Assembly (NCBI GenBank): GCA_963829245.1
Contig: CAWHIM010000042.1
Location: 2,703-66,702 of the forward strand
From: an uncultured bacterium
Lineage (GTDB): Bacteria; Desulfobacterota; Deferrimicrobia; Deferrimicrobiales; Deferrimicrobiaceae
Direction of reading: 5' to 3'
Length of the DNA stretch: 64,000 nt
A model generated the notes under the pieces. The model saw nothing but the letters and a program-made list of their open reading frames with translations. It did no database searches and was not told where the DNA came from. A program made the position numbers and the translations under genes. Below are positions 1 through 64,000 of the stretch, one piece after another. Each line of letters starts with the position of its first letter. Positions within the stretch are counted from its first letter, which is position 1.

Positions 1-2045
1 GCATCGTGGTGCTGGCCGCCATCCCCTTCGCGCTGGCCTTTTCCTTCCTGGCGATGGAATATATCGACATCTCCGCCAACCTCATGTCCCTCGGGGGGCT
101 GGCGATCGCCCTCGGCCTCCTGGTGGACGGCGCGGTGGTCATCGTCGAGAACGTCGATCGGACACTCCGGGAGGAAGACCCGGGGGAACCCCTTCCCAAT
201 GTGATTCTCCGGGCGTGCGCGGAGGTGGCGCGCCCCATCGTCCTCTCGCTGCTCATCATCGTGATCGTATTCCTGCCCCTGTTCACCCTGCAGGGAGTGG
301 AGGGGAAGACATTTCGTCCGCTGGCGCAGACGATGGCGCTGGGGATGTTCGGTTCTCTGTTGTTTGCCGTCTTCCTGACGCCGGTCCTTGCCAGCCTTCT
401 TATGCGCAGACCGCGGCACGCGTCCGGGGAGCAGCACAAGGAGTTCATCGTCGTCCGGTGGATGCAGGCGGCGTACCGGCCGCTGGTGACCTTTTTCGTC
501 CGCAAGCCGCATGCCGCCATGGGAATGGCCTTGGGCCTCCTGGTGGTCGGAGGACTCCTGTTTACCCGCCTGGGTTCGGAATTCGTCCCGCGGCTGAACG
601 AGGGGGATCTCCTGGTCCGGGCCACGATGGCGCCATCGATCTCTCTGGAGGAGTCCAGGGACACGATGCTCCGGTTCGAGCGCCGGCTCATGGCGAAGTT
701 CCCGGAAGTGACCACGGTGGTGACCCGCGTGGGCCGCGGCGAAGTGGGAGCCCACGCCGATCCGGTCAATTCCGCAGAGGCATTCGTCGCCCTGAAAGCG
801 CAGGACCAGTGGAAGACCGCGAAAACCCCCGAGGAACTCTTCGACAAAATGAGCGACGAGTTCAGGATATTTCCCGGGGCTGCGTTCAACTTCACGCAAC
901 CGATCGCCGCGGCGGTGGACGAGTTGATCAGCGGCAGCAAGGCGGACCTGGCGATCAAGATCTTCGGCCGGGACATGGAAGTGTTGAAACAGAAGGCGGC
1001 GGAGGTGGAGGCGGTGATCCGGACCGTGCCCGGCGCGGACGATGTCCAGAAGGACCAGGTGACCGGGACGCCCCAGCTCCGCATCACGGTGGACCGGCAG
1101 GCCATCGCACGCCACGGGATCAACGTTGAGAACGTCCAGAGCATTCTCCAGACCGCCGTGGGGGGCGAGAAGGCGGGTCAGATTTTCGAGGGGATTCCCC
1201 GCTTCGACATTGTCGTCCGGTACGCCCACGGGAGCAGAAGCACGGCGGAGGCGATCAGCCGGATCCTGGTGACCGCGCCGGGCGGGCAGAAGGTGCCGCT
1301 GTCCGATCTGGCGAGGATCGAGGAAATCGTGGGTCCCCGGCAGATCACCCGGGAGGACAACCAGCGGTTCATCACGGTGCAATGCAACGTACGCGGCCGG
1401 GACATCGGATCGTTCGTCCTGGACGGCCAGAAGGCGATCGAGGAGAAGGTCAAGATGCCCCCTGGATACCTGGTGAACTGGGGAGGGCAGTTCAAACTAC
1501 AGCAGGAAGCCAACAAGCGCCTGGCATTGGTCGTTCCCGTCACGCTCCTGATCGTGTTCCTTCTGCTCTTCTCGGCATTCAACTCGTTGAAGAACTCCCT
1601 GCTGATCCTCCTGAACATTCCTCTGGCTCTGGTGGGGGGAGTGGCAGGGTTGTGGATTACCGGTCAAAATCTGTCGGTCCCCGCGTCGGTGGGTTTCATC
1701 GCCCTCTTCGGGATCGCCCTCGCCAACGGGATGGTGCTGGTGACCTACCTGAACCAGTTGCTGCGGGAGGGAGTCCCCATGGAGGAGACGTGCATTCGCG
1801 GGGCATGCCTCCGGTTGCGCCCGGTCCTCATGACGGCGTTGGCGGCGGGTCTGGGCCTGGTGCCGATGGTTCTGTCGCATGGGACGGGGAGCGAGGTGCA
1901 GCGGCCGCTTGCGACCGTGGTCATCGGGGGACTAATCACGTCCACCATCCTGACCTTGCTGGTCATCCCGGCGGTTTACAGGTGGTTCGCCGCCGACGTG
2001 GAGAAGGAGAACAATTTTAAGTCCCGAATGGAGGGAAGCCGATGA
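1..2045 (+). CDS. heavy-metal efflux RND permease (CzcA/CusA family), 5'-truncated at window edge
   Basis: 679-aa ORF open to window start; C-terminal half of a 12-TM RND pump with HME-type periplasmic/TM sequence pattern. Confidence 0.85.
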   Translation, partial: IVVLAAIPFALAFSFLAMEYIDISANLMSLGGLAIALGLLVDGAVVIVENVDRTLREEDPGEPLPNVILRACAEVARPIVLSLLIIVIVFLPLFTLQGVEGKTFRPLAQTMALGMFGSLLFAVFLTPVLASLLMRRPRHASGEQHKEFIVVRWMQAAYRPLVTFFVRKPHAAMGMALGLLVVGGLLFTRLGSEFVPRLNEGDLLVRATMAPSISLEESRDTMLRFERRLMAKFPEVTTVVTRVGRGEVGAHADPVNSAEAFVALKAQDQWKTAKTPEELFDKMSDEFRIFPGAAFNFTQPIAAAVDELISGSKADLAIKIFGRDMEVLKQKAAEVEAVIRTVPGADDVQKDQVTGTPQLRITVDRQAIARHGINVENVQSILQTAVGGEKAGQIFEGIPRFDIVVRYAHGSRSTAEAISRILVTAPGGQKVPLSDLARIEEIVGPRQITREDNQRFITVQCNVRGRDIGSFVLDGQKAIEEKVKMPPGYLVNWGGQFKLQQEANKRLALVVPVTLLIVFLLLFSAFNSLKNSLLILLNIPLALVGGVAGLWITGQNLSVPASVGFIALFGIALANGMVLVTYLNQLLREGVPMEETCIRGACLRLRPVLMTALAAGLGLVPMVLSHGTGSEVQRPLATVVIGGLITSTILTLLVIPAVYRWFAADVEKENNFKSRMEGSR

Positions 2046-2383
2046 AGGAAATCAAGGCGTACATCAAGCCGCACATGCTTTCGAAAGTCACCAGGGCCTT
2101 ACAGAAGATCGAAGGGCTCACCGGGATGAGCGTCGTCGACGTCCGGGGGTTCGGGCGGGGGAGGGCGAAAGGGGCACCTCGCGGGACCGACGAAGATCTC
2201 CTGGATTACTCGCTGTGCATGAAGATCGAGATCATCTGCAAGGATGAAAGAGTGGAAGAAATCGTGTCCCTGATCGAGAAGACGGCCCATACGGGTCTTC
2301 GGGGCGACGGCAAGATCTTCGTCGCTCCGGTGGAGATGGCGGTCCGCATCAGCACGGGGGAGCGCGGCGAGAAGGCTATATGA
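2042..2383 (+). CDS. P-II (GlnB-like) family signal transduction protein
   Basis: 113 aa; GlnB-like motifs (GMSVVDVRGFGRG..., GDGKIFV); ATGA overlap with upstream RND stop. Confidence 0.8.
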   Translation: MKEIKAYIKPHMLSKVTRALQKIEGLTGMSVVDVRGFGRGRAKGAPRGTDEDLLDYSLCMKIEIICKDERVEEIVSLIEKTAHTGLRGDGKIFVAPVEMAVRISTGERGEKAI

Positions 2384-2424
2384 AAAACCGTTTTGGACAA
2401 TGAACCGCTTTCCGCCGAACCGCT

Positions 2425-3144
2425 TTACGCCAGACCGCCGATAAACGGTCTGATGATGAAGTAAACCCCGAGCCCCGCGATCGCCACGCCGGCGGCGCGA
2501 CGGACCCACTGCCCCCCCGATTGGAAACGGCTGTTTTCCAGGAGACGCCGGACCAGGGCGGTACTGGATCCGGCCACCGCGATCGGGATGCAGTGGCCGA
2601 TGCCGAACAACACGATGAACAGGATCCCTGTAGCGATCTTCTGTTGAATGGTGATGATGGCCAAGATCGGCGCGATAAAGCCGAAGGTGCACGATCCGGA
2701 CAATACCCCATAGGCCAGACCGAGGAAAAAGGCTCCGCCGATTCCCCGAACCCGCAGCCGCGCCATCAGGCCGCCGCCCCCGGACATGGAGCACGCCTGC
2801 ACGCCCAGCATCCCCAGGGCCACCCAGATCAAAACGGCCCCCACCAGGATCGTCCACCAGGACCCGACGTCCCCGAGCATGCGCCCCAGCAGCGAGCAGA
2901 CGATTCCCACCAAGGCGATGGTGATGAACAGGCCTCCGGTGAAGGCCGCCGCGTAGGTGGCCGCGCTTTTGGCTCTTACCCCCTGCTCCTGGCCGGCCAC
3001 ATAGCCGACGATCAGCGGAATGGAGGCCATGTGGCAAGGGCTCAACGCCACGCTGACCATCCCCCAGAGCAAACATCCGATGGCCGCAACGACCAACCCT
3101 CCGGTCATCCATTGGTTCACCGTCAGCAGAAATTGGTCCACCAT
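2425..3144 (-). CDS. ccdA: cytochrome c biogenesis protein CcdA / DsbD transmembrane domain
   Basis: Multi-TM protein with conserved Cys in TM helices; start chosen at MVDQF with AAAGGAGAA RBS; upstream part of the long ORF is low-complexity. Confidence 0.75.
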   Translation of the reverse strand: MVDQFLLTVNQWMTGGLVVAAIGCLLWGMVSVALSPCHMASIPLIVGYVAGQEQGVRAKSAATYAAAFTGGLFITIALVGIVCSLLGRMLGDVGSWWTILVGAVLIWVALGMLGVQACSMSGGGGLMARLRVRGIGGAFFLGLAYGVLSGSCTFGFIAPILAIITIQQKIATGILFIVLFGIGHCIPIAVAGSSTALVRRLLENSRFQSGGQWVRRAAGVAIAGLGVYFIIRPFIGGLA

Positions 3145-3160
3145 ATCGATTTGTTCTCCT

Positions 3161-3589
3161 TTAGGAGACGCCAAGCTTGGACAGGATGTCGACGATCCGT
3201 TGTTTGTCCATAAACCCGATATGTCGGAAAACCTCCTTGCCTTTTTCATCAAAGAATATCTGGGTGGGAATCGTTTGTATTCCGTATACTTTCGCTTGTG
3301 CCGGATCTTTCCACACATCGATAAACAAGATATCGGCTTTTCCGGCATACTGGATTTTCAACTCCGCGAGAATGGGCGCCATCATCTTGCAGGGGATGCA
3401 TTCGGTCGCTCCCAGATCGATCATGGTGACTCTACCGGTACCGGGTGAAGGCAGCGGGGTGCTTTGCGCCTGCAGGCCGACAGTTCCTGACGGATTGGTC
3501 CCGGGACGGGATTCCGTCACGGCGTAAACAACCACCACGGCGATAAAGGCAAGCACTCCGATCATCCACCATTTCCTGTTCCGCTTCAT
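3161..3589 (-). CDS. membrane-anchored thioredoxin-like protein (TlpA/ResA family, CxxC)
   Basis: N-terminal TM anchor, thioredoxin fold with CIPC active site; directly upstream of ccdA in the same operon. Confidence 0.8.
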   Translation of the reverse strand: MKRNRKWWMIGVLAFIAVVVVYAVTESRPGTNPSGTVGLQAQSTPLPSPGTGRVTMIDLGATECIPCKMMAPILAELKIQYAGKADILFIDVWKDPAQAKVYGIQTIPTQIFFDEKGKEVFRHIGFMDKQRIVDILSKLGVS

Positions 3590-3662
3590 TCATGGCGACT
3601 CCCATTCGAGTGAGTTATGAGGCAGGAAACTCCCCCCTGGCGGTTCCCCGCCGGACGCCTTC

Positions 3663-3690
3663 ATGTATATCGTCAAATAGGAATATAGCG
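3663..3690. promoter_or_regulatory. degenerate copy of the ATATCGTCAAATA... operator-like motif, in the promoter region of the tlpA-ccdA operon
   Basis: atgtatatcgtcaaataggaatatag resembles the motif found upstream of arsR, the PIG-L gene and arsD. Confidence 0.3.
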
Positions 3691-3890
3691 TAGTGACGCC
3701 ATCCTGTCAAAGACATTTGCGGATTACGGGCGTTCGCATCACCCATGCCGGGTTGCGATTTCCTTACCCCTTCAACTTGCGGTACAGGGGAGAGAGCCTC
3801 GAACGGTAGATCTCCCGGATGGTTTCCTCATCGTCCACCTCTTTTCAAGAAAACCGCCCTCTTCGGTCGTCGGCGGTGAATTCCGGGGGA

Positions 3891-4842
3891 TCACCGGAGG
3901 ATCCCCCGGACGACGACATCCACCGCTTCCTCTTCCGTCAGTCCCCGGGCCATCAGCGTCTCGACCTGCTTCTTGTCCACGCTCCCGATGGCCGCCTCGT
4001 GCGTCAGTTTGGCGCGGTCGTCGGTCACGAGGAGCCTCGGGACGGCGCTGACGCGCGCATCCTTCCCCTTCACGATCTCCACGCAGTCGACGTGGCCCCT
4101 CGCACCCGGCGCGTTCCCGACCGCTTCCCCGACGACCTCGCTCACGCAATGGTCGGAGGCGACGATCCGGCTCTTCGCCAGTCCTCTCGCCTTCTCCCCG
4201 TTCAGGAACAGGGACTCCTTGACGCGGATCGCATCATTCTTTTTCCCGTAGACCCGGGCGTCCAGCTCGCAAGTGGCGTCCTTTCCGATGTCGGCCTCGT
4301 AGTCGATCCGCAGCTCCCCGGCCGCTCCCTGGACGAGTTTGAACAGGCTTCGGTAGGACCCTCCCTCGTCGATGGTGATCCTCGCCGTGGGCAACACCTC
4401 GACTCCGCCCTCTTCGCCGTGGTAATGCGTTTCCGAATATTCGAGAGCGGCATGTTTCCCCACGTGGATCCGCGCGTCCATCACGTGGCGGACCTTCACG
4501 GCGTTCGGGAACATGCAATGCGCGAGAAAGCTTGCTTTCGCGCCTTCCCCCACGAGGAATTCCGAGACGATCTCCTGCGTGCCTTCCTTCGGGAGGACGC
4601 CGAAGCACAGGTGGACCGGGTGCTCGACGTGGACCCCGGGATCGACCGTGATCTTCGCCCTGACGCCGGTCGGGGTCTCCTCTCCCTCGATGTGGACTCC
4701 GGGGGCGTCGTTGCTGCGAAGGATCCTCCGATGGCTCACCATCAGCCCGGCGATTTTTCCGTCGGAGAGTGACGGCCGGGTCGCCGCCGCTCGCCTCGTA
4801 CGCCTTGGACATCGCCAGGAATTCCTTCGTAGAGTCACTCAT
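3891..4842 (-). CDS. SufB/SufD family Fe-S cluster assembly protein (one apparent frameshift near 4750)
   Basis: SufBD-family sequence. N-terminus MSDSTKEFLAMSKAYEASGGDPAVTL overlaps the sufC stop (ATGA-type coupling), then the reading frame shifts. Confidence 0.7.
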
Positions 4843-5584
4843 GGAGCAGGACCTCCCCGGGAGGCGTGCTCCCATGGGGGCACTCCCGGCAATGGTTCTG
4901 GAAAAAGCGGCCGATGGCGAGGGGATCGCCGGTCTTCAGGATGGTGCCACCGCACAAGGAGGAAGCCCGGTCCGCCGATGCGGCGATTTCGTTCTGGTGG
5001 GTGATCAGGAGCACGGAGGCCCCGTTCTTCGCAAGGATTCGCACGGCGTCCAGAATCCGGTTCAGGGAGAGCGCGTCGATGCCGGAGTCCGGTTCGTCCA
5101 GGATGGAGAGCCTGGGGCCCATCGAGAGGATGGATGCCAGCTCTACGCGTTTCCGCTCCCCGCCGCTCAAGGTGGCGTCGACGGTTCGCTGGAGATACCT
5201 GTCCGGCGGAAGGCCCACCATGACGAGGCATTCGCCCGGAGAAGGGCCGCTGCCAGGAGAGCCGTGCCTTCCCAGTTCCAGGTATTCCCGGACCGTCAGG
5301 CCCTCGAACCGGGCGGGTTCCTGCCAGGCAAGGGTGATGCCTCGTTTCGCCCGATCCGAGATGGGCAAGGCGGTGATCTCCTCGCCCCAGAAGAAGACTT
5401 TCCCGGACGTCGGGGAAAACCCGGATAGGCCCATGATGACCGAGGAAAGGGTCGACTTGCCGGACCCGTTCATCCCGAGGATCGCGTGGATTTCCCCGGG
5501 GAGCACGTGCAGGTTGAGATCGTGAAGGATCGGTTTGCCCCCGACGGACATTCCGACGTCGATAAGGTCCAGCACGGAGATCAC
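4835..5584 (-). CDS. sufC: Fe-S cluster assembly ATPase SufC
   Basis: ABC ATPase with Walker A GMNGSGKST, signature LSGGERKR and D-loop ILDEPDSG; SufC-type N-terminus. Confidence 0.85.
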   Translation of the reverse strand: MISVLDLIDVGMSVGGKPILHDLNLHVLPGEIHAILGMNGSGKSTLSSVIMGLSGFSPTSGKVFFWGEEITALPISDRAKRGITLAWQEPARFEGLTVREYLELGRHGSPGSGPSPGECLVMVGLPPDRYLQRTVDATLSGGERKRVELASILSMGPRLSILDEPDSGIDALSLNRILDAVRILAKNGASVLLITHQNEIAASADRASSLCGGTILKTGDPLAIGRFFQNHCRECPHGSTPPGEVLLHE

Positions 5585-5634
5585 CGCCCCTCGGCGCTTC
5601 GGGAAATGGGATTCCCGTCAGCGGTTACTCGCCT

Positions 5635-5919
5635 TCAACCCTTCATCGCCTGCCGTGCGATCCGCTCCTTGATGAACGCCGAGAAAGCGGCCTCGTCGGG
5701 GAAGCGGATGGCACCTTCCGGGCACAGTTTTCCGCAGGTGCTGCACTCCACGACGCAGTTGTAAGGGTTTTTCACCCGGGACTTCCCGGCGGCTTCATCG
5801 AGCTCCAGGACGTCGTTCTTGCAGAAATCGACGCAGGTCCGGCACCCCGTGCACTGGTCCGGGTCGATCGTCGGGTACCATGGGATCTCCTCTCTCGGGA
5901 TCCCGCGCCAGGTCTTCAT
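5635..5919 (-). CDS. 2x[4Fe-4S] ferredoxin
   Basis: Two CxxCxxC..CP motifs (CTGCRTCVDFC, CVVECSTCGKLCP); 94 aa. Confidence 0.75.
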   Translation of the reverse strand: MKTWRGIPREEIPWYPTIDPDQCTGCRTCVDFCKNDVLELDEAAGKSRVKNPYNCVVECSTCGKLCPEGAIRFPDEAAFSAFIKERIARQAMKG

Positions 5920-5931
5920 GGCTGCCTCCGG

Positions 5932-6291
5932 TCAGGCGGCATTGGCGACCATCCCCTTGATCGCCTCGACGGCCTCTTCCGTGGTCTTGTTCCGGATGTC
6001 GAGAGGCACCATCCGGGACTTGTCGAACCCCGCGGCATCGAGCGCATCCCGGAACATCTTCTCCTGCATCCGCGGGTCGCACGCGGCGATGTACAGCCTG
6101 TCCGTATCCTTCCCCGCCAGCAGGACCTTGAGGAATTCCTCGCCGTCCCCGACGCAGAGCTGCGGGTGCAGGCACACGTAATCGAAGATCTTCTCCCTGC
6201 GGATATCGGAGAGCACATTCATGATGTCCATCTTCTTGAAGCTCGGGCAGGTCCCCTGGCAGTTGCAAAGAATGAATCCCTTCTTTCCCAT
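5932..6291 (-). CDS. small Cys-rich putative iron-sulfur protein (MvhD/FlpD-like?)
   Basis: 119 aa with FILCNCQGTCP and later Cys motifs loosely resembling the hydrogenase delta-subunit family; assignment tentative. Confidence 0.4.
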   Translation of the reverse strand: MGKKGFILCNCQGTCPSFKKMDIMNVLSDIRREKIFDYVCLHPQLCVGDGEEFLKVLLAGKDTDRLYIAACDPRMQEKMFRDALDAAGFDKSRMVPLDIRNKTTEEAVEAIKGMVANAA

Positions 6292-6463
6292 GGCGAACTC
6301 CTTTCTGCCCCATCAAACGTTATATCTGCATCCGTAGATATGATGCACGGGAAAGCGGAAAAGATCAACAATAATGCGACACGGAGTAATAGCGATGAGG
6401 CCCGAGGTAAGACGGAGGATTAGCGGGAATAAGTGTCTGAAAGGATTGGAGGAATATCGTCCG

Positions 6464-6934
6464 TTATCTTTCGTCCCCGTGGCCGAAGAGGACCTTCAGG
6501 CGGCGGTGGAGTTCGTCGCGGACGGATCGGAACGCATTGAGGCGGGTTTCTTCTGTTCCGGTGACGCACGCCGGGTCGGGAAGCCCCCAGTGGACACGGT
6601 GCGCCTTCCCGAGGAATACGGGGCAGACCTCCTCGGCGCAGAGGGTGATCACGGCGTCGACGGACCCGGCGTCGATGGAATCCAGCCCCTTGGATCGGTG
6701 ACCTGAGATGTCGATGCCGATCTCCTTGAGGACCTGGATCGCCTGCGGGCGGACAGGGGAGGGGGACGATCCGGCGGAAGAGACCGTTACCCCTTGAGAA
6801 GCGAGAGAGCGGGCGATCCCCTCGGCCATCTGGCTCCTCGCGGAGTTGGCGACGCAAAGGAACAGGATGTGTCGCGGCCGTTTCGCCTGGAGTTCCGCGG
6901 CCTCGGTCCTCCAGTCCGCGGGTCGAGCACTCAT
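6464..6934 (-). CDS. arsC: arsenate reductase, LMW protein-tyrosine-phosphatase (thioredoxin-coupled) type
   Basis: P-loop CVANSARS plus downstream Cys residues; start MSARP overlaps the arsR stop (ATGA); the long upstream ORF extension is an artefact. Confidence 0.85.
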   Translation of the reverse strand: MSARPADWRTEAAELQAKRPRHILFLCVANSARSQMAEGIARSLASQGVTVSSAGSSPSPVRPQAIQVLKEIGIDISGHRSKGLDSIDAGSVDAVITLCAEEVCPVFLGKAHRVHWGLPDPACVTGTEETRLNAFRSVRDELHRRLKVLFGHGDER

Positions 6935-7332
6935 CGCTTTGCCGCCGGACGCCGCCGGCCGGGCAGGGTCATCTTTCGCTCGCAGATCGCCATTGGGCCG
7001 ATCGACCTCGCCATTGCCGCCCGCTCCCGGTCTTTCGCGACGACCGGATCGTCGTTCAGCCAACTCCGGAGGTTCCGCAGCATACGTGTGGCATACGGGG
7101 AGTCGTTCCCGCGGTCCAACGAATAGTGGACCCATTTCCTGTCCCGCCGGTCCTTGATGAGTCCCGCTGCCCGGAGCAGGAAGAGGTGCTTCGACACGGT
7201 GGACTGCCCGAGGGAGAGGATCGCGATGACCTGGCAGACGCACATCTCCCCGCCTTCGAGGATCTTGAGGATCCGGACCCGGGTAGGGTCCGCGACGGCC
7301 TTCAAAACGGTCTCGTAATCGCGCAGTCCCAT
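6931..7332 (-). CDS. arsR: ArsR/SmtB family metalloregulator
   Basis: wHTH with metal-binding-site-like EMCVCQV; first gene of the arsR-arsC pair. Confidence 0.85.
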   Translation of the reverse strand: MGLRDYETVLKAVADPTRVRILKILEGGEMCVCQVIAILSLGQSTVSKHLFLLRAAGLIKDRRDRKWVHYSLDRGNDSPYATRMLRNLRSWLNDDPVVAKDRERAAMARSIGPMAICERKMTLPGRRRPAAKR

Positions 7333-7343
7333 CTGTCGTCTCC

Positions 7344-7369
7344 CATATCGTCAATGACCGAATTGAAAG
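7344..7369. promoter_or_regulatory. putative ArsR operator/promoter motif (copy upstream of arsR itself)
   Basis: catatcgtcaatgaccgaattgaaag: inverted repeat GTCAA-N8-TTGAA related to the other copies. Confidence 0.45.
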
Positions 7370-7439
7370 ATCGTCCCGCCGGAGCGACTATCCTTCACGA
7401 CTATCTTACACGTTCCCTTATTCGCCGGGCAAGGAGGCA

Positions 7440-7553
7440 GATACGGCCGTAGTCGGACCGCCGGAGGAAGGAAATGGCCGCGAAGGCGACACCCGGTTCG
7501 CGCCTTCCCGACACGGCCGCGAGAGGCGCCAAGCCCACCGTTACGATGACCAT
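7440..7553 (-). pseudogene. remnant 5' end of a TauE/SafE-like gene (duplicate of 12091-12474)
   Basis: Encodes ..TMVIVTVGLAPLAAVSG.., matching METIIVVTAGL.. of the full copy; homology is lost after ~35 codons. Confidence 0.45.
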
Positions 7554-7578
7554 GGTATCCACGGCATCCTCATCCCTT

Positions 7579-7633
7579 TGACATATCGTCATTTAACGAA
7601 TTGACATTATAGGGCGCGGGATAAATAATATCC
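7579..7633 (+). promoter_or_regulatory. operator/promoter cassette copy 1 (TTGACA -35 at 7601-7606, AT-rich -10)
   Basis: tgacatatcgtcatttaacgaattgacattatagggcgcgggataaataatat, near-identical to the copies at 12493 and 13629. Confidence 0.5.
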
Positions 7634-7754
7634 ACCAGCCTGATATTTCTTGAAACGGTAATTCGGGCGCCCTGAGAATCGGAATGTGTTTGCACCTGCC
7701 CACTCGTCCTGGAATCCGGAAGATCCGCCGGGATTCCGGTATGAAACGTAAGGT

Positions 7755-7900
7755 GTGACCCTCGCGCCCCACAGGATTCTTGCGATATTTGCTCATCCGG
7801 ACGACGAAACATTCATGGCCGGAGTGTCCCTGACGAAGTATGCGGATGCCGGTTGGGAGTATCCGTGCTTTGCGCGACGCACGGCGAGGCCGGACGTCGA
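7755..7900 (+). pseudogene. truncated, frameshifted 5' fragment of a PIG-L family deacetylase gene (duplicate of 12678-13385)
   Basis: RILAIFAHPDDETFMAG..LTKYADAGWE matches the intact paralog; a 1-nt deletion then shifts frame and homology ends by ~7900. Confidence 0.55.
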
Positions 7901-8012
7901 GGAGACTCCAACCGTGCAGGGGAGAACATCTTCCGTGTCCCATTGGTGTCCACATTTCTCATATGGAAGTTGTTCGGGGGAAAGACAGGCAAAACAATAA
8001 TTATAGTATATA

Positions 8013-8024
8013 CAGCATATGCTG
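8013..8024. promoter_or_regulatory. perfect 12-bp palindrome CAGCATATGCTG in an AT-rich island upstream of the Cys-rich AbrB-like gene
   Basis: Self-complementary 12-mer inside a ~70-bp AT-rich tract (7990-8045) in an otherwise ~68% GC window. Confidence 0.4.
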
Positions 8025-8073
8025 ATGTTTCAGCAATAGGTGCACAGCATGATTACGGGGGAGGGGAGGAGAG

Positions 8074-8358
8074 ATGGACAAGAAGACAAAAAGCGTTTCC
8101 TGCTGCGGACCGACGGGGAAAAGCTTCGCAGGCTGCCGGGTCGAATCCCTTATTGCGGTCGACGACCGTGGGCAGATGGTGCTTCCCAAGGACCTGCGGG
8201 TCAAGGCAAACATCAAGGGGGGCGACAAACTTGCTGTGATCACCTGGGAGAAGGAGGGGAAGGTGTGCTGCCTCTCGCTGATCAAGGCCGAGGAGTTCGG
8301 CGGAATGATCAAGGGACTGATCGGGCCGTTGATGGGTGACGTGCTCAAGAATATCTGA
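8074..8358 (+). CDS. AbrB/MazE/SpoVT-type DNA-binding protein with Cys-rich N-terminal extension (vicinal CC pairs)
   Basis: C-terminal swapped-hairpin motif DDRGQMVLPKDLRVKANIKGGDKLAV; N-terminus SCCGPTGKSFAGC plus a later VCC pair; GGGAGG RBS; ends 14 nt before arsM. Confidence 0.6.
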   Translation: MDKKTKSVSCCGPTGKSFAGCRVESLIAVDDRGQMVLPKDLRVKANIKGGDKLAVITWEKEGKVCCLSLIKAEEFGGMIKGLIGPLMGDVLKNI

Positions 8359-8371
8359 AGGAGGGATGGAG

Positions 8372-9199
8372 ATGAAAGCTGAAGATATTTTGAAATACGT
8401 GAGGGATCGATATGCCGGCATCGCGAAACAGGAAGGGTCCTGCTGCGGCCCATCCGCATGCTGCGGCGCCCCCGAGGCGGCGGAAGAAGCGAGTGGCCGG
8501 ATCGGTTATACGGAAGGGGAAATGAAATCGGCACCCCGGGAGTCCAACTTGGGACTCGGCTGCGGCAACCCGACAGCGCTTGCTTCCCTGCGGGCAGGGG
8601 AGACCGTTCTGGACCTGGGCTCGGGAGCGGGCTTCGACTGCTTCCTGGCGGCGGGACAGGTCGGTCACGGAGGGAAAGTCATTGGCGTCGACATGACCGC
8701 GGAGATGATTCAAAAGGCCCGCGAGAACGCCCGAAAGGGCAACCATGAAAACGTCGAATTCCGGTTGGGGGAGATCGAGCATCTGCCGGCTGCCAATGAC
8801 TCCGTGGACATCGTCATCTCCAACTGCGTCATCAACCTTTCTCCGGCCAAGGACAAGGTTTTCGCCGAGGCCTACCGGGTTCTCAAGCGGGGAGGCAGGG
8901 CAATGATCTCGGACATCGTCCTTTCCGGGGATCTGCCGGAAGCTGTTGCCGGTTCCCTGGCCGCTTATGCCGGATGCATCGCCGGGGCGATCCGGGAGGA
9001 AAAATACCTTTGCCTTATGGAAGCAGCGGGGTTCCAAGACGTCCATGTCGTCCAGGAGAGCCGATTTGAAATCGCGGAAATCGAGATTGACGCGTATGCC
9101 TCGAGCATTGCAGGGAATTTCAACATCCTTCCGGAAGCGGTCCGGGAAGCAGCCAGGTCAGTTTTGAGTGTGCAAGTCTTCGGGAGAAAGCCGTCGTAG
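8372..9199 (+). CDS. arsM: arsenite S-adenosylmethionine methyltransferase
   Basis: N-terminal Cys cluster CCGPSACCG, class I SAM-MTase motif LDLGSGAG, downstream conserved Cys residues; AAGGAGGG RBS. Confidence 0.85.
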   Translation: MKAEDILKYVRDRYAGIAKQEGSCCGPSACCGAPEAAEEASGRIGYTEGEMKSAPRESNLGLGCGNPTALASLRAGETVLDLGSGAGFDCFLAAGQVGHGGKVIGVDMTAEMIQKARENARKGNHENVEFRLGEIEHLPAANDSVDIVISNCVINLSPAKDKVFAEAYRVLKRGGRAMISDIVLSGDLPEAVAGSLAAYAGCIAGAIREEKYLCLMEAAGFQDVHVVQESRFEIAEIEIDAYASSIAGNFNILPEAVREAARSVLSVQVFGRKPS

Positions 9200-9209
9200 G
9201 AGGATGCCT

Positions 9210-9600
9210 TGATGTACGGCAAGAGATCTTTCCAGGAGAACTACGAGAGGTACCAGCCGGGGATCCTTTGATTCCTGTCTCGCCTTGTGGGCGAGGAGGA
9301 GACCGGAGACGTGGCTCTCCGGGTGGATCGGGGGCCTGAATATGGTCCTGTGGCGCCGTCCAGGCGAAGTCATCCATCATTCCGACCAAGGGTGCCAGTA
9401 CCTCGGGTCGGCGCGGAAGCCGCGGCGTGGCTGGAAAGGGAAGCCAGGAGTTTCACCGAGTTCCTCTTCCTGCACCGGGCGGTGCCCGCGGAAGTGGGAG
9501 CCACCCTGGCGGACGGAGGGATTCATGCCGAGGGAATCATGGAGACGATGGATGGAGAGATCCTGCAGATCGCGGTCCGGAAATATTTTCGCTGACGTCA
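9210..9600 (+). mobile_element. degenerate IS3-family transposase (OrfB/rve) remnant, multiply frameshifted
   Basis: Fragments VIHHSDQGCQY (DDE-integrase HSDRGSQY motif) and MET..GEILQIAVRKYFR (MESFFGTLK..RKYF-like C-terminus) lie in different frames. Confidence 0.55.
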
Positions 9601-9622
9601 GAACATACGGGAGGAAAGAGAG

Positions 9623-10521
9623 ATGGGCATCAACAGACGGAACTTCCTGAAGGTCGCGGGGGCGGCCGGCAGCATGCTGCTCGCGGGGGGGGCCAAGTCG
9701 GCCTGGACCGCGCAGACCCCGGGAGGAAGTGTCGAGTTCTACGGGATCCTCATCGATACGACCAAGTGCATCGGCTGCCGCGCTTGCGAGGAGGCGTGCA
9801 ACGCACAGAACAGTCTGCCCAAGCCGGAAGTTTCCTTTTCCAGCGAGAGCGTGTTCGAGAAGAAAAGGGAGACGACCCCGGACGCCTTCGTTGTCGTCAA
9901 TCGGTTCCCGAACGGGAAGAGCCCGGAGAAGCCGATCTTCGTCCGGAGACAGTGCATGCATTGCACCGAGCCTTCCTGCGCCTCGGCCTGCCTGTGCAAG
10001 GCGATGGAGAAGATGCCCGAAGGACCGACCGTCTACCACAAGGACCGCTGCATGGGATGCCGATATTGCATGATTTCGTGCCCCTTCGATATCCCGAAGT
10101 TCGAATACAACAGCCCTACCCCGTACGTGAAGAAGTGCATCGGATGCCCCGATCGCGTGGCGAAGGGTGAACAGACCGCGTGCGCGGAAGCCTGTCCCGA
10201 GGGTGCGACCCTGTTCGGAAAGCGGAGGGATCTGATCGAGGAAGCCAAGAAAAGGATCTACCAGAACCCGGAACGGTACTACCCGCACATCTACGGCGAA
10301 CATGAAGTCGGGGGAACGGGCTACATGTACCTCTCGGCCGTCCCGTTCGAAAAGTCGGCTTCCGGACCGACCTGGGGACGAAGAATTACCCGGAACTGAC
10401 GTCCGGATTCCTGTCCTCCGTTCCTCTCGTGGACATCCTCTGGCCGGCGGTCCTGTTCGGCTTCAGCTACCTCATTTCCGACAAGGAAGAAGACGGGAAG
10501 GAGAACAACCATGAAAAGTAA
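9623..10521 (+). CDS. Tat-secreted 4Fe-4S ferredoxin-type subunit (NrfC/HybA/DsrO-like), one frameshift near 10375
   Basis: RRNFLK twin-arginine signal, four Cys clusters; C-terminal TM anchor (..ILWPAVLFGFSYLISDKEE..) only in the +1 frame; ATGA-type overlap with next gene. Confidence 0.8.
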
Positions 10522-11818
10522 CATCAAGCCGATGCCCATCCCCGGCATGCCGGACGCGATGGACACGGGTACCCTGAAGGGGTTCCTGCGGTTCCTCTGG
10601 CAGGAGCTGAAACCAAAGGGGAAGGTCCTGACGCCGTTCAATATCATCACCGGGATCATCATCCTGGGCGGGATCATCCTCATCGGCATCCGGCTCGTCA
10701 AGGGGCTCGGCGCCGTGACGAACCTCTCCCAGACGTATCCCTGGGGGATCTGGATCGGCTTCGACGTCGTGACGGGCGTCGCCTTCGCCGGAGGCGCGTA
10801 CATCCTGACCTTTGCCGTACACATCCTGAAGGTCAAGAAGTACGAGCCGATCGTGCGGGCAACCGTGCTGAACGGTTTTCTGGCCTACGTCTTCTACAGC
10901 GGCGCCCTCCTGCTCGACCTGGGACGCCCCTGGAACGTCGTCAACCCCATCATCGGGAACGCCTTCGGGTACGGGTCGGTGCTCTTCCTGGTCGCCTGGC
11001 ATTTCCTCCTGTACACACTGTGCCTGTTCGTCGAGGTCTCCCCCGCGATCGCCGAGTGGCTGAAATGGGTCAAGGCGCGGCGGATCATCGAGAAGATGAC
11101 CACCGCCACCGTCATCCTGGGCGTGACGCTGTCGACGCTGCACCAGGCGGGGCTGGGCGCCTTGTTCCTCACGGCGCCATCCAAGATCCATCCCCTCTGG
11201 TACTCGAGCAACATCCCGGTCCTGTTCTTCATCTCGAGCATGTTCGCGGGGTTTTCGTTGATCATCATCGAGAGCATGTTCACGCACAAGATCTTCTCCG
11301 ACCGGCTCGACGAATCCCATCGGGCGTCGCACAACAAGATCCTCCTCGGCCTCGCGAAGGGGTCGGCCAGCGTCATGGCCGCCTACCTGTTCCTGAAAGT
11401 GATCGACCTGACGCACGGCCATCATCTGGGGTTGCTCCTCACCCCGATGGGGCTCTGGTATCTGGTCGAGGTCGCCGGGTTCACCCTGCTCCCTCTCGTT
11501 CTTTACGTCGTCGCCATCCGGCAGCAAAGCGTAAGGCTCGTCCAGATCACCGCGTTCCTCACGGCCTTCGGCGTGATCCTGAACCGGATGAACATCTCCG
11601 TGATCGCGTTCAAGTGGTACGAGGCGGTTCGGTATTACCCGTCCTGGATGGAGATCTGGATCACGCTCGCGGTCATCAGCATGGAACTCTGGGTGTTCCA
11701 GTGGGTCATCAACCGGATGCCGATCCTCGGAGCGGACCCGGCCTTCAAGTCGGAAGAGAAAACCGTAAACAACCTTAATGATGGGGAGGTAGTGCAATGG
11801 AAGGTTTCAGACACATAG
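10511..11818 (+). CDS. NrfD/PsrC/HybB-family polytopic membrane subunit
   Basis: 435 aa, ~10 TM helices, NrfD-family pattern; translationally coupled to the upstream FeS subunit. Confidence 0.85.
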   Translation: MKSNIKPMPIPGMPDAMDTGTLKGFLRFLWQELKPKGKVLTPFNIITGIIILGGIILIGIRLVKGLGAVTNLSQTYPWGIWIGFDVVTGVAFAGGAYILTFAVHILKVKKYEPIVRATVLNGFLAYVFYSGALLLDLGRPWNVVNPIIGNAFGYGSVLFLVAWHFLLYTLCLFVEVSPAIAEWLKWVKARRIIEKMTTATVILGVTLSTLHQAGLGALFLTAPSKIHPLWYSSNIPVLFFISSMFAGFSLIIIESMFTHKIFSDRLDESHRASHNKILLGLAKGSASVMAAYLFLKVIDLTHGHHLGLLLTPMGLWYLVEVAGFTLLPLVLYVVAIRQQSVRLVQITAFLTAFGVILNRMNISVIAFKWYEAVRYYPSWMEIWITLAVISMELWVFQWVINRMPILGADPAFKSEEKTVNNLNDGEVVQWKVSDT

Positions 11819-11939
11819 ACACTTACATGGGCAGGTCCCTTCGCCGAAAGTATTTAAGCTGGGCCCATGCAGGAGGATTGCCGTTTTTGCCGTCCGCAAC
11901 GCGATGATGGAAGGGGGCTTTCAAGTTTTCTTATATCGC

Positions 11940-12052
11940 CAATTCTCGAAACGGGCCACATGGCCGAGAGTGGGGCCATGGTCGCCATGCGGAAGTTTAC
12001 CGAGGATATAATGTCGAACCAACCGGCGAATGAAACCAATGATGGAGATTGA
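11940..12052 (+). pseudogene. 3' fragment of an AhpD-like carboxymuconolactone-decarboxylase-family gene (duplicate of the 13422-13631 3' end)
   Basis: ETGHMAESGAMVAMRKFTEDIMS matches ETGHMVEKGAMAAMRKFTDDVLS of the intact copy; the N-terminal part is absent. Confidence 0.5.
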
Positions 12053-12090
12053 GCGGCAATCTGAATGTCTTGATCATGCCGCAGGCCGGT

Positions 12091-12474
12091 TTACCGCAAG
12101 AGGGTCCATATTTTGTATAAGGTCATGATGACGATGAGGACGCCGAACAGCTGCTTGATCCGTGCGCTCGGCATGTAAAGGCTGGTGATGCGGGCGCCGG
12201 CGAACGAGCCGGCCGCTCCGGCGACCAGGAGCACCACCGTCAGGGTCGGATCGAAGTGCGCGGTCGCCACGTGGGGAATGAGGGAAGCCAAACACCGAGA
12301 AAAGGGCGGTTACGCCATTCAGGAGAAGGCTCAGGGGCTGCACCTGGTGCACCAGGTCGGGGAGGAAACAGTCCGAGGAAGGGAATGGCCGCGAAGGCGA
12401 CCCCCAGCCCGAGCATGCCGGATACGACGGCAGAACAGGGTCAAGCCGGCCGTGACAACGATGATCGTTTCCAT
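12091..12474 (-). CDS. TauE/SafE (DUF81)-like small membrane protein, apparently frameshifted
   Basis: N-terminus METIIVVTAGL.. and C-terminal TM region ..AGAAGSFAGARITSLYMP..LFGVLIVIMTLY lie in different frames. Confidence 0.5.
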
Positions 12475-12830
12475 GGCGTCCTCCCGCTACGTTGATCATA
12501 TCGCTCAAATAACGAATTGACATTATAGCGCGTCGGATAAATAATATCCACCAGCTTGAATTTGTATGAAACAGGAAACCGGGAGCAGGGAGGATCGGAA
12601 TGCGTTTGCGCCTGACCACTCGTCCTGGAATCCCGGAGATCCTCCGGGATTCCAATATGAAGCGGAAAGTGTGACCCGTGTCTTACAGGATTCTTGCGAT
12701 ATTCGCGCATCCAGACGATGAGACGTTCCTTGCCGGAGGAACCTTGACGAAGTATGCGGATGCCGGGTGGGAGGTGTCCGTGCTTTGCGCGACGCGCGGC
12801 GAGGCCGGACGGCGGGGAGAATACGGAAAG
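12371..12830. repeat. segmental duplication copy B (intact side)
   Basis: Pairs with 7456-7900. Confidence 0.6.
12493..12550 (+). promoter_or_regulatory. operator/promoter cassette copy 2 driving the PIG-L / AhpD-like genes
   Basis: tgatcatatcgctcaaataacgaattgacattatagcgcgtcggataaataatat; TTGACA at 12517-12522. Confidence 0.5.
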
Positions 12831-13385
12831 GATAATATTTCCGCCGGGGAATTCGCACTGGTACGACAGCGGGAGATGGAGGATGCCTGCCGTGTCCTCG
12901 GTGTGGGAAAACCGCTCTTCCTGAAATGCGCCGACGGGGGAGTCGCGAAGGATTGCCGGGACTCCGCGACGACGGAAATTGTCCGGTTCCTCCGCAAATG
13001 GAAGCCGGACGTGGTCATCACGTTCGGCCCGGATGGCGTCTCGGGCCACACCGATCACGTGGCGATCGGCGGGATCGCGACCGTTGCGGCACGGGAAGCC
13101 GGGGTCCGTTCCTTGTACTATGTGTTGCGGTCCGAATCGCTGTCGACGTGCTGCAAACCCGAGGTTCCGGTTTCATCTCCTCCCGTGACGACGGTGATCG
13201 ACGTGAGCGGTTTTGGAGAGCGCAAACTCCGGGCCATGCGCTGTTACAGAAGCCAGAAGCACCTGCTGTCGGAGGACCCGGCCGTGATCAGGGACACGGT
13301 AAACGGGCGGGAGCACTTCCACCGTGCGCTTCCGGCCGGATTCACCGCGGGACGCGAAGATCATCTGTTCGTTCCGTTTTCCTGA
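12678..13385 (+). CDS. PIG-L/LmbE family N-acetylglucosaminyl deacetylase (MshB/BshB-like)
   Basis: AHPDDE zinc-binding motif, HxDH motif (GHTDHVA); 235 aa intact. Confidence 0.8.
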   Translation: MSYRILAIFAHPDDETFLAGGTLTKYADAGWEVSVLCATRGEAGRRGEYGKDNISAGEFALVRQREMEDACRVLGVGKPLFLKCADGGVAKDCRDSATTEIVRFLRKWKPDVVITFGPDGVSGHTDHVAIGGIATVAAREAGVRSLYYVLRSESLSTCCKPEVPVSSPPVTTVIDVSGFGERKLRAMRCYRSQKHLLSEDPAVIRDTVNGREHFHRALPAGFTAGREDHLFVPFS

Positions 13386-13421
13386 GCGCAAGGAACAGAA
13401 CGGGAAAGGAAGGTAATACAT

Positions 13422-13631
13422 ATGGATGAACGCACCAAAGAACTGATCGCAATCGGCGCATCCGTGGGCGCCCACTGCCAGCCGTGCCTCACCTGGCATA
13501 TGAAGAAAGCGCGTGAACTGGGGATCGACGACGAGACGATCCGGGCCGCGATCGAAACGGGCCACATGGTCGAGAAAGGCGCCATGGCCGCCATGCGGAA
13601 GTTTACCGACGATGTCTTGTCCGGTAAATGA
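13422..13631 (+). CDS. carboxymuconolactone decarboxylase (AhpD-like) family protein with CxxC
   Basis: 69 aa; AhpD-core signature AHCQPCLTWH. Confidence 0.7.
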   Translation: MDERTKELIAIGASVGAHCQPCLTWHMKKARELGIDDETIRAAIETGHMVEKGAMAAMRKFTDDVLSGK

Positions 13632-13680
13632 CATATCGTCAAATAACGAATTGACAAATACGCATCGAAGGAACGATAAT
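13629..13680 (+). promoter_or_regulatory. operator/promoter cassette copy 3 upstream of arsD (TTGACA 13651-13656, GATAAT 13675-13680, 18-nt spacer)
   Basis: tgacatatcgtcaaataacgaattgacaaatacgcatcgaaggaacgataat; inverted repeat GTCAA-N8-TTGAC overlapping the -35. Confidence 0.55.
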
Positions 13681-13738
13681 ACGCTTTGCGTATATCTTAT
13701 GAGTACTTATCCGGATTCTCCGGGCAAGGAGGCAGATC

Positions 13739-14038
13739 TTGAGGAAGCTGGAAATCTACGAGCCGCCGTTGTGCTGTCCCACCGGGGTGTGCGGGCCGGC
13801 GCCCGATCCCGCCCTGGCGAAGCTCCAGGAGGACATCCTTCGGTGGAAGAAGGCGGGCGTCGTCGTCGAGCGGCTTGCGATCAACCAGGTCCCGCAGCGG
13901 TTCATGTCGAATCCGGCGGTGGTCGACCTGCTGACCCGCGAGGGGCAGGAGGTCCTGCCGATCGCCCTGCTCGACGGGAAAGTCGTCTGCAAGGGGAAAT
14001 ACCCGACGTACGACCAGGTCACCCGGGAGGGGATGTAG
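13739..14038 (+). CDS. arsD: arsenical metallochaperone/repressor ArsD
   Basis: PPLCCPTGVCG motif and ..LDGKVV..GKYPT ArsD fold; TTG start 6 nt after AGGAGG. Confidence 0.85.
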   Translation: MRKLEIYEPPLCCPTGVCGPAPDPALAKLQEDILRWKKAGVVVERLAINQVPQRFMSNPAVVDLLTREGQEVLPIALLDGKVVCKGKYPTYDQVTREGM

Positions 14039-14266
14039 ATGCCGACCTACGCATACCTGTGCCGCGCCTGCGGCCGTCCGTTCGAGATGCGGATGTCCAT
14101 CCGGGAGAAAGAACGTGGAAGCCCCGCTGTCCGGTGTGCGGCAGCGCGAAGGTGGAGCAGCAGCTCTTCGGCTTCTCCTTCGGTGGGGCGGGGGCGGAGC
14201 ACCCGCCCCGGGCGGGTGATGCCCCCCCGGCCGCGGCGGTCGCTGCGGGTGAAAAGCCGGTGGTGA
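14039..14266 (+). CDS. FmdB-family zinc-ribbon protein (frameshifted, end uncertain)
   Basis: MPTYAYLCRACGRPFEMRMSIREKE, then in the +1 frame ..CPVCGSAKVEQQLFGFSFGG; two CxxC knuckles typical of the FmdB zinc ribbon. Confidence 0.5.
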   Translation: MPTYAYLCRACGRPFEMRMSIREKERGSPAVRCAAARRWSSSSSASPSVGRGRSTRPGRVMPPRPRRSLRVKSRW

Positions 14267-14305
14267 GGACGGCGGATCCCGGATGGATGGGGGGTAAGGC
14301 GGTTC

Positions 14306-16168
14306 ATGCACAAATACACGTTCTTTTCCGGCAAGGGCGGGGTGGGAAAAACCACCCTTGCGGCGGCCACGGCCGTGCGCACGGCGCAGGCGGGGAAACG
14401 GACCCTGATCGTCTCCACGGACCCGGCCAGCAACCTGGCCGACGTCTTCGAACGCCCCATCGGGCCCCGGGTCACGGAGATCGCGCCGAACCTGTTCGCA
14501 CTCGAGATCGATCCGGATACCGCCACAAAGGAGTACGGGGAGCGCGCGCTGGCGCCCTTGCGCGCCGTGCTTCCTCCGGACGCCATGAAGGTTCTCGAGG
14601 AACAGTTCCGAAGCGCCTGCACGGTCGAGATCGCCTCGTTCGACCGGTTCACCGACTTTCTCGGCGATACGGAGTTCGACCACGTGGTCTTCGACACCGC
14701 GCCCACGGGTCACACGCTCCGACTGCTCGAGCTCCCGGTGGACTGGTCCCGCCATATCGAGGAAGCCGCGCAGGGGAACGGCCAGACGTGCATCGGGCCG
14801 GTCGCCTCCCTGCAGGGGGCAAAGGCGAAATACGACCACGCCATCGCCGCGCTCCGGGACCCCGGTGAGACGGAGTTCACGCTGGTCTGCCGTCCGGAGC
14901 GGACCTCCGTGGACGAGCTGCTCCGGGCCCGCGAAGAGCTGCGGATGCTCGGGATCGGAAACTTCCGGATCGTGGTGAACGGGGTGATCCCGGTCGGGGC
15001 GGGGGGGCCGTTCGCGAACCAGTCCTCTTCCCAGCGGGAGCAGGTCCGCCGTCTTTCCGGGAAGGATCGACCGACCCTGCATCGAGGTGCCCCTCCAGGC
15101 AGGGGAAGTGAAGGGGCTTTCCGCCCTGGGGCGGTTCGCCGCCATCGCCTTCGACGGAAAGGAAGATTCCCTCCACGACGGATTCACGGGAACCCGCGCC
15201 TACACGGGGTTTTCTCCTCCGTACGCCCTGAGGAGGATGGTGACCGGCGATGGTCGGAGCAGGACGGTCGTCCTGACCGGCAAGGGAGGGGTCGGGAAAA
15301 CCGTCGCTGCATGCGCCCTGGCGGCTCGCCTCGCGCGGGAGGGGAAACGGATCCTCCTGGCGACCACCGACCCGGCGGCCCACATCGGGTCGGTCCTTTC
15401 GGCGGAGGTGTCGAGCGAAGTGCGTCCCGTTCCGGACTACCCCGGGCTCTTCGCCGTCCGGATCGACCAGAAGGAGAGCGTCGAGGCGTACAAGGCGAAG
15501 ATCCTCTCCCAGGCGGCCGCGTCCGGCCACACCGGCGAGATGCTCGCCGTGGTGAAGGAGGAGCTGGAATCCCCCTGCACGGAGGAGATGGCGGTCTTCG
15601 AGGAGTTCTCCGGCCTGGTGGAGCGGGACGATTTCGACGTTGTGGTCCTCGACACCGCACCCACGGGGCACACCTTGCGGCTTCTCGAACTGCCGTACGA
15701 CTACGCCCGGCAGGTCGAGATGATGGTGGCCGTCCGGAAGGACGACGCCGGGGCGACCGGCGCCAAGGGGAAGCTCGACGCGCTCGTCCGTCGTCTGAAG
15801 GATCCCCGGGCGACGACCTTCCTCCTCGTGATCTACCCGGAATACACCCCGATCTTCGAGGCGAAACGGGCCGCGGAAGACCTGAAGGAGTCCGGCATCG
15901 AGGTGCAGGGCGTCATCGCCAATTTTATTCTCGAAGAGGACGACTGTTCGTCTCCGTTCTCCATGTCGCGATTCCTCATGCAGCAGCACTATCTCAAGGT
16001 GGCGGAGGAGACGTTCCGGCTGCCGATCTTCAAGGTGCCCATGCTGCCGTCGGAGCCCGCGGGCAAGGATGCCCTGGACCGGGTGGGCAGGGAGTTGCTC
16101 GGGAACGGAAAACATCGCATTCGCCGTTCCGGAAGCGGCGGCGGGAATCGAAGGAGGGGGCAACATGA
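14306..16168 (+). CDS. arsA: arsenite-transporting ATPase ArsA (two P-loop halves), with frameshift(s)
   Basis: Two GKGGVGKT Walker A motifs, DTAPTGHTLRLLELP signature in both halves, metalloid-binding Cys residues. Frame changes near 15060-15090; the 3' end near 16100-16168 is ambiguous. Confidence 0.8.
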   Translation: MHKYTFFSGKGGVGKTTLAAATAVRTAQAGKRTLIVSTDPASNLADVFERPIGPRVTEIAPNLFALEIDPDTATKEYGERALAPLRAVLPPDAMKVLEEQFRSACTVEIASFDRFTDFLGDTEFDHVVFDTAPTGHTLRLLELPVDWSRHIEEAAQGNGQTCIGPVASLQGAKAKYDHAIAALRDPGETEFTLVCRPERTSVDELLRAREELRMLGIGNFRIVVNGVIPVGAGGPFANQSSSQREQVRRLSGKDRPTLHRGAPPGRGSEGAFRPGAVRRHRLRRKGRFPPRRIHGNPRLHGVFSSVRPEEDGDRRWSEQDGRPDRQGRGRENRRCMRPGGSPRAGGETDPPGDHRPGGPHRVGPFGGGVERSASRSGLPRALRRPDRPEGERRGVQGEDPLPGGRVRPHRRDARRGEGGAGIPLHGGDGGLRGVLRPGGAGRFRRCGPRHRTHGAHLAASRTAVRLRPAGRDDGGRPEGRRRGDRRQGEARRARPSSEGSPGDDLPPRDLPGIHPDLRGETGRGRPEGVRHRGAGRHRQFYSRRGRLFVSVLHVAIPHAAALSQGGGGDVPAADLQGAHAAVGARGQGCPGPGGQGVARERKTSHSPFRKRRRESKEGAT

Positions 16169-16392
16169 ACGTGAAAGAGTTCGCGGAGCAGTTCAAGGCG
16201 CTTTCGAAGGAAGATCAGATGGCCGTGATCCGGCAGATCATGCCCGGGTTCTGCGAGAGCATGATGAGCGACCCGAAGGGGATCCTGGAGATGTTCTCCC
16301 TGATGACGGAGGAGTGCGGGGAGCCGATGGCGAACATGGTCTCCATGATGGGGATGATGATGGGCCGCAAGGGCGGGGGCTGCTGCGGATGA
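16165..16392 (+). CDS. small Met-rich protein ending in GGGCCG (putative metal(loid)-binding)
   Basis: 75 aa; strong AAGGAGG RBS; Met clusters MVSMMGMMMG and C-terminal vicinal Cys pair; between arsA and acr3. Confidence 0.5.
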   Translation: MNVKEFAEQFKALSKEDQMAVIRQIMPGFCESMMSDPKGILEMFSLMTEECGEPMANMVSMMGMMMGRKGGGCCG

Positions 16393-16407
16393 GCGGTTCT
16401 CCGTCCT

Positions 16408-17487
<1,080 letters not shown>

Positions 17488-17508
17488 GGGGCAAGAAGAA
17501 AAGCCGGC

Positions 17509-18604
17509 GTGCTGTTCCGGGGCGGGGGGTGCGGGGAGACCGCGGTCGACGTCGCCTCCGCCATCCCGTCGCCCGGCGCGCAGGCCGGGGCGTGGCGGTA
17601 CCTCCTCGCCGGCGGGCTCCTTCTCGCGGCCTGGTGGGCGCTCTACCTCAGCCTGCCGCCGTTTTCGGTGGTTCACGTATTCACTGTTTCCGCTCGCTCC
17701 CGACACGCGGCTCGGCACGGCTGTCGAGTTCTTCGTCTACGATGGTCCCAAGGTCCTCCTCCTCCTTACCCTCGTGGTCTTCGGCGTGGGCATCGTGCGC
17801 TCTTACTTCACCCCGGAGCGGGCCCGGAGGATCCTCGCGGGGAAACGGGAGGCGGTTGGGAACGTGATGGCGGCCCTCCTTGGCATCGTAACGCCCTTCT
17901 GTTCCTGCTCGGCGGTGCCGCTGTTCATCGGGTTCGTCACCTCGGGCGTCCCGCTCGGCGTGACGTTCTCCTTCCTCGTGTCCGCGCCGATGGTCAACGA
18001 AATCGCGCTGGTCCTTCTCTTCGGCCTGTTCGGCTGGAAGATCGCCGCGCTCTATCTCGGGACGGGGCTCGTGATCGCGATGGTGTCCGGCTGGGTGATC
18101 GGGCGTCTCGGGATGGAGCGGTACGTCGAGGAGTGGGTCTACGCGATCCCCTCCGGCGGGGACGGCGCACCTGGGGAGGAGCGTCTCTCGTTGCGCGACC
18201 GGGTCCGGTACGGCTTCGACGCCGTCCGGGACATCGTCGGAAAGGTGTGGCCGTACGTGCTGGCCGGGATCGGGGTGGGGGCGGCGATCCACGGGTACGT
18301 GCCGGAGAACTTCATGGCCGGGATCATGGGGGCGCAGGCCTGGTGGTCGGTCCCGCTGGCGGTCCTGATCGGCATCCCGATGTATTCGAACGCCGCGGGG
18401 ATCATCCCCATCGTTCAGGCGCTTCTCGGCAAGGGGGCGGCGCTCGGCACGGTGCTCGCCTTCATGATGTCGGTGATCGGGCTCTCGTTCCCCGAGATGG
18501 TCATCCTGCGGAAGGTGCTGAAAGTCCGCCTGATCGCGACCTTCGCGGCCGTGGTGGGGATCGGAATCCTCCTCGTCGGCTACCTGTTCAACCTGGTCGT
18601 ATAA
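17509..18604 (+). CDS. arsP: ArsP (DUF318) organoarsenical efflux permease, N-terminal frameshift, start uncertain
   Basis: Conserved TPFCSCS and MVNEIALVLLFG motifs; N-terminal helix (..WRYLLAGGLLLAAWWALYLS..) is in another frame. Confidence 0.7.
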
Positions 18605-18630
18605 GGCCACCCTCGGGGCGCCCTGGATCC

Positions 18631-19069
18631 TCAGACGTCGAGAACGACGATGGCGTGCCATCCATCGGGGGTCCTCTCGACCACGAGACGGTGCAGGGTC
18701 ACCGCCTTGACGTCCGCGAGGAGGCAGTGCCTGTCGGGATCGATCGTCTCGCCGATCGCCTCAGCGTGGAGGCGATACCCCGATCCGGCCTCCTCGATCC
18801 GCAGATCGCGTACCCGCAGCAGGAGCCGCTCGGCGTCCTTGTAGATAGACGAGCTCCTGAAGGAGCTCGAAGAGGAGGAGGTCGAGGGCATCGGCGGCAA
18901 TGGAGATCTCTCGATGCTCCCTTGGAGCGACCGTCCCGATCTCCTCCACCATCGTGTTCAGCGTCGCGTCGGCCGCGGCGAGAAACGTCTCCTCCTTTGT
19001 TGCGCCCCACGCCTCGAACGCCACGTCCGCCGTGGCGATCTCTCCGAGGTATCGGTACGGCGAGGTCAT
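18631..19069 (-). CDS. archease (RtcB activator), one frameshift
   Basis: N-terminus MTSPYRYLGEIATADVAFEAWG.. and C-terminus ..YRLHAEAIGE..HRLVVERTPDGWHAIVVLDV lie in two frames; ATGA overlap with the rtcB stop. Confidence 0.7.
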
Positions 19070-20524
19070 CCCTTCACGTTGCCCACCGGGAGCAGGCGGA
19101 CCACCCGCCGGCTGAGCCCCGCGCGCTCCGTGGCCGAGACGACGTCGTCGACGTTCTTGTAGGCGGGGCCCGCCTCCTCGGCGAGGCCGGACCAGCTCGC
19201 CGTCCGTACGTAGATCCCCCGTGCCTCCATCTGCTCCTGGAGCTGGCGCCCGCGGTACCGTTTTCTGGCCGCCGTCCGGCTCATCGCCCGCCCGCTGCCG
19301 TGCGCGGTGGTGAAAAACGTGCAATCGCCGGTGTCGACTCCCGCCAGCAGGTACGATCCGGTCTCCATGCTTCCGCCGAGGATCACCGGCTGGCCCGTCT
19401 TCCGATAGATATCGGGAAGCCCCGGCATCCCGGGACCGAACGCCCGGGTCGCCCCCTTCCGGTGGACGAGCAGTTCCCGCGGTTTCCCCTCGAAGACGTG
19501 CCTCTCGAGCTTGGCCGTGTTGTGCGAGACGTCGTAGACCTGGCGCATCCCGAGGTCCTTCGGATCTTTCCCGAACACCTCGGAGAATACCTCGCGGATC
19601 CGGTGGAGGATGACCTGCCGGTTGGCGAAGGACATGTTGACGGCGCACTTCATCGCGGCGAAGTAGTCCTGCCCCTCAGGAGAGAGGAAAGGGGCGCACG
19701 CCAGCTCCCGATCGGGGACATGGATGCCGTACTTGCCCCGCATCGCCGCGACGAAGACCCGGAGGTAATCGGTCGCCACCTGATGGCCGAACCCCCGGCT
19801 GCCGCAGTGGAACATCACGACCACCTGGTCGGGGAGGACGATGCCGAAGATTCCCGCGGTTTCCCGATCGAATACGTTTTCGGCCCTGGCGACCTGGATC
19901 TCCAGGTAGTGGTTTCCCGACCCCAAGGTGCCGATCTGCCGGTACCCCCGGTCGACCGCTTTCTCGCTCACCCGCGATGCGTCGGCGCCGGGAAGGCACC
20001 CCCCTTCCTCGGTGCGCTCGAGATCCTCCTTCCAGCCGATACCCGCGCTTCACCGCCCACCGGGCCCCCTGTTCCACGGCATCGCGGAACTCGTCCCGGG
20101 AGAGCCGTACGGTTCCCTCGGCGCCCACGCCGGCGGGAACGCGCCCGGCCACGCGGTCCACGAGGTTCCGGAGGCGCGGCTGGACCTCCCCGTACGTCAG
20201 GTTCGTGAGGCAGAGCCGCATCCCGCAGTTGATGTCGAAGCCGATTCCGCCGGGGGAGATCACCCCGTGATCGGGGTCCATCGCGGCGAGGCCGCCGATG
20301 GGGAAACCGTATCCCCAGTGGCCATCGGGCATGCAGCAGGCGTACCCCACGATGCCGGGGAGGGTGGCGACGTTCGTGATCTGTTCGAAGACGCCGTCGT
20401 CGAACTCCGAAAGGAGCGGCTCCGTGGCGAAGATGCGGGCCGGTACGAGCATTCCCGCCTTGTGGGAGACGGGGATCTCCCAGACCGTATCGGAAATCCG
20501 CCGGATATCCTTCGGCACGGTCAC
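19066..20524 (-). CDS. rtcB: RNA-splicing ligase RtcB, frameshift(s) between ~19680-19970
   Basis: RtcB motifs (..GYACCMPDGHWGYGFPIGG.., ..GSRGFGHQVATDYL.., ..HNTAKLE..); GTG start after GGGGGAGG. Confidence 0.8.
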
Positions 20525-20571
20525 GGCGCGCCTCCCCCCGTCGGTATCTCCCTTGATTATATCGCGAGGCG

Positions 20572-21465
20572 TTACGCGACGGGTTCCCTCCGCAGCAGCT
20601 CCTTCCCGACCCAGTGGCCGGCGAACTGGTAAGCGATGCGGCCGCTCCGGTCCCCCTTCCGCTGGGACCACAGGATCGCCTCGTCCCGCGCGTCCTTGGT
20701 CCACGGGAGGCGTGCGCCGTGTTTTTCGCACATCTTCTCCACCCAGCGCCGGACCACCTCGACGTACAGGTCCTGCGAGAACGGGTGGAAGGCGACCCAG
20801 ATTCCGAACCGTCCCGAGAGGGAGATCTTCTCCTCCACGGCCTCCCCGTGGTGGATCTCCCCATCTGCCATCATCGCGCCGCGGTTGTCGCTCTCGTACT
20901 CGGGGACCAGGTGCCTTCGGTTGGAGGTCACATAGATCAGGACGTTTTCCGGCGGCGCGTACACCGAGCCGTCGAGGGCGCTCTTCAGCATCTTGTAGCT
21001 CGACTCCCCCGTTTCGAAGGAGAGGTCGTCGGAGAAGAGGAGGAATTTGTAGGGGAGCCCCTTCACTTCGTCCACGATGGAGGGAAGGTGGACGAGGTCG
21101 TCCTTGTCCACCTGTATGATCCGAAGCCCCCGGGGGGCGTACGCATGGAGGAGCGCCCGCACGAGCGACGATTTCCCGGTGCCGCGCGAACCCCAAAGGA
21201 GGATGTTGTTCGCGGGGAGGCCGGCGAGGAATTGCCGGGTGTTCTCCTCCACCACCCTTTTCTGGTCCTCGATGCCGAGCAGATCCTCCAGGTGAAGGTT
21301 CTCGACGTCTCCGATCGGCTCGAGGTACCCCGAGAAGGAGCGCTTCCGCCAGTTCGCGGCGACGCACTCCTCCCAGTCGATCCGGGGCACGGGGCGCGGC
21401 AGCAACGTCTCAAGGGAGGAAAGCACCCGTTTCAGCTGCGCGGTCAGTTCCGGGTCCAGTTCCAT
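20572..21465 (-). CDS. DUF815-type P-loop ATPase
   Basis: Walker A GSRGTGKSS; AAGGAGAT RBS; directly upstream of rtcB. Confidence 0.7.
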   Translation of the reverse strand: MELDPELTAQLKRVLSSLETLLPRPVPRIDWEECVAANWRKRSFSGYLEPIGDVENLHLEDLLGIEDQKRVVEENTRQFLAGLPANNILLWGSRGTGKSSLVRALLHAYAPRGLRIIQVDKDDLVHLPSIVDEVKGLPYKFLLFSDDLSFETGESSYKMLKSALDGSVYAPPENVLIYVTSNRRHLVPEYESDNRGAMMADGEIHHGEAVEEKISLSGRFGIWVAFHPFSQDLYVEVVRRWVEKMCEKHGARLPWTKDARDEAILWSQRKGDRSGRIAYQFAGHWVGKELLRREPVA

Positions 21466-21494
21466 GTCATCTCCTTATAGGGTCCTCCCGCCAC

Positions 21495-21590
21495 GTCGCC
21501 TCGGAGGGCGGGGCTCCGTTCGTGGCTCGCCGTGCGATGAACCTGCACGGCTGCGCTTTACCTCACTGCGCCCCCCCTCCTGCGGCGACT
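21495..21590. repeat. ~100-bp structured element, copy A (inverted copy at 60108-60199)
   Basis: Near-identical to the reverse complement of 60108-60199; contains hairpins CCGTGC-N9-GCACGG and CGGAG-N7-CTCCG. Confidence 0.6.
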
Positions 21591-21656
21591 CCGCTGAATC
21601 CTCCCGTCGCGTGCGCCTTCCGTGCTGTCTTGCCGATATGCTACCGTATTTATGAA

Positions 21657-22532
21657 TTATGACCCCGTGAACAGGGGCGATTTCCGGACGAGGTCTCCGG
21701 CGAGGGAGTGAAGTTCCTCACGGAGGCTCCCATCGAGCGCCTGCAGCCACCTTTGCGGGATCGCGGCGAGCCCGTACCTGGCGCCCGCGATCGCGCCGGC
21801 GATGGACCCCGTCGTGTCCGCGTCGCCCCCCCGGTTCACCGTTTTCACGATGCAATCCTCGAAGTTGTCCGTGGAGAAGAAGGCGTCGAATACCGTCCGA
21901 AGCGTGTCCACCACGTAGGCGGACGAATTGCCCTCATACCCCTCGAAGCGGAACTCCGGGTGCCGGGAGGCCAATTCTTCCGCCGCCGCCCGCAGCTCGC
22001 GCAGCGGCGCGCCGAGAAGGCCCCGCTGGATCAACGTTCCCACCGACGCGCACGCCGCATCGGACAGAGGGTGGTGGTGGGTGATGCGCGCCTGCTCGAT
22101 CGCGAGGCGGGAGAGAAGTTTCTCGTTCCCGAGCGTGTAGAGCGCGACCGGAGCGACCCGCATCGCCGCGCCGTTTCCCGCCCCCCGCTCGTCGAGGGGC
22201 GCTTCAAGCCGCCCTTTTTCCATGTACTCCTCGATCCCCCGACGGCAGGTGGCCCCCACGTCGGCGGGATCCCCCGACAGCCAATGGGCAAACCGTTCCG
22301 CGATCGGCGCGAGATCCCACCGTTCCGATCGGACGATCCCCCTGGCGATGCAAAGCGTCATTTCCGTGTCGTCGGTGACCTGTCCCGGCGGCAACTTCAA
22401 CCAGCCCCCGCCGACGATCTCCCGGAGGACGCCGAACCGGTCCCGGATCTGCGCCGGCGTCATGAACTCGGTCGTGGCGCCCAGTGCGTCCCCCACGGCG
22501 CCGCCCAGAAGGGCGGCGCGCGCCCGGTCCAC
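21657..22532 (-). CDS. draG: ADP-ribosyl-[dinitrogen reductase] glycohydrolase DraG
   Basis: DraG-specific blocks GATCRRGIEEYME..GAGNGAAMR, ARITHHHPLSDAAC, VNRGGDADTTGSIAGAIAGARYG. Confidence 0.8.
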   Translation of the reverse strand: MDRARAALLGGAVGDALGATTEFMTPAQIRDRFGVLREIVGGGWLKLPPGQVTDDTEMTLCIARGIVRSERWDLAPIAERFAHWLSGDPADVGATCRRGIEEYMEKGRLEAPLDERGAGNGAAMRVAPVALYTLGNEKLLSRLAIEQARITHHHPLSDAACASVGTLIQRGLLGAPLRELRAAAEELASRHPEFRFEGYEGNSSAYVVDTLRTVFDAFFSTDNFEDCIVKTVNRGGDADTTGSIAGAIAGARYGLAAIPQRWLQALDGSLREELHSLAGDLVRKSPLFTGS

Positions 22533-22569
22533 GATCCCGGCCGCGCCGGGGGGGCTTTCCTTCGCGGAT

Positions 22570-23365
22570 TCAATAGCTCCTCACGGTCACTTCGAAATCC
22601 CCGCCGATCACCATCGCCTCCTCCTCGCCCCTGGGAAGGACGCCCGGGAGGAGGTCCGAGCGGAAGAAGATCTTGGCGGCGGGGACGTCGGCATCGAAGA
22701 CGTTATCCCCCGAACTGCCACGCGTGCTCGATCCGGGAAGAGAAGGAGTTGAGGTTGTTCAACCGGACCACGGCGCGGTTCCCTCCGGGGTTCTCGAGAA
22801 CCCGATAATCCGCGAGGTTGCGGACTCCCCGGTACAAGGTGAAGGAGAGGACTCCCGGATGCCGCCGTCGCAGTTCGTCCTGGACGAACTCGTAGAGAAG
22901 GTCGAACTGCGCCTCCACGGCGTTCGTCCGAGCGCTTTCCCGCATCCGCTCGGCGAGGTAGAGGAGGTACTCCCTCGAATCGATCCCCTCGATCCGGCCG
23001 GCATGGAAGACCGGGGGAAGGCCGAAGCGGCTCTCCACCCATCCTTTCAGCACCGCCCCCTCCGCCGAACTCGCGTCGAGCATCCATCCGCGGAGGAACC
23101 GGAGGTAACTGTTCCGGAGCGACCGGCGGCCGAGGGGGGTCGTTTCCCGCCGCCATTTTTCGGTTTGAAAGACCAGGTCGATGTAGTCCCGGAAGCACCG
23201 TTGCCGCCCCGCGGGGTCGGCGAGGCGTTCAAGACGGGAGAAAAAGGATTGGTGGGCGCGTCGGACCCCCTGGATCTCGAGAGGGAGGGGGTGCCGGTTG
23301 AAGCGGGACGACGCGATCACCCAGGGGGGTTGGTCGCAACGGTTTACCGGAAGGGTATCGGTGCC
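22570..23365 (-). CDS. draT: NAD+--dinitrogen-reductase ADP-ribosyltransferase DraT (frameshift near 22700)
   Basis: DraT blocks RSLRNSYLRFLRGW, VEGAVLKGWVESRFGL, LYEFVQDELRRRHP, LNNLNSFSS; C-terminal ~45 aa (..EEEAMVIGGDFEVTVRSY) continue in another frame. Confidence 0.75.
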
Positions 23366-23496
23366 CATCCGCTCATGATACCACCGGGAACGGAGGACCT
23401 TGTTTGCATCGTTCCGGCGGTTCGGTGCGGCCCTTGGACCTTTGGTATTCATGTATATTGATTCCTGGCGGCAATACCGGCGGGACGGTGATTTCG

Positions 23497-24750
23497 ATGC
23501 GCCCTGTTCTTCCCACGATCCTGCGGGTGGTTCTGCTCTCCTTCCTGCTCCTGTCCTCGGGAGCGATCCTCTACGTGACCGCGTTCAATGCGCAAACGGT
23601 CCGTTCCCTCGCCGAACGGTCTCTCGAAAGCACGGCGCTGGCGATTTCCGCTTCCGCGGAAAGCGCCCTCCGGACGGGTGGAGATCGCCTCGATCCCCGG
23701 ATCCGCGAAATCCTGTCCGACCGGGTTGTCGCCTACGCGTTGATCGCCCGGGGGGACGGGACGGTCCTGTTCCACACCAACACCAGGCTGGTCGGCCGCG
23801 TCCTGAAGGAAGACGGACTGCAGTCCTGGATGCGGAGCGGCCGGCCGTACGGGCGAAGGTTGACGCTGGGAACCGGATTGCCGGCCTACGAGTACAATTA
23901 CATCCTTCACCGCCCTGACGGCGGGGCGGAACTTCTTCGACTGGTGATTCATACGGCGAAGGCGGATCTCCTTCTTGAGGGTGTTCGGCGGATGTGGTGG
24001 ACGGTCGGGGTGGTTGTCGTTTTTCTGTGGAGCGTCGGTGTCGCCCTGGAACGGACCCTGACCCGCCATGTACGGCTCCAGGAGGAGGCGGGCCGGCGGG
24101 AGCGGTTGGCGCTCATAGGGCAGATGACCGCCACGTTGTCGCACGAGATCCGGAATGCTCTCGGAAGCGTCAAGGGGTACACCCAGTGGGTGGATGAAAA
24201 GTTCGATCCTTCGGATCCCAGGAAACAGGGGCTTGCGTTCGCCTTGAAGGGGACGGAGCGGATCGAGTCCCTTGTGAACGAGCTTCTTCTTTATGCCCGG
24301 CAGGAAAGCTTCGACATCGAACCGGTGGACCCTCCTCGGCTGATCGAGCCCCTGGTCAGGGAGGAAACCTCCGGGTGGGCCGGAACCGTCGAAACGGATT
24401 TCGGAGATACCGGCCGCGTGATGGCCGATCCGGAGAAGCTGCGACGGGTCCTGTCCAACGGCATACGGAACGCGATACAGGCGATGGGAGGGGGAGGCGC
24501 CTTGAAGATTTCCGCAAGCACCGATGGGCGGACCGTCCGGATCCGGATCGAGGACACGGGCCCGGGGATCCCCGAGTCGGAGCGGGAGCGCCTGTTCAGC
24601 CCGTTCCACACGACCAAGACCGATGGAACGGGCTTGGGGTTGGCTTATTCGCGAAAGGTGATTGAAGGGTTGCACGGCCGTATCGAACTCCGCAACCGGG
24701 AGGGCCGGAGCGGAGCCGTTCTTGAAATCCTCCTCCCGAAGGAAAGGTGA
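23497..24750 (+). CDS. sensor histidine kinase (two TM helices, HisKA + HATPase)
   Basis: H-box LSHEIRNAL, G-boxes DTGPGI and GTGLGL. Confidence 0.8.
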   Translation: MRPVLPTILRVVLLSFLLLSSGAILYVTAFNAQTVRSLAERSLESTALAISASAESALRTGGDRLDPRIREILSDRVVAYALIARGDGTVLFHTNTRLVGRVLKEDGLQSWMRSGRPYGRRLTLGTGLPAYEYNYILHRPDGGAELLRLVIHTAKADLLLEGVRRMWWTVGVVVVFLWSVGVALERTLTRHVRLQEEAGRRERLALIGQMTATLSHEIRNALGSVKGYTQWVDEKFDPSDPRKQGLAFALKGTERIESLVNELLLYARQESFDIEPVDPPRLIEPLVREETSGWAGTVETDFGDTGRVMADPEKLRRVLSNGIRNAIQAMGGGGALKISASTDGRTVRIRIEDTGPGIPESERERLFSPFHTTKTDGTGLGLAYSRKVIEGLHGRIELRNREGRSGAVLEILLPKER

Positions 24751-24757
24751 CGCCGCC

Positions 24758-26086
24758 ATGCCGAAAACCATCCTGGTCGTAGACGACGACGAGATGATGC
24801 GCTCGTTCCTCTCCACCATTCTCAGGGAGGAGGGATACGTGGTGGAGGAGGCGGGGAGCGGGAAGCAGGCGCTGGAGAACCTCCATCGCTCGGAGTTCGA
24901 CCTGGTCGTCACGGACCTCCGGATGCCGGACCTCTCCGGAGTGGAAGTGATCCGTGAAGGCCGGAAGGTACGCCCCGATGCCCGATGGATCATCGTGACG
25001 GCGTACGGTTCGATCGGCAGTGCGGTGGAAGCGATGCAGGGCGGCGCATCCGATTATCTGACGAAACCGTTCCGGGACCCCGATGAGTTGCGCCACGTCG
25101 TTCGACGTGTGTTGAGGGAAGCCGAAGCGGAAACGAGGATCTCGCTCCTCTCGGAGGAAATCGGAAGTCGGTTCCCTCCGGTCGAGATGATTTTTCTCGG
25201 GGAGGGAATGGCGGAGGTCCACCGGTTGGTCCGGGAAGTCGCCCCGACGACCGCCACCGTCCTCGTTACGGGCCAAAGCGGTACGGGAAAGGAGTTGGTC
25301 GCCCGGGTGATCCACGCCCTCAGCCCAAGGAAGGAGAAGCCGTTTGTGGCGATCCACTGCTCCGCGTTGGCGGAAGCCCTTCTTGAGAGCGAACTGTTCG
25401 GTCATGAACGAGGGGCTTTTACCGGCGCCGCCGGGACCAGGAAAGGCAGGTTTGAGCTTGGGGATGGCGGAACGATCTTCCTGGACGAGATCGGTGACAT
25501 CTCCCCCGTGGTGCAGGTGAAACTCCTGCGAGTGCTCCAGGAAAGGTGCTTCGAGCGTGTCGGAGGGGCGCGGTCCATTGCAGTGGATGTCCGCATCGTG
25601 GCGGCGACCCACCGGAACCTCAAGGCGGAAGTCGCCGCCGGGCGTTTCCGGGAGGATCTGTATTACCGGCTCAATGTGTTCCCGGTCGAACTCCCGCCGC
25701 TCTCCGAACGCAGGGAGACCATCGTACTGCTGGCGGAGTTTTTCGCCGGGAAGTTCGCCGCTGCTTTCGGGAAGAAGGTCACGGGGTTCTCCCCGGATGC
25801 GACCCGTGCCCTCCGCCAATACGCATGGCCGGGAAACGTCCGGGAACTGCAGAACGTGATCGAGCGGGCTGTGATCCTGGCTTCCGGGGAGATCGACCTC
25901 CGGCATCTGAAACTGGATCTTGCCGTGGAAACCCCCGTCGAGGGTGAAGGGACATTGCGGACGAACGAGCGGGAGACGATCCGGAAGGTTCTTGCGGACA
26001 CCGCCGGAAACCGCACGCAGGCAGCCCGGATCCTCGGCATTTCACTTCGAACCCTCCAGTATCGGATCAAGGAATACGGCCTGTAG
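24758..26086 (+). CDS. sigma54-dependent response regulator (NtrC family)
   Basis: Receiver domain (VVDDDE..D), AAA+ sigma54-activator domain with GAFTGA motif, C-terminal Fis-type HTH. Confidence 0.9.
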   Translation: MPKTILVVDDDEMMRSFLSTILREEGYVVEEAGSGKQALENLHRSEFDLVVTDLRMPDLSGVEVIREGRKVRPDARWIIVTAYGSIGSAVEAMQGGASDYLTKPFRDPDELRHVVRRVLREAEAETRISLLSEEIGSRFPPVEMIFLGEGMAEVHRLVREVAPTTATVLVTGQSGTGKELVARVIHALSPRKEKPFVAIHCSALAEALLESELFGHERGAFTGAAGTRKGRFELGDGGTIFLDEIGDISPVVQVKLLRVLQERCFERVGGARSIAVDVRIVAATHRNLKAEVAAGRFREDLYYRLNVFPVELPPLSERRETIVLLAEFFAGKFAAAFGKKVTGFSPDATRALRQYAWPGNVRELQNVIERAVILASGEIDLRHLKLDLAVETPVEGEGTLRTNERETIRKVLADTAGNRTQAARILGISLRTLQYRIKEYGL

Positions 26087-26200
26087 AGGGTGCACGTTTT
26101 GCGCGGCGGCACGCAACGGCTGCGCATCCGGGCGTCGAAGGATCGCAGTACATGATTTGTAAGTCCTTGCATCTAGAGGTGTTCATGAAGTGAAAAGAAA

Positions 26201-26216
26201 TGGCATCGTCCTTGCT
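26201..26216 (+). promoter_or_regulatory. sigma54 (-24/-12) promoter TGGCAT-N5-TTGCT
   Basis: GG at 26202-26203 and GC at 26214-26215 with canonical spacing, ~40 nt upstream of the RBS/start of the secreted-protein gene at 26259. Confidence 0.6.
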
Positions 26217-26258
26217 CCTTCCTCGGGCAGCAGTCAACATTCGAAGGAGGTAAGGAAG

Positions 26259-26570
26259 ATGAAGACAAAGCTTGGCGCGGCGATTCTGACGGGGGTGTTT
26301 CTGGTCACTTCGGCGATCACGGTCATGGCCGCGGGGCCGGCAGGCAGAGGCAGCATGAGTGGGACGGCGCTCCGGACAGGAAGCCGGTCCCAGACCATGA
26401 ACGGGGTCCAGATGCGGCAGCGGCTGCGCGACGGGTCTTGCCTCGACCCGTCGAAGGCAGGCGCCGCTGGAAAAACGATGAAGAGGGGGAACACCTATGG
26501 CCCTGGCGATGGAACGGGACCGTATCTTCCGAAGGACGGGACCGGATTCGGTGCTCCTTCGAACCGGTGA
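26259..26570 (+). CDS. small secreted protein of unknown function
   Basis: AGGAGG RBS, signal peptide MKTKLGAAILTGVFLVTSAITVMA, Gly/Arg-rich mature part. Confidence 0.5.
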   Translation: MKTKLGAAILTGVFLVTSAITVMAAGPAGRGSMSGTALRTGSRSQTMNGVQMRQRLRDGSCLDPSKAGAAGKTMKRGNTYGPGDGTGPYLPKDGTGFGAPSNR

Positions 26571-26577
26571 AACGGGT

Positions 26578-27129
26578 GTGGCGGGAAGGAGCGGGGCGGC
26601 GGGAGCCGTCCTGCTCCTGTTCCTCGCGGCCCTGGTGTCGTTCTCTTACTTTCCGGCGGCGGCGCACGCCGCGGAATCCGGGACGATCCTGGAAGGAAGC
26701 GGGATCCATTACCCGGGGGGTTTCGACCCCAACACTACCGGCGAGATCCGGGGGAGGGCATCCGGGCTTACCATTCCGAAGGAGGGGCCTGTACGCTTCC
26801 GACTGGACACCGGGCAGGAGAATTACACCGTCCTCGCATCCCCTCCTTGGTATTGGAAGGACCTTGGGATCAATCTTCCCGACGGATCCGAGGTTCTGGT
26901 CCGTGGCTCGAAGACTCTCGGCAAGGATATGAATCTCTACGTCATCGCACAGGAAATTCGCCTCCTTTCCTCGAGAAAATCCTGGACCCTGCGGGACGAG
27001 GATGGGTTTCCGCACTGGAAAGGGCAGGGGGGTGCGGGGAGCGGGAACGGCACGGGGGGAATCTCCCCCATGCGGCGCGGCGGAGGCGGCGGGGGCGGCG
27101 GAACGGGCGGCGGCGGTCGGCGGAGGTAA
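26578..27129 (+). CDS. secreted protein with Gly-rich C-terminus (start uncertain)
   Basis: Signal-peptide-like LLLFLAALVSFSYFPAAAHA then a globular part; GTG start inferred. Confidence 0.4.
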   Translation: MAGRSGAAGAVLLLFLAALVSFSYFPAAAHAAESGTILEGSGIHYPGGFDPNTTGEIRGRASGLTIPKEGPVRFRLDTGQENYTVLASPPWYWKDLGINLPDGSEVLVRGSKTLGKDMNLYVIAQEIRLLSSRKSWTLRDEDGFPHWKGQGGAGSGNGTGGISPMRRGGGGGGGGTGGGGRRR

Positions 27130-27163
27130 GGCGACATCGGAATACGATCAAGGAGCTCCCAGG

Positions 27164-28036
27164 ATGCGAAGATCTTTGTCTTTCATCATACGGGTGTTAG
27201 CGGGGACGGCTCTTCTTTCGCCCGGGAATGTTTCCGCCGGATGGGAAACCGGGGCGAAGGCGGGGTTCGAAACGAACGTCAATCGATCGGTCGTCGACGG
27301 GGAGAGCGATACCTACCTTCTTGGGTACGGAGCGTATCTCCGGCGGGGGGATGGCGAGCATCGGCTGGACTGGACGTTTTCGGCCGTGTTCGAAGGGGTT
27401 GCGTACGCCAAGGCGGACGGCATGGATTACGGCTCGGTGTCGTTGGCGCCGGGTGCGATCTACGTCGTACGCCCCGGGTGGACCGTCAACATCTCACCGT
27501 TTCTTCAGGCGAAAACGGTGCGAGACACGGATCAGTCTTCCTGGGCGTTCGGAGCCAGGGCGGATCTCCGGCAGGAATTCCTGGAGAAACTGTATCTGGG
27601 CGAATTCCTCTCCTATACCGACAGCCGGGCCAATGCGGATACCTATTCCTACAGGGAAGTCGCAACCGGGGCCCTCTTCGGAGTGAACTGGACCTCGGCA
27701 ACGTTCACCGAAATCGGATATCGGTATTCCCATGGGGATTCCTTCCTTTCCGTGGGGACCGATTCATCCTCTTCGGGGGGCGGCGGCGGGGGCGGTGCGG
27801 GTTCCGGCGGCGGGGGCCCCGGGTTCCAGGGTGGGACGGACCGCCGCTATTCATCGACGTTCGGGAACGAGGTCGTGAAGGATCTCGTGGACACCCATTC
27901 GGTTGAGATCTCGGCGGGGATCGACTGGACCCGCTCGGTTTTTTCCGTCGCGAGCTTCGCCTGGCAGGCAACGCGAGGAGACGTCGGGACAGCGAGGAGC
28001 CGGTCCGGATATGCGGGAATAGGGTACCGTTTCTGA
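27164..28036 (+). CDS. putative outer-membrane beta-barrel protein
   Basis: Signal peptide, alternating amphipathic beta-strand pattern, terminal ..IGYRF; internal Gly-rich loop. Confidence 0.5.
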   Translation: MRRSLSFIIRVLAGTALLSPGNVSAGWETGAKAGFETNVNRSVVDGESDTYLLGYGAYLRRGDGEHRLDWTFSAVFEGVAYAKADGMDYGSVSLAPGAIYVVRPGWTVNISPFLQAKTVRDTDQSSWAFGARADLRQEFLEKLYLGEFLSYTDSRANADTYSYREVATGALFGVNWTSATFTEIGYRYSHGDSFLSVGTDSSSSGGGGGGGAGSGGGGPGFQGGTDRRYSSTFGNEVVKDLVDTHSVEISAGIDWTRSVFSVASFAWQATRGDVGTARSRSGYAGIGYRF

Positions 28037-28074
28037 CGGATCGCCCGCGGGGTTCCCGGTGACCGGGGCGCGGC

Positions 28075-28918
28075 CTACTTCACCGCTCCCATCGTGAAGC
28101 CGGCGACGAACCGGTCCAGGAAGAAGGTGTAGACCACGGCCACCGGGAGGCTGGCGATCAGCGCCCCGGCCATGAGCGGCCCCCACTGGAACACGTCGCC
28201 GCGGACAAGTTCCTCCGGGACTCCGATGGATACGGTCTTCTTCAACGACATGGAAATGAAGGTCAGCGCGTAGATGAACTCGTGCATCGAGAGGGTGAAG
28301 GCGAACACCACGACCGTCAGGATCCCCGAGATCGAAAGCGGCAGTACGACCTTCCACATCGCCCCGAACCGGCTCAATCCGTCGATCATCGCCTGCTCCT
28401 CGATGTCCTTCGGGATCGTCTTGAAGAACCCCATCAGCAGCCACGTGCAGAAGGGGATCGTGAAGGTCGGGTAGACGAGGATCAGGGACCAGAGCGACTC
28501 CTGAAGCCCCAGGAAGGCGGTGAAGCGCGACAGAGGGATGAACAGGATCGTCGGAGGAACGAGGTACGTGAGGAAGATCCCGATCCCGAGCATCTCTCCC
28601 CAACCCCGCGCCCACCGGGCCAGGGCGTACGCCGCCGGCACGGCGACGATCAGCGTGATGACGACGACCACGAGGCCGACCGCCAGCGTGTTCCAGAGGT
28701 ACGTGAGGTAGTGGGTCTGGAAGAGGAGCAGTCTTCAGGTGGTCCAGCGTGGCCGGTTCGTTGAAGAGGAACGGGTTGTTCAACGGGGTGAAGAGGTCGT
28801 GATCCGTCTTGAACGTCGCGATCACCATCCAGTAGAAGGGGAAGGCGCAGAAGAAGACGAACATCCCCAGCAGCGTGTACAGCCCTCCGCGGCTTGCGAG
28901 CTTCCTGATGTTCGGCAT
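28075..28918 (-). CDS. carbohydrate ABC transporter permease (MalG/UgpE-like), frameshifted
   Basis: EAA-loop region and 6-TM pattern; N-terminus MPNIRKLASRGGLYTLLGMF.. is in a different frame. Confidence 0.7.
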
Positions 28919-29860
28919 CAGACCACCTCCGTCCTTCGTGCCATCCGAAGAATGAGGATCGCGACCGCGGCGAGCACCGGGAACATGAAGAGGGAGATCG
29001 CCGCCCCCTCCGCCAGGTTCCCGCCCTCGATCCCCCGGAAGAAGGTCCAGGTGGAGAGCACCTGGGTGGTGTTCACGGGCCCCCCCCGGGTCAGGACGTA
29101 GACGACGACCAGGTCGGTGAAGGTGAAGACGACCCCGAAGAGAAAGGCGATGCTCGTGATGGGAAGGGTGAGCGGGATCGTGATCTTCAGGGTCCGGCGC
29201 CACGGGGTGGCCCCGTCCACCTCGGCGGCCTCCAGGAGGTCCTTGGGGATGGAGCTCAATCCCGCCAGCTGGATCACCGTCGCCAGGGGCAGGATCCGCC
29301 AGACGTCGACGAGGATGACCGAGGAGATCGCCAGCCCGGGGACCCCCAGGTAGTAGAGGTTCGTCCCCGCTCCAAGGAGGGCGCCCGGGGCGCCGAGCAG
29401 TCCGACGTAGCGCAGGACCCAGTCGATGGGGCTGAAGATCGAGTCGAACATCCAGAGCCAGCCGATCACCCCGAGGGAGATCGGCGCGGTCCACGGGAGC
29501 ATGATGAGGAACCGGACGAGCCACTTCCCGCGGAACTGTCTTGAGCAGGGCGGTGGCGAGCAGCCGGGACAGAAGGACGACGATGCACTGGGAAATCAGC
29601 GTGAAGAAGACGGTGTTCCACAGGGAAAGCCGGAAGACGGGATCTCTCCAGCGCCGCGGCGAAGTTCCGCAGGCCGACGATATGGATGGAGGGGTCCCCG
29701 GTGGTGGCGTCGCTCAGGGAGTACAGGATCGCCAGGACGAAGGGGACGCCGATCATCGCCACGATGTAGAGGATCGCGGGGGCGATCATCAGCTTCGCGA
29801 GGGCGCCTTCCCGGTCCAGGATCCCCGCCGCGCGGCGCCGTCGGCCGCCGGGATCGAAAC
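28918..29860 (-). CDS. carbohydrate ABC transporter permease (MalF/UgpA-like), frameshifted, start approximate
   Basis: N-terminus ..LMIAPAILYIVAMIGVPF.. and C-terminal permease domain are in two frames. Confidence 0.6.
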
Positions 29861-29871
29861 CGGCGGCCCGC

Positions 29872-30906
29872 TCAAGACGGCCCCCCTTCCTTCTTGCAGA
29901 GCCCGCTCTTCTTGTCGAAGCGGCGCAGATCCCTCAAGGCCACCGCGAAGGGGTACGTCTTTCCCGCCTCCAGCGGCAGGGTGAGGGATCCCGGAAGGCG
30001 GGAGACGACGTGGCGGGCGTGGGACTTCTCCCCGACCGTGCCGTACACGAGCCGCTCGGCTCCAAGGTACTCGAGGTACGTCACCTCGAAGGGGTAGGTC
30101 ACGACCCCCTCCGACCCCTCGACGGCGTCGGCGGGAAGGAACGTCTCCGGGCGGAAGCCCAGGAGGGTGTCACCCTGGTCGAGGAGGTTCATCGGGGGGG
30201 ACCCGACGAAGGTCGCCACGAAGGTATCCGCGGGCCACAGGTAGATATCCATCGGCGTGCCGATCTGCCGGATCTTCCCCTGGCTCATCACCACGATCCG
30301 GTCTCCCAGCCCCATCGCCTCGACCTGGTCGTGGGTGACGTAGATGGTGGTGACCCCGACCCGCCGCTGGAACTGCCGAAGCTCCTCCCGTGCCGAGGTG
30401 CGCAGGAGGGCGTCAAGGTTGGACAGCGGCTCGTCGAGCAGGAAAACGCTGGGCTCCCGGACCATGGCGCGGGCCAGCGCCACGCGCTGCCGCTCCCCCC
30501 CGAGAGTTCGCGCGGCTTCCGGTCGAGCAGGCGCCCGATCTTGAACATTCCCGCCGCCCACTCGACCTTTTTCCGGACCGCCTCCTTTTCCACTCCCCGG
30601 GCGCGCAGCGGAAAGGCGATGTTCTTGTACACCGTCATGTGGGGATAGAGGGCGTAGCTCTGGAAGACCATGGCGATGTCCCGCATCCGGGGCGGCAGGT
30701 GCGTGACCACCCGACCGTCGATGACCATCTCCCCTTCGGTCGGCTCCTCGATCCCGGCGATCATCCGCAGGAGGGTGGTCTTCCCGCACCCCGAGGGGCC
30801 GAGGAGGACCAGGAACTCTCCCTCGTTGGTCGCGAGGTCGACGTGGTCGACCGCCCGCGATGTTCCCGAACAGTTTCGATATGCCACGGATTTCCACACA
30901 CCCCAT
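29872..30906 (-). CDS. ABC transporter ATP-binding protein (MalK/UgpC-like), multiple frameshifts
   Basis: Walker [10 protein letters not shown], signature [14 protein letters not shown], Walker [12 protein letters not shown]-terminal TOBE domain; N-terminus switches frame twice. Confidence 0.75.
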
Positions 30907-31004
30907 GGTCGCCGCTGCCTTCCGTGATTTATTGAAGTGTGCCCGGGAGGGCGGCGGGATCCCGCCGCCCTCCCGGGCCGAAGCGAACTAGTCTTTGCCC
31001 CCGA

Positions 31005-32411
31005 TCAGTTTCTTCTTGCGCCACTGGCGAAGATGGTCTTGGCCAGGAGCGTGGCCTGTTCCACCGCCTTCTCGGGCGTCATGCCGCGAGCGGCGTTGGC
31101 GAACATGTTGGGGAGGACGAAGGTCGCGAAGACCTCTCCCTCCGCCGGGTTCGCCGGGCCGGGGTATCCGAGGTTGGTGCTCCATTTCTCCGCGTCTTTC
31201 AGGAGGGCGAGCTTCCCCTTGTCCTCCCCGGGGAGGGCGAAGGGATCGTTCGAGAACCAGGCGTTGTGGAGGTCCCGCATCTTCTTCGCGCCCGAAACGG
31301 CGGGATAGCCCCGGTCCCCGGACGGGATGGGGGTGTCGAAGAAGGCGGGGGAGTTGTAGAGCTCGCTCGCGTACATCGCCTGGTCGTAGTTGCCGACCAG
31401 GTCGAGAAGGAACTTCTTCGCGTTGTCGACGTTCTTCGAGTACTTCGGGACGATGTAGCAGTAGATCACGTGCTCGCAGCTGTAACTGCGTGCCGCGGGG
31501 TCCCTTCAGGGCGGGGGTGAAGTAGATGTCCTTGGCGATCTCGGGGACCTGTTTCTGCGCGGAGCGGTACGCCGAGATGGAGTTGAGGATGTAGGTCGCC
31601 CGGCCGGCGATGAGCGCCTGGTTGTTGGAAACGGCGCTCCAGGCGAACACCTCGGGGGTCATCGCTTCCTTGAACAGCCGCGCCATGTATTCCGCGGCCT
31701 CCACCGAGTCTTGGGTTGTTCAGGACCACGTTCTCCTTCGCGTCCTGTACGCTGGAGTCGTACGACCACAGCAGCGCACGGCCCGCCATGTTCGAGTCGA
31801 GTTCCTGCGACAGGCCGATGCCGAGCTGGATCCCCTGGTCCTTCTTGATCTTCCCGCCGTACGTGACCAGGTCCTCCCACGTCTCGGGCCCGCCGCCTTT
31901 CCCTGCCTTCTCCCAGAGGCTCTTCCGGTAGTTGCCGGGGTCGATCGTCCACCCCGGGACGAAGGAGTAGAACTTCTTCGTGTTCGGGTTGTAGGAGCTC
32001 CTGCGGCACAGGGGGTGCTGCTTCCCGAACTTCTTCTCGGCCTCCTTGACGACGTCGGACAAGGTCGAGCACGCTCGGCTCGAACTGCGACGGCGGCGCG
32101 ATCCACTCGATCAGGTCGTGCCCCTGGCCCGCGGCGATTTCAGCGGCGGTCCGGGATGGGATCTCCGCGAGGCCGATGTGGTCCACCGTCACGGCGATAC
32201 CGTTGGTTTCGCCCCATTTCTTCGCGAAGTTGTCGTAGAAGTCCTTGTCGAACCGGGGAACGAAGTGCGACCAGACGAGGATCTTCAGCTCCTTCGAGGC
32301 GCCTCGGGCCTGCCTCGGGATGAAGATCGTCGGAGCGACCCCCATCGTTACCGCGCCGATCCCCGCCGCCTTGATGAAATCGCGACGGGTCAGTAAACTC
32401 CGTTTTGCCAT
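31005..32411 (-). CDS. extracellular solute-binding protein (family 1) with Tat-type signal, multiple frameshifts
   Basis: MAKRSLLTRRDFIKAAGIG signal, SBP_bac_1-like blocks spread over 4 ORF fragments. Confidence 0.6.
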
Positions 32412-32593
32412 TTTCCGCTCCCCCCTTCCCCGGTGCGCGGTGCCCGCGTCGCCGGATCGTCCGGTTGGATCCCTGAAAACACGCTCCATGCAGTGTTTCC
32501 CCGATCAAACGCCAGAAATATCGTTGGGATGCGTACGGCAGAGAAATATTTAATCACCGGAGCAATGGATGGTCAAGAACCCAATAAATTATA

Positions 32594-32603
32594 AAACCGG
32601 TTT
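32594..32603. promoter_or_regulatory. perfect palindrome AAACCGGTTT in an AT-rich tract upstream of the OsmC-like gene
   Basis: Self-complementary 10-mer flanked by ATA/TAT. Confidence 0.3.
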
Positions 32604-32653
32604 ATACTTGGGATGCCCCGGATGTTCAACGCGGGAAAGGAAAGGAGAGGCCG

Positions 32654-33124
32654 ATGGGAACGATCGTGCACACGTCGCGGATCTCGATCGTGCGGGAGAA
32701 GGGGCCCACCCGGATCGCGCGGATCGAGGGATTTCCGGAGCCCGTATATTACGGGGTCCACGGGGGGATCAAGAATTTCTACAAGGTCGAGCCCGAGAAG
32801 GAGCACGCGGCCACGCTCGACCACATCGTGGGCGCCGTCTCGGCCTGAATGATGGGAACACTGGCCACGGTGCTGGCCGGCAAAAAGATTCCGACCTTCG
32901 GCGATCGCTTTCGCGCGGACGTGGAAGGGGACATCGAGGACGTGGACGGGGTGCTGCGGATCACGCGGATCCGCGTGCGGTACACATTGAAAGCGCCTGC
33001 GGGGAAAACGGCGGACGCCCGCGAGGCGATGGAGACGTATATTACCCGATGCCCGGGGGCGATGAGCGTGCGCGGGTGCATCGCCATCGAGGACACGCTG
33101 GACGTCTCGGAACTCGCGGAATAG
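32654..33124 (+). CDS. OsmC/Ohr-family peroxiredoxin-like protein with in-frame UGA at the catalytic Cys position (candidate selenoprotein)
   Basis: Two adjacent ORFs separated only by TGA at 32846-32848. Joined, ..VGAVSA[U]MMGTLATVL.. aligns to the OsmC ..AHAACFSMALSLML.. motif and the second Cys TRCPG is present. A 5-bp hairpin with GGU-containing loop lies 14 nt downstream. Confidence 0.6.
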
Positions 33125-33132
33125 GGGCGGCG

Positions 33133-33646
33133 ATGCTTATCACGCACCAAGGGGATCACCCCCCGCCTTCATCCGTCCGTGTACGTCGCGGCGGGGGCGC
33201 GGATCATCGGGGACGTTGAGATCGGGCAGGATTCGAGCGTCTGGTTCAACACGGTGATCCGGGGGGATATCCTTCCGATCCGGATCGGAAGGCGAACCAA
33301 CATCCAGGATGGCTGCATCCTGCACACCAAGGACGGGTTCCCGCTCTCGGTGGGGGACGAGGTGACCTTCGGCCACGGCGTGGCGGCCCACGGCTGCGCG
33401 ATCGGGGATCTGTGTCTCCTCGGGATCGGCTGCGTCGTCCTCGACGGAGCGGTGATCGGGAAGGGGAGCGTGATCGGCTCCGGCGCCGTGATCCCGCCTG
33501 ATACGATCATCCCGCCGCACTCGCTCGTGATGGGCGTGCCGGGAAAGGTGGTGAAGGATCTCGGGGCGGGATCCGCGGAGAAGAACCGGGTGTTTTCCGA
33601 CAGCTACGTCAGGTACGCGCTCTCGTATCTCGAGAGGGGGGAGTGA
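33133..33646 (+). CDS. gamma-carbonic-anhydrase / hexapeptide-repeat (PaaY/CaiE-like) protein, frameshift in C-run
   Basis: Left-handed beta-helix repeats, His ligands; the N-terminal 10 codons are in another frame across the homopolymer at 33158-33163. Confidence 0.7.
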
Positions 33647-34068
33647 TGGACAGGGTGCAGGAGATCTTCCAGGGGGACCGGCTGATCCAGGACTTCGGGA
33701 TGAAACTGCTCGAGGGGCGCGAAGGGTACGCGAAGGTGTCCGTGGTCGTCGAGGACCGGTTCCTGAACGCACACTCGATCGGCCACGGCGTGCTGCTGTT
33801 CGCCGTCGCGGACGCCGCCTTCGCCCTTTCGGTCAACGCGGTCGTCGACGCGGTCGGCGTGCAGTGGAGCCTGAACGTCTTCCGGGCGGCGAAGCCCGGC
33901 GAGACGGTGATCGGCGAATCCCGCATCATCCACAAGGGGCGGCAGTCGATGGTATGCGAGCTCACCGTGACCGCCGGCGACGGCCGGGTGCTGGCGAAGG
34001 GGCAGTCCACCGCGCTGCCGGTATCGCGCGAGGCGTTCGCCGCCGGCAGCGGGAAGAAGGGCGGATGA
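33643..34068 (+). CDS. PaaI-family hotdog-fold thioesterase
   Basis: 141 aa, HGG-like motif ..HSIGHGVL..; ATGA overlap with the upstream gene. Confidence 0.7.
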   Translation: MMDRVQEIFQGDRLIQDFGMKLLEGREGYAKVSVVVEDRFLNAHSIGHGVLLFAVADAAFALSVNAVVDAVGVQWSLNVFRAAKPGETVIGESRIIHKGRQSMVCELTVTAGDGRVLAKGQSTALPVSREAFAAGSGKKGG

Positions 34069-34107
34069 TCACGCCCCCGGCGCCGGTGGTTTCCGCCATG
34101 CTCCTCC

Positions 34108-35694
34108 TCAATGCACCGAAATCGGGGCCGTCTGGTGCGCCGGCCGGCGGATCAGGAACAGGAGCGGCAGGACGCACGCCATCATCACCGACAGGACGTA
34201 GAAGGCGTCGTTGAATCCCATCATCGTCGCCTGCCGGATCAGCTCCCCGTAGATCCTCCCGAGCGTGACGTTCCCCGCCATCGCCTCGGGCACGCCGCGG
34301 GACGGCAGCAGCGCCTGCCCCTTCGCGATGGCGGCTCGCAGCCCCTCGTCCATGGAGGTCAGGTGCTCCACCATGCGGCTCTGGTGGACCTGCGCGCGGT
34401 GGGCGAACATGGTGGCGGAGAAGGAAACGCCGATCGATCCGCCGAGATTCCGCAGCAGGTTGTAGATGGAGGTCGCGTTTCCCATCTGAGGCTTCGGGAT
34501 CGAGGAGAGGGTGAGCGTCGTCAAGGGGATGAAAAGGAGCCCCATCCCGATCCCGAGGTAGATCCGGGGCCAGAGCAGGGCGTTGAAGTCGGCGGTCAGG
34601 GAGAAGTTCGACATCGTCCAGGTGGCGAGGGCGCACACCGCGATTCCGAGGAAGAGCGGGTACTTCGGGTTGTGCCGCCCGATGAACCTCCCCACCAGCG
34701 GCATCACGACGAGCGTGGCGATCCCGCCGGGGGAAAGGACGAGCCCCGCGAGCGTCGCCGTGTACCCGAGAAGAAGCTGGGCGTAGAGGGGGAGCAGGAC
34801 GATGCTTCCGAGCAGGTTGAAGAAGGCGACGAACATCACGATGTTTCCGGTGGTGAACGAGATGTTTTTAAACGCCCGCAGGTCGACGACCGGGTATTCC
34901 GCGACGAACAACTCCACGATCACGAAGAGGAGAAGGGCGAGCGCCGCGACGGCCGACAGGACGAGGATGAAGTCGGAGTGGAACCAGTCTTCCCGCTGCC
35001 CCTTGTCCACCACGATCTGGAGCGCTCCGACCCAGACGGTGAGAAGGGCGATCCCCCAGACGTCCACTTTCACCCCGCCCTGCCGTTTCATGTACGGCGG
35101 GTCGTGGATGAACATCGAGACCATGAAGACGGCGAACAGCCCGATCGGGATGTTGACGTAGAAGATCCACCGCCACGAGAGGGTGTCCGTGATGTACCCG
35201 CCCATCAGGGGGCCGGCGATGGGGCCGAACATGGCGCCGATGCCGAAGATGGCCATCGCCATCCCGTGCTCCTTCGGCGGGAACGTCTCGAGCAGGATCG
35301 CCTGGGAGAGCGGCTGGAGAGCCCCGCCCCCGATTCCCTGCAGGACGCGGAAGAAGACGAGCATCCCGAGGCTCGTGGAGGAGCCGCACAGCAGGGAGGC
35401 GAAGGTGAACAGGAGGACGGAGAAGGTGAGATACCGCTTTCGCCCGAAGGTGCGGGCGAGCCACCCCGTCATCGGGATGACGACCGCGTTGGAGACGAGG
35501 TAGGACGTAAGCACCCACGCCGACTCGTCGATCCCGGACGAAAGGGACCCGCGGATGTGGTCGAGGGCGACGTTCGCGACGCTCGTGTCGATGATCTCGA
35601 TCAGCGTCGGCAGCATCACCGTGATCGCGACGATCCACTTGCTCGCGCCGATCGCGCCGACCGCGTTCCCGAACCGCCCCCCCGCCCCGTTCAT
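34108..35694 (-). CDS. MFS multidrug efflux transporter, DHA2 (EmrB/QacA) family, 14 TM
   Basis: 528 aa intact; MFS motif A G(R)xxDRxGRK-like, 14 predicted helices. Confidence 0.85.
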   Translation of the reverse strand: MNGAGGRFGNAVGAIGASKWIVAITVMLPTLIEIIDTSVANVALDHIRGSLSSGIDESAWVLTSYLVSNAVVIPMTGWLARTFGRKRYLTFSVLLFTFASLLCGSSTSLGMLVFFRVLQGIGGGALQPLSQAILLETFPPKEHGMAMAIFGIGAMFGPIAGPLMGGYITDTLSWRWIFYVNIPIGLFAVFMVSMFIHDPPYMKRQGGVKVDVWGIALLTVWVGALQIVVDKGQREDWFHSDFILVLSAVAALALLLFVIVELFVAEYPVVDLRAFKNISFTTGNIVMFVAFFNLLGSIVLLPLYAQLLLGYTATLAGLVLSPGGIATLVVMPLVGRFIGRHNPKYPLFLGIAVCALATWTMSNFSLTADFNALLWPRIYLGIGMGLLFIPLTTLTLSSIPKPQMGNATSIYNLLRNLGGSIGVSFSATMFAHRAQVHQSRMVEHLTSMDEGLRAAIAKGQALLPSRGVPEAMAGNVTLGRIYGELIRQATMMGFNDAFYVLSVMMACVLPLLFLIRRPAHQTAPISVH

Positions 35695-35704
35695 CGGGCG
35701 TCCG

Positions 35705-36900
35705 TCAGCGGACGAGGATCGTGGGGACGACGGACATTCCGATCCGCAGGATGTGGCCCGGATCCTCGCCAGGGGAAAGGAGGATCTTCACCGGGACGCG
35801 CTGCACGACCTTCACGTAGTTCCCCGAGGCGTTCTCCGGCGGAAAGAGGGCGAAGGCGGAGCCGGTCCCCGCCATGATGCTGTCGACCGTTCCCTTGAAT
35901 TTCTTTCCCTTGAACGTGTCCACGCGGATCTCCACTTCCTGCCCCGGGCGGATCCGCTCGATGTCCGTTTCCTTGAAGTTCGCCAGCACCCACACGTTGT
36001 CCAGCGCCGCGATGGCCAGGAGCGACTGGCCGGGGGAGACGACCTGGCCCGCCTCGACGCTTTTTCTGGTGACGTACCCGTCCACGGGGGAGAGGACCGT
36101 GGTGTAGCGGTGGAGCAGCTTCGCCTCCGCCAGGGCGGACTCCCGCTGCTGAACCTGCGCCTCCATCTGCCGGATGCGGGCTTCGCGCTGGGTCGCCACG
36201 GATTGCCGCTGGGAGATGACCGCCCCCTTCTGCGCGATGATCGCCTCCTGCGTCGGAAGAGCCGCCTCCGCGAGCCGCAGTTCCTCCTTCGCCACGTCGT
36301 CCTGCGCCTTCGCGACCTCCGCGTCGGTCTGGGACTTCTCGAACGCCTCCCGGCTGATCACCTGCCGCTCGAAGAGCTGCTTCATCCGCGCGGCGTCCCG
36401 GGACGCCTGGGACCTCCGTGCCGCGGCGAGGGAGGTCCTGGCGCGCGCCGCCTCGATGCCGGCCGAAAGCTGCGCGAGCTGCGCCTTCGCCCCTTCCAGG
36501 TCCTTGATCGCGGCCGTTACGTCCGACCGCGCGGCGACGAGGTCGGCCCGGGCGGCGGCCACATCCCCCGCTCCGGCGGCGACGGCGGAAGCGGCCCCGG
36601 ACTCCCGCACGGCGAACGGCTCCGGGTCGATCCGGAGGAGGGGATCCCCCGCCCTGACGGGCTGGTTGTCCCGGACCCGCACCTCGACCACCTTCCCCTG
36701 GATGCGCGCGGAGACCAGGTGGATCCTCCCGTCGATATAGGCGTCGTCGGTGCTCACGTGGGTCTGCCGGTACCGCCAGTACGCGAACCCGGCGATCACC
36801 GTCGCGGCGAGGACGAGGAGAAACAGGCCGATCGCTTTCCGTTTCCGGCCGTTCCCGGGCGCCGGGCTGTCCACCGGGGGTGTCGAGGGTGCGTCGGCCA
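35705..36900 (-). CDS. HlyD/EmrA-family membrane fusion protein
   Basis: N-terminal TM anchor, long coiled-coil (Ala/Gln/Arg-rich), C-terminal beta-barrel ..GQEVEIRVDTFKGKKFKGTVDSI.. Confidence 0.8.
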
Positions 36901-36912
36901 TCTTCTCCCCCC

Positions 36913-38193
36913 TCAGCGGCCCATCGCCCGCAGGAGCGAGGCGTGGGACACGGCGAAGTCGAACGCCGTATTGATGGTATCGGTTTCGGAGCGGACCATC
37001 TGCGCCTGCGCGTCGGTCATCTCGATGATGTCCCCCGCGCCGACCTCGTACCGGGCCGTGGCGAGGCGGAGATTCTCCTCGGAGGCATCCCGCTGCTTCT
37101 TCCGCGCCGAAAGCCGCTCCTGCGCTTCCTGGACGCCGTACGCGGACACCTCCACCTCGAGCCGGACGCGGCGCTTCGCCTCGATGAACTCGTACTGGGT
37201 GGAGGAAATCGTGGCCAACGCCTCCTTGGCCTGCTCCCGGGTCAGGAACCCCGAGAAGAGCGGGTAGTTCAGCGTGACGGAGAGCCCGTAGTTCTGCTGG
37301 AGGGGGACCTCCTCCGCTCCGTAGCCGTACCCGGCGGTTCCCACGAGGAACGGGAGGTACCCCGCCCTCGCGAGCCGGAGCGACTCGGTCGCGGCCCGCT
37401 CCTTCTCGACCAGCGCGCGAAGTTCCGGCCGGTTCCGCTCCGCCTCGGCGACCCAGTCCTGGAGGGTGCCGGGAAGCGAATTCTCGGGAAGAGCGCCGGC
37501 GAGCTGGAACCCCGCGGGGCCGTCGACACCGATCCGCTGCAGCAGCGTGATCCGCGCGACCCGGAGTCCGTTCTCCGCCTGGCTCAGCTGGGCGCGCGCG
37601 TCGTACAGGTTCGCCTCGGCCCTGACCACGTCGATCTTCGCCCGGACGCCGGCCTCGTAGAAGGCGGACGCCTGCCTGTAGAGCGATTCCTGCTGCCGGA
37701 GGTTCTCCCTCTGGAACTCCAGCGTCTTTTCCGCCCGCAGGACGTTGTAGAAGGCGACCGTCGCCACGAAGACCACGTCCTCCCGCGTCGTGGCGGCGTT
37801 CTCGCGACTGATCGCGGCGTTCGCGTCGGCGCGGTCGACCGAGGCGCCGGTCCGCCCGAAGTCGTACAGCATCCAGTTGAGGTCTCCCCGGGCGAACTCG
37901 TTCGGCGTGGTGACGTTCTGGTTCGACGTGGTGCTTAAGGTCCGCTCGCGGGCGTAGCCGGTGGACAGATTGACCGATGGATACCAGGCCGACCGTGCCT
38001 GCCCCTTTCTCGCCACCGCCGCGGCGACGTCCGCCTCGGACTGCCGGATCAGCGGGTGGTTCTTGAGGGCCATCGACGTCACGTCTGCGAGCGACCACGT
38101 CGCGCTCCCTGCGAGGGAGGGCGCGGGCGGGACGGCCGCGTTGTCGGTCGCGCCGGCGGAGGCCCCGATCACGACCAGGGCGAACAGCGGCAC
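36913..38193 (-). CDS. TolC-family outer-membrane efflux protein
   Basis: Signal peptide plus two tandem OEP repeats; forms an OMF-MFP-MFS operon with the two downstream genes. Confidence 0.8.
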   Translation of the reverse strand: MPLFALVVIGASAGATDNAAVPPAPSLAGSATWSLADVTSMALKNHPLIRQSEADVAAAVARKGQARSAWYPSVNLSTGYARERTLSTTSNQNVTTPNEFARGDLNWMLYDFGRTGASVDRADANAAISRENAATTREDVVFVATVAFYNVLRAEKTLEFQRENLRQQESLYRQASAFYEAGVRAKIDVVRAEANLYDARAQLSQAENGLRVARITLLQRIGVDGPAGFQLAGALPENSLPGTLQDWVAEAERNRPELRALVEKERAATESLRLARAGYLPFLVGTAGYGYGAEEVPLQQNYGLSVTLNYPLFSGFLTREQAKEALATISSTQYEFIEAKRRVRLEVEVSAYGVQEAQERLSARKKQRDASEENLRLATARYEVGAGDIIEMTDAQAQMVRSETDTINTAFDFAVSHASLLRAMGR

Positions 38194-38427
38194 GGCGAAT
38201 CCGAATCAAGGCGCGTGGGATCACGGCGTCCTCCCGGGAAATGATGCCGAGTGGGCACTCCGTCGGCATCGCCCCATCGTAGGGGGACCGCCGCGCCGCT
38301 GTCAAGGGTCGGAACGTTTCGCTCAATTCGCATCACGCGCAATTCACATCCTTGATATCGCGACGCATCATTCCATAAGATGATACGATATTCACTTTAT
38401 AGACATATTGTTCATGTTCGGAGGCCG

Positions 38428-39054
38428 GCGATGGAAGACAGGGGGCTCCCCAGGCGCGAAAGGGAGAAGCTGACGCAACGGAAGGAGATGCTGTCCGCCG
38501 CGCTCGATCTGTTTTCGGAGAAGGGTTACCACAGCGTTTCCATGCAGGAGATCGCGGAGAAGGCCGAGTTCGCCGTGGGAACGCTTTACAAGTTCTTCAG
38601 GAGCAAGGAGGACCTCTACAAGGCTCTTCTCATGGAGATGGCCGAGATGTTCCATGATGCGCTCACGACCGCGATCGAGGAGCCCGATCTGGAGATCGGA
38701 AAACTGCGCAATTACGTCAAGGTCAAGGGCGAGCTTTTCCGTTCCAATGTGCCCGTGATCCGTCTCTACTATGCCGAGACCGAGGGAGCGAGCTTCGATA
38801 TCAAGGCAGGACTTGATTCCAGGATCCGGGAACGATATGGGAATTTCCTGAAAAAGCTTGCCTCCGTCTTTGAGAGCGGGATGAAAAGGAAACGGTTCCG
38901 GAGGATCGCCGACCCGTATTCCCTGGCCGTTGCCCTCGGCAGCATCACCAGCGCCTTTCTTCTTTTGTGGCTTGAAGATCCCGAACGTCATCCGTACCCG
39001 GAAGACCCGGACGCAATATTGAACATTCTCTTCAAAGGGCTGGTGGATCCGTAA
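38428..39054 (+). CDS. TetR/AcrR-family transcriptional regulator
   Basis: N-terminal HTH ..MLSAALDLFSEKGYHSVSMQEIAEKAEFAVGTLYKFF.. Confidence 0.8.
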   Translation, partial: AMEDRGLPRREREKLTQRKEMLSAALDLFSEKGYHSVSMQEIAEKAEFAVGTLYKFFRSKEDLYKALLMEMAEMFHDALTTAIEEPDLEIGKLRNYVKVKGELFRSNVPVIRLYYAETEGASFDIKAGLDSRIRERYGNFLKKLASVFESGMKRKRFRRIADPYSLAVALGSITSAFLLLWLEDPERHPYPEDPDAILNILFKGLVDP

Positions 39055-39077
39055 CCTGGACAATTCGGAGGCTTCGA

Positions 39078-40285
39078 ATGAAACGGAAGGGAATCTGTAA
39101 AGGGCCACTGGAATTCCTCGCGGTAGCAATGGTTCTGTCGGTCGGTCTTTCGACAGGCGGCTGCGGCGGCCGGGAAAAATCCCCGCCGCCTCCCCCCGTC
39201 CCGGAAGTGGCTGCGGTGACGATCCGGCCGCAGCAGGTCGTGCTGACCACCGAATTGCCGGGGCGCACGTCCGCTTACCTCGTCGCGGAAATCCGGCCGC
39301 AGGTCAACGGCATCATCCAGAAGCGGCTGTTCACTGAAGGGGCCGACGTCAAGGCCGGCCAAGTGCTCTACCAGATCGATCCGGCCCCCTTCCAGGCGGC
39401 GCTCGCCAATGCCAAGGCCGCCCTTTCCAGGGCGGAGGCCAATCTGCCGGCGGTCCGGTCGAGGGTCGAACGGTACAAGGACCTGCTTCCCGACAAGGCG
39501 GTCAGCCAGCAGGACTACGACGATGCCGCGGCCGCATTGAAGCAGGCCGAGGCCGATGTAGAGGTCGACAAGGCGGTCGTCGAGACGGCCCGCATCAATC
39601 TGGGCTACACCAAGATCACCGCGCCCATTTCCGGCCGCATCGGCAGATCCAGCGTGACGGAGGGCGCCATCGTGACGGCGTATCAGCCCGTGCCCCTGGC
39701 CACCATTCAGCAACTGGATCCCGATCTACGTGGACGTGCCCCAATCCACCGCCGAACTGCTGCGATTGAAGCGCAGCCTGGCAGACGGCCGCCTCGACGG
39801 AACGGAACGAACCAGAAGAAGGTCAAGCTCATCCTGGAAGACGGCACGGCGTATCCGCAGGAAGGGACGCTCCAGTTCCGCGACGTCACGGTGGACCCGA
39901 CGACCGGCGTCGGTCATCCTGCGGATCGTCGTTTCCGAATCCCAAGGGCGTTCTCCTGCCGGGCATGTTCGTCCGGGCGGTGGTGAAGGAAGGCGTCAAC
40001 GAGCAGGCCATCCTGATTCCCCAGCAGGCCGTGTCGCGCGATCCGAAGGGGAATCCGTTCGCCCTGGTCGTGGACGCCGGCGGAAAGGTGCAGCCGCGGA
40101 TGCTCACGCTCGATCGAGCCATCGGCGACAAATGGCTCGTCTCGTCGGGCCTTGCCGCCGGCGATCGGGTGATCGTCGAGGGACTGCAGAAAGTGCGCCC
40201 CGGCGCTGTCCGTGAAGGCCGTTCCGTTTCGAAGCCGCGGCGAAACCTGGCCGCAGACGACGCCCTGAACGCGCAGGCGCGATAG
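39078..40285 (+). CDS. RND efflux membrane fusion protein (AcrA/MexA-like lipoprotein), multiple frameshifts
   Basis: Lipobox LSTGGC, coiled-coil and beta-barrel blocks spread over >=3 frames. Confidence 0.65.
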
Positions 40286-40293
40286 AGATCGCG

Positions 40294-43200
40294 ATGCTAT
40301 CGAGATTCTTTCTGGACCGGCCGGTCTTCGCCTGGGTCATCGCCATCATCCTGATGGTGCTGGGCGGGCTGGCGATCTACAACCTGCCCATCTCCCAGTA
40401 TCCGCCGATCGCCCCGCCGTCCATCGCCATCGACTCCTTCTATCCCGGGCGCCTCGGCGGAGACGGTGGAAAACAGCGTGACCCAGATCATCGAGCAGAA
40501 GATGACCGGCTTCGACGACATGCTGTATCTCTCCGGCACGAGCGATTCGGCCGGCGCGTCCCGCATCGAGTTGACCTTCAAGCCGGGCACCGATCCGGAC
40601 CTGGCCTGGGCCAAGGTGCAGAACAAGCTGCAGCTCGCCATGGCCAGCCTGCCCGGAAGTGGTCCAGCGCTCCGGCGTCACGGTCAGCAAATCCACGCGG
40701 AATTACCTGATCATCGTGGGCCTGGTCTCGGAAGACGGCAGCATGGACGGCAACGACTTGCGGGACTACGCCCAATCCAACCTGGAGAAGGTCCTGGCGC
40801 GCGTCCCGGGCGTCGGCGAGGTCGTCGAATTTCGGCTCGCAGTATGCCATGCGCGTCTGGCTGAACCCCGACAAGCTCACCGATTACCACCTGACCGTGG
40901 ACGACGTGATCGCGGCGCTGCAGGCCTACAACGTGGAAGTCTCCGCCGGCCAGTTCGGCGGGGCGCCGGCGGTGAAGGGCCAGCGCCTGAACGCCTCCAT
41001 CATCGTCCAGAACCTGCTCAAGACTCCCGAGGAGTTCGCCGCCATTCCCGATTCGCACCAATCCGGACGGCTCCGTCGTGCGGATCAGGGACGTGGGACG
41101 GACGGAACTGGGGACCGAGTCCTACGATATCGAGGCCTTCTACAACGGCAAGCCCGACCGCCGGCCTGGCCATCCGGCAGGCGCCCGGCGCCAACGCGCT
41201 GGACACCGCCAATGCCGTCAAGAAGAAACTGGAGGAGATGAGCCGCTACTTCCCGCACGGGATGAAGGTCGTCTATCCCTACGACACCACGCCCTTCGTC
41301 CGGGTGGCCATCGACGAAGTGGTGAAGACCCTGTTCGAGGCGATCGTGCTGGTCTTCCTGGTGATGTGGCTGTTCATGGGCAACATCCGCGCCACGCTGA
41401 TTCCCGACCATCGCCGTGCCGGTGGTCCTCCTGGGCACCTTCGCCGTGCTGGGGCTGTTCGGGTTTTCCATCAACATGCTGACCATGTTCGCCATGGTGC
41501 TGGCCATCGGGCTGCTGGTGGACGACGCCATCGTGGTGGTGGAAAACGTGGAACGCATCATGGCCGAGGAAGGGCTTTCGCCGCGCGAGGCCACGGCCAA
41601 GTCCATGGACCAGATCACCAGCGCCCTGATCGGCATCGGCCTGGTGCTCTCGGCGGTCTTCGGCCCGATGGCGTTCTTCCCCGGCTCGACCGGCGTCATC
41701 TACCGCCAGTTCTCCGTCACCATCATCGCCTCCATGCTGCTGTCGGTGGTGGTGGCCTTGATCCTGACGCCGGTGCTGTGCGCGTCGCTCCTGCAAGCCG
41801 GTGCCCAAGGGACACGAGCCGGCCGAGAACGCCTTCTTCCTTTCTGCGCCCGTTCTTCCGCTGGTTCGACCGCGATCTTCTTCTGGATCCGAGACCGCTA
41901 CGTGGGATTGGTCGGACACTCGCTGGCCAAGGAAACTGCGCTACCTGGTCGTCTATGTTCTGCTCGTCGGCGCGGTCGGCTTCCTGTTCTTGCGGCTGCC
42001 CACGCGCCTATCTCCCGGACGAGGACCAAGGGATCCTTCTCTGCCCAGATCCTCATGCCGACCGGCACCACGCTGGAGCAGACCCAGGCGGTCGCGGACG
42101 AGGTCCAGCGCTATTTCCAGGAGGACGAAAAAGAGGCGGTCGAATCCTGCCTGACGATCTCCGGCATCGGCTTCTCCGGGACGAGCGCAGAACAACGGCA
42201 TGGTGTTCGTCAAGTTGAAGGATTGGAAGCTGCGCGATCGGCCGGATCTGAAGGCACAGGCCGTTGCCGGCCGGGCCATGGGGGCGTTTTCCAAGTATCC
42301 GCAACGCCATGGTCTTCGCCTTCCCGCCGCCCGCCGTCGTCGAGTTGGGCAACGCCCGGGGCGTCGATTTCCAGTTGATGGACCGCGGCGGCCTCGGTCA
42401 CGCGGCCCTGATGAACGCCCGCAACCAACTTCTCGGCATGGCGGCGCAGGACCCGCGGTTGGCGAACGTCCGGCCCAACGGCATGGAAGACGTGCCCGAA
42501 TACCGCGTCGACGTGGACTGGGAGAAGGCGGGCGCCCTCGGAGTGCCCATCACCTCCATCCACGACACGATCTCGGCGGCCTTCGGCAGCGCCTACGTCA
42601 ACGACTTCATCCAGGCCGGGCGCGTCAAGCGGGTGTACGTCCAGGCCGACGCCCCCTACCGCATGTTGCCGAAGGACCTGGAAAAGCTCTACGTGCGCAA
42701 CACGGCGGGCAAGATGGTGCCCTTCGCCTCGTTCGCCTCCACCCGCTGGACGACCGGTTCCCCGCGGCTGGAGCGCTTCAACGGCTTCCCGTCCATGAAC
42801 ATCTGGGGCGAGCCGGCGCCGGGCAAAAGTTCCGGCGAGGCCATGCAGGCCATGGAAGAGATCGTCGCGAAGCTGCCCCAGGGGATCGGCTACGACTGGA
42901 CCGGGCTTTCCTACCAGGAGCGGATGGCGACGGCCCAGGGACCGATCCTCTACGCCTTCTCCATCCTGGTGATCTTCCTCTGCGTGGCGGCGCTTGTACG
43001 AAAGCTGGACCATCCCCTTCGTCAACCTGTTGATGTTGCCGCTGGGGGTGTTCGGCGCCGTGCTGGCGACCACCTCGCTGCGGGATCTGCCCAACGACGT
43101 CTATTTCCAGATCGGATTCCTCACGACGCTGGGGCTTTCGACCAAGAACGCCATCCTGATCATCCAGTTCATCAAGGAACAGCTGCGGCAAGGGATGGGA

Positions 43201-43491
43201 CTGATCGAGGCCACCCTCGCGGCCGTGAAGATCCGGTTCCGCCCGGTCATCATGACCTCGCTGGCCTTCTTCTTCGGCACGCTGCCGCTGGCCATCGCCA
43301 CCGGCGCCGGCGCCGGCGCCATGAACGCCATCGGCACCGCCGTCACCGGCGGGATGCTCTCGGCCACGTTCATCGACCTGATCTTCATCCCGTTGTTCTT
43401 CGTCGTCATCTCCCGGCTGTTCGAGAAAAAGCGGCCCCGGCTCGTTCCCGCGCCATCTTCCCCTTCCACCGACGCCCCGGAGGTGAGCTGA
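40294..43491 (+). CDS. RND multidrug efflux permease (AcrB/MexB-like, HAE1), many frameshifts
   Basis: AcrB-like blocks throughout ([18 protein letters not shown].., ..[21 protein letters not shown].., C-terminal ..ISRLFEKK), fragmented into >=8 ORF pieces. Confidence 0.75.
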
Positions 43492-43493
43492 AC

Positions 43494-44924
43494 ATGAAAA
43501 GGATGAAGACGGTCCTGTGCCTTCCTCTGGGAGTGTTCCTTTGCCTGAGCGGTTGCTCCATGGCCCCGAAGTATACGAGGCCCGAAGCCCCGGTCCCCGC
43601 CGCCTGGCCGAGCGGTTCCGCATACGATAACGCACAGGCTTCGCCCGGCGCGCCGCCGGCGGCCGAGCTCACGTGGCGGGAATTCTTTACCGATGAACGG
43701 CTTCGGCGGATCATCGAGACGGCGTTGAACAACAACCGGGACCTTCGGGTCGCCGCCCTGAATATCGAAAGAGCGCGCGCGTTGTACGGCATCCAGCGGG
43801 CCGAGCTTCTTCCGACGGTCGATGCGGCCGGCAGCGGAGGCAAACAGCATGTGCCCGCCGATCTTTCGACCACCGGGGAAGCGGCGACGTTCAGCCAATA
43901 TGGCGTCAACCTTGGGGTCGCTTCCTGGGAGATCGACTTCTTCGGCCGCATCCGGAGCCTGAAAGATGCCGCGCTGCAGGAGTACCTCGCCACCGAGCAG
44001 GCCCGCAGCAGCGCGCAGATCCTTCTGGTGTCCGAAATCGCCAACGCGTATCTGACCTTTGCCGCGGACCGGGAAACCCTCAAGCTGGCCCGATCCACCC
44101 TGGATGCGCAACGGTCCTCCTTCGACATGATCCGGAGGCGTTACGACGTCGGGCTTTCGACCGAACTGGATCTTCGCCAGGCGCAGACGAGAGTGGATGC
44201 GGCCCGGGTGGATGTGGCCGTCTACTCCCGATCGGCGGCTCAGGACGAAAACGCCTTGACCCTTCTGGTCGGATCGAAGGTGCCGGCCGGGCTGCTGCCG
44301 GACGACTTGAGCCTCGTACGACCTGTCCGGGAGATTTCCCCCGGAATGTCGTCCGAGGTGCTCCTTCTTCGCCCCGACATCCTGCAGGCGGAAAATCTGC
44401 TCAAGGCCGCCAACGCCAACATCGGCGCGGCCCGCGCGGCCCTCTTCCCCCGCATTTCACTGACGGCGGCGGCCGGAACCGCCAGCAGCGAGCTGTCGGG
44501 GCTGTTCAAGCCCGGTTCGGGCGCCTGGAACTACTCGTCGCAGATCGTTTTACCGGTTTTCGACGCCCGCGCATGGTCGGCGCTGCAGGCGATCAAGGTG
44601 GAAAGGGAAATCGCCCTGGCCCAGTACGAGAAGGCCATCCAGACGGCTTTCAGGGAAGTTGCCGATTCCCTTGCGGTGCGGGGCACGGTGGACGAACAGC
44701 TGGCGGCGCAAACCTCTTTTACCGATGCCGTCGAGGAAACGTACCGTCTCTCGAATGCGCGGTACATGAAGGGAATCGACAGCTTCCTTGGCGTCCTTGA
44801 TGCGCAACGCACCCTCTATGCGGCGCAGCAGGGGCTGATCGCCGTCCGCCTGACGAAGTTCGCCAACCAGGTGAGGCTGTACGCGATATTGGGCGGAGGC
44901 GGCGGCCAGGCCGTGCCGCGATGA
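43494..44924 (+). CDS. RND efflux outer-membrane lipoprotein (NodT/OprM family)
   Basis: Lipobox LSGCS, two OEP repeats, intact 476 aa. Confidence 0.85.
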   Translation: MKRMKTVLCLPLGVFLCLSGCSMAPKYTRPEAPVPAAWPSGSAYDNAQASPGAPPAAELTWREFFTDERLRRIIETALNNNRDLRVAALNIERARALYGIQRAELLPTVDAAGSGGKQHVPADLSTTGEAATFSQYGVNLGVASWEIDFFGRIRSLKDAALQEYLATEQARSSAQILLVSEIANAYLTFAADRETLKLARSTLDAQRSSFDMIRRRYDVGLSTELDLRQAQTRVDAARVDVAVYSRSAAQDENALTLLVGSKVPAGLLPDDLSLVRPVREISPGMSSEVLLLRPDILQAENLLKAANANIGAARAALFPRISLTAAAGTASSELSGLFKPGSGAWNYSSQIVLPVFDARAWSALQAIKVEREIALAQYEKAIQTAFREVADSLAVRGTVDEQLAAQTSFTDAVEETYRLSNARYMKGIDSFLGVLDAQRTLYAAQQGLIAVRLTKFANQVRLYAILGGGGGQAVPR

Positions 44925-44936
44925 CCTTTCCGGGAT

Positions 44937-46238
44937 TTACATGTCGAATCCGTCGTTGCCCCGGCCGGTTTCCGGCACCGAGGTCTCGACGCTCAGGAGC
45001 TTCGGCCCCTGCTTGATCCGGAACTTGCCGCCGACCGTCTCCCAGATCCAGCCGGAGTAGCCGTAGCCTCCCACCGCTCTCGTCACGAAGGCGCCCCGCC
45101 AGGACTCGCCGCGGGTCTGGTTCAGGGCGATCGTGCCGAACTTCCCGAAGGTGTAGGCCGGCACCGGGTGGCAGTACGGCTTGCCCGCAAGCTCCCCGGC
45201 CGCCTCTTCCGCCTCCTTTCCCCCGAAAATGGCGGCACGTAACCCGTACTTGTGGTCCTTCGCGCGCCGGACGACTTCCTCCTTCGTGTCGAAGGGCGTG
45301 GTGAATGCCACGGGGCCGAAGACCTCCTCTCGCATTCCGAGCATGTCATCCGTTGCGTCCCGGACGATCGTGGGGTAGATCAGGTTTCCCATGATCGTCC
45401 CGCCGCAGACGACCTTCGCCCCCATCTCGGCCGCCTCCTTGAGCTGCTCCCGGATCCGGGCCACCGCGAGCATGCTCGCCACGGGGGAGATGTCGGACCG
45501 GACGTCCTCCGGGGTCCCGACCACAAGCTTGCGGACCCGCTCCTCGAATCGCGCGAGAAACTCGTCGTAGATCGAGCGGTGGACGAGAATCCGCTTGGGG
45601 GCGATGCACGTCTGGCCGGAATAGGCGAACTTCGAGGCCACGAGATCTTTCATGGCGAGTTCGAGATCCGCGTCGGGGAAAACGATGAAGGGGTCCTGCC
45701 CGGGCCCTTCAAAGACCAGTTTCTTCCCCGCCCAAGCGGAAGGCCTTCTCGTACGGGAGGATGTTGTCGTCCGAGCCGAAGGCCACCAGGGCAGAGACAT
45801 CGGGATCCTTCAACGAGCGCTTCCATGAACGCTCTTTCCTCCCTCCCGGGTGAAGCGGATGTCGTCGCCGAAAATCGGTTTGTAGATGGACTCGGTGAGG
45901 ACGGAAAGGCCGGATCCTTTCGAGGAGAACTTCACGTTCACGCGGTTTCCCACCATATAGAGGGAGGTGATCGCGGTGTTGAGCCATGAACTGCCGTTGT
46001 AGGAGAGCATGAGGGAAACGAAGGAACCCTCTCCCCCGAGGGGCCGCCTTCCTTCCAGGATCGGCCTTGCCTCGGCGAACATCTTGAGCCGGTCGATCGA
46101 GATGTTGACCTCCGCTTCGCTGTCCTTGACGGTGAATTTGAGGTCGCGGACCGCCTCCCGGACGATCCGCATCCGGTGTTTTCCAAGGCTCTCCGCAAGG
46201 TCCAGCAACTTCCGGTACCGCTCGTCGTACGGTGTCAT
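44937..46238 (-). CDS. aldehyde dehydrogenase family protein (frameshift near 45800)
   Basis: Catalytic Cys context YSGQTCIAPKRILV, Rossmann GxGxxG; AGGGAG RBS. Confidence 0.6.
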
Positions 46239-47684
46239 GAGTGTCTCCCTTCGCTTCGCGCCGCTGTGAGAACCGTTCCCGCCGAAGCCAACAGGCCGGC
46301 CGCGATGAACCCGAGATGGATCGCTTTGAAGACCCGTTCCGGGGGGATCCCGTGAGCGGACCGACCTCCGGCGACGCTGGCGAGGATCGCTCCCGCCAGG
46401 CTGACGCCCGTGGCCATCCCCAGCAGTCGCGACGTGGCGAGGACTCCCGAAGCGATGCCCTTCCGTCCCGGCGGCGCCGCCCCGAGCATCGCGGTATTGT
46501 TGGGCGTGACGAAGATCGCCATCCCCACTCCCGTCACCACCAGGGCGATCACCGTGAGATGGAGAGGGGACTCCCCGTTCATGGCGGAAAGGATGAAAAG
46601 TCCCACCGCCAGAATCGCCATGCCCATCGTGGCGGGACCACGGGAGCCGACGCGATCCGCGATCCTCCCGCTGATGGGAGCCATCACGACCATGGAAAGA
46701 AACTGTGCCGTCATGAAGATGCCCGCCTTCGCCGCCGAAAAGCCTCGTCCCTGGATGAGGTAAAAGGGGACCAGGAAGAGCACGCTTGCCATGCAGATGT
46801 AATTCACCAGGGCGCTCCCCACCGAAAAGGAGAAAAGGCGATCCCCGAAGAGGGCCAGGTGCAGCATGGGATGTTTCACGGTTTTTTCCTGCCGCAGGAA
46901 CAGGAATGCAAGAGCGGCGCTCCCGGCGAAGACGCCGAGGGTCGGCTCCGAGATCCACCCCCAGTCGTTCCCGCGACTCAATGCGACCTGCAACGCGAGA
47001 AATGCCGCGAGGAAAAGCAGGGCCCCGACCCAATCGAACGTCTCTTCCCGCGGCCGCAAGTCTTTCTCTTCGGGGATGTGCAGGAGCCCGATCGCGAAGG
47101 CAGCCACGCCGACGGGAACGTTCATGAAGAAGATCGTTCGCCATCCCCATTGGTCCGTGAGCCACCCGCCCAGGGAAGGACCCAGGGCGAGTCCGATGGA
47201 TGTCATGGCGGCCTGGAGTCCCAGCGCCTGCCCGATCCGCGAAGGGTGCACGCTTCCGATGAGGATGGCGGGCGCGTTGGAGACCACGATGGCGGCCCCG
47301 ATGCCCTGGAGGACGCGGGCGGCGATCAGCATCTCCACCGAAGGGGAGATCCCGCACAAGACGGACGCCGGGACAAAGACCACGAGCCCGGCAAGATAAA
47401 AGCGCTTATGTCCCCGGAGGTCCCCCAGACGCCCGAACGTGAGAAGCAGCGATCCCATGACCAGCAGGTAGGATCGTCGACACCCACTGGATCACCTCGA
47501 CGGGGACACGGTACCCCGCCTGGATCACGGGAAGCACGGTGTTGACCACGCTTGCGTCGAGGGCGGACATGAAGGTCCCGAGACCCACGGACAGAAGCAC
47601 CCGGATGCCGACGGCATCCGGGCCGCTATTCCGCGGCGGGTCGATTCCCCGCCGCCGTCGGCTCCATGTCTCCCGCCGGCTCAT
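46235..47684 (-). CDS. MFS transporter (frameshift near 47450)
   Basis: 12-14 TM MFS pattern; N-terminal 90 aa in another frame; ATGA overlap with marR. Confidence 0.65.
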
Positions 47685-48112
47685 GCGAGCGCCTTGCGAA
47701 GCTTGGTGAGGATCTTCAACAGGATCTCCTTCTCCAGGTCCGTCAGGGGCGAGAAGTACTTCGAAATCCTTTTTATGTGCTTCGCAAGCCTCGGCTCGAC
47801 GAACTCCTTTCCCCCTTCGGTCAGGATCACGAGCTGGCAACGCCGGTCTTTTCGGTCCCCTTCCCTCCGCAGGAGACCCTGTTTCTCCATCTTCGAGAGC
47901 ATCAGGGATACGCTTCCCTTGGTGGTGAGGAGCCGTTTATTGAGTTCCGCCTGGGTGAGGGGCCGGTCGGAGAGGAAGAGCTGTGTCAACGTATCGAATT
48001 CGGACTGTTTCAGGCCATATTCCCGAAAGAGCTCCGGAGGGTCGATCTCCCTGAAAAGAATTAGGATATTAGCCCATATCCACGCTTCAACCGCCAGTTC
48101 CCTTGTCGCCAT
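47681..48112 (-). CDS. MarR-family transcriptional regulator
   Basis: wHTH ..LTQAELNKRLLTTKGSVSLMLSKMEKQGLLRREGDRKDRR.. Confidence 0.8.
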   Translation of the reverse strand: MATRELAVEAWIWANILILFREIDPPELFREYGLKQSEFDTLTQLFLSDRPLTQAELNKRLLTTKGSVSLMLSKMEKQGLLRREGDRKDRRCQLVILTEGGKEFVEPRLAKHIKRISKYFSPLTDLEKEILLKILTKLRKALA

Positions 48113-48174
48113 AATCGTTTAAATATAAACAATAAGTTCCCCCTCGTCAAGGAAATCTTAACCCGGCTCCGCCG

Positions 48175-49344
48175 TCAGCGCTCTCCCCCGGCCTTCCAGG
48201 GCAGCGGGAGGAGCAGGGCGAGCAGGAGGCCGATCGCGGGGAGGACGTTGATCAGGTTCATTGCGGCCGGGACGCCGTACCGGTCGGCGACCGCCCCGAT
48301 CAGGGTGACGCCGACCCCGCCCGTGCCGATGGCGAACCCGGCGATGGCGCCCGAGGCCGTGGCCATCCGCTTCGGGAACAGTTCCTGGGCCATCACGATC
48401 GTGATCGAGAAGGTCGAGACGATCGTCCCGCCCAGGAGCGCGGCCGATGCGAAGACCATCCATCCCGACGATCGCAGGAACAGGAAGATCAGGGGAATCT
48501 GCAGGGCGACGGAGAAAAAGAGGAGCCGCCGGTGCCCGAACCGGTCCGCCAGCGGCCCCCCGATCACCGTGCCCACGGTGCCCGCCCCGAGGAAGAAGAA
48601 GAGGAGGGTCGCCACGAAGGCCGGGTCGCTCTCCAACTGCGCCTGGTAGAGGAAGGGGATGTAGGTGGCAAGCCCCAGCTGCGTCCAGGAACGCAGCACG
48701 ACGATCAGGATGATGAGCGACACGGCGTAGACGGGATGCTCCACGCCGCTCATCGCGCTCTTCCGCGGAGCGGAGGATGCCGATTCGATCCGTCTCCGGA
48801 TGGTGGGCATGGCGGGGAGGAGCAGGAGCGCGGCGACGCCGGCCGGCAGGAGGAGAACGGACGCCCCCGGGAGCCCGTACCTGGAGACGAGGAAGATCGC
48901 CGCCGGTGAGCCGATGGCGAACCCGAGGTTCCCACCCACGGAGAAGAAGGACATCCCCGTCGCGCGCCGCTCCGACGCGATGCAGGCGGTCGCCTTGAAC
49001 CCCTCCGGGTGGAACGCCGCGGTGCCCAGTCCCGTGATCGTGACGATCGCCATCAGCCAGCCGAAGGACGGGGAGTACGGAAGCAGCGCGATCCCGACGC
49101 CGGAGATCGCGCACCCCAGCGGCAGCAGGATCGGGAAGGGGCGCCGGTCCGTGACGTAGCCGAACAGCGGCTGGATCACGGACGAGGTGAGGTACGCCAC
49201 CATGAGAAGCGTTCCCGCGGCGGCGTACGACAGGTCGAACCGCTCCTTGAGGAACGGGAGCAGCGCCGGCAGTGCCCCCTGCGCGATGTCATTGCACATG
49301 TGCGCGAAGGAAAGGAGGAAGAGCAGGACGGCGGAGGAGTTCAC
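48175..49344 (-). CDS. MFS transporter (Fsr/fosmidomycin-resistance-like), GTG start overlapping the epmA stop
   Basis: ..LLFLLSFAHMCNDIAQGALPALLPFLK.. typical Fsr-family N-terminus; 12 TM. Confidence 0.6.
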   Translation of the reverse strand: MNSSAVLLFLLSFAHMCNDIAQGALPALLPFLKERFDLSYAAAGTLLMVAYLTSSVIQPLFGYVTDRRPFPILLPLGCAISGVGIALLPYSPSFGWLMAIVTITGLGTAAFHPEGFKATACIASERRATGMSFFSVGGNLGFAIGSPAAIFLVSRYGLPGASVLLLPAGVAALLLLPAMPTIRRRIESASSAPRKSAMSGVEHPVYAVSLIILIVVLRSWTQLGLATYIPFLYQAQLESDPAFVATLLFFFLGAGTVGTVIGGPLADRFGHRRLLFFSVALQIPLIFLFLRSSGWMVFASAALLGGTIVSTFSITIVMAQELFPKRMATASGAIAGFAIGTGGVGVTLIGAVADRYGVPAAMNLINVLPAIGLLLALLLPLPWKAGGER

Positions 49345-50357
49345 CGGTACATCCCGTCCGCGATGTCGGTCTTCCCCAGCAGGAGCATGACGAGCCGGTC
49401 GACCCCAAGCGCGGCACCCGCGCAGGGGGGGAGGCCGCGGCGCAGCGCGTCGAGAAACCCCGGGTCCACGGGAAGCGTCTCTCCGGTCGATCGCCGGTGA
49501 TGTTCGGCCAGCGCAAGCAGGCGGGCCTCCTGCTCCGCGGGGTCGGTCAACTCCTCGTACCCGTTGACCAGCTCGACGCCGGCCACGAACCCCTCGAACC
49601 GCTCCGACACCTCGAGGCGTCCGGGGCGGCGGCGCGCCATCGCCCCGAGGGCCGCGGGGTAGCCCGTGAGGAAACAGGCGCCGCGTTCGACGAGCGCAGG
49701 CTCCACCACGTCGAGGCAGGCCCGGTGGAAGAGGTCCTCCCACGATTCGTCCGCTCCCGGACGCAACCCCCTGCGGTCGAGCGCGTCGCGCAACTCCTTC
49801 TCCGCCGTCATCCCGACACCGAGGAGATCCCGGAACGCGTCGTCGAGTTCCCACCGGGGCCACGGCCCGTCGACCGGGATCTTCCTCCCGCCGCCGTGAA
49901 CGACCGTCCCGAAGGCGTTCGCTCGGGCCAGCGTCCGGAGCAACTCCTCGACGTCCCGCATCACGGCGTTTGCGTCACCGCCCACCCGGTACCATTCGAG
50001 CATCGTGAACTCGGGGGAGTGGAGGGGCGACCCTTCGCGATCCCGGAACACCTTCCCGAGAAAGAAGATGTCGCCCGATCCGGCGGCGAGAAGCTTTTTC
50101 ATCGCGAGTTCGGGAGAGGTGTGCAGGTAGAACAGCGCCCCCTTGCCGGAGGCGTCGGCGATCCTCACCGGGAAGATGTTCGGGTCGATGTTCGGGTACG
50201 CCTGCGCGATCGGCGGGTCCACCTCGAGGAACCCACGGTCCAGGAAGAATGCCCGGATCGCCTCGAGGACCCGGGACCGCGCCCGAAACGCCTCCCACGA
50301 CAGTTCACCGCTCACGAGCCGGCGCCACGTCTCCCGTTCTGTTCCTTCCCGAGGCAT
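49341..50357 (-). CDS. epmA: elongation factor P--(R)-beta-lysine ligase (EpmA/PoxA)
   Basis: Truncated class II LysRS-like catalytic core, motifs 1-3 (..FRDREGSPLHSPEFTMLEWY.., ..GAALGVDRLVMLL..). Confidence 0.8.
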   Translation of the reverse strand: MPREGTERETWRRLVSGELSWEAFRARSRVLEAIRAFFLDRGFLEVDPPIAQAYPNIDPNIFPVRIADASGKGALFYLHTSPELAMKKLLAAGSGDIFFLGKVFRDREGSPLHSPEFTMLEWYRVGGDANAVMRDVEELLRTLARANAFGTVVHGGGRKIPVDGPWPRWELDDAFRDLLGVGMTAEKELRDALDRRGLRPGADESWEDLFHRACLDVVEPALVERGACFLTGYPAALGAMARRRPGRLEVSERFEGFVAGVELVNGYEELTDPAEQEARLLALAEHHRRSTGETLPVDPGFLDALRRGLPPCAGAALGVDRLVMLLLGKTDIADGMYR

Positions 50358-50644
50358 CCGTACTGTTTACCCCTGTTCCTCCCCGGCGTAAAGCCTCATA
50401 AACGGTTACGGCAAGAGACCTCCGGGGGGGACCGTTGCACAGGTCGAGCCCTCCCCGAACTGCAGATCCCGGTCGATCTCCTGATTCTGCCGCATCGTGC
50501 GGATCCGTGAGCGGACGCACCCCCCGAAATGGTATAAGTGGTAGTGGGTGAAGTATCGGAGGGCGGGATGAGTCGCACGGCGGAAAAGATCGCGCATCTC
50601 CGGATGACCACGGTCGGGCATAAGGAAGGGATCGAGAGGGGGAA

Positions 50645-52038
50645 ATGAGCCGCCTCCCCGGAGACGACGCGAAGGGCGGAGACGCCCATCCCGTCCTGCG
50701 GTACGATGGACGCCGATTGGCGCATGCCCGCCATCTCCCCGTGCGGGAGGTCCCCGTCGCCCTCGCGGTAAACGGCGTTGCCCTCGTGACGCTGATCGCC
50801 TCGCCCCACGACCTGCATTTCCTGGTGGCCGGTTTTCTCCGGATGCAGGGGTTGGTCCAATCCGCCGGCGACCTCCTTACTTTGAGCGTGTGCGACGATT
50901 TCGGATCGGCCTCGGTGCGGATCCGGGGGGAAGTGCCGGACCGCATCACGCCGACCTTCACCTCGGGGTGCGGCGCCGGGATCAGCTTCCACGTTCCCGC
51001 ATCCGGGGGGCGCCAGGTCCAGCTCCCCTCCACGGGGCCGTTCCTTTCCCCGGAATCGCTTTTTTCCGCGATGGACGCGCTGGCGCGGGCGTCCGAGGCG
51101 TACCGCGGGAGCGGAGGAATCCACTCCGCCGGCGCATGGGACGGCGAGCGCCTCCTCCTTTTTTCCGAGGATATCGGGCGGCACAACACGATCGACCGGA
51201 TCGCGGGGCAGGCGCTCCTGGGAGGGATCGACCTCTCGGGCAGGATCCTCGTCGCCTCGGGGCGCATTTCTTCCGAGATGGCGGCGAAGGCGGGTTCCCT
51301 CGGGATCTCCGTGATCGCTTCCCGCACCTCTCCCACCGACCTCGCCGTCAGGATCTGCGGGGAGCTGGGGATCACCCTCGTCGGGTACGTGCGAGGCCGC
51401 AGGTTCAACGTCTACACCCATCCGACGCGGATCGCCGCCGCGGTCGAGGAGAGGATCCCCGGGGTCACTGGGGTAATCCTCGCGGGGGGGGGCTCCGGCC
51501 GGATGGGAAGCGACAAGGCGCTCCTGCCGTACCATGGCGGGCGGTTCATCGAGGCGATCCACCGATGCATGGAGGAGCTGTTCGACGAGGTGATCGTCGC
51601 CACCGGGGAAACGTCCCGGTACGATTTCCTCCCGTGCCGCCGGGTGACGGACCTCTACCCCGGGATGGGCGCGTTGGGGGGATCCACGCGGCGTTGCGGG
51701 CGAGCGCTTCGGAGAAGGTCTTCGTCGTGGCGTGCGACATGCCGCACTTCTCGCCGGATCTCATCCGGCACCTGTGCTCCCTGGCGGAGGAGGTGGACGT
51801 GGTGGTTCCCGAGGGGGAAGGGGGGCTGGAGCCGCTACACGCCGTGTACCGGAAGCGCGTCCTTCCCGCCGTGGAAGATGCGCTGCGGGACGGGCAGTGC
51901 CGCGTGGTCTCCTTCTTCGACCGGGTGCGGATCCGCCGCGTTCCACTCGCGGAGGTGGAGCGGTTCGACCCCGACCGGTGCGCCTTCCGGAACATCAACA
52001 CCCCAGAGGAGTATTTCCGCTTTCGCGACGGGGAGTAA
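50645..52038 (+). CDS. FdhD sulfurtransferase fused to MobA molybdenum-cofactor guanylyltransferase (frameshift near 51680)
   Basis: FdhD core with catalytic Cys region ..FTSGCGAGISF.. continues without a stop into MobA (..GVILAGGGSGRMGSDKALL.., ..VVACDMPHF..). Confidence 0.7.
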
Positions 52039-52055
52039 CCGACAGGGAGGGAATA

Positions 52056-52342
52056 TGGAAGGACCGAAGAAGCCGATGGAGATCCAGGTAACGTTCCCGG
52101 ACCACCTCAAGGGCGGCGCCTACTCCAACAACATGACCGTGACCCACACCCGCGAGGAGTTCGTACTGGATTTCCTGATGGTCGCGCCCCCCGCAGGCTC
52201 CGTCACCGCGAGGGTCATCCTCTCTCCCGGCCACGCCAAACGGGTCCTCGCGGCGCTTTCGGAAAATATCAGGAAATACGAGGAGGCGAACGGAACGATA
52301 TTGACGGCCGAGGAGCCGCAGGGGAATATCGGCTACAATTGA
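52056..52342 (+). CDS. DUF3467-like small protein
   Basis: 95 aa; GGGAGGG RBS; ..YSNNMTVTHTREEFVLDFLMVAPP.. Confidence 0.5.
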
Positions 52343-52360
52343 GGGGGAACGTGCCCCCGG

Positions 52361-53146
52361 CTATCTTCCCTCGAACCGGGCGGGTCGTTTCTCCAGGAAC
52401 GCCCGGATCCCCTCCCGGAAATCCCTGCTCCCCGCGCACAGGGAGATGTTCTGCCGCTCCTCCTCGAGCTGGGCTTCCAGGGGATGGGAAAGCGCCCGGT
52501 TGTACAGTTCCTTCGCCTTGGAGTAGGCGAGCGTGGGGCCGGAGGCGAGCCGGTCCGCCAGCGCATCGACCCCGGAGGGGAACTCCGCGTCCGGGAAGAT
52601 CTCCTGTACCAGCCCCCACTCGGCGGCCCGGGCCGCCGGGAGAACCCTCGAAAAGAGCGTCAACTCCATCGCCCGCTGCGTCCCCACCGCGCGGGCGAGA
52701 AAAAAGGTCATCCCCCCGTCGGGGGAGAGCCCGATGTTCTGGTATCCGAGCGTGAAGCGGGCGGACGAGGCGGCCACGGCGACATCGCACGCCAGCGCCA
52801 TCGAGAATCCGGCCCCGGCGGCCACACCGTTGACCGCCGCGATGACCGGTTTCGGGGCGCGCCGCAGTGTCGCGATCAGAGCATGCAGGCCGATGGCCAG
52901 CCCCATGAACTTCCCGGGCCCCTCATTCTCGAACGCCGCGAACGACTCCACGTCGCCGCCGGCGGAGAATGCCTTCCCGGTTCCTGTGAGGACCACACAT
53001 CGGACCGACGGGTCCCCCGAGACTTCCGAAACCGCCGAGAGGAGCGCCTCTCCCATCTCCTGGTTGTAGGCGTTCAACCGCTCCGGCCGGTTCATCCGGA
53101 CCGTCGCGACCCCACCGTTCCGCCCCACCTGGACGATTTCGCTCAT
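52361..53146 (-). CDS. enoyl-CoA hydratase/isomerase (crotonase) family protein
   Basis: Crotonase fold, oxyanion-hole region ..AVNGVAAGAGFSMALACD.. Confidence 0.75.
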   Translation of the reverse strand: MSEIVQVGRNGGVATVRMNRPERLNAYNQEMGEALLSAVSEVSGDPSVRCVVLTGTGKAFSAGGDVESFAAFENEGPGKFMGLAIGLHALIATLRRAPKPVIAAVNGVAAGAGFSMALACDVAVAASSARFTLGYQNIGLSPDGGMTFFLARAVGTQRAMELTLFSRVLPAARAAEWGLVQEIFPDAEFPSGVDALADRLASGPTLAYSKAKELYNRALSHPLEAQLEEERQNISLCAGSRDFREGIRAFLEKRPARFEGR

Positions 53147-53313
53147 TTCCGCCCCCTCTCCCACCTCGTCGGCCGAACAGGTATCGCCGCCGGTTCGTTC
53201 CATTGGCGGCACCGTAACAATATAATAGATAAACAGCGGCGGCTTACCATTTCGTCGCCGCCTTGTTATTCTTCCACTGTTTCCCGGCCCGTGGAGCGGG
53301 CGAAAGGAGAATC

Positions 53314-54717
53314 ATGCCGACGCTGTTCGAAAAGATCCTGGACCGTCACGTCGTGACGGCGCGGGGGGATGGGGACGTCCTCCTCTATATCGATCGCCAG
53401 CTGATCCACGAGGTGACGAGCCCCCAGGCGTTCGAGGGGCTGCGGCTCGCGGGCCGTTCCGTGCGCCGGCCCGGCGCGATGCTGGCCGTGCCGGATCATA
53501 ACGTTCCTACCACGCCCGACCGGGCGGAACGGATCGACGACCGCGAAAGCCTCGCGCAGATCGAGGAGTTGAGGAAAAACGCCCTCGGCGCGGGGGTCGC
53601 CCTGTTCGACATCACCGACCCGAGGCAGGGGATCGTGCACATCATCGGCCCCGAGTCGGGGCTTGTCCTGCCGGGGATCACGATCGTCTGCGGGGACTCG
53701 CACACCGGAACGCTGGGAGCGTTCGGGACGATCGCATTCGGCGTCGGCACTTCGGAGGTCGAACACGTCCTCGCCACGCAGACCTTGTGGCAGAGGATGC
53801 CACGGCGCATGCGCGTCATGGTGAACGGCGCGCTTCGCCCGCTGGTCACGCCGAAGGACGTTATCCTCGCGGTGATCGCGAAGATCGGCGCCTCCGGGGG
53901 AACCGGGTACGCGATCGAGTTCGCCGGAGAGACGATCCGGAAGATGTCGATGGAGGGGCGGATGACGGTGTGCAACATGACGATCGAGGCGGGGGCCCGC
54001 TTCGGCCTGATCGCCCCCGACGAGATCACCTTCACGTACCTGAAGGGGAGGCCGCTGGCCCCTCCCCCTTCCCTGTGGGACGCCGCGGTGGCGGACTGGA
54101 AAACGCTCCCGTCCGATCCGGACGCTACGTGGGACCGGGAGGTCGAGCTCGACGCGTCGAACCTCGATCCGCATGTCACTTGGGGGACGAGCCCGCAAGA
54201 CGCCCTCCCGGTGGGCGGAGTCGTTCCGGACCCGGAGGCGCAGCCGGATCCTTCGGAGCGGGCGAGGATGCGGCGGGCGCTTGAATACATGGCTCTTGTC
54301 CCGGGAACGCGGCTGACCGCCATCCCCGTGGACAAGGTCTTTATCGGTTCCTGCACGAACTCGCGGATCGAGGATCTGCGCGCGGCCGCCGCGGTCGCGA
54401 AGGGGCGCAAGGTCCACGCCAACGTGACGGCGCTGGTCGTTCCGGGGTCGGGGCTGGTGAAGAAGCAGGCGGAGGAGGAGGGGCTCGACCGGGTGTTCGT
54501 CGAGGCCGGGTTCCAGTGGCGGCTCCCGGGATGCTCCATGTGCCTCGGGATGAACCCGGACCGGCTGAAGCCCGGCGAACGGTGCGCCTCGACGTCGAAC
54601 CGGAATTTCGAGGGGCGGCAGGGGCCGGGGGGGCGGACGCACCTGATGAGCCCCGCGATGGCGGCCGCGGCGGCGGTTTCCGGCCGCATCGCCGACGTGC
54701 GGGAGGTGGCGCGATGA
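53314..54717 (+). CDS. leuC: 3-isopropylmalate dehydratase large subunit
   Basis: Aconitase-family blocks, Fe-S ligands (..GSCTNSR.., ..CSMCLGMN..). Confidence 0.9.
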
Positions 54718-55340
54718 TCGAAAAGTTCGTCCCGTTGAACACCGTGGGCGTTCCCCTGGACCGGGGGAACGTCGACACCGACGCCATCATACCGGCGCGG
54801 TACCTGAAGACGCTGAAGCGGACGGGGCTGGGCGTCGGGCTCTTCTTCGCCTGGCGGTACGACGAGGGAGGGGCGGAACGCCCCGACTTCCCGCTGAACC
54901 GGCCTTCGTTCCGGGGCGGCCGGGTTCTGGTCGCGGGCGAGAACTTCGGCTGCGGCTCCTCGCGCGAGCACGCCGTGTGGGCATTGATGGACTACGGTTT
55001 CCGCGCGGTGATCGCCCCGTCGTTCAGCGATATCTTCCACAGCAACTGCCTGAAGAACGGGATGCTCCCCGTGACGCTCCCCGCGGAGGAAGTGCGGTCG
55101 ATGATCGACGCCCTTCTTGCCGTGGAGGGCGGCAAGGTCGAGGTGGATCTGGCGGCGCAGACGGTCAGGGGGCCGAACGGCGACGTCCACCGGTTCACCA
55201 TCGATCCGTTCGCGAAGAAGTGCCTCCTCGAGGGGCTGGACGAGATCGGCCTGACCCTCACGAGCGCGGCGGAGATCGATCGGTACGAGCGGGAGAGGAA
55301 GAAGACGACGCCGTGGCTGTTCCTGGATCTCGCCGGATGA
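54714..55340 (+). CDS. leuD: 3-isopropylmalate dehydratase small subunit
   Basis: Aconitase swivel domain; ATGA overlap with leuC. Confidence 0.85.
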
Positions 55341-56344
55341 GCGTGGGGCCGCCCACGCCATCCGTGGCTTCCGGTCCCTCCCGCCCGTCCGCGGGTGTCG
55401 CGCCACTTGGCCGTCCCTGGTCCTCGCCGGGGGGGGGGAGCGGGAAGTTCGCGGTCGGCCTCGTCCAGATGGCGATGGGGACGGACCCGCGGGAGAACCT
55501 CGAAAAGGGCGTGGACCGGGTCCGCGAGGCGGCTCGCGGGGGGGCGCGGGTGGTGTGCCTGCCCGAACTGTTCCGCACCCGGTACTTCTGCCAGGCCGAG
55601 GAGACGGTCTTCTTCGACCTTGCGGAGCCGATTCCGGGGCCGACCACGGATGCCCTCGCCGCGGCGGCCCGGGATGCCGGCGTCGTCGTGATCGCACCGG
55701 TCTTCGAGCGTCGCGCCCCGGGGGTATGCCATAACAGCGCCGCGGTGATCGACGCCGATGGAACGATCGCCGGCATCTACCGGAAGATGCACATCCCTGA
55801 CGACCCGGGGTTCTACGAGAAGTTCTACTTCACCCCCGGGGACCTCGGCTTTCGGGCCTTCGACACCCGCGCGGGAAGGATCGGCACGCTCATCTGCTGG
55901 GACCAGTGGTATCCCGAGGGGGCACGCCTGACGGCCCTCGCCGGGGCGAGCATCCTCTTTTACCCGACGGCGATCGGCTGGCATCCCCGTGAAAAGCGGG
56001 AGCACGGAGAGCGGCAGCGCGACGCCTGGCGCACCGTGCAGCGGGGACACGCCGTCGCGAACGGCGTCTACCTGGCGGCGATCAACCGGGTTGGAAAAGA
56101 GGTCCCGGGGGGCGGCGGCGAAGGGATCGAATTCTGGGGTTCCTCGTTCCTGTGCGGACCGCAGGGCGAGATCTTGACCGAGGCGTCCGCGGAACGGGAG
56201 GAGATCCTTTTCGCCGAGGTCGATCTTGCCCGCATCGAGGAGGTGCGCCGGAACTGGCCGTTCCTGAGGGACCGGCGGATCGACGCCTACGGGGGAATCA
56301 CGAGCCGCGTCCTCGACGACGAGCCGTGGGGGAAGGGGCGTTGA
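55337..56344 (+). CDS. aguB: N-carbamoylputrescine amidase (CN-hydrolase family); start uncertain
   Basis: Nitrilase-superfamily catalytic triad context (..KFAVGLVQMAMG.., ..LICWDQWYPE..); possible low-complexity N-terminal extension across a G10 homopolymer. Confidence 0.7.
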   Translation: MSVGPPTPSVASGPSRPSAGVAPLGRPWSSPGGGSGKFAVGLVQMAMGTDPRENLEKGVDRVREAARGGARVVCLPELFRTRYFCQAEETVFFDLAEPIPGPTTDALAAAARDAGVVVIAPVFERRAPGVCHNSAAVIDADGTIAGIYRKMHIPDDPGFYEKFYFTPGDLGFRAFDTRAGRIGTLICWDQWYPEGARLTALAGASILFYPTAIGWHPREKREHGERQRDAWRTVQRGHAVANGVYLAAINRVGKEVPGGGGEGIEFWGSSFLCGPQGEILTEASAEREEILFAEVDLARIEEVRRNWPFLRDRRIDAYGGITSRVLDDEPWGKGR

Positions 56345-57453
56345 CCCATGCGGCAGGGACGCCGGAGCTCCGTGGTTTCCGTATGCCCGCGGAGTGGGAG
56401 CCGCACGAGGCGACCTGGATCGGTTGGCCGCACAACCGCTCCGACTGGCCCGGGAAGTTCGCGGCCATCCCCTGGGTCTACGGCGAGATCGCTCAGAGGA
56501 TCGCCGCCGGCGAGATCGTCCGGATCATTGTCGAGTCGAAGGCGCACGAGTCGAAAGCGATCCGTCTCCTCGCCCATGTCGGGGTGGATCCATCCCGCGT
56601 GGCTTTCTTCCGTTTTCCGACCGATCGCGGCTGGACGCGCGACTTCGGTCCGATCTTCGTCCGCAGGGAGCGCCCGAAACTCGAAGTGGGCGTCGCCGGG
56701 TTCGGGTTCAACGCGTGGGCCCGGTATCCGAACTGGCGAAAGGACGCGGGCGTCGCCGCGCGGGCCGCGAAGGCGCTCGGAGTGAAGTTCCTGCCGGTCC
56801 GGTTCCACGGAAAGCGCGTTGTTCTGGAGGGGGGAGCGATCGAAGTCAACGGGCGGGGGACGCTGATCGCGACGGAGGAGTGCCTGCTCGACCCGGAAAT
56901 CCAGGTCCGCAACCCGGGGATGGCCCGGAAAGGGATGGAGGAGGTTTTTCGCGCGTTCCTCGGCGTCACGAACGTGATCTGGCTGGGGAAGGGGATCACC
57001 GGGGACGACACGCACGGCCATGTGGACGACCTGTGCCGCTTCACGGGACCCCGCACGGTGGTGCTGTGCCGGGAGAAGGACCCGACGGACGAAAATCATC
57101 GCCGGCTCGAGGAGAACCGGGAGCGGCTTGCATTCGCCCGGCTGGAAGACGGTTCCCGCCCCGAGGTGGTCGCGCTTCCGATGCCCGCGCCGCTGCGCTT
57201 CGACGGGATCCGCGTACCGGCCAGCTACGCCAACTTCTACGTCTGCAACGCGGCGGTGCTCGTCCCCACCTTCAACGACCCGAAGGATCGGATCGCGCTC
57301 GGGATCCTCTCCGAGCTGTTCCGGGACCGGCCGGTGGTCGGGATCCACGCCGTGGATCTCGTGTGGGGGTTCGGCACGCTCCACTGTCTGACGCAGCAGC
57401 AACCTGCGGTGACGCCGCTCAGGGAAAAAGGATTTGCCGCACTCTCTTCGTGA
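56341..57453 (+). CDS. aguA: agmatine deiminase
   Basis: ..GFRMPAEWEPHEATWIGWP.. N-terminus and C-terminal ..GFGTLHCLTQQQP catalytic Cys; TTG start overlapping the aguB stop. Confidence 0.8.
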   Translation: MTHAAGTPELRGFRMPAEWEPHEATWIGWPHNRSDWPGKFAAIPWVYGEIAQRIAAGEIVRIIVESKAHESKAIRLLAHVGVDPSRVAFFRFPTDRGWTRDFGPIFVRRERPKLEVGVAGFGFNAWARYPNWRKDAGVAARAAKALGVKFLPVRFHGKRVVLEGGAIEVNGRGTLIATEECLLDPEIQVRNPGMARKGMEEVFRAFLGVTNVIWLGKGITGDDTHGHVDDLCRFTGPRTVVLCREKDPTDENHRRLEENRERLAFARLEDGSRPEVVALPMPAPLRFDGIRVPASYANFYVCNAAVLVPTFNDPKDRIALGILSELFRDRPVVGIHAVDLVWGFGTLHCLTQQQPAVTPLREKGFAALSS

Positions 57454-57814
57454 TCTGCTTCTGGGTGAACGGTTTCCCGATGCACTCCCTGTGCTTTCCG
57501 AGGATCCCCTCGTTCACGACCGCTTCCTCGGCGTACGCGGTCATGAAAAGGATGCGCATGCCGGGACGCTCCCGCTCGAGCCGGTCGGCGAGTTCCACAC
57601 CGCTCATCTCCGGCATGACGATGTCGGTCAGAAGGAGGTCGATCAACGCGTCTCCCCGGCGAACCAGCGCAAGCGCCTCCTCCCCGCCGGAGGCTTGGAG
57701 AACGGTGAGACCGACGCTCTCCAGCATAAAGGCGACCACGTCGCGGACCACGTCCGAATCCTCGACCAGCAGGACCGTTCCGCTCCGCCCGTCCTTGTCC
57801 CCCGCTGACTCCAT
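57419..57814 (-). CDS. single-domain response regulator (CheY-like receiver)
   Basis: ..VLLVEDSDVV.., ..LLLTDIVMPEMSG.., ..KPF.. receiver motifs; 131 aa. Confidence 0.75.
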   Translation of the reverse strand: MESAGDKDGRSGTVLLVEDSDVVRDVVAFMLESVGLTVLQASGGEEALALVRRGDALIDLLLTDIVMPEMSGVELADRLERERPGMRILFMTAYAEEAVVNEGILGKHRECIGKPFTQKQITKRVRQILFP

Positions 57815-57970
57815 CGTGCCCGGCCCGTCCTTTCCGGGGGTGTCCCGGCAAATCCTGTCTTACGGAGAATACGATATCTTATCGTGGATGCGCACGAGGG
57901 GGTCTTCCCGCATCTCCCGCGATACGCGGTAAGATGAAAAAGTCAAGACGTCCGCTTGAGGAGATGGAGA

Positions 57971-58288
57971 ATGCCCGCGAAAAGCATCGTGTCCTTCCTC
58001 GTTGCGGTCTTCGCCCTGGGGCTGTTCCTCGGGCCGGTCTCCGCGGAGGAGCGGACAATTGTCGGGACGATCGTCAGGCTGGATCCCGGGGGAGGCGTAC
58101 TCGTCATCCGGGACGCCGCGGGAGCGTCCTGGAGCTACAAGGTCGAGGCCGACGCCGGGATCGACCTGTCGGCGTTCCGCCAGGGGGACCGGGTCAAGGT
58201 ATCGATCGGGCGCGCGACTCCGCTCAACATGATCACGGCGGCGGACCTGTTGCGCAAGGGGGACCGGGTCGAGAAGTCCCGGTATTGA
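57971..58288 (+). CDS. small secreted protein of unknown function
   Basis: GAGGAG RBS, signal peptide MPAKSIVSFLVAVFALGLFLGPVSA. Confidence 0.5.
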   Translation: MPAKSIVSFLVAVFALGLFLGPVSAEERTIVGTIVRLDPGGGVLVIRDAAGASWSYKVEADAGIDLSAFRQGDRVKVSIGRATPLNMITAADLLRKGDRVEKSRY

Positions 58289-58324
58289 TCGATCGGTCGG
58301 CGCAACCCGAAAGGAGGCGGTTTC

Positions 58325-58453
58325 GTGAGCAAATGGGTCGTCCTCTGCCCCGAGTGCGGGGAGGAGTTCAAGGTCGACGAGGAGGAGGTCCCGGAGCGTT
58401 GCCCTCATTGCAAGCACGAGGGGAACTTCGAGATCGTGGACGTGGACGACTGA
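58325..58453 (+). CDS. 42-aa zinc-ribbon protein (CPxCG...CPHC), absent from the supplied ORF track
   Basis: GTG start 7 nt after AAGGAGG; VLCPECGEEFKVDEEEVPERCPHCKHEGNFEIVDVDD*. Confidence 0.45.
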   Translation: MSKWVVLCPECGEEFKVDEEEVPERCPHCKHEGNFEIVDVDD

Positions 58454-58473
58454 TGTCCACGGCCGGTTGAGAC

Positions 58474-60125
58474 ATGGCCGGTCCGGACCTCCTGCTGATT
58501 CACCCTCCCGCCGCCCGGGCCGCGGAACCGCCGCTGGGGACGGCGGTGCTCCTGTCCCACTTGCGCCGGGGAGGTGCGACGGCGGAAGCGATCGACGCAA
58601 ACCTCGAGGCGCACCTTTACATGCTGGACGGGGATCGGCTGGCGGCCGCCATCGGCCCCGCGCCGACGACCGCTCTCCACCGGGCCATGAAGAACGTCCC
58701 CAGGGCGCTCTCCTTCCTCCGGTCCCCCGCTGCGGGAAGATCGTTTCTCCGGTACACCACCGCCGCGCGCCACCTGAATACGGCGTTGTCCGCATATCGC
58801 GGCGAAAGCGGGCGCGAACGATGGACGCTCGGCGATTACGTCCACGGGGATCTCTCCGAGTTTTCGTCCCTGGACCTCTCCCTCGCGGCGTCCGGGAACA
58901 GGGAAACCGTCTTCTCCGGCTACTTCCGGGACGCCCTCCTCCCCCGCGTCGACCGGATGCGTCCACGCGGTGTCGCGATCTCCGTGAACTACCGGCACCA
59001 GGTCCTCCCCGCCTTTGAACTTGCGGGGTTGCTGCGCCGCCGCCTGCCCGGCGTCCCCGTCTACGGCGGCGGGGGGATGTTCACCTCCTGGAGGAGTTCA
59101 CTTCGCGGTATGGGGCTTGCGTTCCTCCCCTTCGACCGGGTCGGGTTCGGTCCCGGGGAGCGTGCCCTGGCGGCGGTGGCCGGGGGTGATTCCAGGAAGG
59201 GCGGCCGCTTTTTTCAGGACGGGGATGCGGTGGAGTTCCTCCCCGATTTCGGGTTCGCGCCGCTCGGGGAGTATCTGTCCCCGGAGCCCGTCCTCCCCGT
59301 CGCCGCGACGCGGGGATGCTACTGGAGGAGATGCCGGTTCTGCCCCGAGGCGGTTGCCCCCATCCATCCGTACCGCGTGACGGACGCGGGGACGTTTCCC
59401 GCGCTCCTGCGGGAGCTGTCCGATCGGTACGGCGTCCGGCGGTTTCACCTGACGGACAACGCGATCCCGGTCGCCATTCTCCGGTCGATGGCGGACGGGG
59501 GGAGCGCGTTGCGCGGCCTTTCGTGGCACGGGTTCGCCCGCTTCGAGCGGGAACTGCTCGATCCGGAGTTCGCCTCGTCGCTGGCCGCGGCGGGTTGCAC
59601 GATGCTTCAGACTGGGGCTGGAGAGCGGCTCGCAGCCGCTTCTCGATCGAATGGGGAAGGGTACGCGCGTCGTCGACGCCTCGGCGATCCTGTCGAACCT
59701 TTCTCGAGCGGGGATCGCCGCCTACGTGTACGTGATGCTCGGCGTCCCGGGAGAGACGGAGACCGACGCGGAGCGGACGCGATCGTTCCTCGCGGAGCAT
59801 GCGGGTGAGATCGGGTTCCTGAACCTGTCGATCCTCAACATGCCCCGCGAGGCGTCCTGGCCGGGGATCGCCGGAGGGGAGCGCACCCGGGAAGGACGGG
59901 TTCCCCGACGAGGACGAGCCGCTCGGCCTGTACCGGCGGGTCGCCCGCGAGCGACGGCTGGGGGAGGGCGCAGGCCCGGCGGTTCCTGCAAAAGCGGATC
60001 CTGGGCGACCCGGCGATCCGCGCCATCGCGGCCCGAACCCCGCCCTGGTTCGGCGACAGCCACGCCTTCTTCTTCCGCGGAACGACCGGGTCCGGCGGAG
60101 TCGCCGCAGGAGGGAGGGCGAAGTG
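58474..60125 (+). CDS. B12-binding-domain radical SAM protein (>=2 frameshifts)
   Basis: N-terminal ..LLLIHPP.. B12-binding-like domain; radical-SAM cluster motif ..TRGCYWRRCRFCPE..; C-terminal part in other frames. Confidence 0.6.
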
Positions 60126-60199
60126 AGGTAAAGCGCAGCCGTGCAGGTTCATCGCACGGCGAGCCACGAACGGAGCCCCGCCCTCCGAGGCGACGCAGC
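60108..60199. repeat. ~100-bp structured element, copy B (inverted relative to 21495-21590)
   Basis: ggagtcgccgcaggagg...gtgaggtaaagcgcagccgtgcaggttcatcgcacggcgagccacgaacggagccccgccctccgaggcgac; overlaps the last codons and stop of the rSAM gene. Confidence 0.6.
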
Positions 60200-60221
60200 C
60201 GAATGGGGGAGTCCCGGAGTT

Positions 60222-62237
60222 CTAGGCCCGCAGCACCACCCGGGCGTCCGCGATCGACAGCCCCCGGGCGTGGACGATGACCGGGTTGAGGTCCATCTCC
60301 TCGATCTCCGGGTGCGACGCGAGGAACGCCGAGAGTCGCAGCAGGAGGACCCGCAGGGCGTCGAGGTCCCCGGCGGGCTTCCCGCGCAGCCCCGTGAGCG
60401 CCCTGTATCCCCGGATCTCCCGGATCATCCCACGGCGTCCTTCTCCGAGAGCGGCGTAACGCGGAACGAGACGTCCTTCATCACCTCGACGAAGATCCCC
60501 CCGAGACCGAACATCACGGCGTGGCCGAACTGCGGATCCTTCGTCACGCCGACGATCACCTCGTGCCCGGCGGGCGCCATCGCGCAGACGAGCGCGCCTC
60601 CGGCCCGCGCGCCGAGCCGCCGCTTCGGCCTGCCCGGATCGCCCGGAACGCCGCGCGGACGCCGGCGTCGTCGGCCACGTTCAGGAAGACGCCCCCGGCG
60701 TCGCTCTTGTGCGTGACGTCGGGAGAGTTCATCTTCACCGCGACGGGGAAGCCGATCCCGCGCGCCGCGGCGACCGCCTCGTCCTCGGTCCCGGCGCGCC
60801 GGAAGCGGGTCAACGGGAACCCGGCGCGAGCGAGGAACTCCATCGAGTCGGCGGGAGTCATCCCCTTCCCCGGCGTCGCCTCCCCGTGCCCCGCCCCTTC
60901 CATCGGAGAGCGGGAAGAGGTCGCGGTGGAACCGGACGTGGCAGGAGAGGGCTTTCACGGCCCGCTCCGGCGTGGGGAAGACGGCGATCTTCTTCTCGTG
61001 GAACAGCAGCCGTTCCGCGCGCTCCACGTCGGCGCCGCCGAGGTAGGCACACCAGCTCGCACCGCCCGGGGCGGATCACTTCGGAGGCCCCGGGGATCGG
61101 GTCGCCGAAGATCGTCATCACCACGTCGAACTCCCCCTCGGCCGCGTCGAGCACGTTCCGGTAGCGGGCGGCGTCGGTGTCCCCGGTGAGATCGAGGGGG
61201 TTGCCGACGATGCAGTGGGAGGGGAGGATCTCCCGGAGCTTCCCGGAGAGTCCGGTGGAAAGCGGGGTGACGCGCAGCCCTTCCTCCTCGGCCACGTCGG
61301 TGGCGATGATCGCGGACCCGCCGGAGCTCGTGACGATCAGCATCCGCGGACCCTTGGGAGGCGGGACGTAGGCGAGGGCCTTCGCGAAGTCGTACAATTC
61401 CTCGAGCGTGGCGGCGCGATGCACGCCGTTCTGGCGGAACACGGCGTCGTAGATCTCGTCGCGCCCCGCGAGCGACCGGGTGTGCGACTCCGCCGCCTTG
61501 CGTCCCCGCTCGGTCCGCCCGGCCTTGAAGATCACGACCGGCTTCGGGCAGGCGCGGACGGCGGAGAGGAACTTCGGGGCGTCCTTCACCCCTTCGATGT
61601 AGAGGGCGATCACCTTCGTGTGCGGGTCCTCCGCGAAGAAACCGATCAGGTCCGCCTCGTCGACGTCCGAACGGTTCCCCATGCTGACGAAGGCGGAGAA
61701 CCCGAGCCGCTCCTCCGACGCCCAGTCGATCAGCGCGGCGCCGACGGTGCCGCTTTGCGAGACGATCGCGATCTCCCCCCGCCGGGTGATCAGGGGCCAC
61801 GAGGCGCACACGCCGTGGTACGGGTAGTTCACGCCCTGGCAGTTGGGCCCGACCACGCGGATGCCCGCCGCCTTCGCCGCCTCCGCCATCTCCGCCTGGA
61901 GCGCCGCACCCGGCGCGCCGGACTCGGCGAACCCCCCCGTGATCACGATCGCCGATTTCACCTTCCGTCCCCCCAGCTCCCGCATCGTCCCGGGGACGAG
62001 CTTCGCCGGGATGATCACGACCGCGAGGTCGGTCCCCTCGGGGAGTTCGGCGGCGGATTTTATGGAGGGGACGCCCAGGATCACCTCCCCCTTCGGGTTC
62101 ACGGGGACGATCTCGCCGGCGTAGCCGGCCTCCTTGATGTTGCGGAAGATCTGGAACCCCATCTTGTCGGGGTTCGAGGATGCGCCGATCACGGCGATCC
62201 GGGAGGGACGAAACAGGGGAGACAGGGGAGAGGTCAT
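60222..62237 (-). CDS. acetyl-CoA synthetase (ADP-forming), fused alpha/beta; several frameshifts
   Basis: N-terminal CoA-binding/succinyl-CoA-synthetase-like domains (..[14 protein letters not shown].., ..GPNCQG..) and a C-terminal ATP-grasp part fragmented over 4 ORFs. Confidence 0.75.
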
Positions 62238-62278
62238 CCGCGCGCTCCTCGCTTCCAGGGGGTTCCCGTCACGGTCCC

Positions 62279-63472
62279 TCAGTAGACGAGGCGGGCTCGG
62301 ACCGTGTGGGGGATTTTCCGGAGTTCCTCAACGATCCCGAGGCCGCATCCCTGCGCCACGTCGATCAGCGCATACCCCAGGGAGCCGCGCGTCTCAAGCT
62401 GCTGCCCTACGATGTTGATGCCATACCGCGCGAAGAGGTCGTTGATCTTCGCCAGCATCCCGGGGAGGTTCTCATGGACGTGTGCGAACCGGTGGCGCTG
62501 GGGAGTCGAGGAGGGAGAAAGGTCCGGAAAGTTCACGCTCGTCGACGTGCTCCCCTTGGACAGGTAGTCGAGAATGCGCGTCGCCACGAATCCTCCGATC
62601 CCCTGCTGCGCCTCCTCGGTCGAGCCGCCGATGTGGGGGGTCAGGATCACGTTCGGGAGCCCCTGCAGCGGCGAGGTGAAGGGGTCCTTGTTGGCCCTGG
62701 GCTCCACCGGGAACACGTCCACCGCCGCGCCTCGGACCTTCCCGCCCCGCACGTTCCGCGCGAGCGCTTCAACGTCCACCACGAAACCGCGGCTCAGGTT
62801 GAGGAAGATCACCCCGTCCTTCATCGCCGCGAATTCCCGCTCCCCGACGAGGCCCCGGTTCTCTTCCCGCCCGTCGACGTGGACAGTGACGATGTCCGAG
62901 ACCTGCAGAAGTTCCTCCAGGGAGCACTTCCGGGCGTTCCCCAGCGAAAGCTTCTCCACGATGTCGTGGTAGTTCACCTCCATCCCCATCGCTTCCGCGA
63001 GGATGGAGAGTTGGGAGCCGATGCTCCCGTACCCGATGATCCCGAGCTTCTTCCCGCGGATCTCGTGGAACCCCTCCGAGGACTTCCCCCAGATCCCCCG
63101 GTGGAGGTTCGTGCTGCGGTCGAACACGCCGCGCAGGAGCAGGATCATCTCGCCCATGGCAAGTTCGACCACGCTGCGGGTGTTGCTGTACGGGGCGTTG
63201 AAGACCGCCACCCCGCGCCGGCTGCACGCCTCGAGGTCGACATGTTCGGTCCCGATGCAGAACGCGCCGATGGCCAGAAGATCCGGGGCGCGCTCCAGAA
63301 GGTCGGCGGTCACGCGGGTTTTCGAGCGGATGCCGAGAACGGAGATGTCCCCGATCTCTTGGGCGAGCACCTTCCGGGGAGGGCTGTGCGGCACCCGCTC
63401 CACGGCATGCCCGGCCGCCGCGAAGGCCGCCCCCGCGTCGGGGTGAATGTTCTCCAGCAACAGGGTCTTCAT
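62279..63472 (-). CDS. serA: D-3-phosphoglycerate dehydrogenase
   Basis: 2-hydroxyacid DH catalytic and NAD-binding domains (GIIGYGSIGS), C-terminal ACT domain. Confidence 0.85.
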   Translation of the reverse strand: MKTLLLENIHPDAGAAFAAAGHAVERVPHSPPRKVLAQEIGDISVLGIRSKTRVTADLLERAPDLLAIGAFCIGTEHVDLEACSRRGVAVFNAPYSNTRSVVELAMGEMILLLRGVFDRSTNLHRGIWGKSSEGFHEIRGKKLGIIGYGSIGSQLSILAEAMGMEVNYHDIVEKLSLGNARKCSLEELLQVSDIVTVHVDGREENRGLVGEREFAAMKDGVIFLNLSRGFVVDVEALARNVRGGKVRGAAVDVFPVEPRANKDPFTSPLQGLPNVILTPHIGGSTEEAQQGIGGFVATRILDYLSKGSTSTSVNFPDLSPSSTPQRHRFAHVHENLPGMLAKINDLFARYGINIVGQQLETRGSLGYALIDVAQGCGLGIVEELRKIPHTVRARLVY

Positions 63473-63494
63473 CGGGGTCTCCAGGGTGTGAATG

Positions 63495-64000
63495 TCAGGA
63501 TCGGCAGACAGGGCAGGATGGGGATCCCTCTTCTTCCGCCCGGCGGCGGTCCTCAGCGTCCTGGTACTGCGGAGTGTCGTGGCGGGGCGTCCGGTCGTCC
63601 CCTTCCGCGAAGGCCTTCGCTTTCCATTCCTCGTCCCCCGACCAGCGGAACGGAAGCTCCTTCATGGAGCCGGGAGCCGTCATCGTCTCCAAGGACGAGA
63701 GCGCTTCGACGAGGATCCGGCGCTGCAGATCGGGCTCGTGCGGTTTGCCGGTCGTGTGCCCGAGGGGGAAGTCGAGGAACGCCGCCCGGGGAGGATTGAC
63801 CGCCCGCGTGATGTCCCGCGCGCTGGTCATGCAGAGCGTCGGGATTCCGGCGGCCTCCGAGTGCCTTGCGACCAGTCCCACGGACTGGTGGCAGACGGGT
63901 CAAACCGGAACGAACAGCACAACGTCGACACCGTCCTCGAGGAACCGGGCGGTCAGACGCGGGGCCAGATCCTCGGCAACGCGGCGGGAGGAGTAGATCC
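63495..64000 (-). CDS. GrdB/PrdB (selenoprotein B) family protein, 5'-truncated at window edge, with in-frame UGA in a U-P-V-C motif
   Basis: Upstream frame continues ..GVDVVLFVPV[TGA]PVCHQSVGLVARHSEAAGIPTLCMTSARDITRAVNPPRAAFLDFPLGHTTGKP.., the AAGIPT...FPLG(N/H)P pattern of the selenoprotein B family. TGA at 63900-63902 (minus). A 7-bp stem hairpin CCAGUCC-GUG-GGACUGG lies 11 nt downstream. Confidence 0.5.

Follow-up and report, generated by a model that had tools for sequence, protein, structure and literature searches.

A conserved kinase–regulator pair, a sigma-54 promoter and three putatively exported proteins: a candidate envelope signalling unit in an uncultured bacterium of the Deferrimicrobiaceae

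The stretch of DNA analyzed here (64 kb in its entirety, hereafter referred to as the window) harbours a compact, co-directional set of five genes, in which a two-component system is followed by a candidate enhancer, a sigma-54-type promoter and three genes whose products, designated P3, P4 and P5, all begin with signal peptides:

23497..24750, + strand: sensor histidine kinase, 417 aa (HisKA and HATPase_c)
24758..26086, + strand: NtrC-family response regulator/sigma-54 enhancer-binding protein, 442 aa (REC, Sigma54_activat and HTH_8)
26091..26103, no strand assigned: candidate upstream activator sequence (UAS) site 1, palindrome TGCA-CGTTT-TGCG
26112..26124, no strand assigned: candidate UAS site 2, palindrome CGCA-ACGGC-TGCG
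26201..26216, + strand: predicted sigma-54 promoter (-24 TGGCAT, -12 TTGCT)
26259..26570, + strand: P3, small secreted protein, 103 aa
26497..27129, + strand: P4, periplasmic OB-fold protein (homologues, AlphaFold, Foldseek)
27164..28036, + strand: P5, outer-membrane beta-barrel, 290 aa

The kinase gene is intact and encodes a periplasmic domain of ~130 aa flanked by two transmembrane segments, followed by HisKA (Pfam 7e-12; H-box LSHEIRNAL) and HATPase_c (4e-24). The periplasmic domain, kept across 38 orthologues, gave a weak Pfam match to sCache_3_2 (0.0035), while the top NCBIfam models for the protein, AtoS and ZraS, aligned with the kinase core alone at scores far under their cut-offs, and the PDB sequence matches (ThkA, ZraS) were likewise limited to the cytoplasmic core. 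The regulator shows Response_reg (1e-30), Sigma54_activat (2e-69), AAA_lid_14 and HTH_8 (8e-14) domains, its HTH being of the Fis type, and the Walker A motif (GQSGTGKE) and the GAFTGA loop of its AAA+ domain, as read from the translation, are both intact. The “NtrC-type” label given to this system in the initial annotation is thus apt for the domain architecture, but not for NtrC proper, as the regulator falls under the cut-off of every NCBIfam model in question (AtoC, 454 bits; ZraR, 435 bits; NtrC, 415 bits vs. a cut-off of 559).

Past the regulator gene, where a near-consensus -24/-12 element had been proposed, TGGCATCGTCCTTGCT at 26201-26216 (TGGCAT-CGTCC-TTGCT) is the one site across both strands of the window that matches TGGCAY-N5-TTGCW, and remains so when one mismatch is tolerated, with 0.02 matches per window being expected by chance (dinucleotide-preserving shuffles). 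Transcription is predicted to start close to 26227, and the distance from the end of the motif to the P3 ATG (26259), previously put at ~40 nt, is 43 nt; the positions in the initial annotation proved correct for all elements to within one base. For comparison, ~50 related loci were gathered via P4 homology, which means that the linkage to P4 is in part ascertained by design. All 45 loci that keep the regulator gene have the element in the gap separating that gene from the next one downstream, with a tight consensus (TGGCAT-ccTCc-TTGCT) and a fixed distance to the start codon (45/45), and a motif so retained is, at the level of sequence, far above chance.

Upstream of the promoter, inverted repeats had been suggested as something to look for, and two tandem palindromes (26091-26124) are indeed found there, beginning just past the regulator stop codon, ~100 bp upstream of the promoter. 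The T of TGGCA lies ~104 nt downstream of the centre of site 1, and site 2 follows site 1 at 21 bp (two helical turns). When searched for as tandem YGCA-N5-TGCR sites 21 bp apart (the idealised palindrome being TGCA-N5-TGCA), the pattern occurs once in the window (0 expected) and tandem YGCA-N5-TGCR sites are present in 37 of 39 related loci, as opposed to the 0.56 loci expected from shuffles; 21 bp is the commonest spacing among these loci, in which the tandem palindromes are situated 83-115 nt upstream of -24. At two loci where the promoter is further from the regulator gene (L035 and L052), the pair moves along with the promoter, and it is also carried by L053 and L054.

The first gene past the promoter, in the window as well as in ~31 loci containing its orthologues, encodes P3, whose ATG is preceded at 8 nt by a GGAGG ribosome-binding site (26246-26250). 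Its Sec-type signal peptide is followed by a Gly/Gln/Thr/Arg-rich low-complexity middle part, and the protein is probably disordered; alignment reveals two conserved motifs, RLRDGSC, which contains the single Cys, and a C-terminal signature, GNTYGPGDGTG..P.DGTGYGAP.NR. The family comprises at least 740 proteins, and searches with P3 returned no Pfam domain or family match.

Three alternative starts come into question for P4: ATG 26497, which has a good ribosome-binding site and would overlap the 3' end of P3, GTG 26551 and GTG 26578. As anticipated for a periplasmic protein with a Gly-rich tail, P4 combines a long signal peptide and a conserved SGIxYPGGFDPNT segment with a core predicted to adopt an OB fold (AlphaFold pLDDT above 90; Foldseek matches to the OB domains of LysRS, ExoVII and Stn1) and a disordered, basic Gly-rich tail ending in RRR. 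Such tails are Gly/Met-rich in relatives, whereas that of the window's P4 is almost devoid of Met. Most of the 269 homologues carry a precomputed PF26390 (MamS_MamX) assignment, and MamS (NF040991) was the sole NCBIfam family match of the P4 family (12 of 38 members, the best at 2.3e-4; E = 0.2 and 12 bits for the window's P4, where the cut-off is 200 bits), so P4 is, judging by these profiles, distantly related to the OB domain of MamS/MamX; no match to Pfam BOF was seen at E up to 1. In the alignment, the folded part has Trp, Tyr, Phe, Asp and Gly as its invariant residues and no conserved His, Cys or Met, a pattern that speaks against a classical metal site and is equally compatible with a glycan, a peptide or a protein as ligand.

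P5 is confidently predicted to be an outer-membrane barrel of ~12 strands. Its signal peptide cleavage site is ..VSA|GWETG, and it ends, in line with the beta-barrel terminating in ..GYRF that had been noted earlier, in a GIGYRF beta-signal, the terminal F of which is invariant in the family and Y288/R289 present in at least 90% of it. The AlphaFold model (pLDDT 87, pTM 0.78, ~12 transmembrane strands) has a disordered Gly-rich loop at residues 200-219, and Foldseek matched it at a probability of 1.0 to outer-membrane barrels, among them the COG4313 channel (4RL8; TM 0.58), OmpG, CymA, FapF and autotransporter beta-domains, with which it shares fold, size and the C-terminal aromatic beta-signal, but at an identity of only 8-15%, with no evident plug or passenger domain and with the long Gly-rich loop being specific to the P5 family. 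This family is small (143 database relatives; 144 representatives among 1.84 billion), and neither P5 nor its distant relatives obtained a Pfam assignment, the latter showing just sub-threshold OMP_b-brl scores. The verdict of the initial annotation that none of the three proteins has recognizable homology was only partly right, as each of them belongs to a conserved family and P4 has its remote MamS/MamX relatives.

Phylogenetic profiling of the five-gene cluster, also suggested earlier, showed the order kinase, regulator, [P3], P4, P5 to be common to nearly all of the ~50 loci, spanning metagenome-assembled genomes labelled Ca. Deferrimicrobium, Syntrophia, Desulfobacterales and Nitrospirae; going by these loci, the arrangement is retained in dozens of uncultured anaerobic bacteria. 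One Deferrimicrobium clade has P4-P5 without P3, and extended Syntrophia-type operons have P3-P4 without P5, meaning that the presence of all three is not obligatory. In a survey of 115 neighbouring ORFs with the same orientation, the commonest Pfam domain was CDF Cation_efflux (6), followed by ZT_dimer (5; the second domain of those same CDF transporters), while dihaem cytochrome c was counted four times and Nramp twice: in one locus (L022) a CDF gene begins 9 nt past P5 and is followed by Nramp, the extended operons run P3, DHC, His-tailed membrane protein, P4, NfeD, CDF, and in one clade a Met-rich protein of 500 aa is encoded downstream. Metal-transporter neighbours are, however, confined to a minority of loci (~15%), and the window has none of them beside the operon, which is neighboured by draT/draG and a convergent ABC transporter.

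Conserved order, promoter and an enhancer at the expected distance, along with an intact regulator, all support the earlier proposal of a dedicated kinase and enhancer-binding protein wired to an envelope module, and it seems very probable that the kinase and regulator act through the sigma-54 promoter on P3-P5; the placement of P3-P5 in the cell envelope is just as strongly favoured. A periplasmic or envelope cue would be sensed by the Cache-like domain of the kinase, leading to phosphorylation of the regulator, which, as we infer from position and conservation, would assemble on the two TGCA-N5-TGCA palindromes past its own stop codon and, from ~100 bp upstream, remodel sigma-54 RNA polymerase at TGGCAT-N5-TTGCT, thereby activating a single operon for three exported proteins.

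As for what such an operon might be for, the closest known arrangement is arguably ZraS/ZraR/ZraP of Escherichia coli and Salmonella (sigma-54-dependent envelope/zinc stress), which likewise pairs a periplasmic-sensor kinase with an NtrC-family activator, is compact with essentially one target and expresses a periplasmic effector with a Gly/Met-rich tail from a sigma-54 promoter. Of the curated models, those for ZraS and ZraR score among the highest against the window's kinase and regulator, and the top PDB matches of the kinase include the ZraS kinase core, but the scores stay far below the cut-offs (159 vs. 479 bits and 435 vs. 760 bits, respectively), the periplasmic sensor has no sequence match to that of ZraS, the target operon, instead of being divergent, follows downstream in the same direction, and P3-P5 (a small peptide, an OB fold and a barrel) are unrelated to ZraP/CpxP/Spy, with no such Pfam match. 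P4 and MamS/MamX are both predicted OB folds outside the cytoplasm after an N-terminal hydrophobic segment (PMC3905215), and the dihaem cytochrome c and CDF transporter beside some P4 relatives echo the haem domains of MamX and MamB/MamM, respectively; the similarity is nevertheless remote, with neither a magnetochrome domain nor a magnetosome gene island, and the P4 family sets itself apart by its SGIxYPGGFDPNT segment and Gly-rich RRR tail. The small periplasmic OB-fold stress proteins YgiW and YdeI/OmdA (BOF family, enterobacteria) likewise have two-component systems as genomic neighbours or as their regulators, and YdeI associates with an outer-membrane porin, much as the P4 gene adjoins that of a barrel. 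Those proteins, however, are under sigma-70 OmpR-type control, and the partner of YdeI is a general porin, whereas P5 seems to be dedicated and co-transcribed. YgiW served as the template for the MamS model (PMC3905215).

Could the three proteins instead constitute a secretion or assembly module, with P3 as cargo, P4 as its periplasmic chaperone and P5 as a dedicated channel to the cell surface, i.e., a curli- or Fap-like functional-amyloid pathway whose deployment is timed by the two-component system? The low-complexity, Q/T-rich stretches and sharply conserved C-terminal signature of P3, the likeness of P5 to 12-stranded secretion barrels (FapF and autotransporter beta-domains included) and the mostly adjacent, presumably co-transcribed genes would agree with this, but the separate absence of P3 or P5 in some clades sits badly with a cargo and a channel that depend on each other, the barrels matched to P5 by Foldseek are generic ones at TM 0.6 or below, and P3 lacks the repeats typical of amyloid subunits, which leaves this explanation unlikely. 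Substrate uptake, in which P5 would be a specific channel, P4 a binder or escort for an oligosaccharide or other organic solute and the kinase a sensor of that solute, fares no better: oligosaccharide binding is common for OB folds (PMC3905215), P4 has invariant aromatic surface residues (W91, W93, W147, Y83 and Y121), substrate channels (CymA, chitoporin, OmpG, COG4313) are among the best structural matches of P5, and a Cache-like sensor is of a type usual for small-molecule sensing, yet the co-directional neighbour survey revealed no consistent linkage to inner-membrane importer or catabolic genes, the window's convergent ABC transporter is absent from the recurring families, and what does recur is cation transporters and a cytochrome. 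A genuine NtrB/NtrC nitrogen regulator with P3-P5 among its targets, brought to mind by the NtrC architecture and by the divergent DraT gene (22703-23452) and an ADP-ribosylglycohydrolase gene adjoining the kinase, is highly improbable, considering the NtrC score cited above, an NtrB score of 64 bits vs. a cut-off of 240, the cytoplasmic nature of NtrB as opposed to the periplasmic sensor here, and draTG not being seen in the surveyed neighbours of other loci while the P3-P5 linkage is near universal. Hardly more credible is a fortuitous -24/-12 motif with expression of P3-P5 by read-through from the regulator gene (co-directional, just 172 nt upstream, with no terminator-like hairpin detected after it) or from an unrecognised sigma-70 promoter, as the chance expectation is minute, the element is fixed in 45/45 loci and paired with a conserved enhancer, and a scan of 23000-28600 found no sigma-70-like site.

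The account of an envelope signalling unit that induces P3-P5, most plausibly against excess divalent metal, is, as a whole, moderately favoured, while the metal-related role taken by itself is a tentative proposal: the CDF, Nramp and dihaem cytochrome c neighbours in some relatives do suggest, by analogy with ZraPSR, a divalent-metal or envelope-stress role, toward which the P4 relatives MamS/MamX, being magnetosome iron-biomineralisation proteins (PMC3905215), were also counted. For the signal of the kinase and the biochemical roles of P3-P5, we infer an inducible response of the periplasm and outer membrane to envelope insult, in which P3 and P4 would be periplasmic binders or chaperones and P5 an outer-membrane conduit or anchor; with such roles, the operon would be a functional analogue of ZraS/ZraR/ZraP that employs unrelated effector proteins.

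The initial annotation had proposed a two-component system, a sigma-54 element and three genes for secreted proteins in this part of the window, all of which were confirmed, coordinates included, while its regulatory reading is supported and can be extended, an enhancer having been found and the regulon being conserved across related loci. The five genes, as read from the window's ORFs, are all co-directional, and are listed here together with their regulatory sites and upstream neighbours.

Features of the region (window positions, strand, description)
20572-21465, minus strand: DUF815 AAA ATPase (E 3e-102)
21657-22532, minus strand: ADP-ribosylglycohydrolase (E 1e-72)
22703-23452, minus strand: DRAT, dinitrogenase reductase ADP-ribosyltransferase (E 1e-79)
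23497-24750, plus strand: kinase, 417 aa, HisKA and HATPase_c, H-box LSHEIRNAL
24758-26086, plus strand: regulator, 442 aa, full enhancer-binding-protein architecture
26091-26103 and 26112-26124: predicted enhancer sites, directly past the regulator stop codon and about 100 bp upstream of the promoter
26201-26216, plus strand: predicted sigma-54 promoter TGGCATCGTCCTTGCT, the sole TGGCAY-N5-TTGCW match on both strands of the 64-kb window
26246-26250, plus strand: ribosome-binding site GGAGG, between TGGCATCGTCCTTGCT and the ATG at 26259
26259-26570, plus strand: P3, small secreted protein, 103 aa, Sec-type signal peptide, low-complexity Gly/Gln/Thr/Arg middle
stop at 27129, plus strand: P4, periplasmic OB-fold protein, possible starts ATG 26497, GTG 26551 and GTG 26578
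27164-28036, plus strand: P5, outer-membrane beta-barrel, 290 aa, signal peptide with the conserved cleavage motif A-x-A|GWETG, C-terminal GIGYRF

The regulator shows the features that define NtrC-family (bacterial enhancer-binding) proteins, namely, a REC domain with the phospho-acceptor Asp, an AAA+ domain and a Fis-type HTH (Pfam matches to Response_reg at 1e-30, Sigma54_activat at 2e-69, AAA_lid_14, and HTH_8 at 8e-14), and its translation carries an intact Walker A (GQSGTGKE) and an intact sigma-54 contact loop (GAFTGA), as well as DLVVTDLRMPD. Judging by sequence, kinase and regulator are a competent pair. Both proteins fall well below the curated NCBIfam equivalog cut-offs for ZraS/ZraR, AtoS/AtoC and NtrB/NtrC, the regulator scoring 414.8 vs 558.6 bits for NtrC (TIGR01818), 435.1 vs 760 bits for ZraR (NF007689) and 454.4 vs 714 for AtoC (NF008469), and the kinase scoring 174 vs 646 bits for AtoS and 159 vs 479 for ZraS. 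The AtoS and ZraS models align only to residues 185-416, i.e., the kinase core, to which the PDB matches of the kinase are confined too; its N-terminal extracytoplasmic part gave a weak Pfam match to sCache_3_2, and a PDB sequence search found the sensor domain to be unrelated by sequence to that of ZraS.

The draT/draG-like pair (21657-23452, minus strand) runs divergently to the kinase gene, the two start codons being only about 44 nt apart, and its presence implies that nitrogenase is probably under post-translational control in the source organism. These neighbours had prompted the consideration of a true NtrBC system, which was rejected in view of the scores, the sensor topology and the linkage not being conserved among the neighbours surveyed in other loci. 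Further along, downstream of the DUF815 gene, an RtcB-like sequence was noticed by eye in a candidate ORF (19676-21367, minus strand) that overlaps this gene. On the other side of the region, the convergent ABC transporter genes (28075-30906, minus strand) look frameshifted, as the two BPD_transp_1 permease ORFs span just 198 and 194 aa, with N-terminal permease-like sequence in another frame, and the ATPase is split between ORFs 30288-30899 and 29872-30906; these are either pseudogenes or the products of assembly indels.

By sequence and context, TGGCATCGTCCTTGCT has what was taken to characterize a sigma-54 (RpoN) promoter, that is, GG and GC exactly 10 nt apart in a TGGCAC-N5-TTGCW element, a gene downstream, and an activator and enhancer sites nearby, and it agrees with the consensus at 10 of the 11 positions. 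Shuffling gives an expectation of 0.02 TGGCAY-N5-TTGCW matches per window, and no additional site appears when one mismatch is tolerated. The stretch 23000-28600 showed no sigma-70-like promoter. Comparison was extended to 54 loci reached, via P4 homologues, in genomes and metagenomes, some of which contain assembly frameshifts (split kinase or regulator matches, typical of assembly indels, in L007, L008, L015 and L023). Every one of the 45 loci that retain the regulator gene (L039 included) has a -24/-12 element after it (consensus TGGCAT-ccTCc-TTGCT), usually starting 115-134 nt past the last regulator codon aligned by tblastn and, where the first gene is callable, usually 32-69 nt ahead of the start codon (L047 being the one outlier).

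The upstream activator sequences called for by the initial annotation were found as well. Aligning the upstream regions across loci revealed two TGCA-N5-TGCA palindromes, 83-115 nt upstream of the -24 T, whose centres are 21 bp, or two helical turns, apart; the pair is present in 37 of 39 loci, whereas shuffles yield 0.56 loci with two sites, and the window's own tandem pair recurs nowhere else in the 64 kb, none being expected. The enhancer is evident only from this cross-locus comparison, since an inverted-repeat search in the window alone gave nothing beyond weak and ambiguous pairs. In L035 and L052, whose promoters are more distant from the regulator gene, the palindromes nevertheless keep their usual distance to the promoter, and L053 and L054 share this arrangement. 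Between enhancer and promoter, matches to an IHF consensus show no significant enrichment (6 loci vs 2.8 expected, with a shuffle maximum of 9), the spacer being simply AT-richer. A single-site scan also picked up a perfect palindrome, TGCACCTGGTGCA, at 12339-12351, which resembles a classical NtrC-type half-site pair and stands alone, without a tandem partner. Taken together, these findings come close to the strongest case that sequence alone can make for a unit of cis-encoded activator, enhancer and sigma-54 promoter.

The initial annotation held that the three exported proteins had no recognizable homology, which stands insofar as nothing above threshold was found for any of them in Pfam or NCBIfam (a weak MamS match for P4 being all that surfaced), but not for P4, as set out below. 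Each of the three carries an export signal. P3 has at least 740 relatives by profile search, none of which has a Pfam domain, and shows two sharply conserved motifs, RLRDGSC and GNTYGPGDGTG..P.DGTGYGAP.NR.

P5 shows the signal peptide, even strand number and C-terminal aromatic beta-signal of an outer-membrane beta-barrel and is predicted to be one, its C-terminal GIGYRF being nearly invariant among family members, with F290 fully invariant and G287, Y288 and R289 kept in at least 90% of sequences. The structure prediction suggested in the initial annotation gave, with AlphaFold, a model of 12 long strands and one disordered Gly-rich loop (pLDDT 87, pTM 0.78; all structure models are of monomers), for which Foldseek returned 308 PDB matches at E up to 1e-3, all of those listed being outer-membrane barrels; the best TM-score, 0.58, was to a COG4313 channel, and OmpG, CymA, FapF and autotransporter beta-domains matched too. 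The family comprises 143 proteins by a word-indexed search, or 144 representatives of 1.84 billion by an exhaustive HMM search. P5 itself gave no match to Pfam OMP_b-brl or another named porin family, and its distant relatives gave only sub-threshold matches to OMP_b-brl, BBP2_2 or DUF2860, of at most 26 bits vs the 28.7-bit OMP_b-brl gathering cut-off.

For P4, ATG 26497 has the best ribosome-binding site of the three possible starts and is the one called for P0001, a 98%-identical database protein of 210 aa. An N-terminal RR[T/I/M]G stretch is conserved among homologues, so a start upstream of 26578 is likely; the stretch does not fit the Tat consensus S/T-RRxFLK. The mature protein consists of a conserved SGIxYPGGFDPNT segment, an OB-fold domain and a disordered Gly-rich tail ending in RRR, which is Gly/Met-rich in most relatives. 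A sorting signal of the PEP-CTERM or GlyGly-CTERM type was considered for this tail and rejected, as no hydrophobic helix precedes the RRR by eye. Also rejected was P0364, a 476-aa database protein from the exhaustive search, as a P4-P5 fusion, or Rosetta-stone evidence: its P4 sequence breaks off into basic, frameshift-derived junk in the middle, after which a normal P5 starts.

The AlphaFold model of P4 (strands 54-65, 73-77, 82-86, 105-114 and 120-129, helix 90-95, core pLDDT >90) predicts a closed barrel of five beta-strands, the third and fourth of which are joined through a helix, i.e., an OB fold, in agreement with Foldseek, by which the core resembles, at E of about 5e-5, OB domains of LysRS, ExoVII and Stn1. 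Most of the 269 P4 homologues carry a precomputed match to PF26390 (MamS_MamX), the annotation being weak for the database protein P0021 but unmarked, with E up to 1e-5, for that of L053; the Pfam search gave no PF26390, even for proteins annotated with it (e.g., L003 7490-7951), the model apparently being absent from the library searched. NCBIfam MamS was the sole family match, found in 12 of 38 P4 family members (best E 2.3e-4), with E = 0.2 for the window P4 and an equivalog cut-off, at 200 bits, far above. An OB fold has been predicted for MamS and MamX, too (PMC3905215). Judging by these profile matches and predicted folds, P4 is probably related to the OB domain of MamS/MamX, its homology being recognizable though remote. 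A PDB sequence search with the P4 profile gave no meaningful match, and no Pfam BOF (YgiW/YdeI) match was seen for P4 at E up to 1.

In nearly every sufficiently long locus, tblastn with the five window proteins recovered the order kinase, regulator, [P3], P4, P5, although linkage to P4 is partly ascertained by design, the loci having been collected by P4 homology. The MAG labels, which are unreliable as taxonomy, include Ca. Deferrimicrobium, “Deltaproteobacteria”, Smithella, Syntrophus, Syntrophorhabdaceae, Desulfobacterales and one Nitrospirae. Among 115 co-directional neighbour ORFs, the commonest Pfam family is CDF Cation_efflux (6), followed by ZT_dimer (5; a second domain of the same CDF transporters), dihaem cytochrome c (4) and Nramp (2); in L022, a CDF gene starts 9 nt past P5, with Nramp coming next. 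In several low-GC loci, the operon is extended and comprises P3, dihaem cytochrome c (PF09626), a membrane protein without family assignment whose C-terminal tail is His-rich, P4, an NfeD-domain protein and CDF (e.g., L052 3878-8170), such extensions being found in L027, L039, L040, L041, L045 and L052, of which L041 and L045 keep P5 and the other four lack it. In one Deferrimicrobium clade, P3 is missing, P5 is followed by a 500-aa protein very rich in Met, and another sigma-54-like motif, TGGCACGTCCTATGCT, lies upstream of the kinase (L001 2020-3083; L019 near 844), with no obvious TGCA-N5-TGCA pair there; in L001, it precedes two small secreted proteins (101 and 158 aa), with an RND (ACR_tran) gene further upstream. 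In L003 (7490-8755), P5 is directly followed by another MamS_MamX protein, which is shorter (153 aa) and has GGGGGMGG close to its N-terminus, and by a protein with an FGE-sulfatase domain; some 3 kb downstream there is a ferritin, and upstream there are a TonB-dependent receptor and DUF4198.

The kinase would sense a periplasmic cue through its conserved Cache-like domain and phosphorylate the regulator, which would then bind the palindromes and activate the sigma-54 polymerase, whereupon P3, P4 and P5 would work together in the periplasm and outer membrane. The closest functional analogue is ZraS/ZraR/ZraP, a sigma-54 two-component system with a periplasmic effector that has a Gly/Met-rich tail, yet the effectors are of different folds, ZraP, CpxP and Spy having a helical LTXXQ-motif domain and P4 an all-beta OB fold, and no ZraP/CpxP/Spy-type match was found for P3, P4 or P5 in Pfam or NCBIfam at E up to 1. 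A term search of the D. vulgaris sigma-54 regulome paper (PMC4641369) brought up no comparable regulon.

As for what the module does, a metal or envelope-stress role may tentatively be suggested, as something possible rather than probable. Divalent-cation handling is the sole functional theme that recurs among the neighbours, and the Gly/Met-rich tails and the MamS/MamX kinship point the same way; against a metal role, the alignment shows no conserved His, Cys or Met in the P4 fold, the invariant residues being aromatic, metal-transporter or cytochrome neighbours occur in only about 15% of loci, and the window's own neighbours (DraT, ADP-ribosylglycohydrolase, DUF815 and the convergent ABC transporter) are unrelated. 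Reading the three exported proteins as a secretion module, or else as a substrate-uptake module, seems unlikely in equal measure.

A metal role could also be imagined in a more specific and rather improbable form, with P4 and its dedicated two-component system as the conserved core of a hitherto unrecognized periplasmic system by which anaerobic sediment bacteria handle Fe(II) or divalent metals. Its central component would be an OB-fold protein of the MamS/MamX type, and periplasmic metal would switch the system on via sigma-54. P3 and P5 would then be frequent partners, to which some lineages add the dihaem cytochrome c, the His-tailed membrane protein, NfeD and CDF, and the system might be a non-magnetotactic relative, or the evolutionary source, of part of the magnetosome toolkit (the MamS/MamX OB domain, a haem redox partner and a MamB/M-type CDF).

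The circuit logic (two-component system, enhancer-binding protein, sigma-54) is textbook, but the module it controls is uncharacterized and widely conserved: its three exported families are linked in about 50 sampled loci, and, taken singly, the families have hundreds of database relatives, found in uncultured anaerobes that bear the labels Ca. Deferrimicrobium/MBNT15, Syntrophia, Desulfobacterales and Nitrospirae. The whole circuit consists of a single sensor, activator, promoter and operon plus a defined enhancer, and this compactness makes it unusually tractable as a starting point: finding the inducing signal via the promoter and enhancer would give all three families a function in one step. 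Should the metal link prove right, this would be a new type of periplasmic metal-stress system and would give the poorly understood MamS/MamX OB domain a physiological context outside magnetotactic bacteria.

Follow-up and report, generated by a model that had tools for sequence, protein, structure and literature searches.

Within the window, by which we mean the whole analysed stretch of 64,000 nucleotides, two open reading frames follow each other in the same frame and without a gap: a frame of 64 amino acids that terminates with a TGA (32654–32848) and a frame of 91 amino acids that begins directly behind this codon (32849–33124). The question raised by this locus is whether the TGA ends a small protein or is translated as selenocysteine (Sec), in which case both frames belong to a single gene. 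The initial annotation favoured the latter, describing the two frames as one complete OsmC/Ohr-family protein interrupted only by the TGA, and as a candidate selenoprotein. The coordinates of this proposal are right, the Pfam match spans the TGA, and the selenoprotein reading is supported by the presence of TGA in orthologs, the existence of Cys forms, a conserved hairpin, the peroxidatic position of the codon and the OsmC/Ohr fold. Judged from sequence, the region 32654–33124 is very probably a single gene encoding a Sec-decoding OsmC-like peroxidase, with selenium incorporation and peroxidase activity as predicted properties. The elements of the gene are the following.

32642–32650, forward strand: Shine-Dalgarno-like sequence AAGGAGAGG, 3 nt 5′ of the ATG, read directly from the DNA.
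32654–33124, forward strand: coding sequence of a 156-residue OsmC/Ohr-fold protein with predicted Sec65 and stop codon TAG at 33122–33124, based on Pfam, ortholog starts and codon periodicity.
32846–32848, forward strand: UGA codon, predicted Sec at residue 65, the peroxidatic position, based on TGA in orthologs, Cys in relatives and the OsmC alignment.
33050–33052, forward strand: TGC codon of Cys133 (TRCPG), putative resolving cysteine, based on conservation and alignment with Cys125 of E. coli OsmC.
33077–33079, forward strand: TGC codon of Cys142 (RGCIA), third conserved cysteine, based on conservation among Sec-form genes.

The N-termini of the orthologs begin at the same MG.(I/V)VHTSR motif as the coding sequence in the window, and the aaaggagag element upstream of the OsmC-like gene is kept in orthologs of the Deferrimicrobium clade. 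Around the UGA codon the residues read ...HIVGAVSA-U-MMGTLATVLAGK, with two ATG codons directly 3′ of the TGA (UGAAUG). The TGA-ATG-ATG arrangement might also be explained by a split gene, in which ribosomes terminate at the UGA and start again at the AUG next to it, such that polypeptides of 64 and 91 residues would assemble an OsmC-like fold without the catalytic residue. All public gene callers indeed give two open reading frames; the internal ATG, however, is not preceded by a Shine-Dalgarno-like sequence.

The read-through product, with Cys placed at the TGA, matches the Pfam OsmC family (PF02566) over residues 56–145 with 39.4 bits, where 27.5 is the gathering threshold. An AlphaFold2 model of a Cys homolog (P0003) that shares 67% identity with the window protein reaches a mean pLDDT of 85.7, and a Foldseek search with this model returns OsmC/Ohr or OsmC-like proteins for all of the best 50 PDB fold matches, with E. 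coli OsmC (PDB entry 1nye) ranking first (E = 3.9e-6, probability 1.00). At the sequence level the family is divergent, since a search of the PDB with the family profile yields no match at E ≤ 0.01. A weak profile alignment to E. coli OsmC (probability 33%, E = 4.5e-4), which is consistent with the modelled fold, places the UGA column on the peroxidatic Cys59 (..AAC-FSMAL..) and Cys133 on the resolving Cys125. The proposal that the stop replaces the first catalytic Cys agrees with this alignment, and the second Cys, also described as conserved in the initial annotation, is present in 99% of 154 unique Sec-form genes. Cys142 is found in 94% of the Sec-form genes and is variable among distant Cys-type relatives. 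Other conserved residues in the OsmC-like family include Arg9, Arg14, Arg20, Glu50 and Asp56. Thus, the protein resembles E. coli OsmC/Ohr, which are thiol-dependent organic hydroperoxide reductases (PDB entries 1nye, 1qwi, 1n2f and 1zb9), in its fold and in the paired positions 65/Cys59 and 133/Cys125. It differs from them in that the identity is only 12–18%, a predicted Sec takes the place of the peroxidatic Cys, and the N-terminal region carries conserved motifs of its own (HTSR, YYGVHGG and ATLDH).

A protein search reveals 1416 relatives, and most of the closest ones are proteins of 90–94 amino acids starting with MMGTLATVL, i.e., calls that begin just past the TGA. At the DNA level the picture is uniform. 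In a genome scan with one genome per species, TGA occupies the aligned codon in 80 of 80 loci. The proteins of 19 of these are 87–97% identical to that of the window, and their genomes are mostly labelled Candidatus Deferrimicrobium, Deferrimicrobiaceae or "Deltaproteobacteria"; the window is assigned to this clade on these grounds, and orthologs from Candidatus Deferrimicrobium-like bacteria share 91–97% identity with the window protein. The remaining labels include Thermoanaerobaculia/Acidobacteriota, Actinomycetota, Nitrospirota, Syntrophales, Syntrophobacteraceae, Desulfomonilia, Methylomirabilota, Desulfuromonadales and others, and the loci cover at least six phyla. A metagenome scan, which was seeded deliberately with Cys forms, shows TGA in 78 and TGC in 2 of 80 loci. 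TGC occurs at the UGA column in L084, L085 and L163–L168.

The conservation of the TGA bears directly on the possibility that a TGC/TGT was misread or misassembled here, or that the locus is a pseudogene. Indel errors or pseudogenes are indeed apparent nearby, for example the substrate-binding gene at 30988–32489, which is spread over at least three frames. The TGA, however, recurs in about 158 of 160 loci that were assembled independently and that come from many samples and phyla, and this excludes a base-call error; the C-to-A sequencing error that the initial annotation had offered as its alternative is refuted in this way. In addition, both halves of the gene are under purifying selection. 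Among the 154 unique genes the nucleotide entropies at the first, second and third codon positions are 0.32, 0.24 and 1.37 in the N-terminal half, and 0.67, 0.56 and 1.48 in the C-terminal half, and other in-frame stops are completely absent. The codon periodicity is alike on either side of the TGA, as is expected for one frame. The conserved TGA, the coding character of both halves in one frame and the existence of Cys relatives together exclude sequencing error and pseudogene formation, and we consider the chance that either applies here to be negligible.

The relatives of the protein also indicate which residue belongs at this position. Of 51 full-length relatives at greater distance, 40 have Cys at the UGA column, where it forms part of a C-x-x-G-T motif; the second Cys is retained in these relatives as well. 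An exhaustive profile search, covering 1.84 billion cluster representatives, yields dozens of clusters that stop exactly at profile position 64 or begin at position 66. A Sec/Cys-pair criterion has been used for selenoprotein prediction (PMC1088965, methods); by their sequences, the OsmC-like gene and its Cys homologs form such a pair. These forms also bear on the split-gene explanation. The Met-Met pair follows the Cys in TGC forms as well (C-M-M-G-T), which identifies it as a residue pair of the family, not a start signal, and the break between the two frames falls exactly at the column of the catalytic Cys.

Among the full-length relatives from the protein search, the residue at the TGA column is C in some and W in others. 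For one of the W proteins (P0001) the DNA contains TGA, and the gene caller had used a code in which TGA specifies Trp. Another (P0016, 60% identical; the locus L002) has a true TGG at 2458–2460 (JGI Ga0568889_0051406) with the hairpin perfectly kept, and may stem from a recent A-to-G change or a faulty assembly, or represent an inactive variant. This ortholog would fit a mechanism in which the UGA is read through as another amino acid, either Trp by a near-cognate tRNA-Trp or Cys, with the hairpin acting as a mere stimulator of read-through. Such a mechanism would also agree with the outcome of the searches for Sec machinery. ARAGORN detects no tRNA-Sec in the 64-kb window, which has no tRNA genes at all, or in 94 loci, and the window and ∼1.5 Mb of ortholog flanks, when scanned for motifs of SelD, SelB and Sec-type FdhA, yield none of these signatures. 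Likewise, tblastn with an approximate E. coli SelD query gives no match in the window and flanks. On the other hand, the single TGG stands against about 160 TGA codons, the Cys of the relatives at this column corresponds to the peroxidatic position, where a Trp would be inactive, and the neighbouring genes in the window end at TGA, which implies a standard genetic code. The distance of the hairpin from the UGA, its size and its loop G (see below) also fit bacterial SECIS elements. Read-through to an amino acid other than Sec is thus very unlikely. For the preferred reading, decoding as Sec, the Sec-decoding trait of the host genome is assumed.

A second selenoprotein candidate was not found in the window, where seven TGA-joined ORF pairs and a composition-filtered scan were considered. 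The candidates obtained in this way are adjacent genes or antisense artefacts.

Decoding of UGA as Sec in bacteria is directed by the SECIS, an RNA element. In E. coli fdhF it is a coding-region hairpin bound by SelB, whose upper stem-loop begins approximately 11–12 nt past the UGA and whose small apical loop contains a G (GU). In the window the corresponding region contains two elements.

32861–32880, forward strand: SECIS-like upper stem-loop, with a 7-bp stem (CUGGCCA/UGGCCGG), a 6-nt loop (CGGUGC) and a conserved G at 32869.
32855–32892, forward strand: possible extended SECIS, part of the MFE fold, with a weak and tentative lower helix (32855–32858 with 32889–32892).

The hairpin GGCCA-CGGUGC-UGGCC with a GGU-containing loop, reported in the initial annotation to start 14 nt past the UGA, is present; this 5-bp core extends to a stem of 7 bp that begins 12 nt past the UGA. 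Similar to the fdhF SECIS, the hairpin is intragenic, with a comparable spacing from the UGA and a G in the loop. Unlike in fdhF, no bulged U is evident, the sequence is unrelated, and the stem is built of two Leu-Ala codon pairs (CUGGCC...CUGGCC); binding of SelB would be by analogy. The distance of 12 nt, the size of the hairpin and the loop G conform to the published description of bacterial SECIS elements (PMC1088965). No relevant Rfam family is matched, either at the gathering threshold over the whole window or with E values up to 10 over 32600–33200.

Taken by itself, the hairpin of the window is within chance. The fold of the 66-nt segment has a z-score of −0.31, and when the peptide GTLATVLAGK is re-coded synonymously with local codon usage, 12% of the variants fold equally well (p = 0.12), compared with p = 0.02 for uniform usage. 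The single-sequence hairpin is unremarkable because the two Leu-Ala pairs (T-L-A-x-x-L-A-G) have CTGGCC...CTGGCC as their commonest GC-rich codons, of which the GGCC is self-complementary. Since the single-sequence folds are within chance, the significance of the hairpin derives only from comparative data.

These data come from an alignment of 143 distinct 66-nt sequences, in which helix columns 22–28 pair with 35–41, equivalent to 32861–32867 with 32874–32880 in the window. In the upper helix 97% of the cells are paired. Double compensatory changes are observed at three pairs (C-G to U-A 13 times, G-C to C-G three times, and C-G to U-A once), while two further pairs show single changes that preserve pairing (U-G to U-A and A-U to G-U). 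None of 500 shuffles matches the observed pairing or covariation of the upper helix, and slid controls, with the partners moved by 1–3 columns, show only 18–53% pairing. The lower helix is paired in 83% of the cells; one pair covaries (G-C in 40, A-U in 25 and G-U in 18 sequences) and is unpaired in 58 sequences.

The codons that make up the arms are almost frozen at synonymous sites. Their synonymous entropy ratios are 0.10–0.43, as compared to approximately 0.7–1.0 for most other codons, and the lowest value outside the arms is 0.32 (Ser +73). At Leu +5 the ratio is 0.22, with CTG in 136 of 151 genes, and at Ala +6 it is 0.10, with GCC in 150 of 154; the equivalent values are 0.16 for Leu +9 (CTG in 134 of 145) and 0.43 for Ala +10 (GCC in 126 of 152). 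The frozen arm codons hold also in genes with a GC content of 42–56%. This pattern in the aligned sequences indicates that the arms are under selection at the RNA level. In addition, the second nucleotide of the loop is a G in 138 of 143 sequences, while the codon to which it belongs varies among Thr, Ala, Arg and Gly across lineages, and a GU dinucleotide is found inside the loop in 117 of 143 sequences. None of the Cys-form loci retains all seven pairs, and most of them have folding energies of −4.3 to −8.7 kcal/mol, versus −11.5 kcal/mol for the hairpin; one exception (L166) contains a different hairpin of −13.0 kcal/mol. A SECIS-like structure is thus conserved in orthologs, as seen from the pairing, the compensatory changes, the frozen synonymous sites and the loop G. 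All of these features would be left without a role if the gene were split into two polypeptides, an explanation that we regard as highly unlikely.

The conserved structure and the position of the codon suggest how the Sec-decoding gene may operate. The UGA at 32846–32848 would be recoded to Sec by a SelB-GTP-Sec-tRNA(Sec) complex recruited by the hairpin at 32861–32880. The conservation and covariation of this hairpin are observed, and its binding to SelB is proposed from the E. coli fdhF paradigm. From the profile alignment and the fold of the Cys homolog, Sec65 is predicted to occupy the position of the peroxidatic Cys within the long central helix. By analogy to Ohr/OsmC, the selenolate of Sec65 may attack an organic hydroperoxide or H2O2 to form a selenenic acid, which could then react with Cys133 to give a selenenylsulfide. 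The latter might be re-reduced, as happens in Ohr/OsmC, by a dithiol such as that of thioredoxin or of a lipoylated protein.

The initial annotation referred to the replacement of Cys by Sec in peroxiredoxin-like proteins as known; it did not mention that OsmC-like selenoproteins are themselves a listed family (PMC1088965, PMC13188914). Of the 15 selenoprotein families whose first prediction came from the Sargasso Sea metagenome, one is an "OsmC-like protein", with three sequences, assignment to COG1765 and a UxxT motif (PMC1088965; Zhang, Fomenko & Gladyshev 2005). The GOS analysis of 2008 contained 5 Sec-containing OsmC-like sequences versus 161 Cys homologs (PMC2398784), and the family is still among those "predicted with high confidence" in reviews from 2022 and 2026 (PMC9312934; PMC13188914, the latter with PF02566 and UxxT). 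The window gene shares with this family the PF02566 domain, a single Sec in place of the redox Cys, a SECIS-like hairpin directly downstream and a computational prediction based on Sec/Cys pairs. It differs in the motif, which in the window and in all orthologs is U-M-M-G-T, with the Thr at +4 instead of in a UxxT arrangement. Moreover, the published OsmC-like selenoproteins are rare and marine, with 3–5 Sec sequences, whereas the Sec form accounts for ∼98% of the loci of the window subfamily, which stem from anaerobes of soil, peat, sediment and groundwater. By description the window subfamily may stand apart from the published family; the accessions noted in its clusters differ from those of the published representatives AACY01145085, MBR72571.1 and MCS5647933.1.

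The gene is therefore of a kind that is already known, and represents a further member, perhaps of a distinct U-M-M-G-T subfamily. NCBIfam gives only a sub-threshold match (TIGR03563, 12 bits), so that no curated selenoprotein model of this resource covers the family. We see about even chances for the broader proposal of an OsmC subfamily, separate from the marine selenoprotein of 2005, that has Sec as the norm (∼98% of loci), extends over at least six phyla of bacteria from anoxic soil, peat, sediment and groundwater, carries an almost invariant SECIS, is absent from curated selenoprotein models and is deposited as hundreds of records split into two hypothetical proteins. If this proposal is true, the almost invariant SECIS would imply that gene and SECIS were passed on together horizontally, or that SelB imposes unusually tight constraints.

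The genes surrounding the OsmC-like gene provide no functional link to it. Two neighbours are given by their positions.

33179–33646: hexapeptide-repeat protein.
33643–34068: 4HBT thioesterase.

Further neighbours are an MFS efflux pump, an outer-membrane efflux protein and a TetR regulator. A promoter and terminator scan of 32400–34200 gave nothing useful. A perfect 10-bp palindrome, AAACCGGTTT (32594–32603, within 32590–32608), shares positions with a TATACT −10-like hexamer. The Deferrimicrobium-clade loci L003–L017 keep it upstream of the gene, those of other phyla do not, and a redox-responsive regulator possibly uses it as operator or promoter. In Syntrophobacteraceae-type loci (L063, L064, L069, L075, L077, L143 and L160) a tRNA-Asn(GTT) gene is located approximately 130 nt downstream of the OsmC-like gene. 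This adjacency could bear on horizontal transfer, because tRNA genes are common integration sites.

Several reading frames elsewhere in the window appear disrupted. The gene just upstream, at 30988–32489 on the reverse strand, is of the ABC substrate-binding type, and its ortholog in L006 (8352–9887, reverse strand) is an intact ORF of 511 amino acids; the window copy is either a pseudogene or affected by indel errors in the consensus. Apparent frameshifts are also present at 33133–33200, where dropping one G near 33151–33154 would give the hexapeptide/gamma-CA-like gene a canonical N-terminus (MLITHQGITPRLHPSVYVAAG), and at 16393–18604, where an ACR3-like arsenite-efflux ORF is apparently in two frames. 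The frameshifts in these three regions suggest homopolymer indel errors, as in long-read assembly. Compared with the collinear, 94% identical L006, the window contains approximately 10 kb of extra DNA at 38308–48182, with RND-efflux-like ORFs of which some are apparently frameshifted; the match to L006 resumes at 48182.

At ∼6900–18600 the window contains a cluster of ORFs that look arsenic-related, as judged by eye from their translations. It comprises an ArsR-like HTH protein (6931–7350), a methyltransferase-like ORF (8333–9199), a 4Fe-4S/NrfD-like pair (9596–11818), a CMD/AhpD-like ORF with an HCQPC motif (13386–13631), an ArsD-like ORF with CCPTGVCG (13703–14038) and the ACR3-like ORF. None of the ORFs of this cluster contains an in-frame TGA resembling Sec.

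In public records the halves of the OsmC-like gene appear separately. GenBank and IMG contain them as "hypothetical protein" or "OsmC/OhrA" fragments, e.g., MBP2668441.1 together with MBP2668440.1, MBI5576984.1 and MGB5197558.1, and the 91-residue half of the window gene falls in a cluster of 596 members at 90% identity. Some JGI calls on short contigs read the TGA as Trp, resulting in full-length proteins with a spurious W. A literature search linking Deferrimicrobium with selenocysteine or selenoprotein gave no relevant paper among those listed.

The most direct consequence of the present reading is a correction of the annotation, by which two "hypothetical proteins" would become one OsmC-like selenoprotein gene. 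It brings no conceptual change, and specialists would not be surprised, as the use of Sec for Cys in peroxidases, including OsmC-like ones, is already established bioinformatically. For little-studied anaerobes such as the Deferrimicrobia, Thermoanaerobaculia, Gaiellales-like Actinomycetota and Syntrophales, the family would provide a well-populated marker of selenium use. Furthermore, it offers a natural Sec/Cys pair within the OsmC/Ohr scaffold, with which the benefit of Sec to a peroxidase of non-thioredoxin fold may be tested.

What the first reader, a model, noticed from the sequence alone, without database searches (positions are those of the whole stretch)
63495..64000. Edge-truncated GrdB/PrdB-family gene with U-x-x-C in-frame UGA and a strong downstream hairpin
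The frame upstream of the tracked ORF continues through a TGA at 63900-63902 (minus strand) without loss of homology: ..VLFVPV-U-PVCHQSVGLVARHSEAAGIPT..FLDFPLGHTTGKP.. matches the selenoprotein B family pattern of glycine/betaine/D-proline reductases. U-x-x-C is a classic redox selenoprotein motif. Eleven nt after the UGA the mRNA can form a perfect 7-bp stem, CCAGUCC-GUG-GGACUGG. The gene lies next to serA. Its partner subunits would be upstream, beyond the window.
Basis: partly seen in the sequence, partly recalled or inferred. Interest (0 to 1): 0.65.

Follow-up and report, generated by a model that had tools for sequence, protein, structure and literature searches.

The report
Stand-alone PrdB-like selenoprotein gene with SECIS
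The window ends inside a real selenocysteine-encoding gene: its in-frame UGA and the hairpin after it are conserved across many bacterial phyla, and the protein is a relative of proline reductase subunit PrdB that occurs without the usual partner genes, so it belongs to a catalogued but biochemically uncharacterised selenoprotein family.

Summary
The minus-strand frame 63998→63495 reads …VLFVPV-UGA-PVCHQSVGLV…CPVCRS-stop, and a hairpin begins 11 nt after the UGA.

- **UGA conservation.** 78 of 80 related genome loci from at least seven phyla keep the TGA. Two have TGC.
- **Sec position.** Full-length database homologues carry Cys, or rarely Thr, at this position. It aligns exactly with the annotated Sec of bona fide PrdB from Terrisporobacter and Peptoclostridium (U-x-x-C-H).
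- **Hairpin.** It meets all four published bSECIS criteria. It shows compensatory changes (C-G↔U-A, G-C↔A-U) and frozen synonymous sites in the stem only. Its specific pairing is lost in Cys and Thr variants.

The protein is about 34% identical to PrdB over PrdB's whole length but falls below the PrdB and GrdB family cut-offs. It lacks the GrdB UxxCxxC motif and has extra N- and C-terminal extensions, usually ending in CxxC.

No prdA- or grd-like partner lies within ±6–8 kb in any of 80 loci. In close relatives the upstream gene is pntB, a universal stress protein (Usp) or a transporter.

This is a new member, from a Deferrimicrobiaceae-like bacterium, of the environmental "PrdB" selenoprotein family known since 2005. 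Its function is unknown, probably a selenol/thiol oxidoreductase. Interest is low to moderate.

The parts
63495..64000 (-). 3' part (167 codons plus stop) of a PrdB-like selenoprotein gene, cut by the window edge. In relatives the full gene is about 295-302 codons.
   Evidence: Translation. It is 95% identical to the full-length gene of L002 (alignment A4). Full-length relatives are shown.
63900..63902 (-). In-frame UGA read as selenocysteine. It is residue 33 of the window fragment and about residue 161 of the full protein.
   Evidence: TGA in 78 of 80 genome loci and TGC in 2. Cys in full-length homologues. Aligned with the annotated Sec of real PrdB.
63891..63893 (-). Cys codon (TGC) of the U-P-V-C motif, the presumed resolving cysteine. 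It is followed by an invariant His.
   Evidence: C164 and H165 are invariant in alignment A4, which includes real PrdB. C172, H173 and Q174 are invariant among 60 full-length homologues.
63868..63892 (-). bSECIS hairpin in the mRNA. Outer pairs are 63892/63868 and 63891/63869. The main 8-bp stem is 63889-63882 with 63878-63871. The apical loop GUG is 63881-63879.
   Evidence: RNAalifold consensus. Pair counts and covariation. Single-sequence folds. Synonymous-site entropy. Published bSECIS criteria (PMC13188914).
63504..63515 (-). C-terminal CxxC (C-P-V-C), three codons before the stop. It lies in a roughly 50-residue C-terminal extension that real PrdB lacks.
   Evidence: Read from the sequence. 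A CxxC is present near the C-terminus in most Sec-containing relatives but absent in the Entotheonella clade and in the Cys forms. The extension relative to PrdB is visible in alignment A4.

Best explanation
The window ends inside a selenoprotein gene of a Deferrimicrobiaceae-like bacterium.

Shown:
- The UGA at 63902-63900 lies at the family's Sec/Cys position.
- A conserved mRNA hairpin follows it (63892-63868; loop G-U-N, 18 nt between UGA and loop).

Inferred from established bacterial Sec decoding: SelB·GTP·Sec-tRNA(Sec) binds this hairpin and delivers Sec to the ribosome paused at the UGA. The result is one polypeptide of about 296 residues instead of the two ORFs (160-167 aa and 128 aa) that gene callers report.

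Shown: the protein is a stand-alone paralogue of the selenoprotein B subunits. It is collinear with PrdB at about 34% identity and shares the U-x-x-C-H, FMGG, PR and P-x-G-x-x-x-G-x-P motifs.

Shown for the AlphaFold model of a Cys homologue: the Sec-equivalent residue sits directly after a beta-strand, at the N-terminus of a helix.

Inferred mechanism: the selenolate is the nucleophile of a selenol/thiol redox cycle. A Se-S bond forms with Cys+3 and is then re-reduced, possibly through the C-terminal CxxC tail by a thioredoxin-type or NAD(P)H-linked donor.

It is not part of a prd or grd operon. Its substrate is unknown and is probably not D-proline or glycine as handled by the clostridial complexes.
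For: Sec decoding:
- The in-frame TGA has conserved peptide on both sides.
- 78 of 80 genome loci from Deferrimicrobia, Binatia, Entotheonella, Chloroflexota, Acidobacteriota, Desulfobacterales and Gammaproteobacteria have TGA, and 2 have TGC.
- Full-length homologues carry Cys at that column.
- The position aligns exactly with the Sec of annotated PrdB.

Hairpin:
- 98.4% of cells are paired.
- Compensatory C-G↔U-A changes occur in 15 sequences. G-C↔A-U changes occur in 5 sequences and are synonymous on both sides (CAG→CAA with CTG→TTG).
- 0 of 500 shuffles reach the observed covariation, and slid controls collapse.
- Third-position entropy is 0.0-0.38 bits in the stem codons, against 1.4-1.9 bits in the loop and flanks.
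- Thr variants keep the peptide QSVGL but use codons that break this pairing.
- All four bSECIS criteria of PMC13188914 are met.

Stand-alone status:
- No PrdA hit in the window or in the 86 other loci searched.
- No conserved neighbour family.
- The upstream genes in close relatives are pntAB, Usp or a transporter.

Family placement:
- TIGR04483 scores 173.9 bits against a 300 cut-off. TIGR01918 scores 63.7 against 65.45. PF07355 scores 49.9 against 22.
- AF2 model pLDDT is 93.2, with strand 162-166 followed by helix 170-185 around Cys169.
Against: - The 5' two-thirds of the gene and everything upstream lie outside the window. The contig could not be extended.
- No selA/selB/selC/selD was found in the window, and there is no tRNA in it at all. 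The Sec machinery of this organism is therefore assumed, not shown.
- Partner genes could be encoded elsewhere in the genome. Only ±6-8 kb around each relative was examined.
- No member of this subfamily has been studied biochemically, so the redox mechanism and the role of the C-terminal CxxC are inference.
- The covariation rests on two pairs, and related sequences inflate shuffle statistics.
- Cys and Thr variants can still form other, weaker hairpins of -0.6 to -10.8 kcal/mol.
Confidence: 0.85

Rival explanations
1. It is the genuine selenoprotein B subunit of a D-proline (or glycine/sarcosine/betaine) reductase complex, with PrdA/PrdC or GrdA/E/C/D partners encoded upstream of the window or elsewhere in the genome.
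For: About 34% identity to real PrdB over PrdB's whole length, with identical Sec placement and the U-x-x-C-H motif. TIGR04483 is the best NCBIfam hit. JGI labels the N-terminal halves 'D-proline reductase (dithiol) PrdB'.
Against: - Scores are below the equivalog and subfamily cut-offs: 173.9 against 300, 62.9 against 602, 63.7 against 65.45.
- There is no UxxCxxC.
- No prdA-like sequence lies within ±6-8 kb in 80 loci, whereas prdA-CBO2463-prdB are contiguous in Terrisporobacter.
- The upstream genes in close relatives are pntB, Usp or a transporter.
- The hosts are Binatia, Entotheonella, Acidobacteriota and Pseudomonadales. From general knowledge, these are not Stickland fermenters.
- PrdB lacks the N- and C-terminal extensions seen here.
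Confidence: 0.08
2. The TGA is an ordinary stop codon. The locus encodes two separate small proteins: an N-terminal GRDB-domain protein, and a 128-aa protein starting at GTG 63881. This is how every public annotation calls it. The hairpin would then be an attenuator or an incidental feature.
For: Gene callers produce exactly these two ORFs in hundreds of contigs. A GTG lies 18 nt downstream of the TGA.
Against: - The 18 nt between TGA and GTG encode the invariant PVCHQS in frame.
- Homologues with Cys or Thr at this site are single uninterrupted proteins.
- The TGA coincides with the experimentally established Sec of PrdB (Kabisch et al. 1999, as cited in PMC13188914).
- The GTG is itself the apical loop of the conserved hairpin.
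- The hairpin pairing is lost precisely when the TGA is replaced.
Confidence: 0.03
3. The TGA is a sequencing or assembly error, or a pseudogene lesion, in this particular window.
For: The window does carry indels relative to three relatives in the nearby acyl-CoA synthetase gene.
Against: The same TGA is present in 78 independent genomes and in many metagenome contigs. The PrdB-like plus serA stretch aligns with relatives without indels.
Confidence: 0.01

Closest known systems
D-proline reductase selenoprotein PrdB (NCBIfam TIGR04483; e.g. Terrisporobacter petrolearius WP_083399465.1, Peptoclostridium acidaminophilum WP_148296006.1)
   Same: Collinear over the whole PrdB length at 33-34% identity. 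Sec is at the same alignment column in a U-x-x-C-H motif. The FMGG, PR and P-x-G-x-x-x-G-x-P motifs are shared. A SECIS hairpin follows the UGA within about 15 nt.
   Different: Scores 173.9 bits against the 300-bit equivalog cut-off. Has about 20 extra N-terminal and about 50 extra C-terminal residues, usually with a terminal CxxC. No adjacent prdA proprotein or CBO2463-like gene. Found in non-clostridial, largely non-fermentative phyla.
Glycine/sarcosine/betaine reductase selenoprotein B (GrdB/GrdF/GrdH; Pfam PF07355, TIGR01917/TIGR01918)
   Same: Same superfamily. PF07355 matches the N-terminal half of relatives and stops two positions short of its end, three residues before the Sec. Sec is the first residue of a UxxC motif.
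   Different: GrdB proteins are about 430 aa with an extra N-terminal domain and a UxxCxxC motif (PMC13188914), whereas this protein has U-P-V-C-H-Q-S. Scores are about 63 bits against cut-offs of 602, 775 and 800. No grdA/grdE/grdC neighbours.
'Proline reductase PrdB' selenoprotein family of the Sargasso Sea and GOS metagenome surveys (Zhang, Fomenko & Gladyshev 2005, PMC1088965; Zhang & Gladyshev 2008, PMC2398784), and RefSeq 'glycine/sarcosine/betaine reductase selenoprotein B family protein' (e.g. Roseomonas WP_207415257.1)
   Same: Same pfam07355 domain and UxxC motif. Abundant in environmental, non-clostridial bacteria, with a minority of Cys homologues. The Roseomonas and Haematobacter Cys proteins are 38-41% identical over 86-89% of the length and share the N- and C-terminal extensions.
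   Different: None in kind. This is most likely a new lineage (Deferrimicrobiaceae) of that catalogued family. Those surveys did not analyse gene context, the C-terminal CxxC, or SECIS covariation in the passages read here.
Bacterial SECIS consensus (bSECISearch model; E. coli fdhF/fdnG SECIS)
   Same: A stem-loop immediately 3' of the UGA inside the coding region. The apical loop fits N1-G-[G|U]-N-N2 (C-GUN-G). Spacing is 18 nt, the stem 8 bp, MFE -14.4 kcal/mol.
   Different: The sequence is unrelated to the E. coli elements. There is no bulged U, but a 1x1 internal loop below the upper stem. No Rfam family matches.

Membership tests
Bacterial selenoprotein gene (Sec-UGA plus bSECIS) | In-frame UGA with conserved coding sequence on both sides, aligned with Cys in homologues (Sec/Cys pair) | tested here: met
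   78 of 80 loci have TGA and 2 have TGC. Full-length database homologues have Cys.
Bacterial selenoprotein gene (Sec-UGA plus bSECIS) | bSECIS model: 3-9 nt apical loop, 4-16 bp upper stem, G in the first two loop positions, 16-37 nt from UGA to loop, MFE <= -7.5 kcal/mol (PMC13188914) | tested here: met
   Loop GUN (or C-GUN-G), 8-bp stem, 18 nt spacing, -14.4 kcal/mol.
Bacterial selenoprotein gene (Sec-UGA plus bSECIS) | Genome encodes selA, selB, selC (tRNA-Sec) and selD | not testable with these tools
   No tRNA in the window. No sel gene was seen among the window ORFs scanned. Only ±8 kb of relatives is held.
GRDB superfamily (Pfam PF07355) | Score above the Pfam gathering threshold (22 bits) | tested here: met
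   The full-length relative L002 (95% identical to the window fragment) scores 49.9 bits over residues 28-158. The window fragment alone has no Pfam hit, because the matched part of the model lies upstream of the Sec and mostly outside the window.
D-proline reductase PrdB (TIGR04483 equivalog) | Score at or above the curated cut-off (300 bits) | tested here: not met
   173.9 bits for the full-length relative and 70.8 bits for the window fragment.
D-proline reductase PrdB (TIGR04483 equivalog) | Sec in a U-x-x-C motif at the PrdB position | tested here: met
   Alignment A4 with Terrisporobacter and Peptoclostridium PrdB places the TGA codons in the same column.
D-proline reductase PrdB (TIGR04483 equivalog) | Encoded with the pyruvoyl proprotein PrdA (prdA-prdB operon) | tested here: not met
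   tblastn with PrdA and the CBO2463-domain protein gives no hit in the window or in the 86 other loci searched. In Terrisporobacter the three genes are contiguous. The region upstream of the window itself is not available.
Glycine/sarcosine/betaine reductase protein B (TIGR01917, NF040794, NF040795, TIGR01918) | Score at or above the curated cut-offs (602, 800, 775 and 65.45 bits) | tested here: not met
   62.9, 66.1, 62.4 and 63.7 bits.
Glycine/sarcosine/betaine reductase protein B (TIGR01917, NF040794, NF040795, TIGR01918) | UxxCxxC motif (PMC13188914) | tested here: not met
   The sequence is U-P-V-C-H-Q-S. The position of the second Cys is Ser in all Sec forms.
Glycine/sarcosine/betaine reductase protein B (TIGR01917, NF040794, NF040795, TIGR01918) | grdA/grdE/grdC/grdD and thioredoxin-system neighbours | tested here: not met
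   No neighbour family is shared by more than 11 of about 80 loci. The largest neighbour families, identified by eye from their sequences and not scanned against Pfam, look like an F420-type oxidoreductase, an ABC-F ATPase, an enoyl-CoA hydratase, a CoA-transferase and similar.

The most novel reading that the evidence does not exclude
The stand-alone clade (about 296 aa, with an N-terminal extension and a C-terminal W..WK..PRxDTPQYQxEEDR..AE extension usually ending in CxxC) is a functionally distinct selenoenzyme that does not need a pyruvoyl PrdA partner. It would carry out a so far undescribed reductive reaction in non-fermentative bacteria (Deferrimicrobia, Binatia, Entotheonella, Acidobacteriota, Gammaproteobacteria). 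The C-terminal CxxC would act as an internal electron shuttle. Occasional fusion to an adenylating (AMP-binding) domain hints at a carboxylate or acyl substrate.
Probability: 0.5. Interest if true: 0.55.

Novelty: new member of a known kind. Interest (0 to 1): 0.3.

Why it matters
For annotation, every public record seen here splits this gene at the UGA into a 160-167-aa and a 128-aa ORF, and the N-terminal halves are often labelled 'D-proline reductase PrdB'. That label wrongly implies Stickland metabolism in soil and groundwater lineages.

For biology, the 'PrdB' family was reported as one of the most abundant selenoprotein families in ocean metagenomes. The clade analysed here has no PrdA partner nearby, so its substrate and electron donor are open questions.

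The very strongly conserved SECIS, together with natural Cys and Thr variants, gives a clean system for testing Sec decoding and the advantage of Sec in uncultured phyla.

The finding itself is a correct recognition of a known family, not a new kind of element.

Tried and rejected
- **Extending the contig.** The exact serA product is not on record. Exact-match scans of metagenome contigs with the last 50 nt and the last 26 nt of the window found nothing.
- **Rfam.** No family matched; only sub-threshold chance hits.
- **Sec machinery or other selenoproteins in the window.** No tRNA was found. A scan for other in-frame TGAs with coding signal on both sides gave three sites. All look like ordinary stops between same-frame genes, e.g. 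5932-5934 between an FlpD/MvhD-like ORF and a ferredoxin ORF.
- **serA linkage.** Adjacency holds only in the nearest Deferrimicrobiaceae loci (8 loci). Other clade members have the acyl-CoA synthetase directly downstream instead. I rejected it as a functional link.
- **Full-family profile for the genome scan.** The 17-sequence alignment was too diverse to give search patterns, so a 4-sequence alignment was used.
- **Representative search with a Cys-substituted fragment.** The exact 134 residues after the UGA were used instead.

Full report
**1. What is in the sequence**

The minus-strand frame from 63998 to 63495 translates to IYSSRRVAEDLAPRLTARFLEDGVDVVLFVPV*PVCHQSVGLVARHSEAAGIPTLCMTSARDITRAVNPPRAAFLDFPLGHTTGKPHEPDLQRRILVEALSSLETMTAPGSMKELPFRWSGDEEWKAKAFAEGDDRTPRHDTPQYQDAEDRRRAEEEGSPSCPVCRS*. 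The internal stop is TGA at 63902-63900 and the terminal stop is TGA at 63497-63495. Mechanical ORF listing sees only the 128-aa ORF that starts at GTG 63881.

Twenty-two bases downstream starts a 397-aa gene with 2-Hacid_dh, 2-Hacid_dh_C and ACT domains, i.e. serA-like (62279-63472).

**2. Is the UGA a sense codon?**

All of the closest database proteins are 111-138-aa ORFs that begin just after the TGA. On their contigs they are preceded, in frame, by a 160-167-aa ORF that hits Pfam PF07355 (GRDB) and ends at the TGA. Reading through gives a protein of 295-302 residues.

A scan of one genome per GTDB species found 354 relatives, and I examined the best 80. They come from Deferrimicrobium/Deferrimicrobiaceae (87-94% identity to the close relative L002 used as query), Binatia, Entotheonella, Chloroflexota, Acidobacteriota/Thermoanaerobaculia, Desulfobacterales and Gammaproteobacteria. 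At the homologous codon, 78 have TGA and 2 (Desulfobacterales) have TGC.

Uninterrupted full-length proteins from the protein databases carry Cys there: …LLVPV-C-PVCHQ…. A few carry Thr, encoded by ACA or ACT.

The plasmid collection contains annotated, bona fide prdB genes. One is in Terrisporobacter petrolearius pTPHSE2, inside a prdA-CBO2463-prdB cluster, and another is in Peptoclostridium acidaminophilum. Their Sec codons (…LLTAG-U-GTCHRS…) fall in the same alignment column as the window's TGA. The following Cys and His are invariant.

**3. The hairpin**

I aligned 69 distinct sequences covering the TGA plus 48 nt. RNAalifold adds two outer pairs (63892/63868 and 63891/63869) across a 1x1 internal loop.

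- 98.4% of pair cells are standard pairs.
- Pair 15/31 switches between U-A (49 sequences) and C-G (15 sequences).
- Pair 18/28 switches between G-C (63 sequences) and A-U (5 sequences), with one G-U intermediate. This change is CAG→CAA (Gln) together with CTG→TTG (Leu), so it is synonymous on both sides.
- No shuffle out of 500 reaches the observed covariation score or number of doubly changed cells.
- Sliding the 3' arm by 1-3 columns drops pairing to 1-47%.

Third-codon-position entropy tells the same story. It is 0.30 bits for Ser TCC, 0.32 for Gly GGA and 0.00 for Leu CTG/TTG in the stem. It is 1.40 for the loop Val and 1.4-1.9 for the flanking Pro, Val, Ala and Arg codons.

The Thr variants are a natural control. 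They keep the peptide QSVGL but use codons (GGC CTC in one, CAA AGC in the other) that destroy this pairing. The Cys forms encode a different peptide here (QATAI) with no equivalent of the hairpin. These variants can still form other, weaker hairpins, so the statement is about this specific structure.

The element satisfies all four criteria of the published bSECIS model (PMC13188914):
- apical loop of 3-9 nt (GUN, or C-GUN-G, which fits the N1-G-[G|U]-N-N2 pattern);
- upper stem of 4-16 bp (8 bp);
- 16-37 nt from UGA to loop (18 nt);
- MFE ≤ -7.5 kcal/mol (-14.4).

On its own the window's 51-nt segment is not exceptional against shuffles (z = -1.57). The evidence lies in the comparative data. 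Rfam has no matching family.

**4. What the protein is**

On the 167-residue window fragment, NCBIfam gives TIGR04483 (PrdB) at E = 1.1e-19 and weaker GrdB/F/H hits. Pfam gives nothing. On the full-length relative L002 (95% identical to the window fragment):

| Model | Score (bits) | Cut-off (bits) | Note |
|---|---|---|---|
| TIGR04483 (PrdB) | 173.9 | 300 | covers profile positions 7-235 of 238 |
| TIGR01918 | 63.7 | 65.45 | |
| TIGR01917 (GrdB) | 62.9 | 602 | |
| PF07355 (GRDB) | 49.9 | 22 | match ends at model position 345 of 347, three residues before the Sec |

Identity to real PrdB is 33-34% over its whole length. The shared motifs are FMGG, U-x-x-C-H, PR and P-x-G-x-x-x-G-x-P.

The differences are these:
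- an N-terminal extension of about 20 residues;
- a C-terminal extension of about 50 residues (W..WK…PRxDTPQYQxEEDRxxAE);
- in most Sec forms, a CxxC close to the C-terminus (CPVCRS* in the window, 63515-63504). It is absent from the Entotheonella clade and from the Cys forms;
- no second Cys of GrdB's UxxCxxC motif, since the sequence is U-P-V-C-H-Q-S.

RefSeq names the alphaproteobacterial Cys homologues (38-41% identical, same extensions) 'glycine/sarcosine/betaine reductase selenoprotein B family protein'.

An AlphaFold2 model of the Cys homologue P0126, built with 60 full-length homologues, is confident (pLDDT 93.2, pTM 0.92). It places the Sec-equivalent Cys169 between strand 162-166 and helix 170-185. 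No solved structure resembles it by sequence or by Foldseek.

**5. Gene context**

The window cannot be extended, so I used relatives. The upstream gene differs between relatives:

| Loci | Identity to L002 | Upstream gene |
|---|---|---|
| L008, L009, L010, L013 | 87-93% | pntA(4TM)-pntB transhydrogenase, ending about 60 nt before the start, same strand |
| L001 | not in that scan | universal stress protein (Usp) |
| L002 | query | divergent Na/sulfate symporter |

Across about 80 loci (±6 kb), clustering of all neighbouring ORFs finds no family shared by more than 11 loci, and none resembles PrdA, GrdA or GrdE. A tblastn with Terrisporobacter PrdA and its small CBO2463-domain partner gives no hit in the window or in the 86 other loci searched. 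The PrdB control hits all of them.

The serA adjacency is confined to the nearest Deferrimicrobiaceae loci (8 loci). Other members of that clade have the ADP-forming acyl-CoA synthetase directly downstream instead. So this is a stand-alone gene with lineage-specific neighbours.

**6. Mechanism**

Shown:
- a conserved Sec/Cys position;
- a conserved, covarying hairpin at the canonical distance;
- homology to PrdB that includes the catalytic U-x-x-C-H motif;
- absence of linked partners.

Inferred from established knowledge of bacterial Sec decoding: SelB·GTP·Sec-tRNA(Sec) binds the hairpin and inserts Sec at the UGA, giving one protein of about 296 residues.

Inferred from the motif and its position at a helix N-terminus: the selenolate acts as nucleophile and Cys+3 resolves it to a selenenylsulfide. 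Re-reduction is speculated to run through the C-terminal CxxC and a thioredoxin-like or NAD(P)H-linked donor.

In real D-proline reductase the substrate is held by PrdA's pyruvoyl group (Kabisch et al. 1999, as summarised in PMC13188914). Without PrdA, the substrate of this clade is unknown.

**7. Comparison with what is known, and novelty**

'Proline reductase PrdB' (pfam07355, UxxC) was listed among the most abundant selenoprotein families in the Sargasso Sea (42 genes; PMC1088965) and in GOS (235 genes against 110 Cys homologues; PMC2398784). Reviews still list GrdB and PrdB as UxxC selenoproteins (PMC9312934, PMC13188914).

The window gene is therefore a new member, from a Deferrimicrobiaceae-like lineage, of a catalogued family. 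It is not a new kind of element. I found no paper in the library that treats the stand-alone clade separately.

The gaps that remain are partner independence, the C-terminal CxxC, the Thr variants and the AMP-binding fusions. Everything seen about them here is circumstantial.

**8. Verdict**

- Observation: confirmed.
- Interpretation: partly supported. The selenoprotein call, the family, the Sec position and the SECIS are right. The 'reductase subunit with partners upstream' expectation is not supported.
- Confidence in the stand-alone PrdB-like selenoprotein reading: 0.85.
- Interest: about 0.3.

Noticed in passing
window 60222-62237 (-): The ADP-forming acyl-CoA synthetase gene (CoA_binding, Succ_CoA_lig, ATP-grasp_5) is split over three reading frames. 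Against three relatives that have one intact 670-aa gene, the window has +1 nt near 61049, +1 near 60903, +2 near 60628-60629 and -1 near 60430. This is either a pseudogene or assembly indels. The adjacent PrdB-like and serA stretch has no indels.
   Followed up: partly
L090 6001-7044 (P0271); L091 3001-3870 (P0273): These family members have Thr (ACA or ACT) in place of Sec, giving a T-x-x-C motif. They keep the peptide QSVGL, but its codons no longer form the SECIS hairpin.
   Followed up: partly
proteins P0175 (805 aa) and P0187 (403 aa): The PrdB-like domain (Cys form) is fused to an N-terminal AMP-binding, acyl-CoA-ligase-like domain. In L090 a CoA-binding/succinyl-CoA-ligase-type gene lies directly upstream on the same strand. 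This may hint at a carboxylate or acyl substrate.
   Followed up: no
window 63504-63515 (-), and the C-termini of L007-L086: Most Sec forms have a CxxC within the last 10-20 residues or so (CPVCRS, C[PE]VC, CP[TG]CVFL). The Entotheonella clade and the Cys forms L071 and L072 lack it. Real PrdB has no such tail.
   Followed up: partly
L008, L009, L010, L013, about 0.5-2.2 kb upstream of the TGA: pntA (4TM part) and pntB, encoding NAD(P) transhydrogenase, lie directly upstream on the same strand in four Deferrimicrobiaceae-clade relatives. This is the most likely content just beyond the window's end.
   Followed up: partly
public records of this gene: The gene is split at the UGA in essentially all records seen. 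The N-terminal halves are often named 'D-proline reductase (dithiol) PrdB' and the C-terminal halves 'hypothetical protein'. The match to Pfam PF07355 stops two model positions from the end, three residues before the Sec, which may reflect a model built from Sec-truncated sequences.
   Followed up: no
window 5638-6312 (-), TGA at 5932-5934: An FlpD/MvhD-like ORF (MGKKGFILCNCQGTC…) and a 2x[4Fe-4S] ferredoxin-like ORF lie in the same frame, separated by one TGA. It looks like an ordinary stop between two genes rather than a Sec codon.
   Followed up: partly
window 50645-52339 (+): A single ORF combines FdhD/NarQ, a MobA-like NTP-transferase domain and DUF3467. This could be a fusion of formate dehydrogenase and molybdenum-cofactor accessory functions, or merged neighbouring genes.
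   Followed up: no
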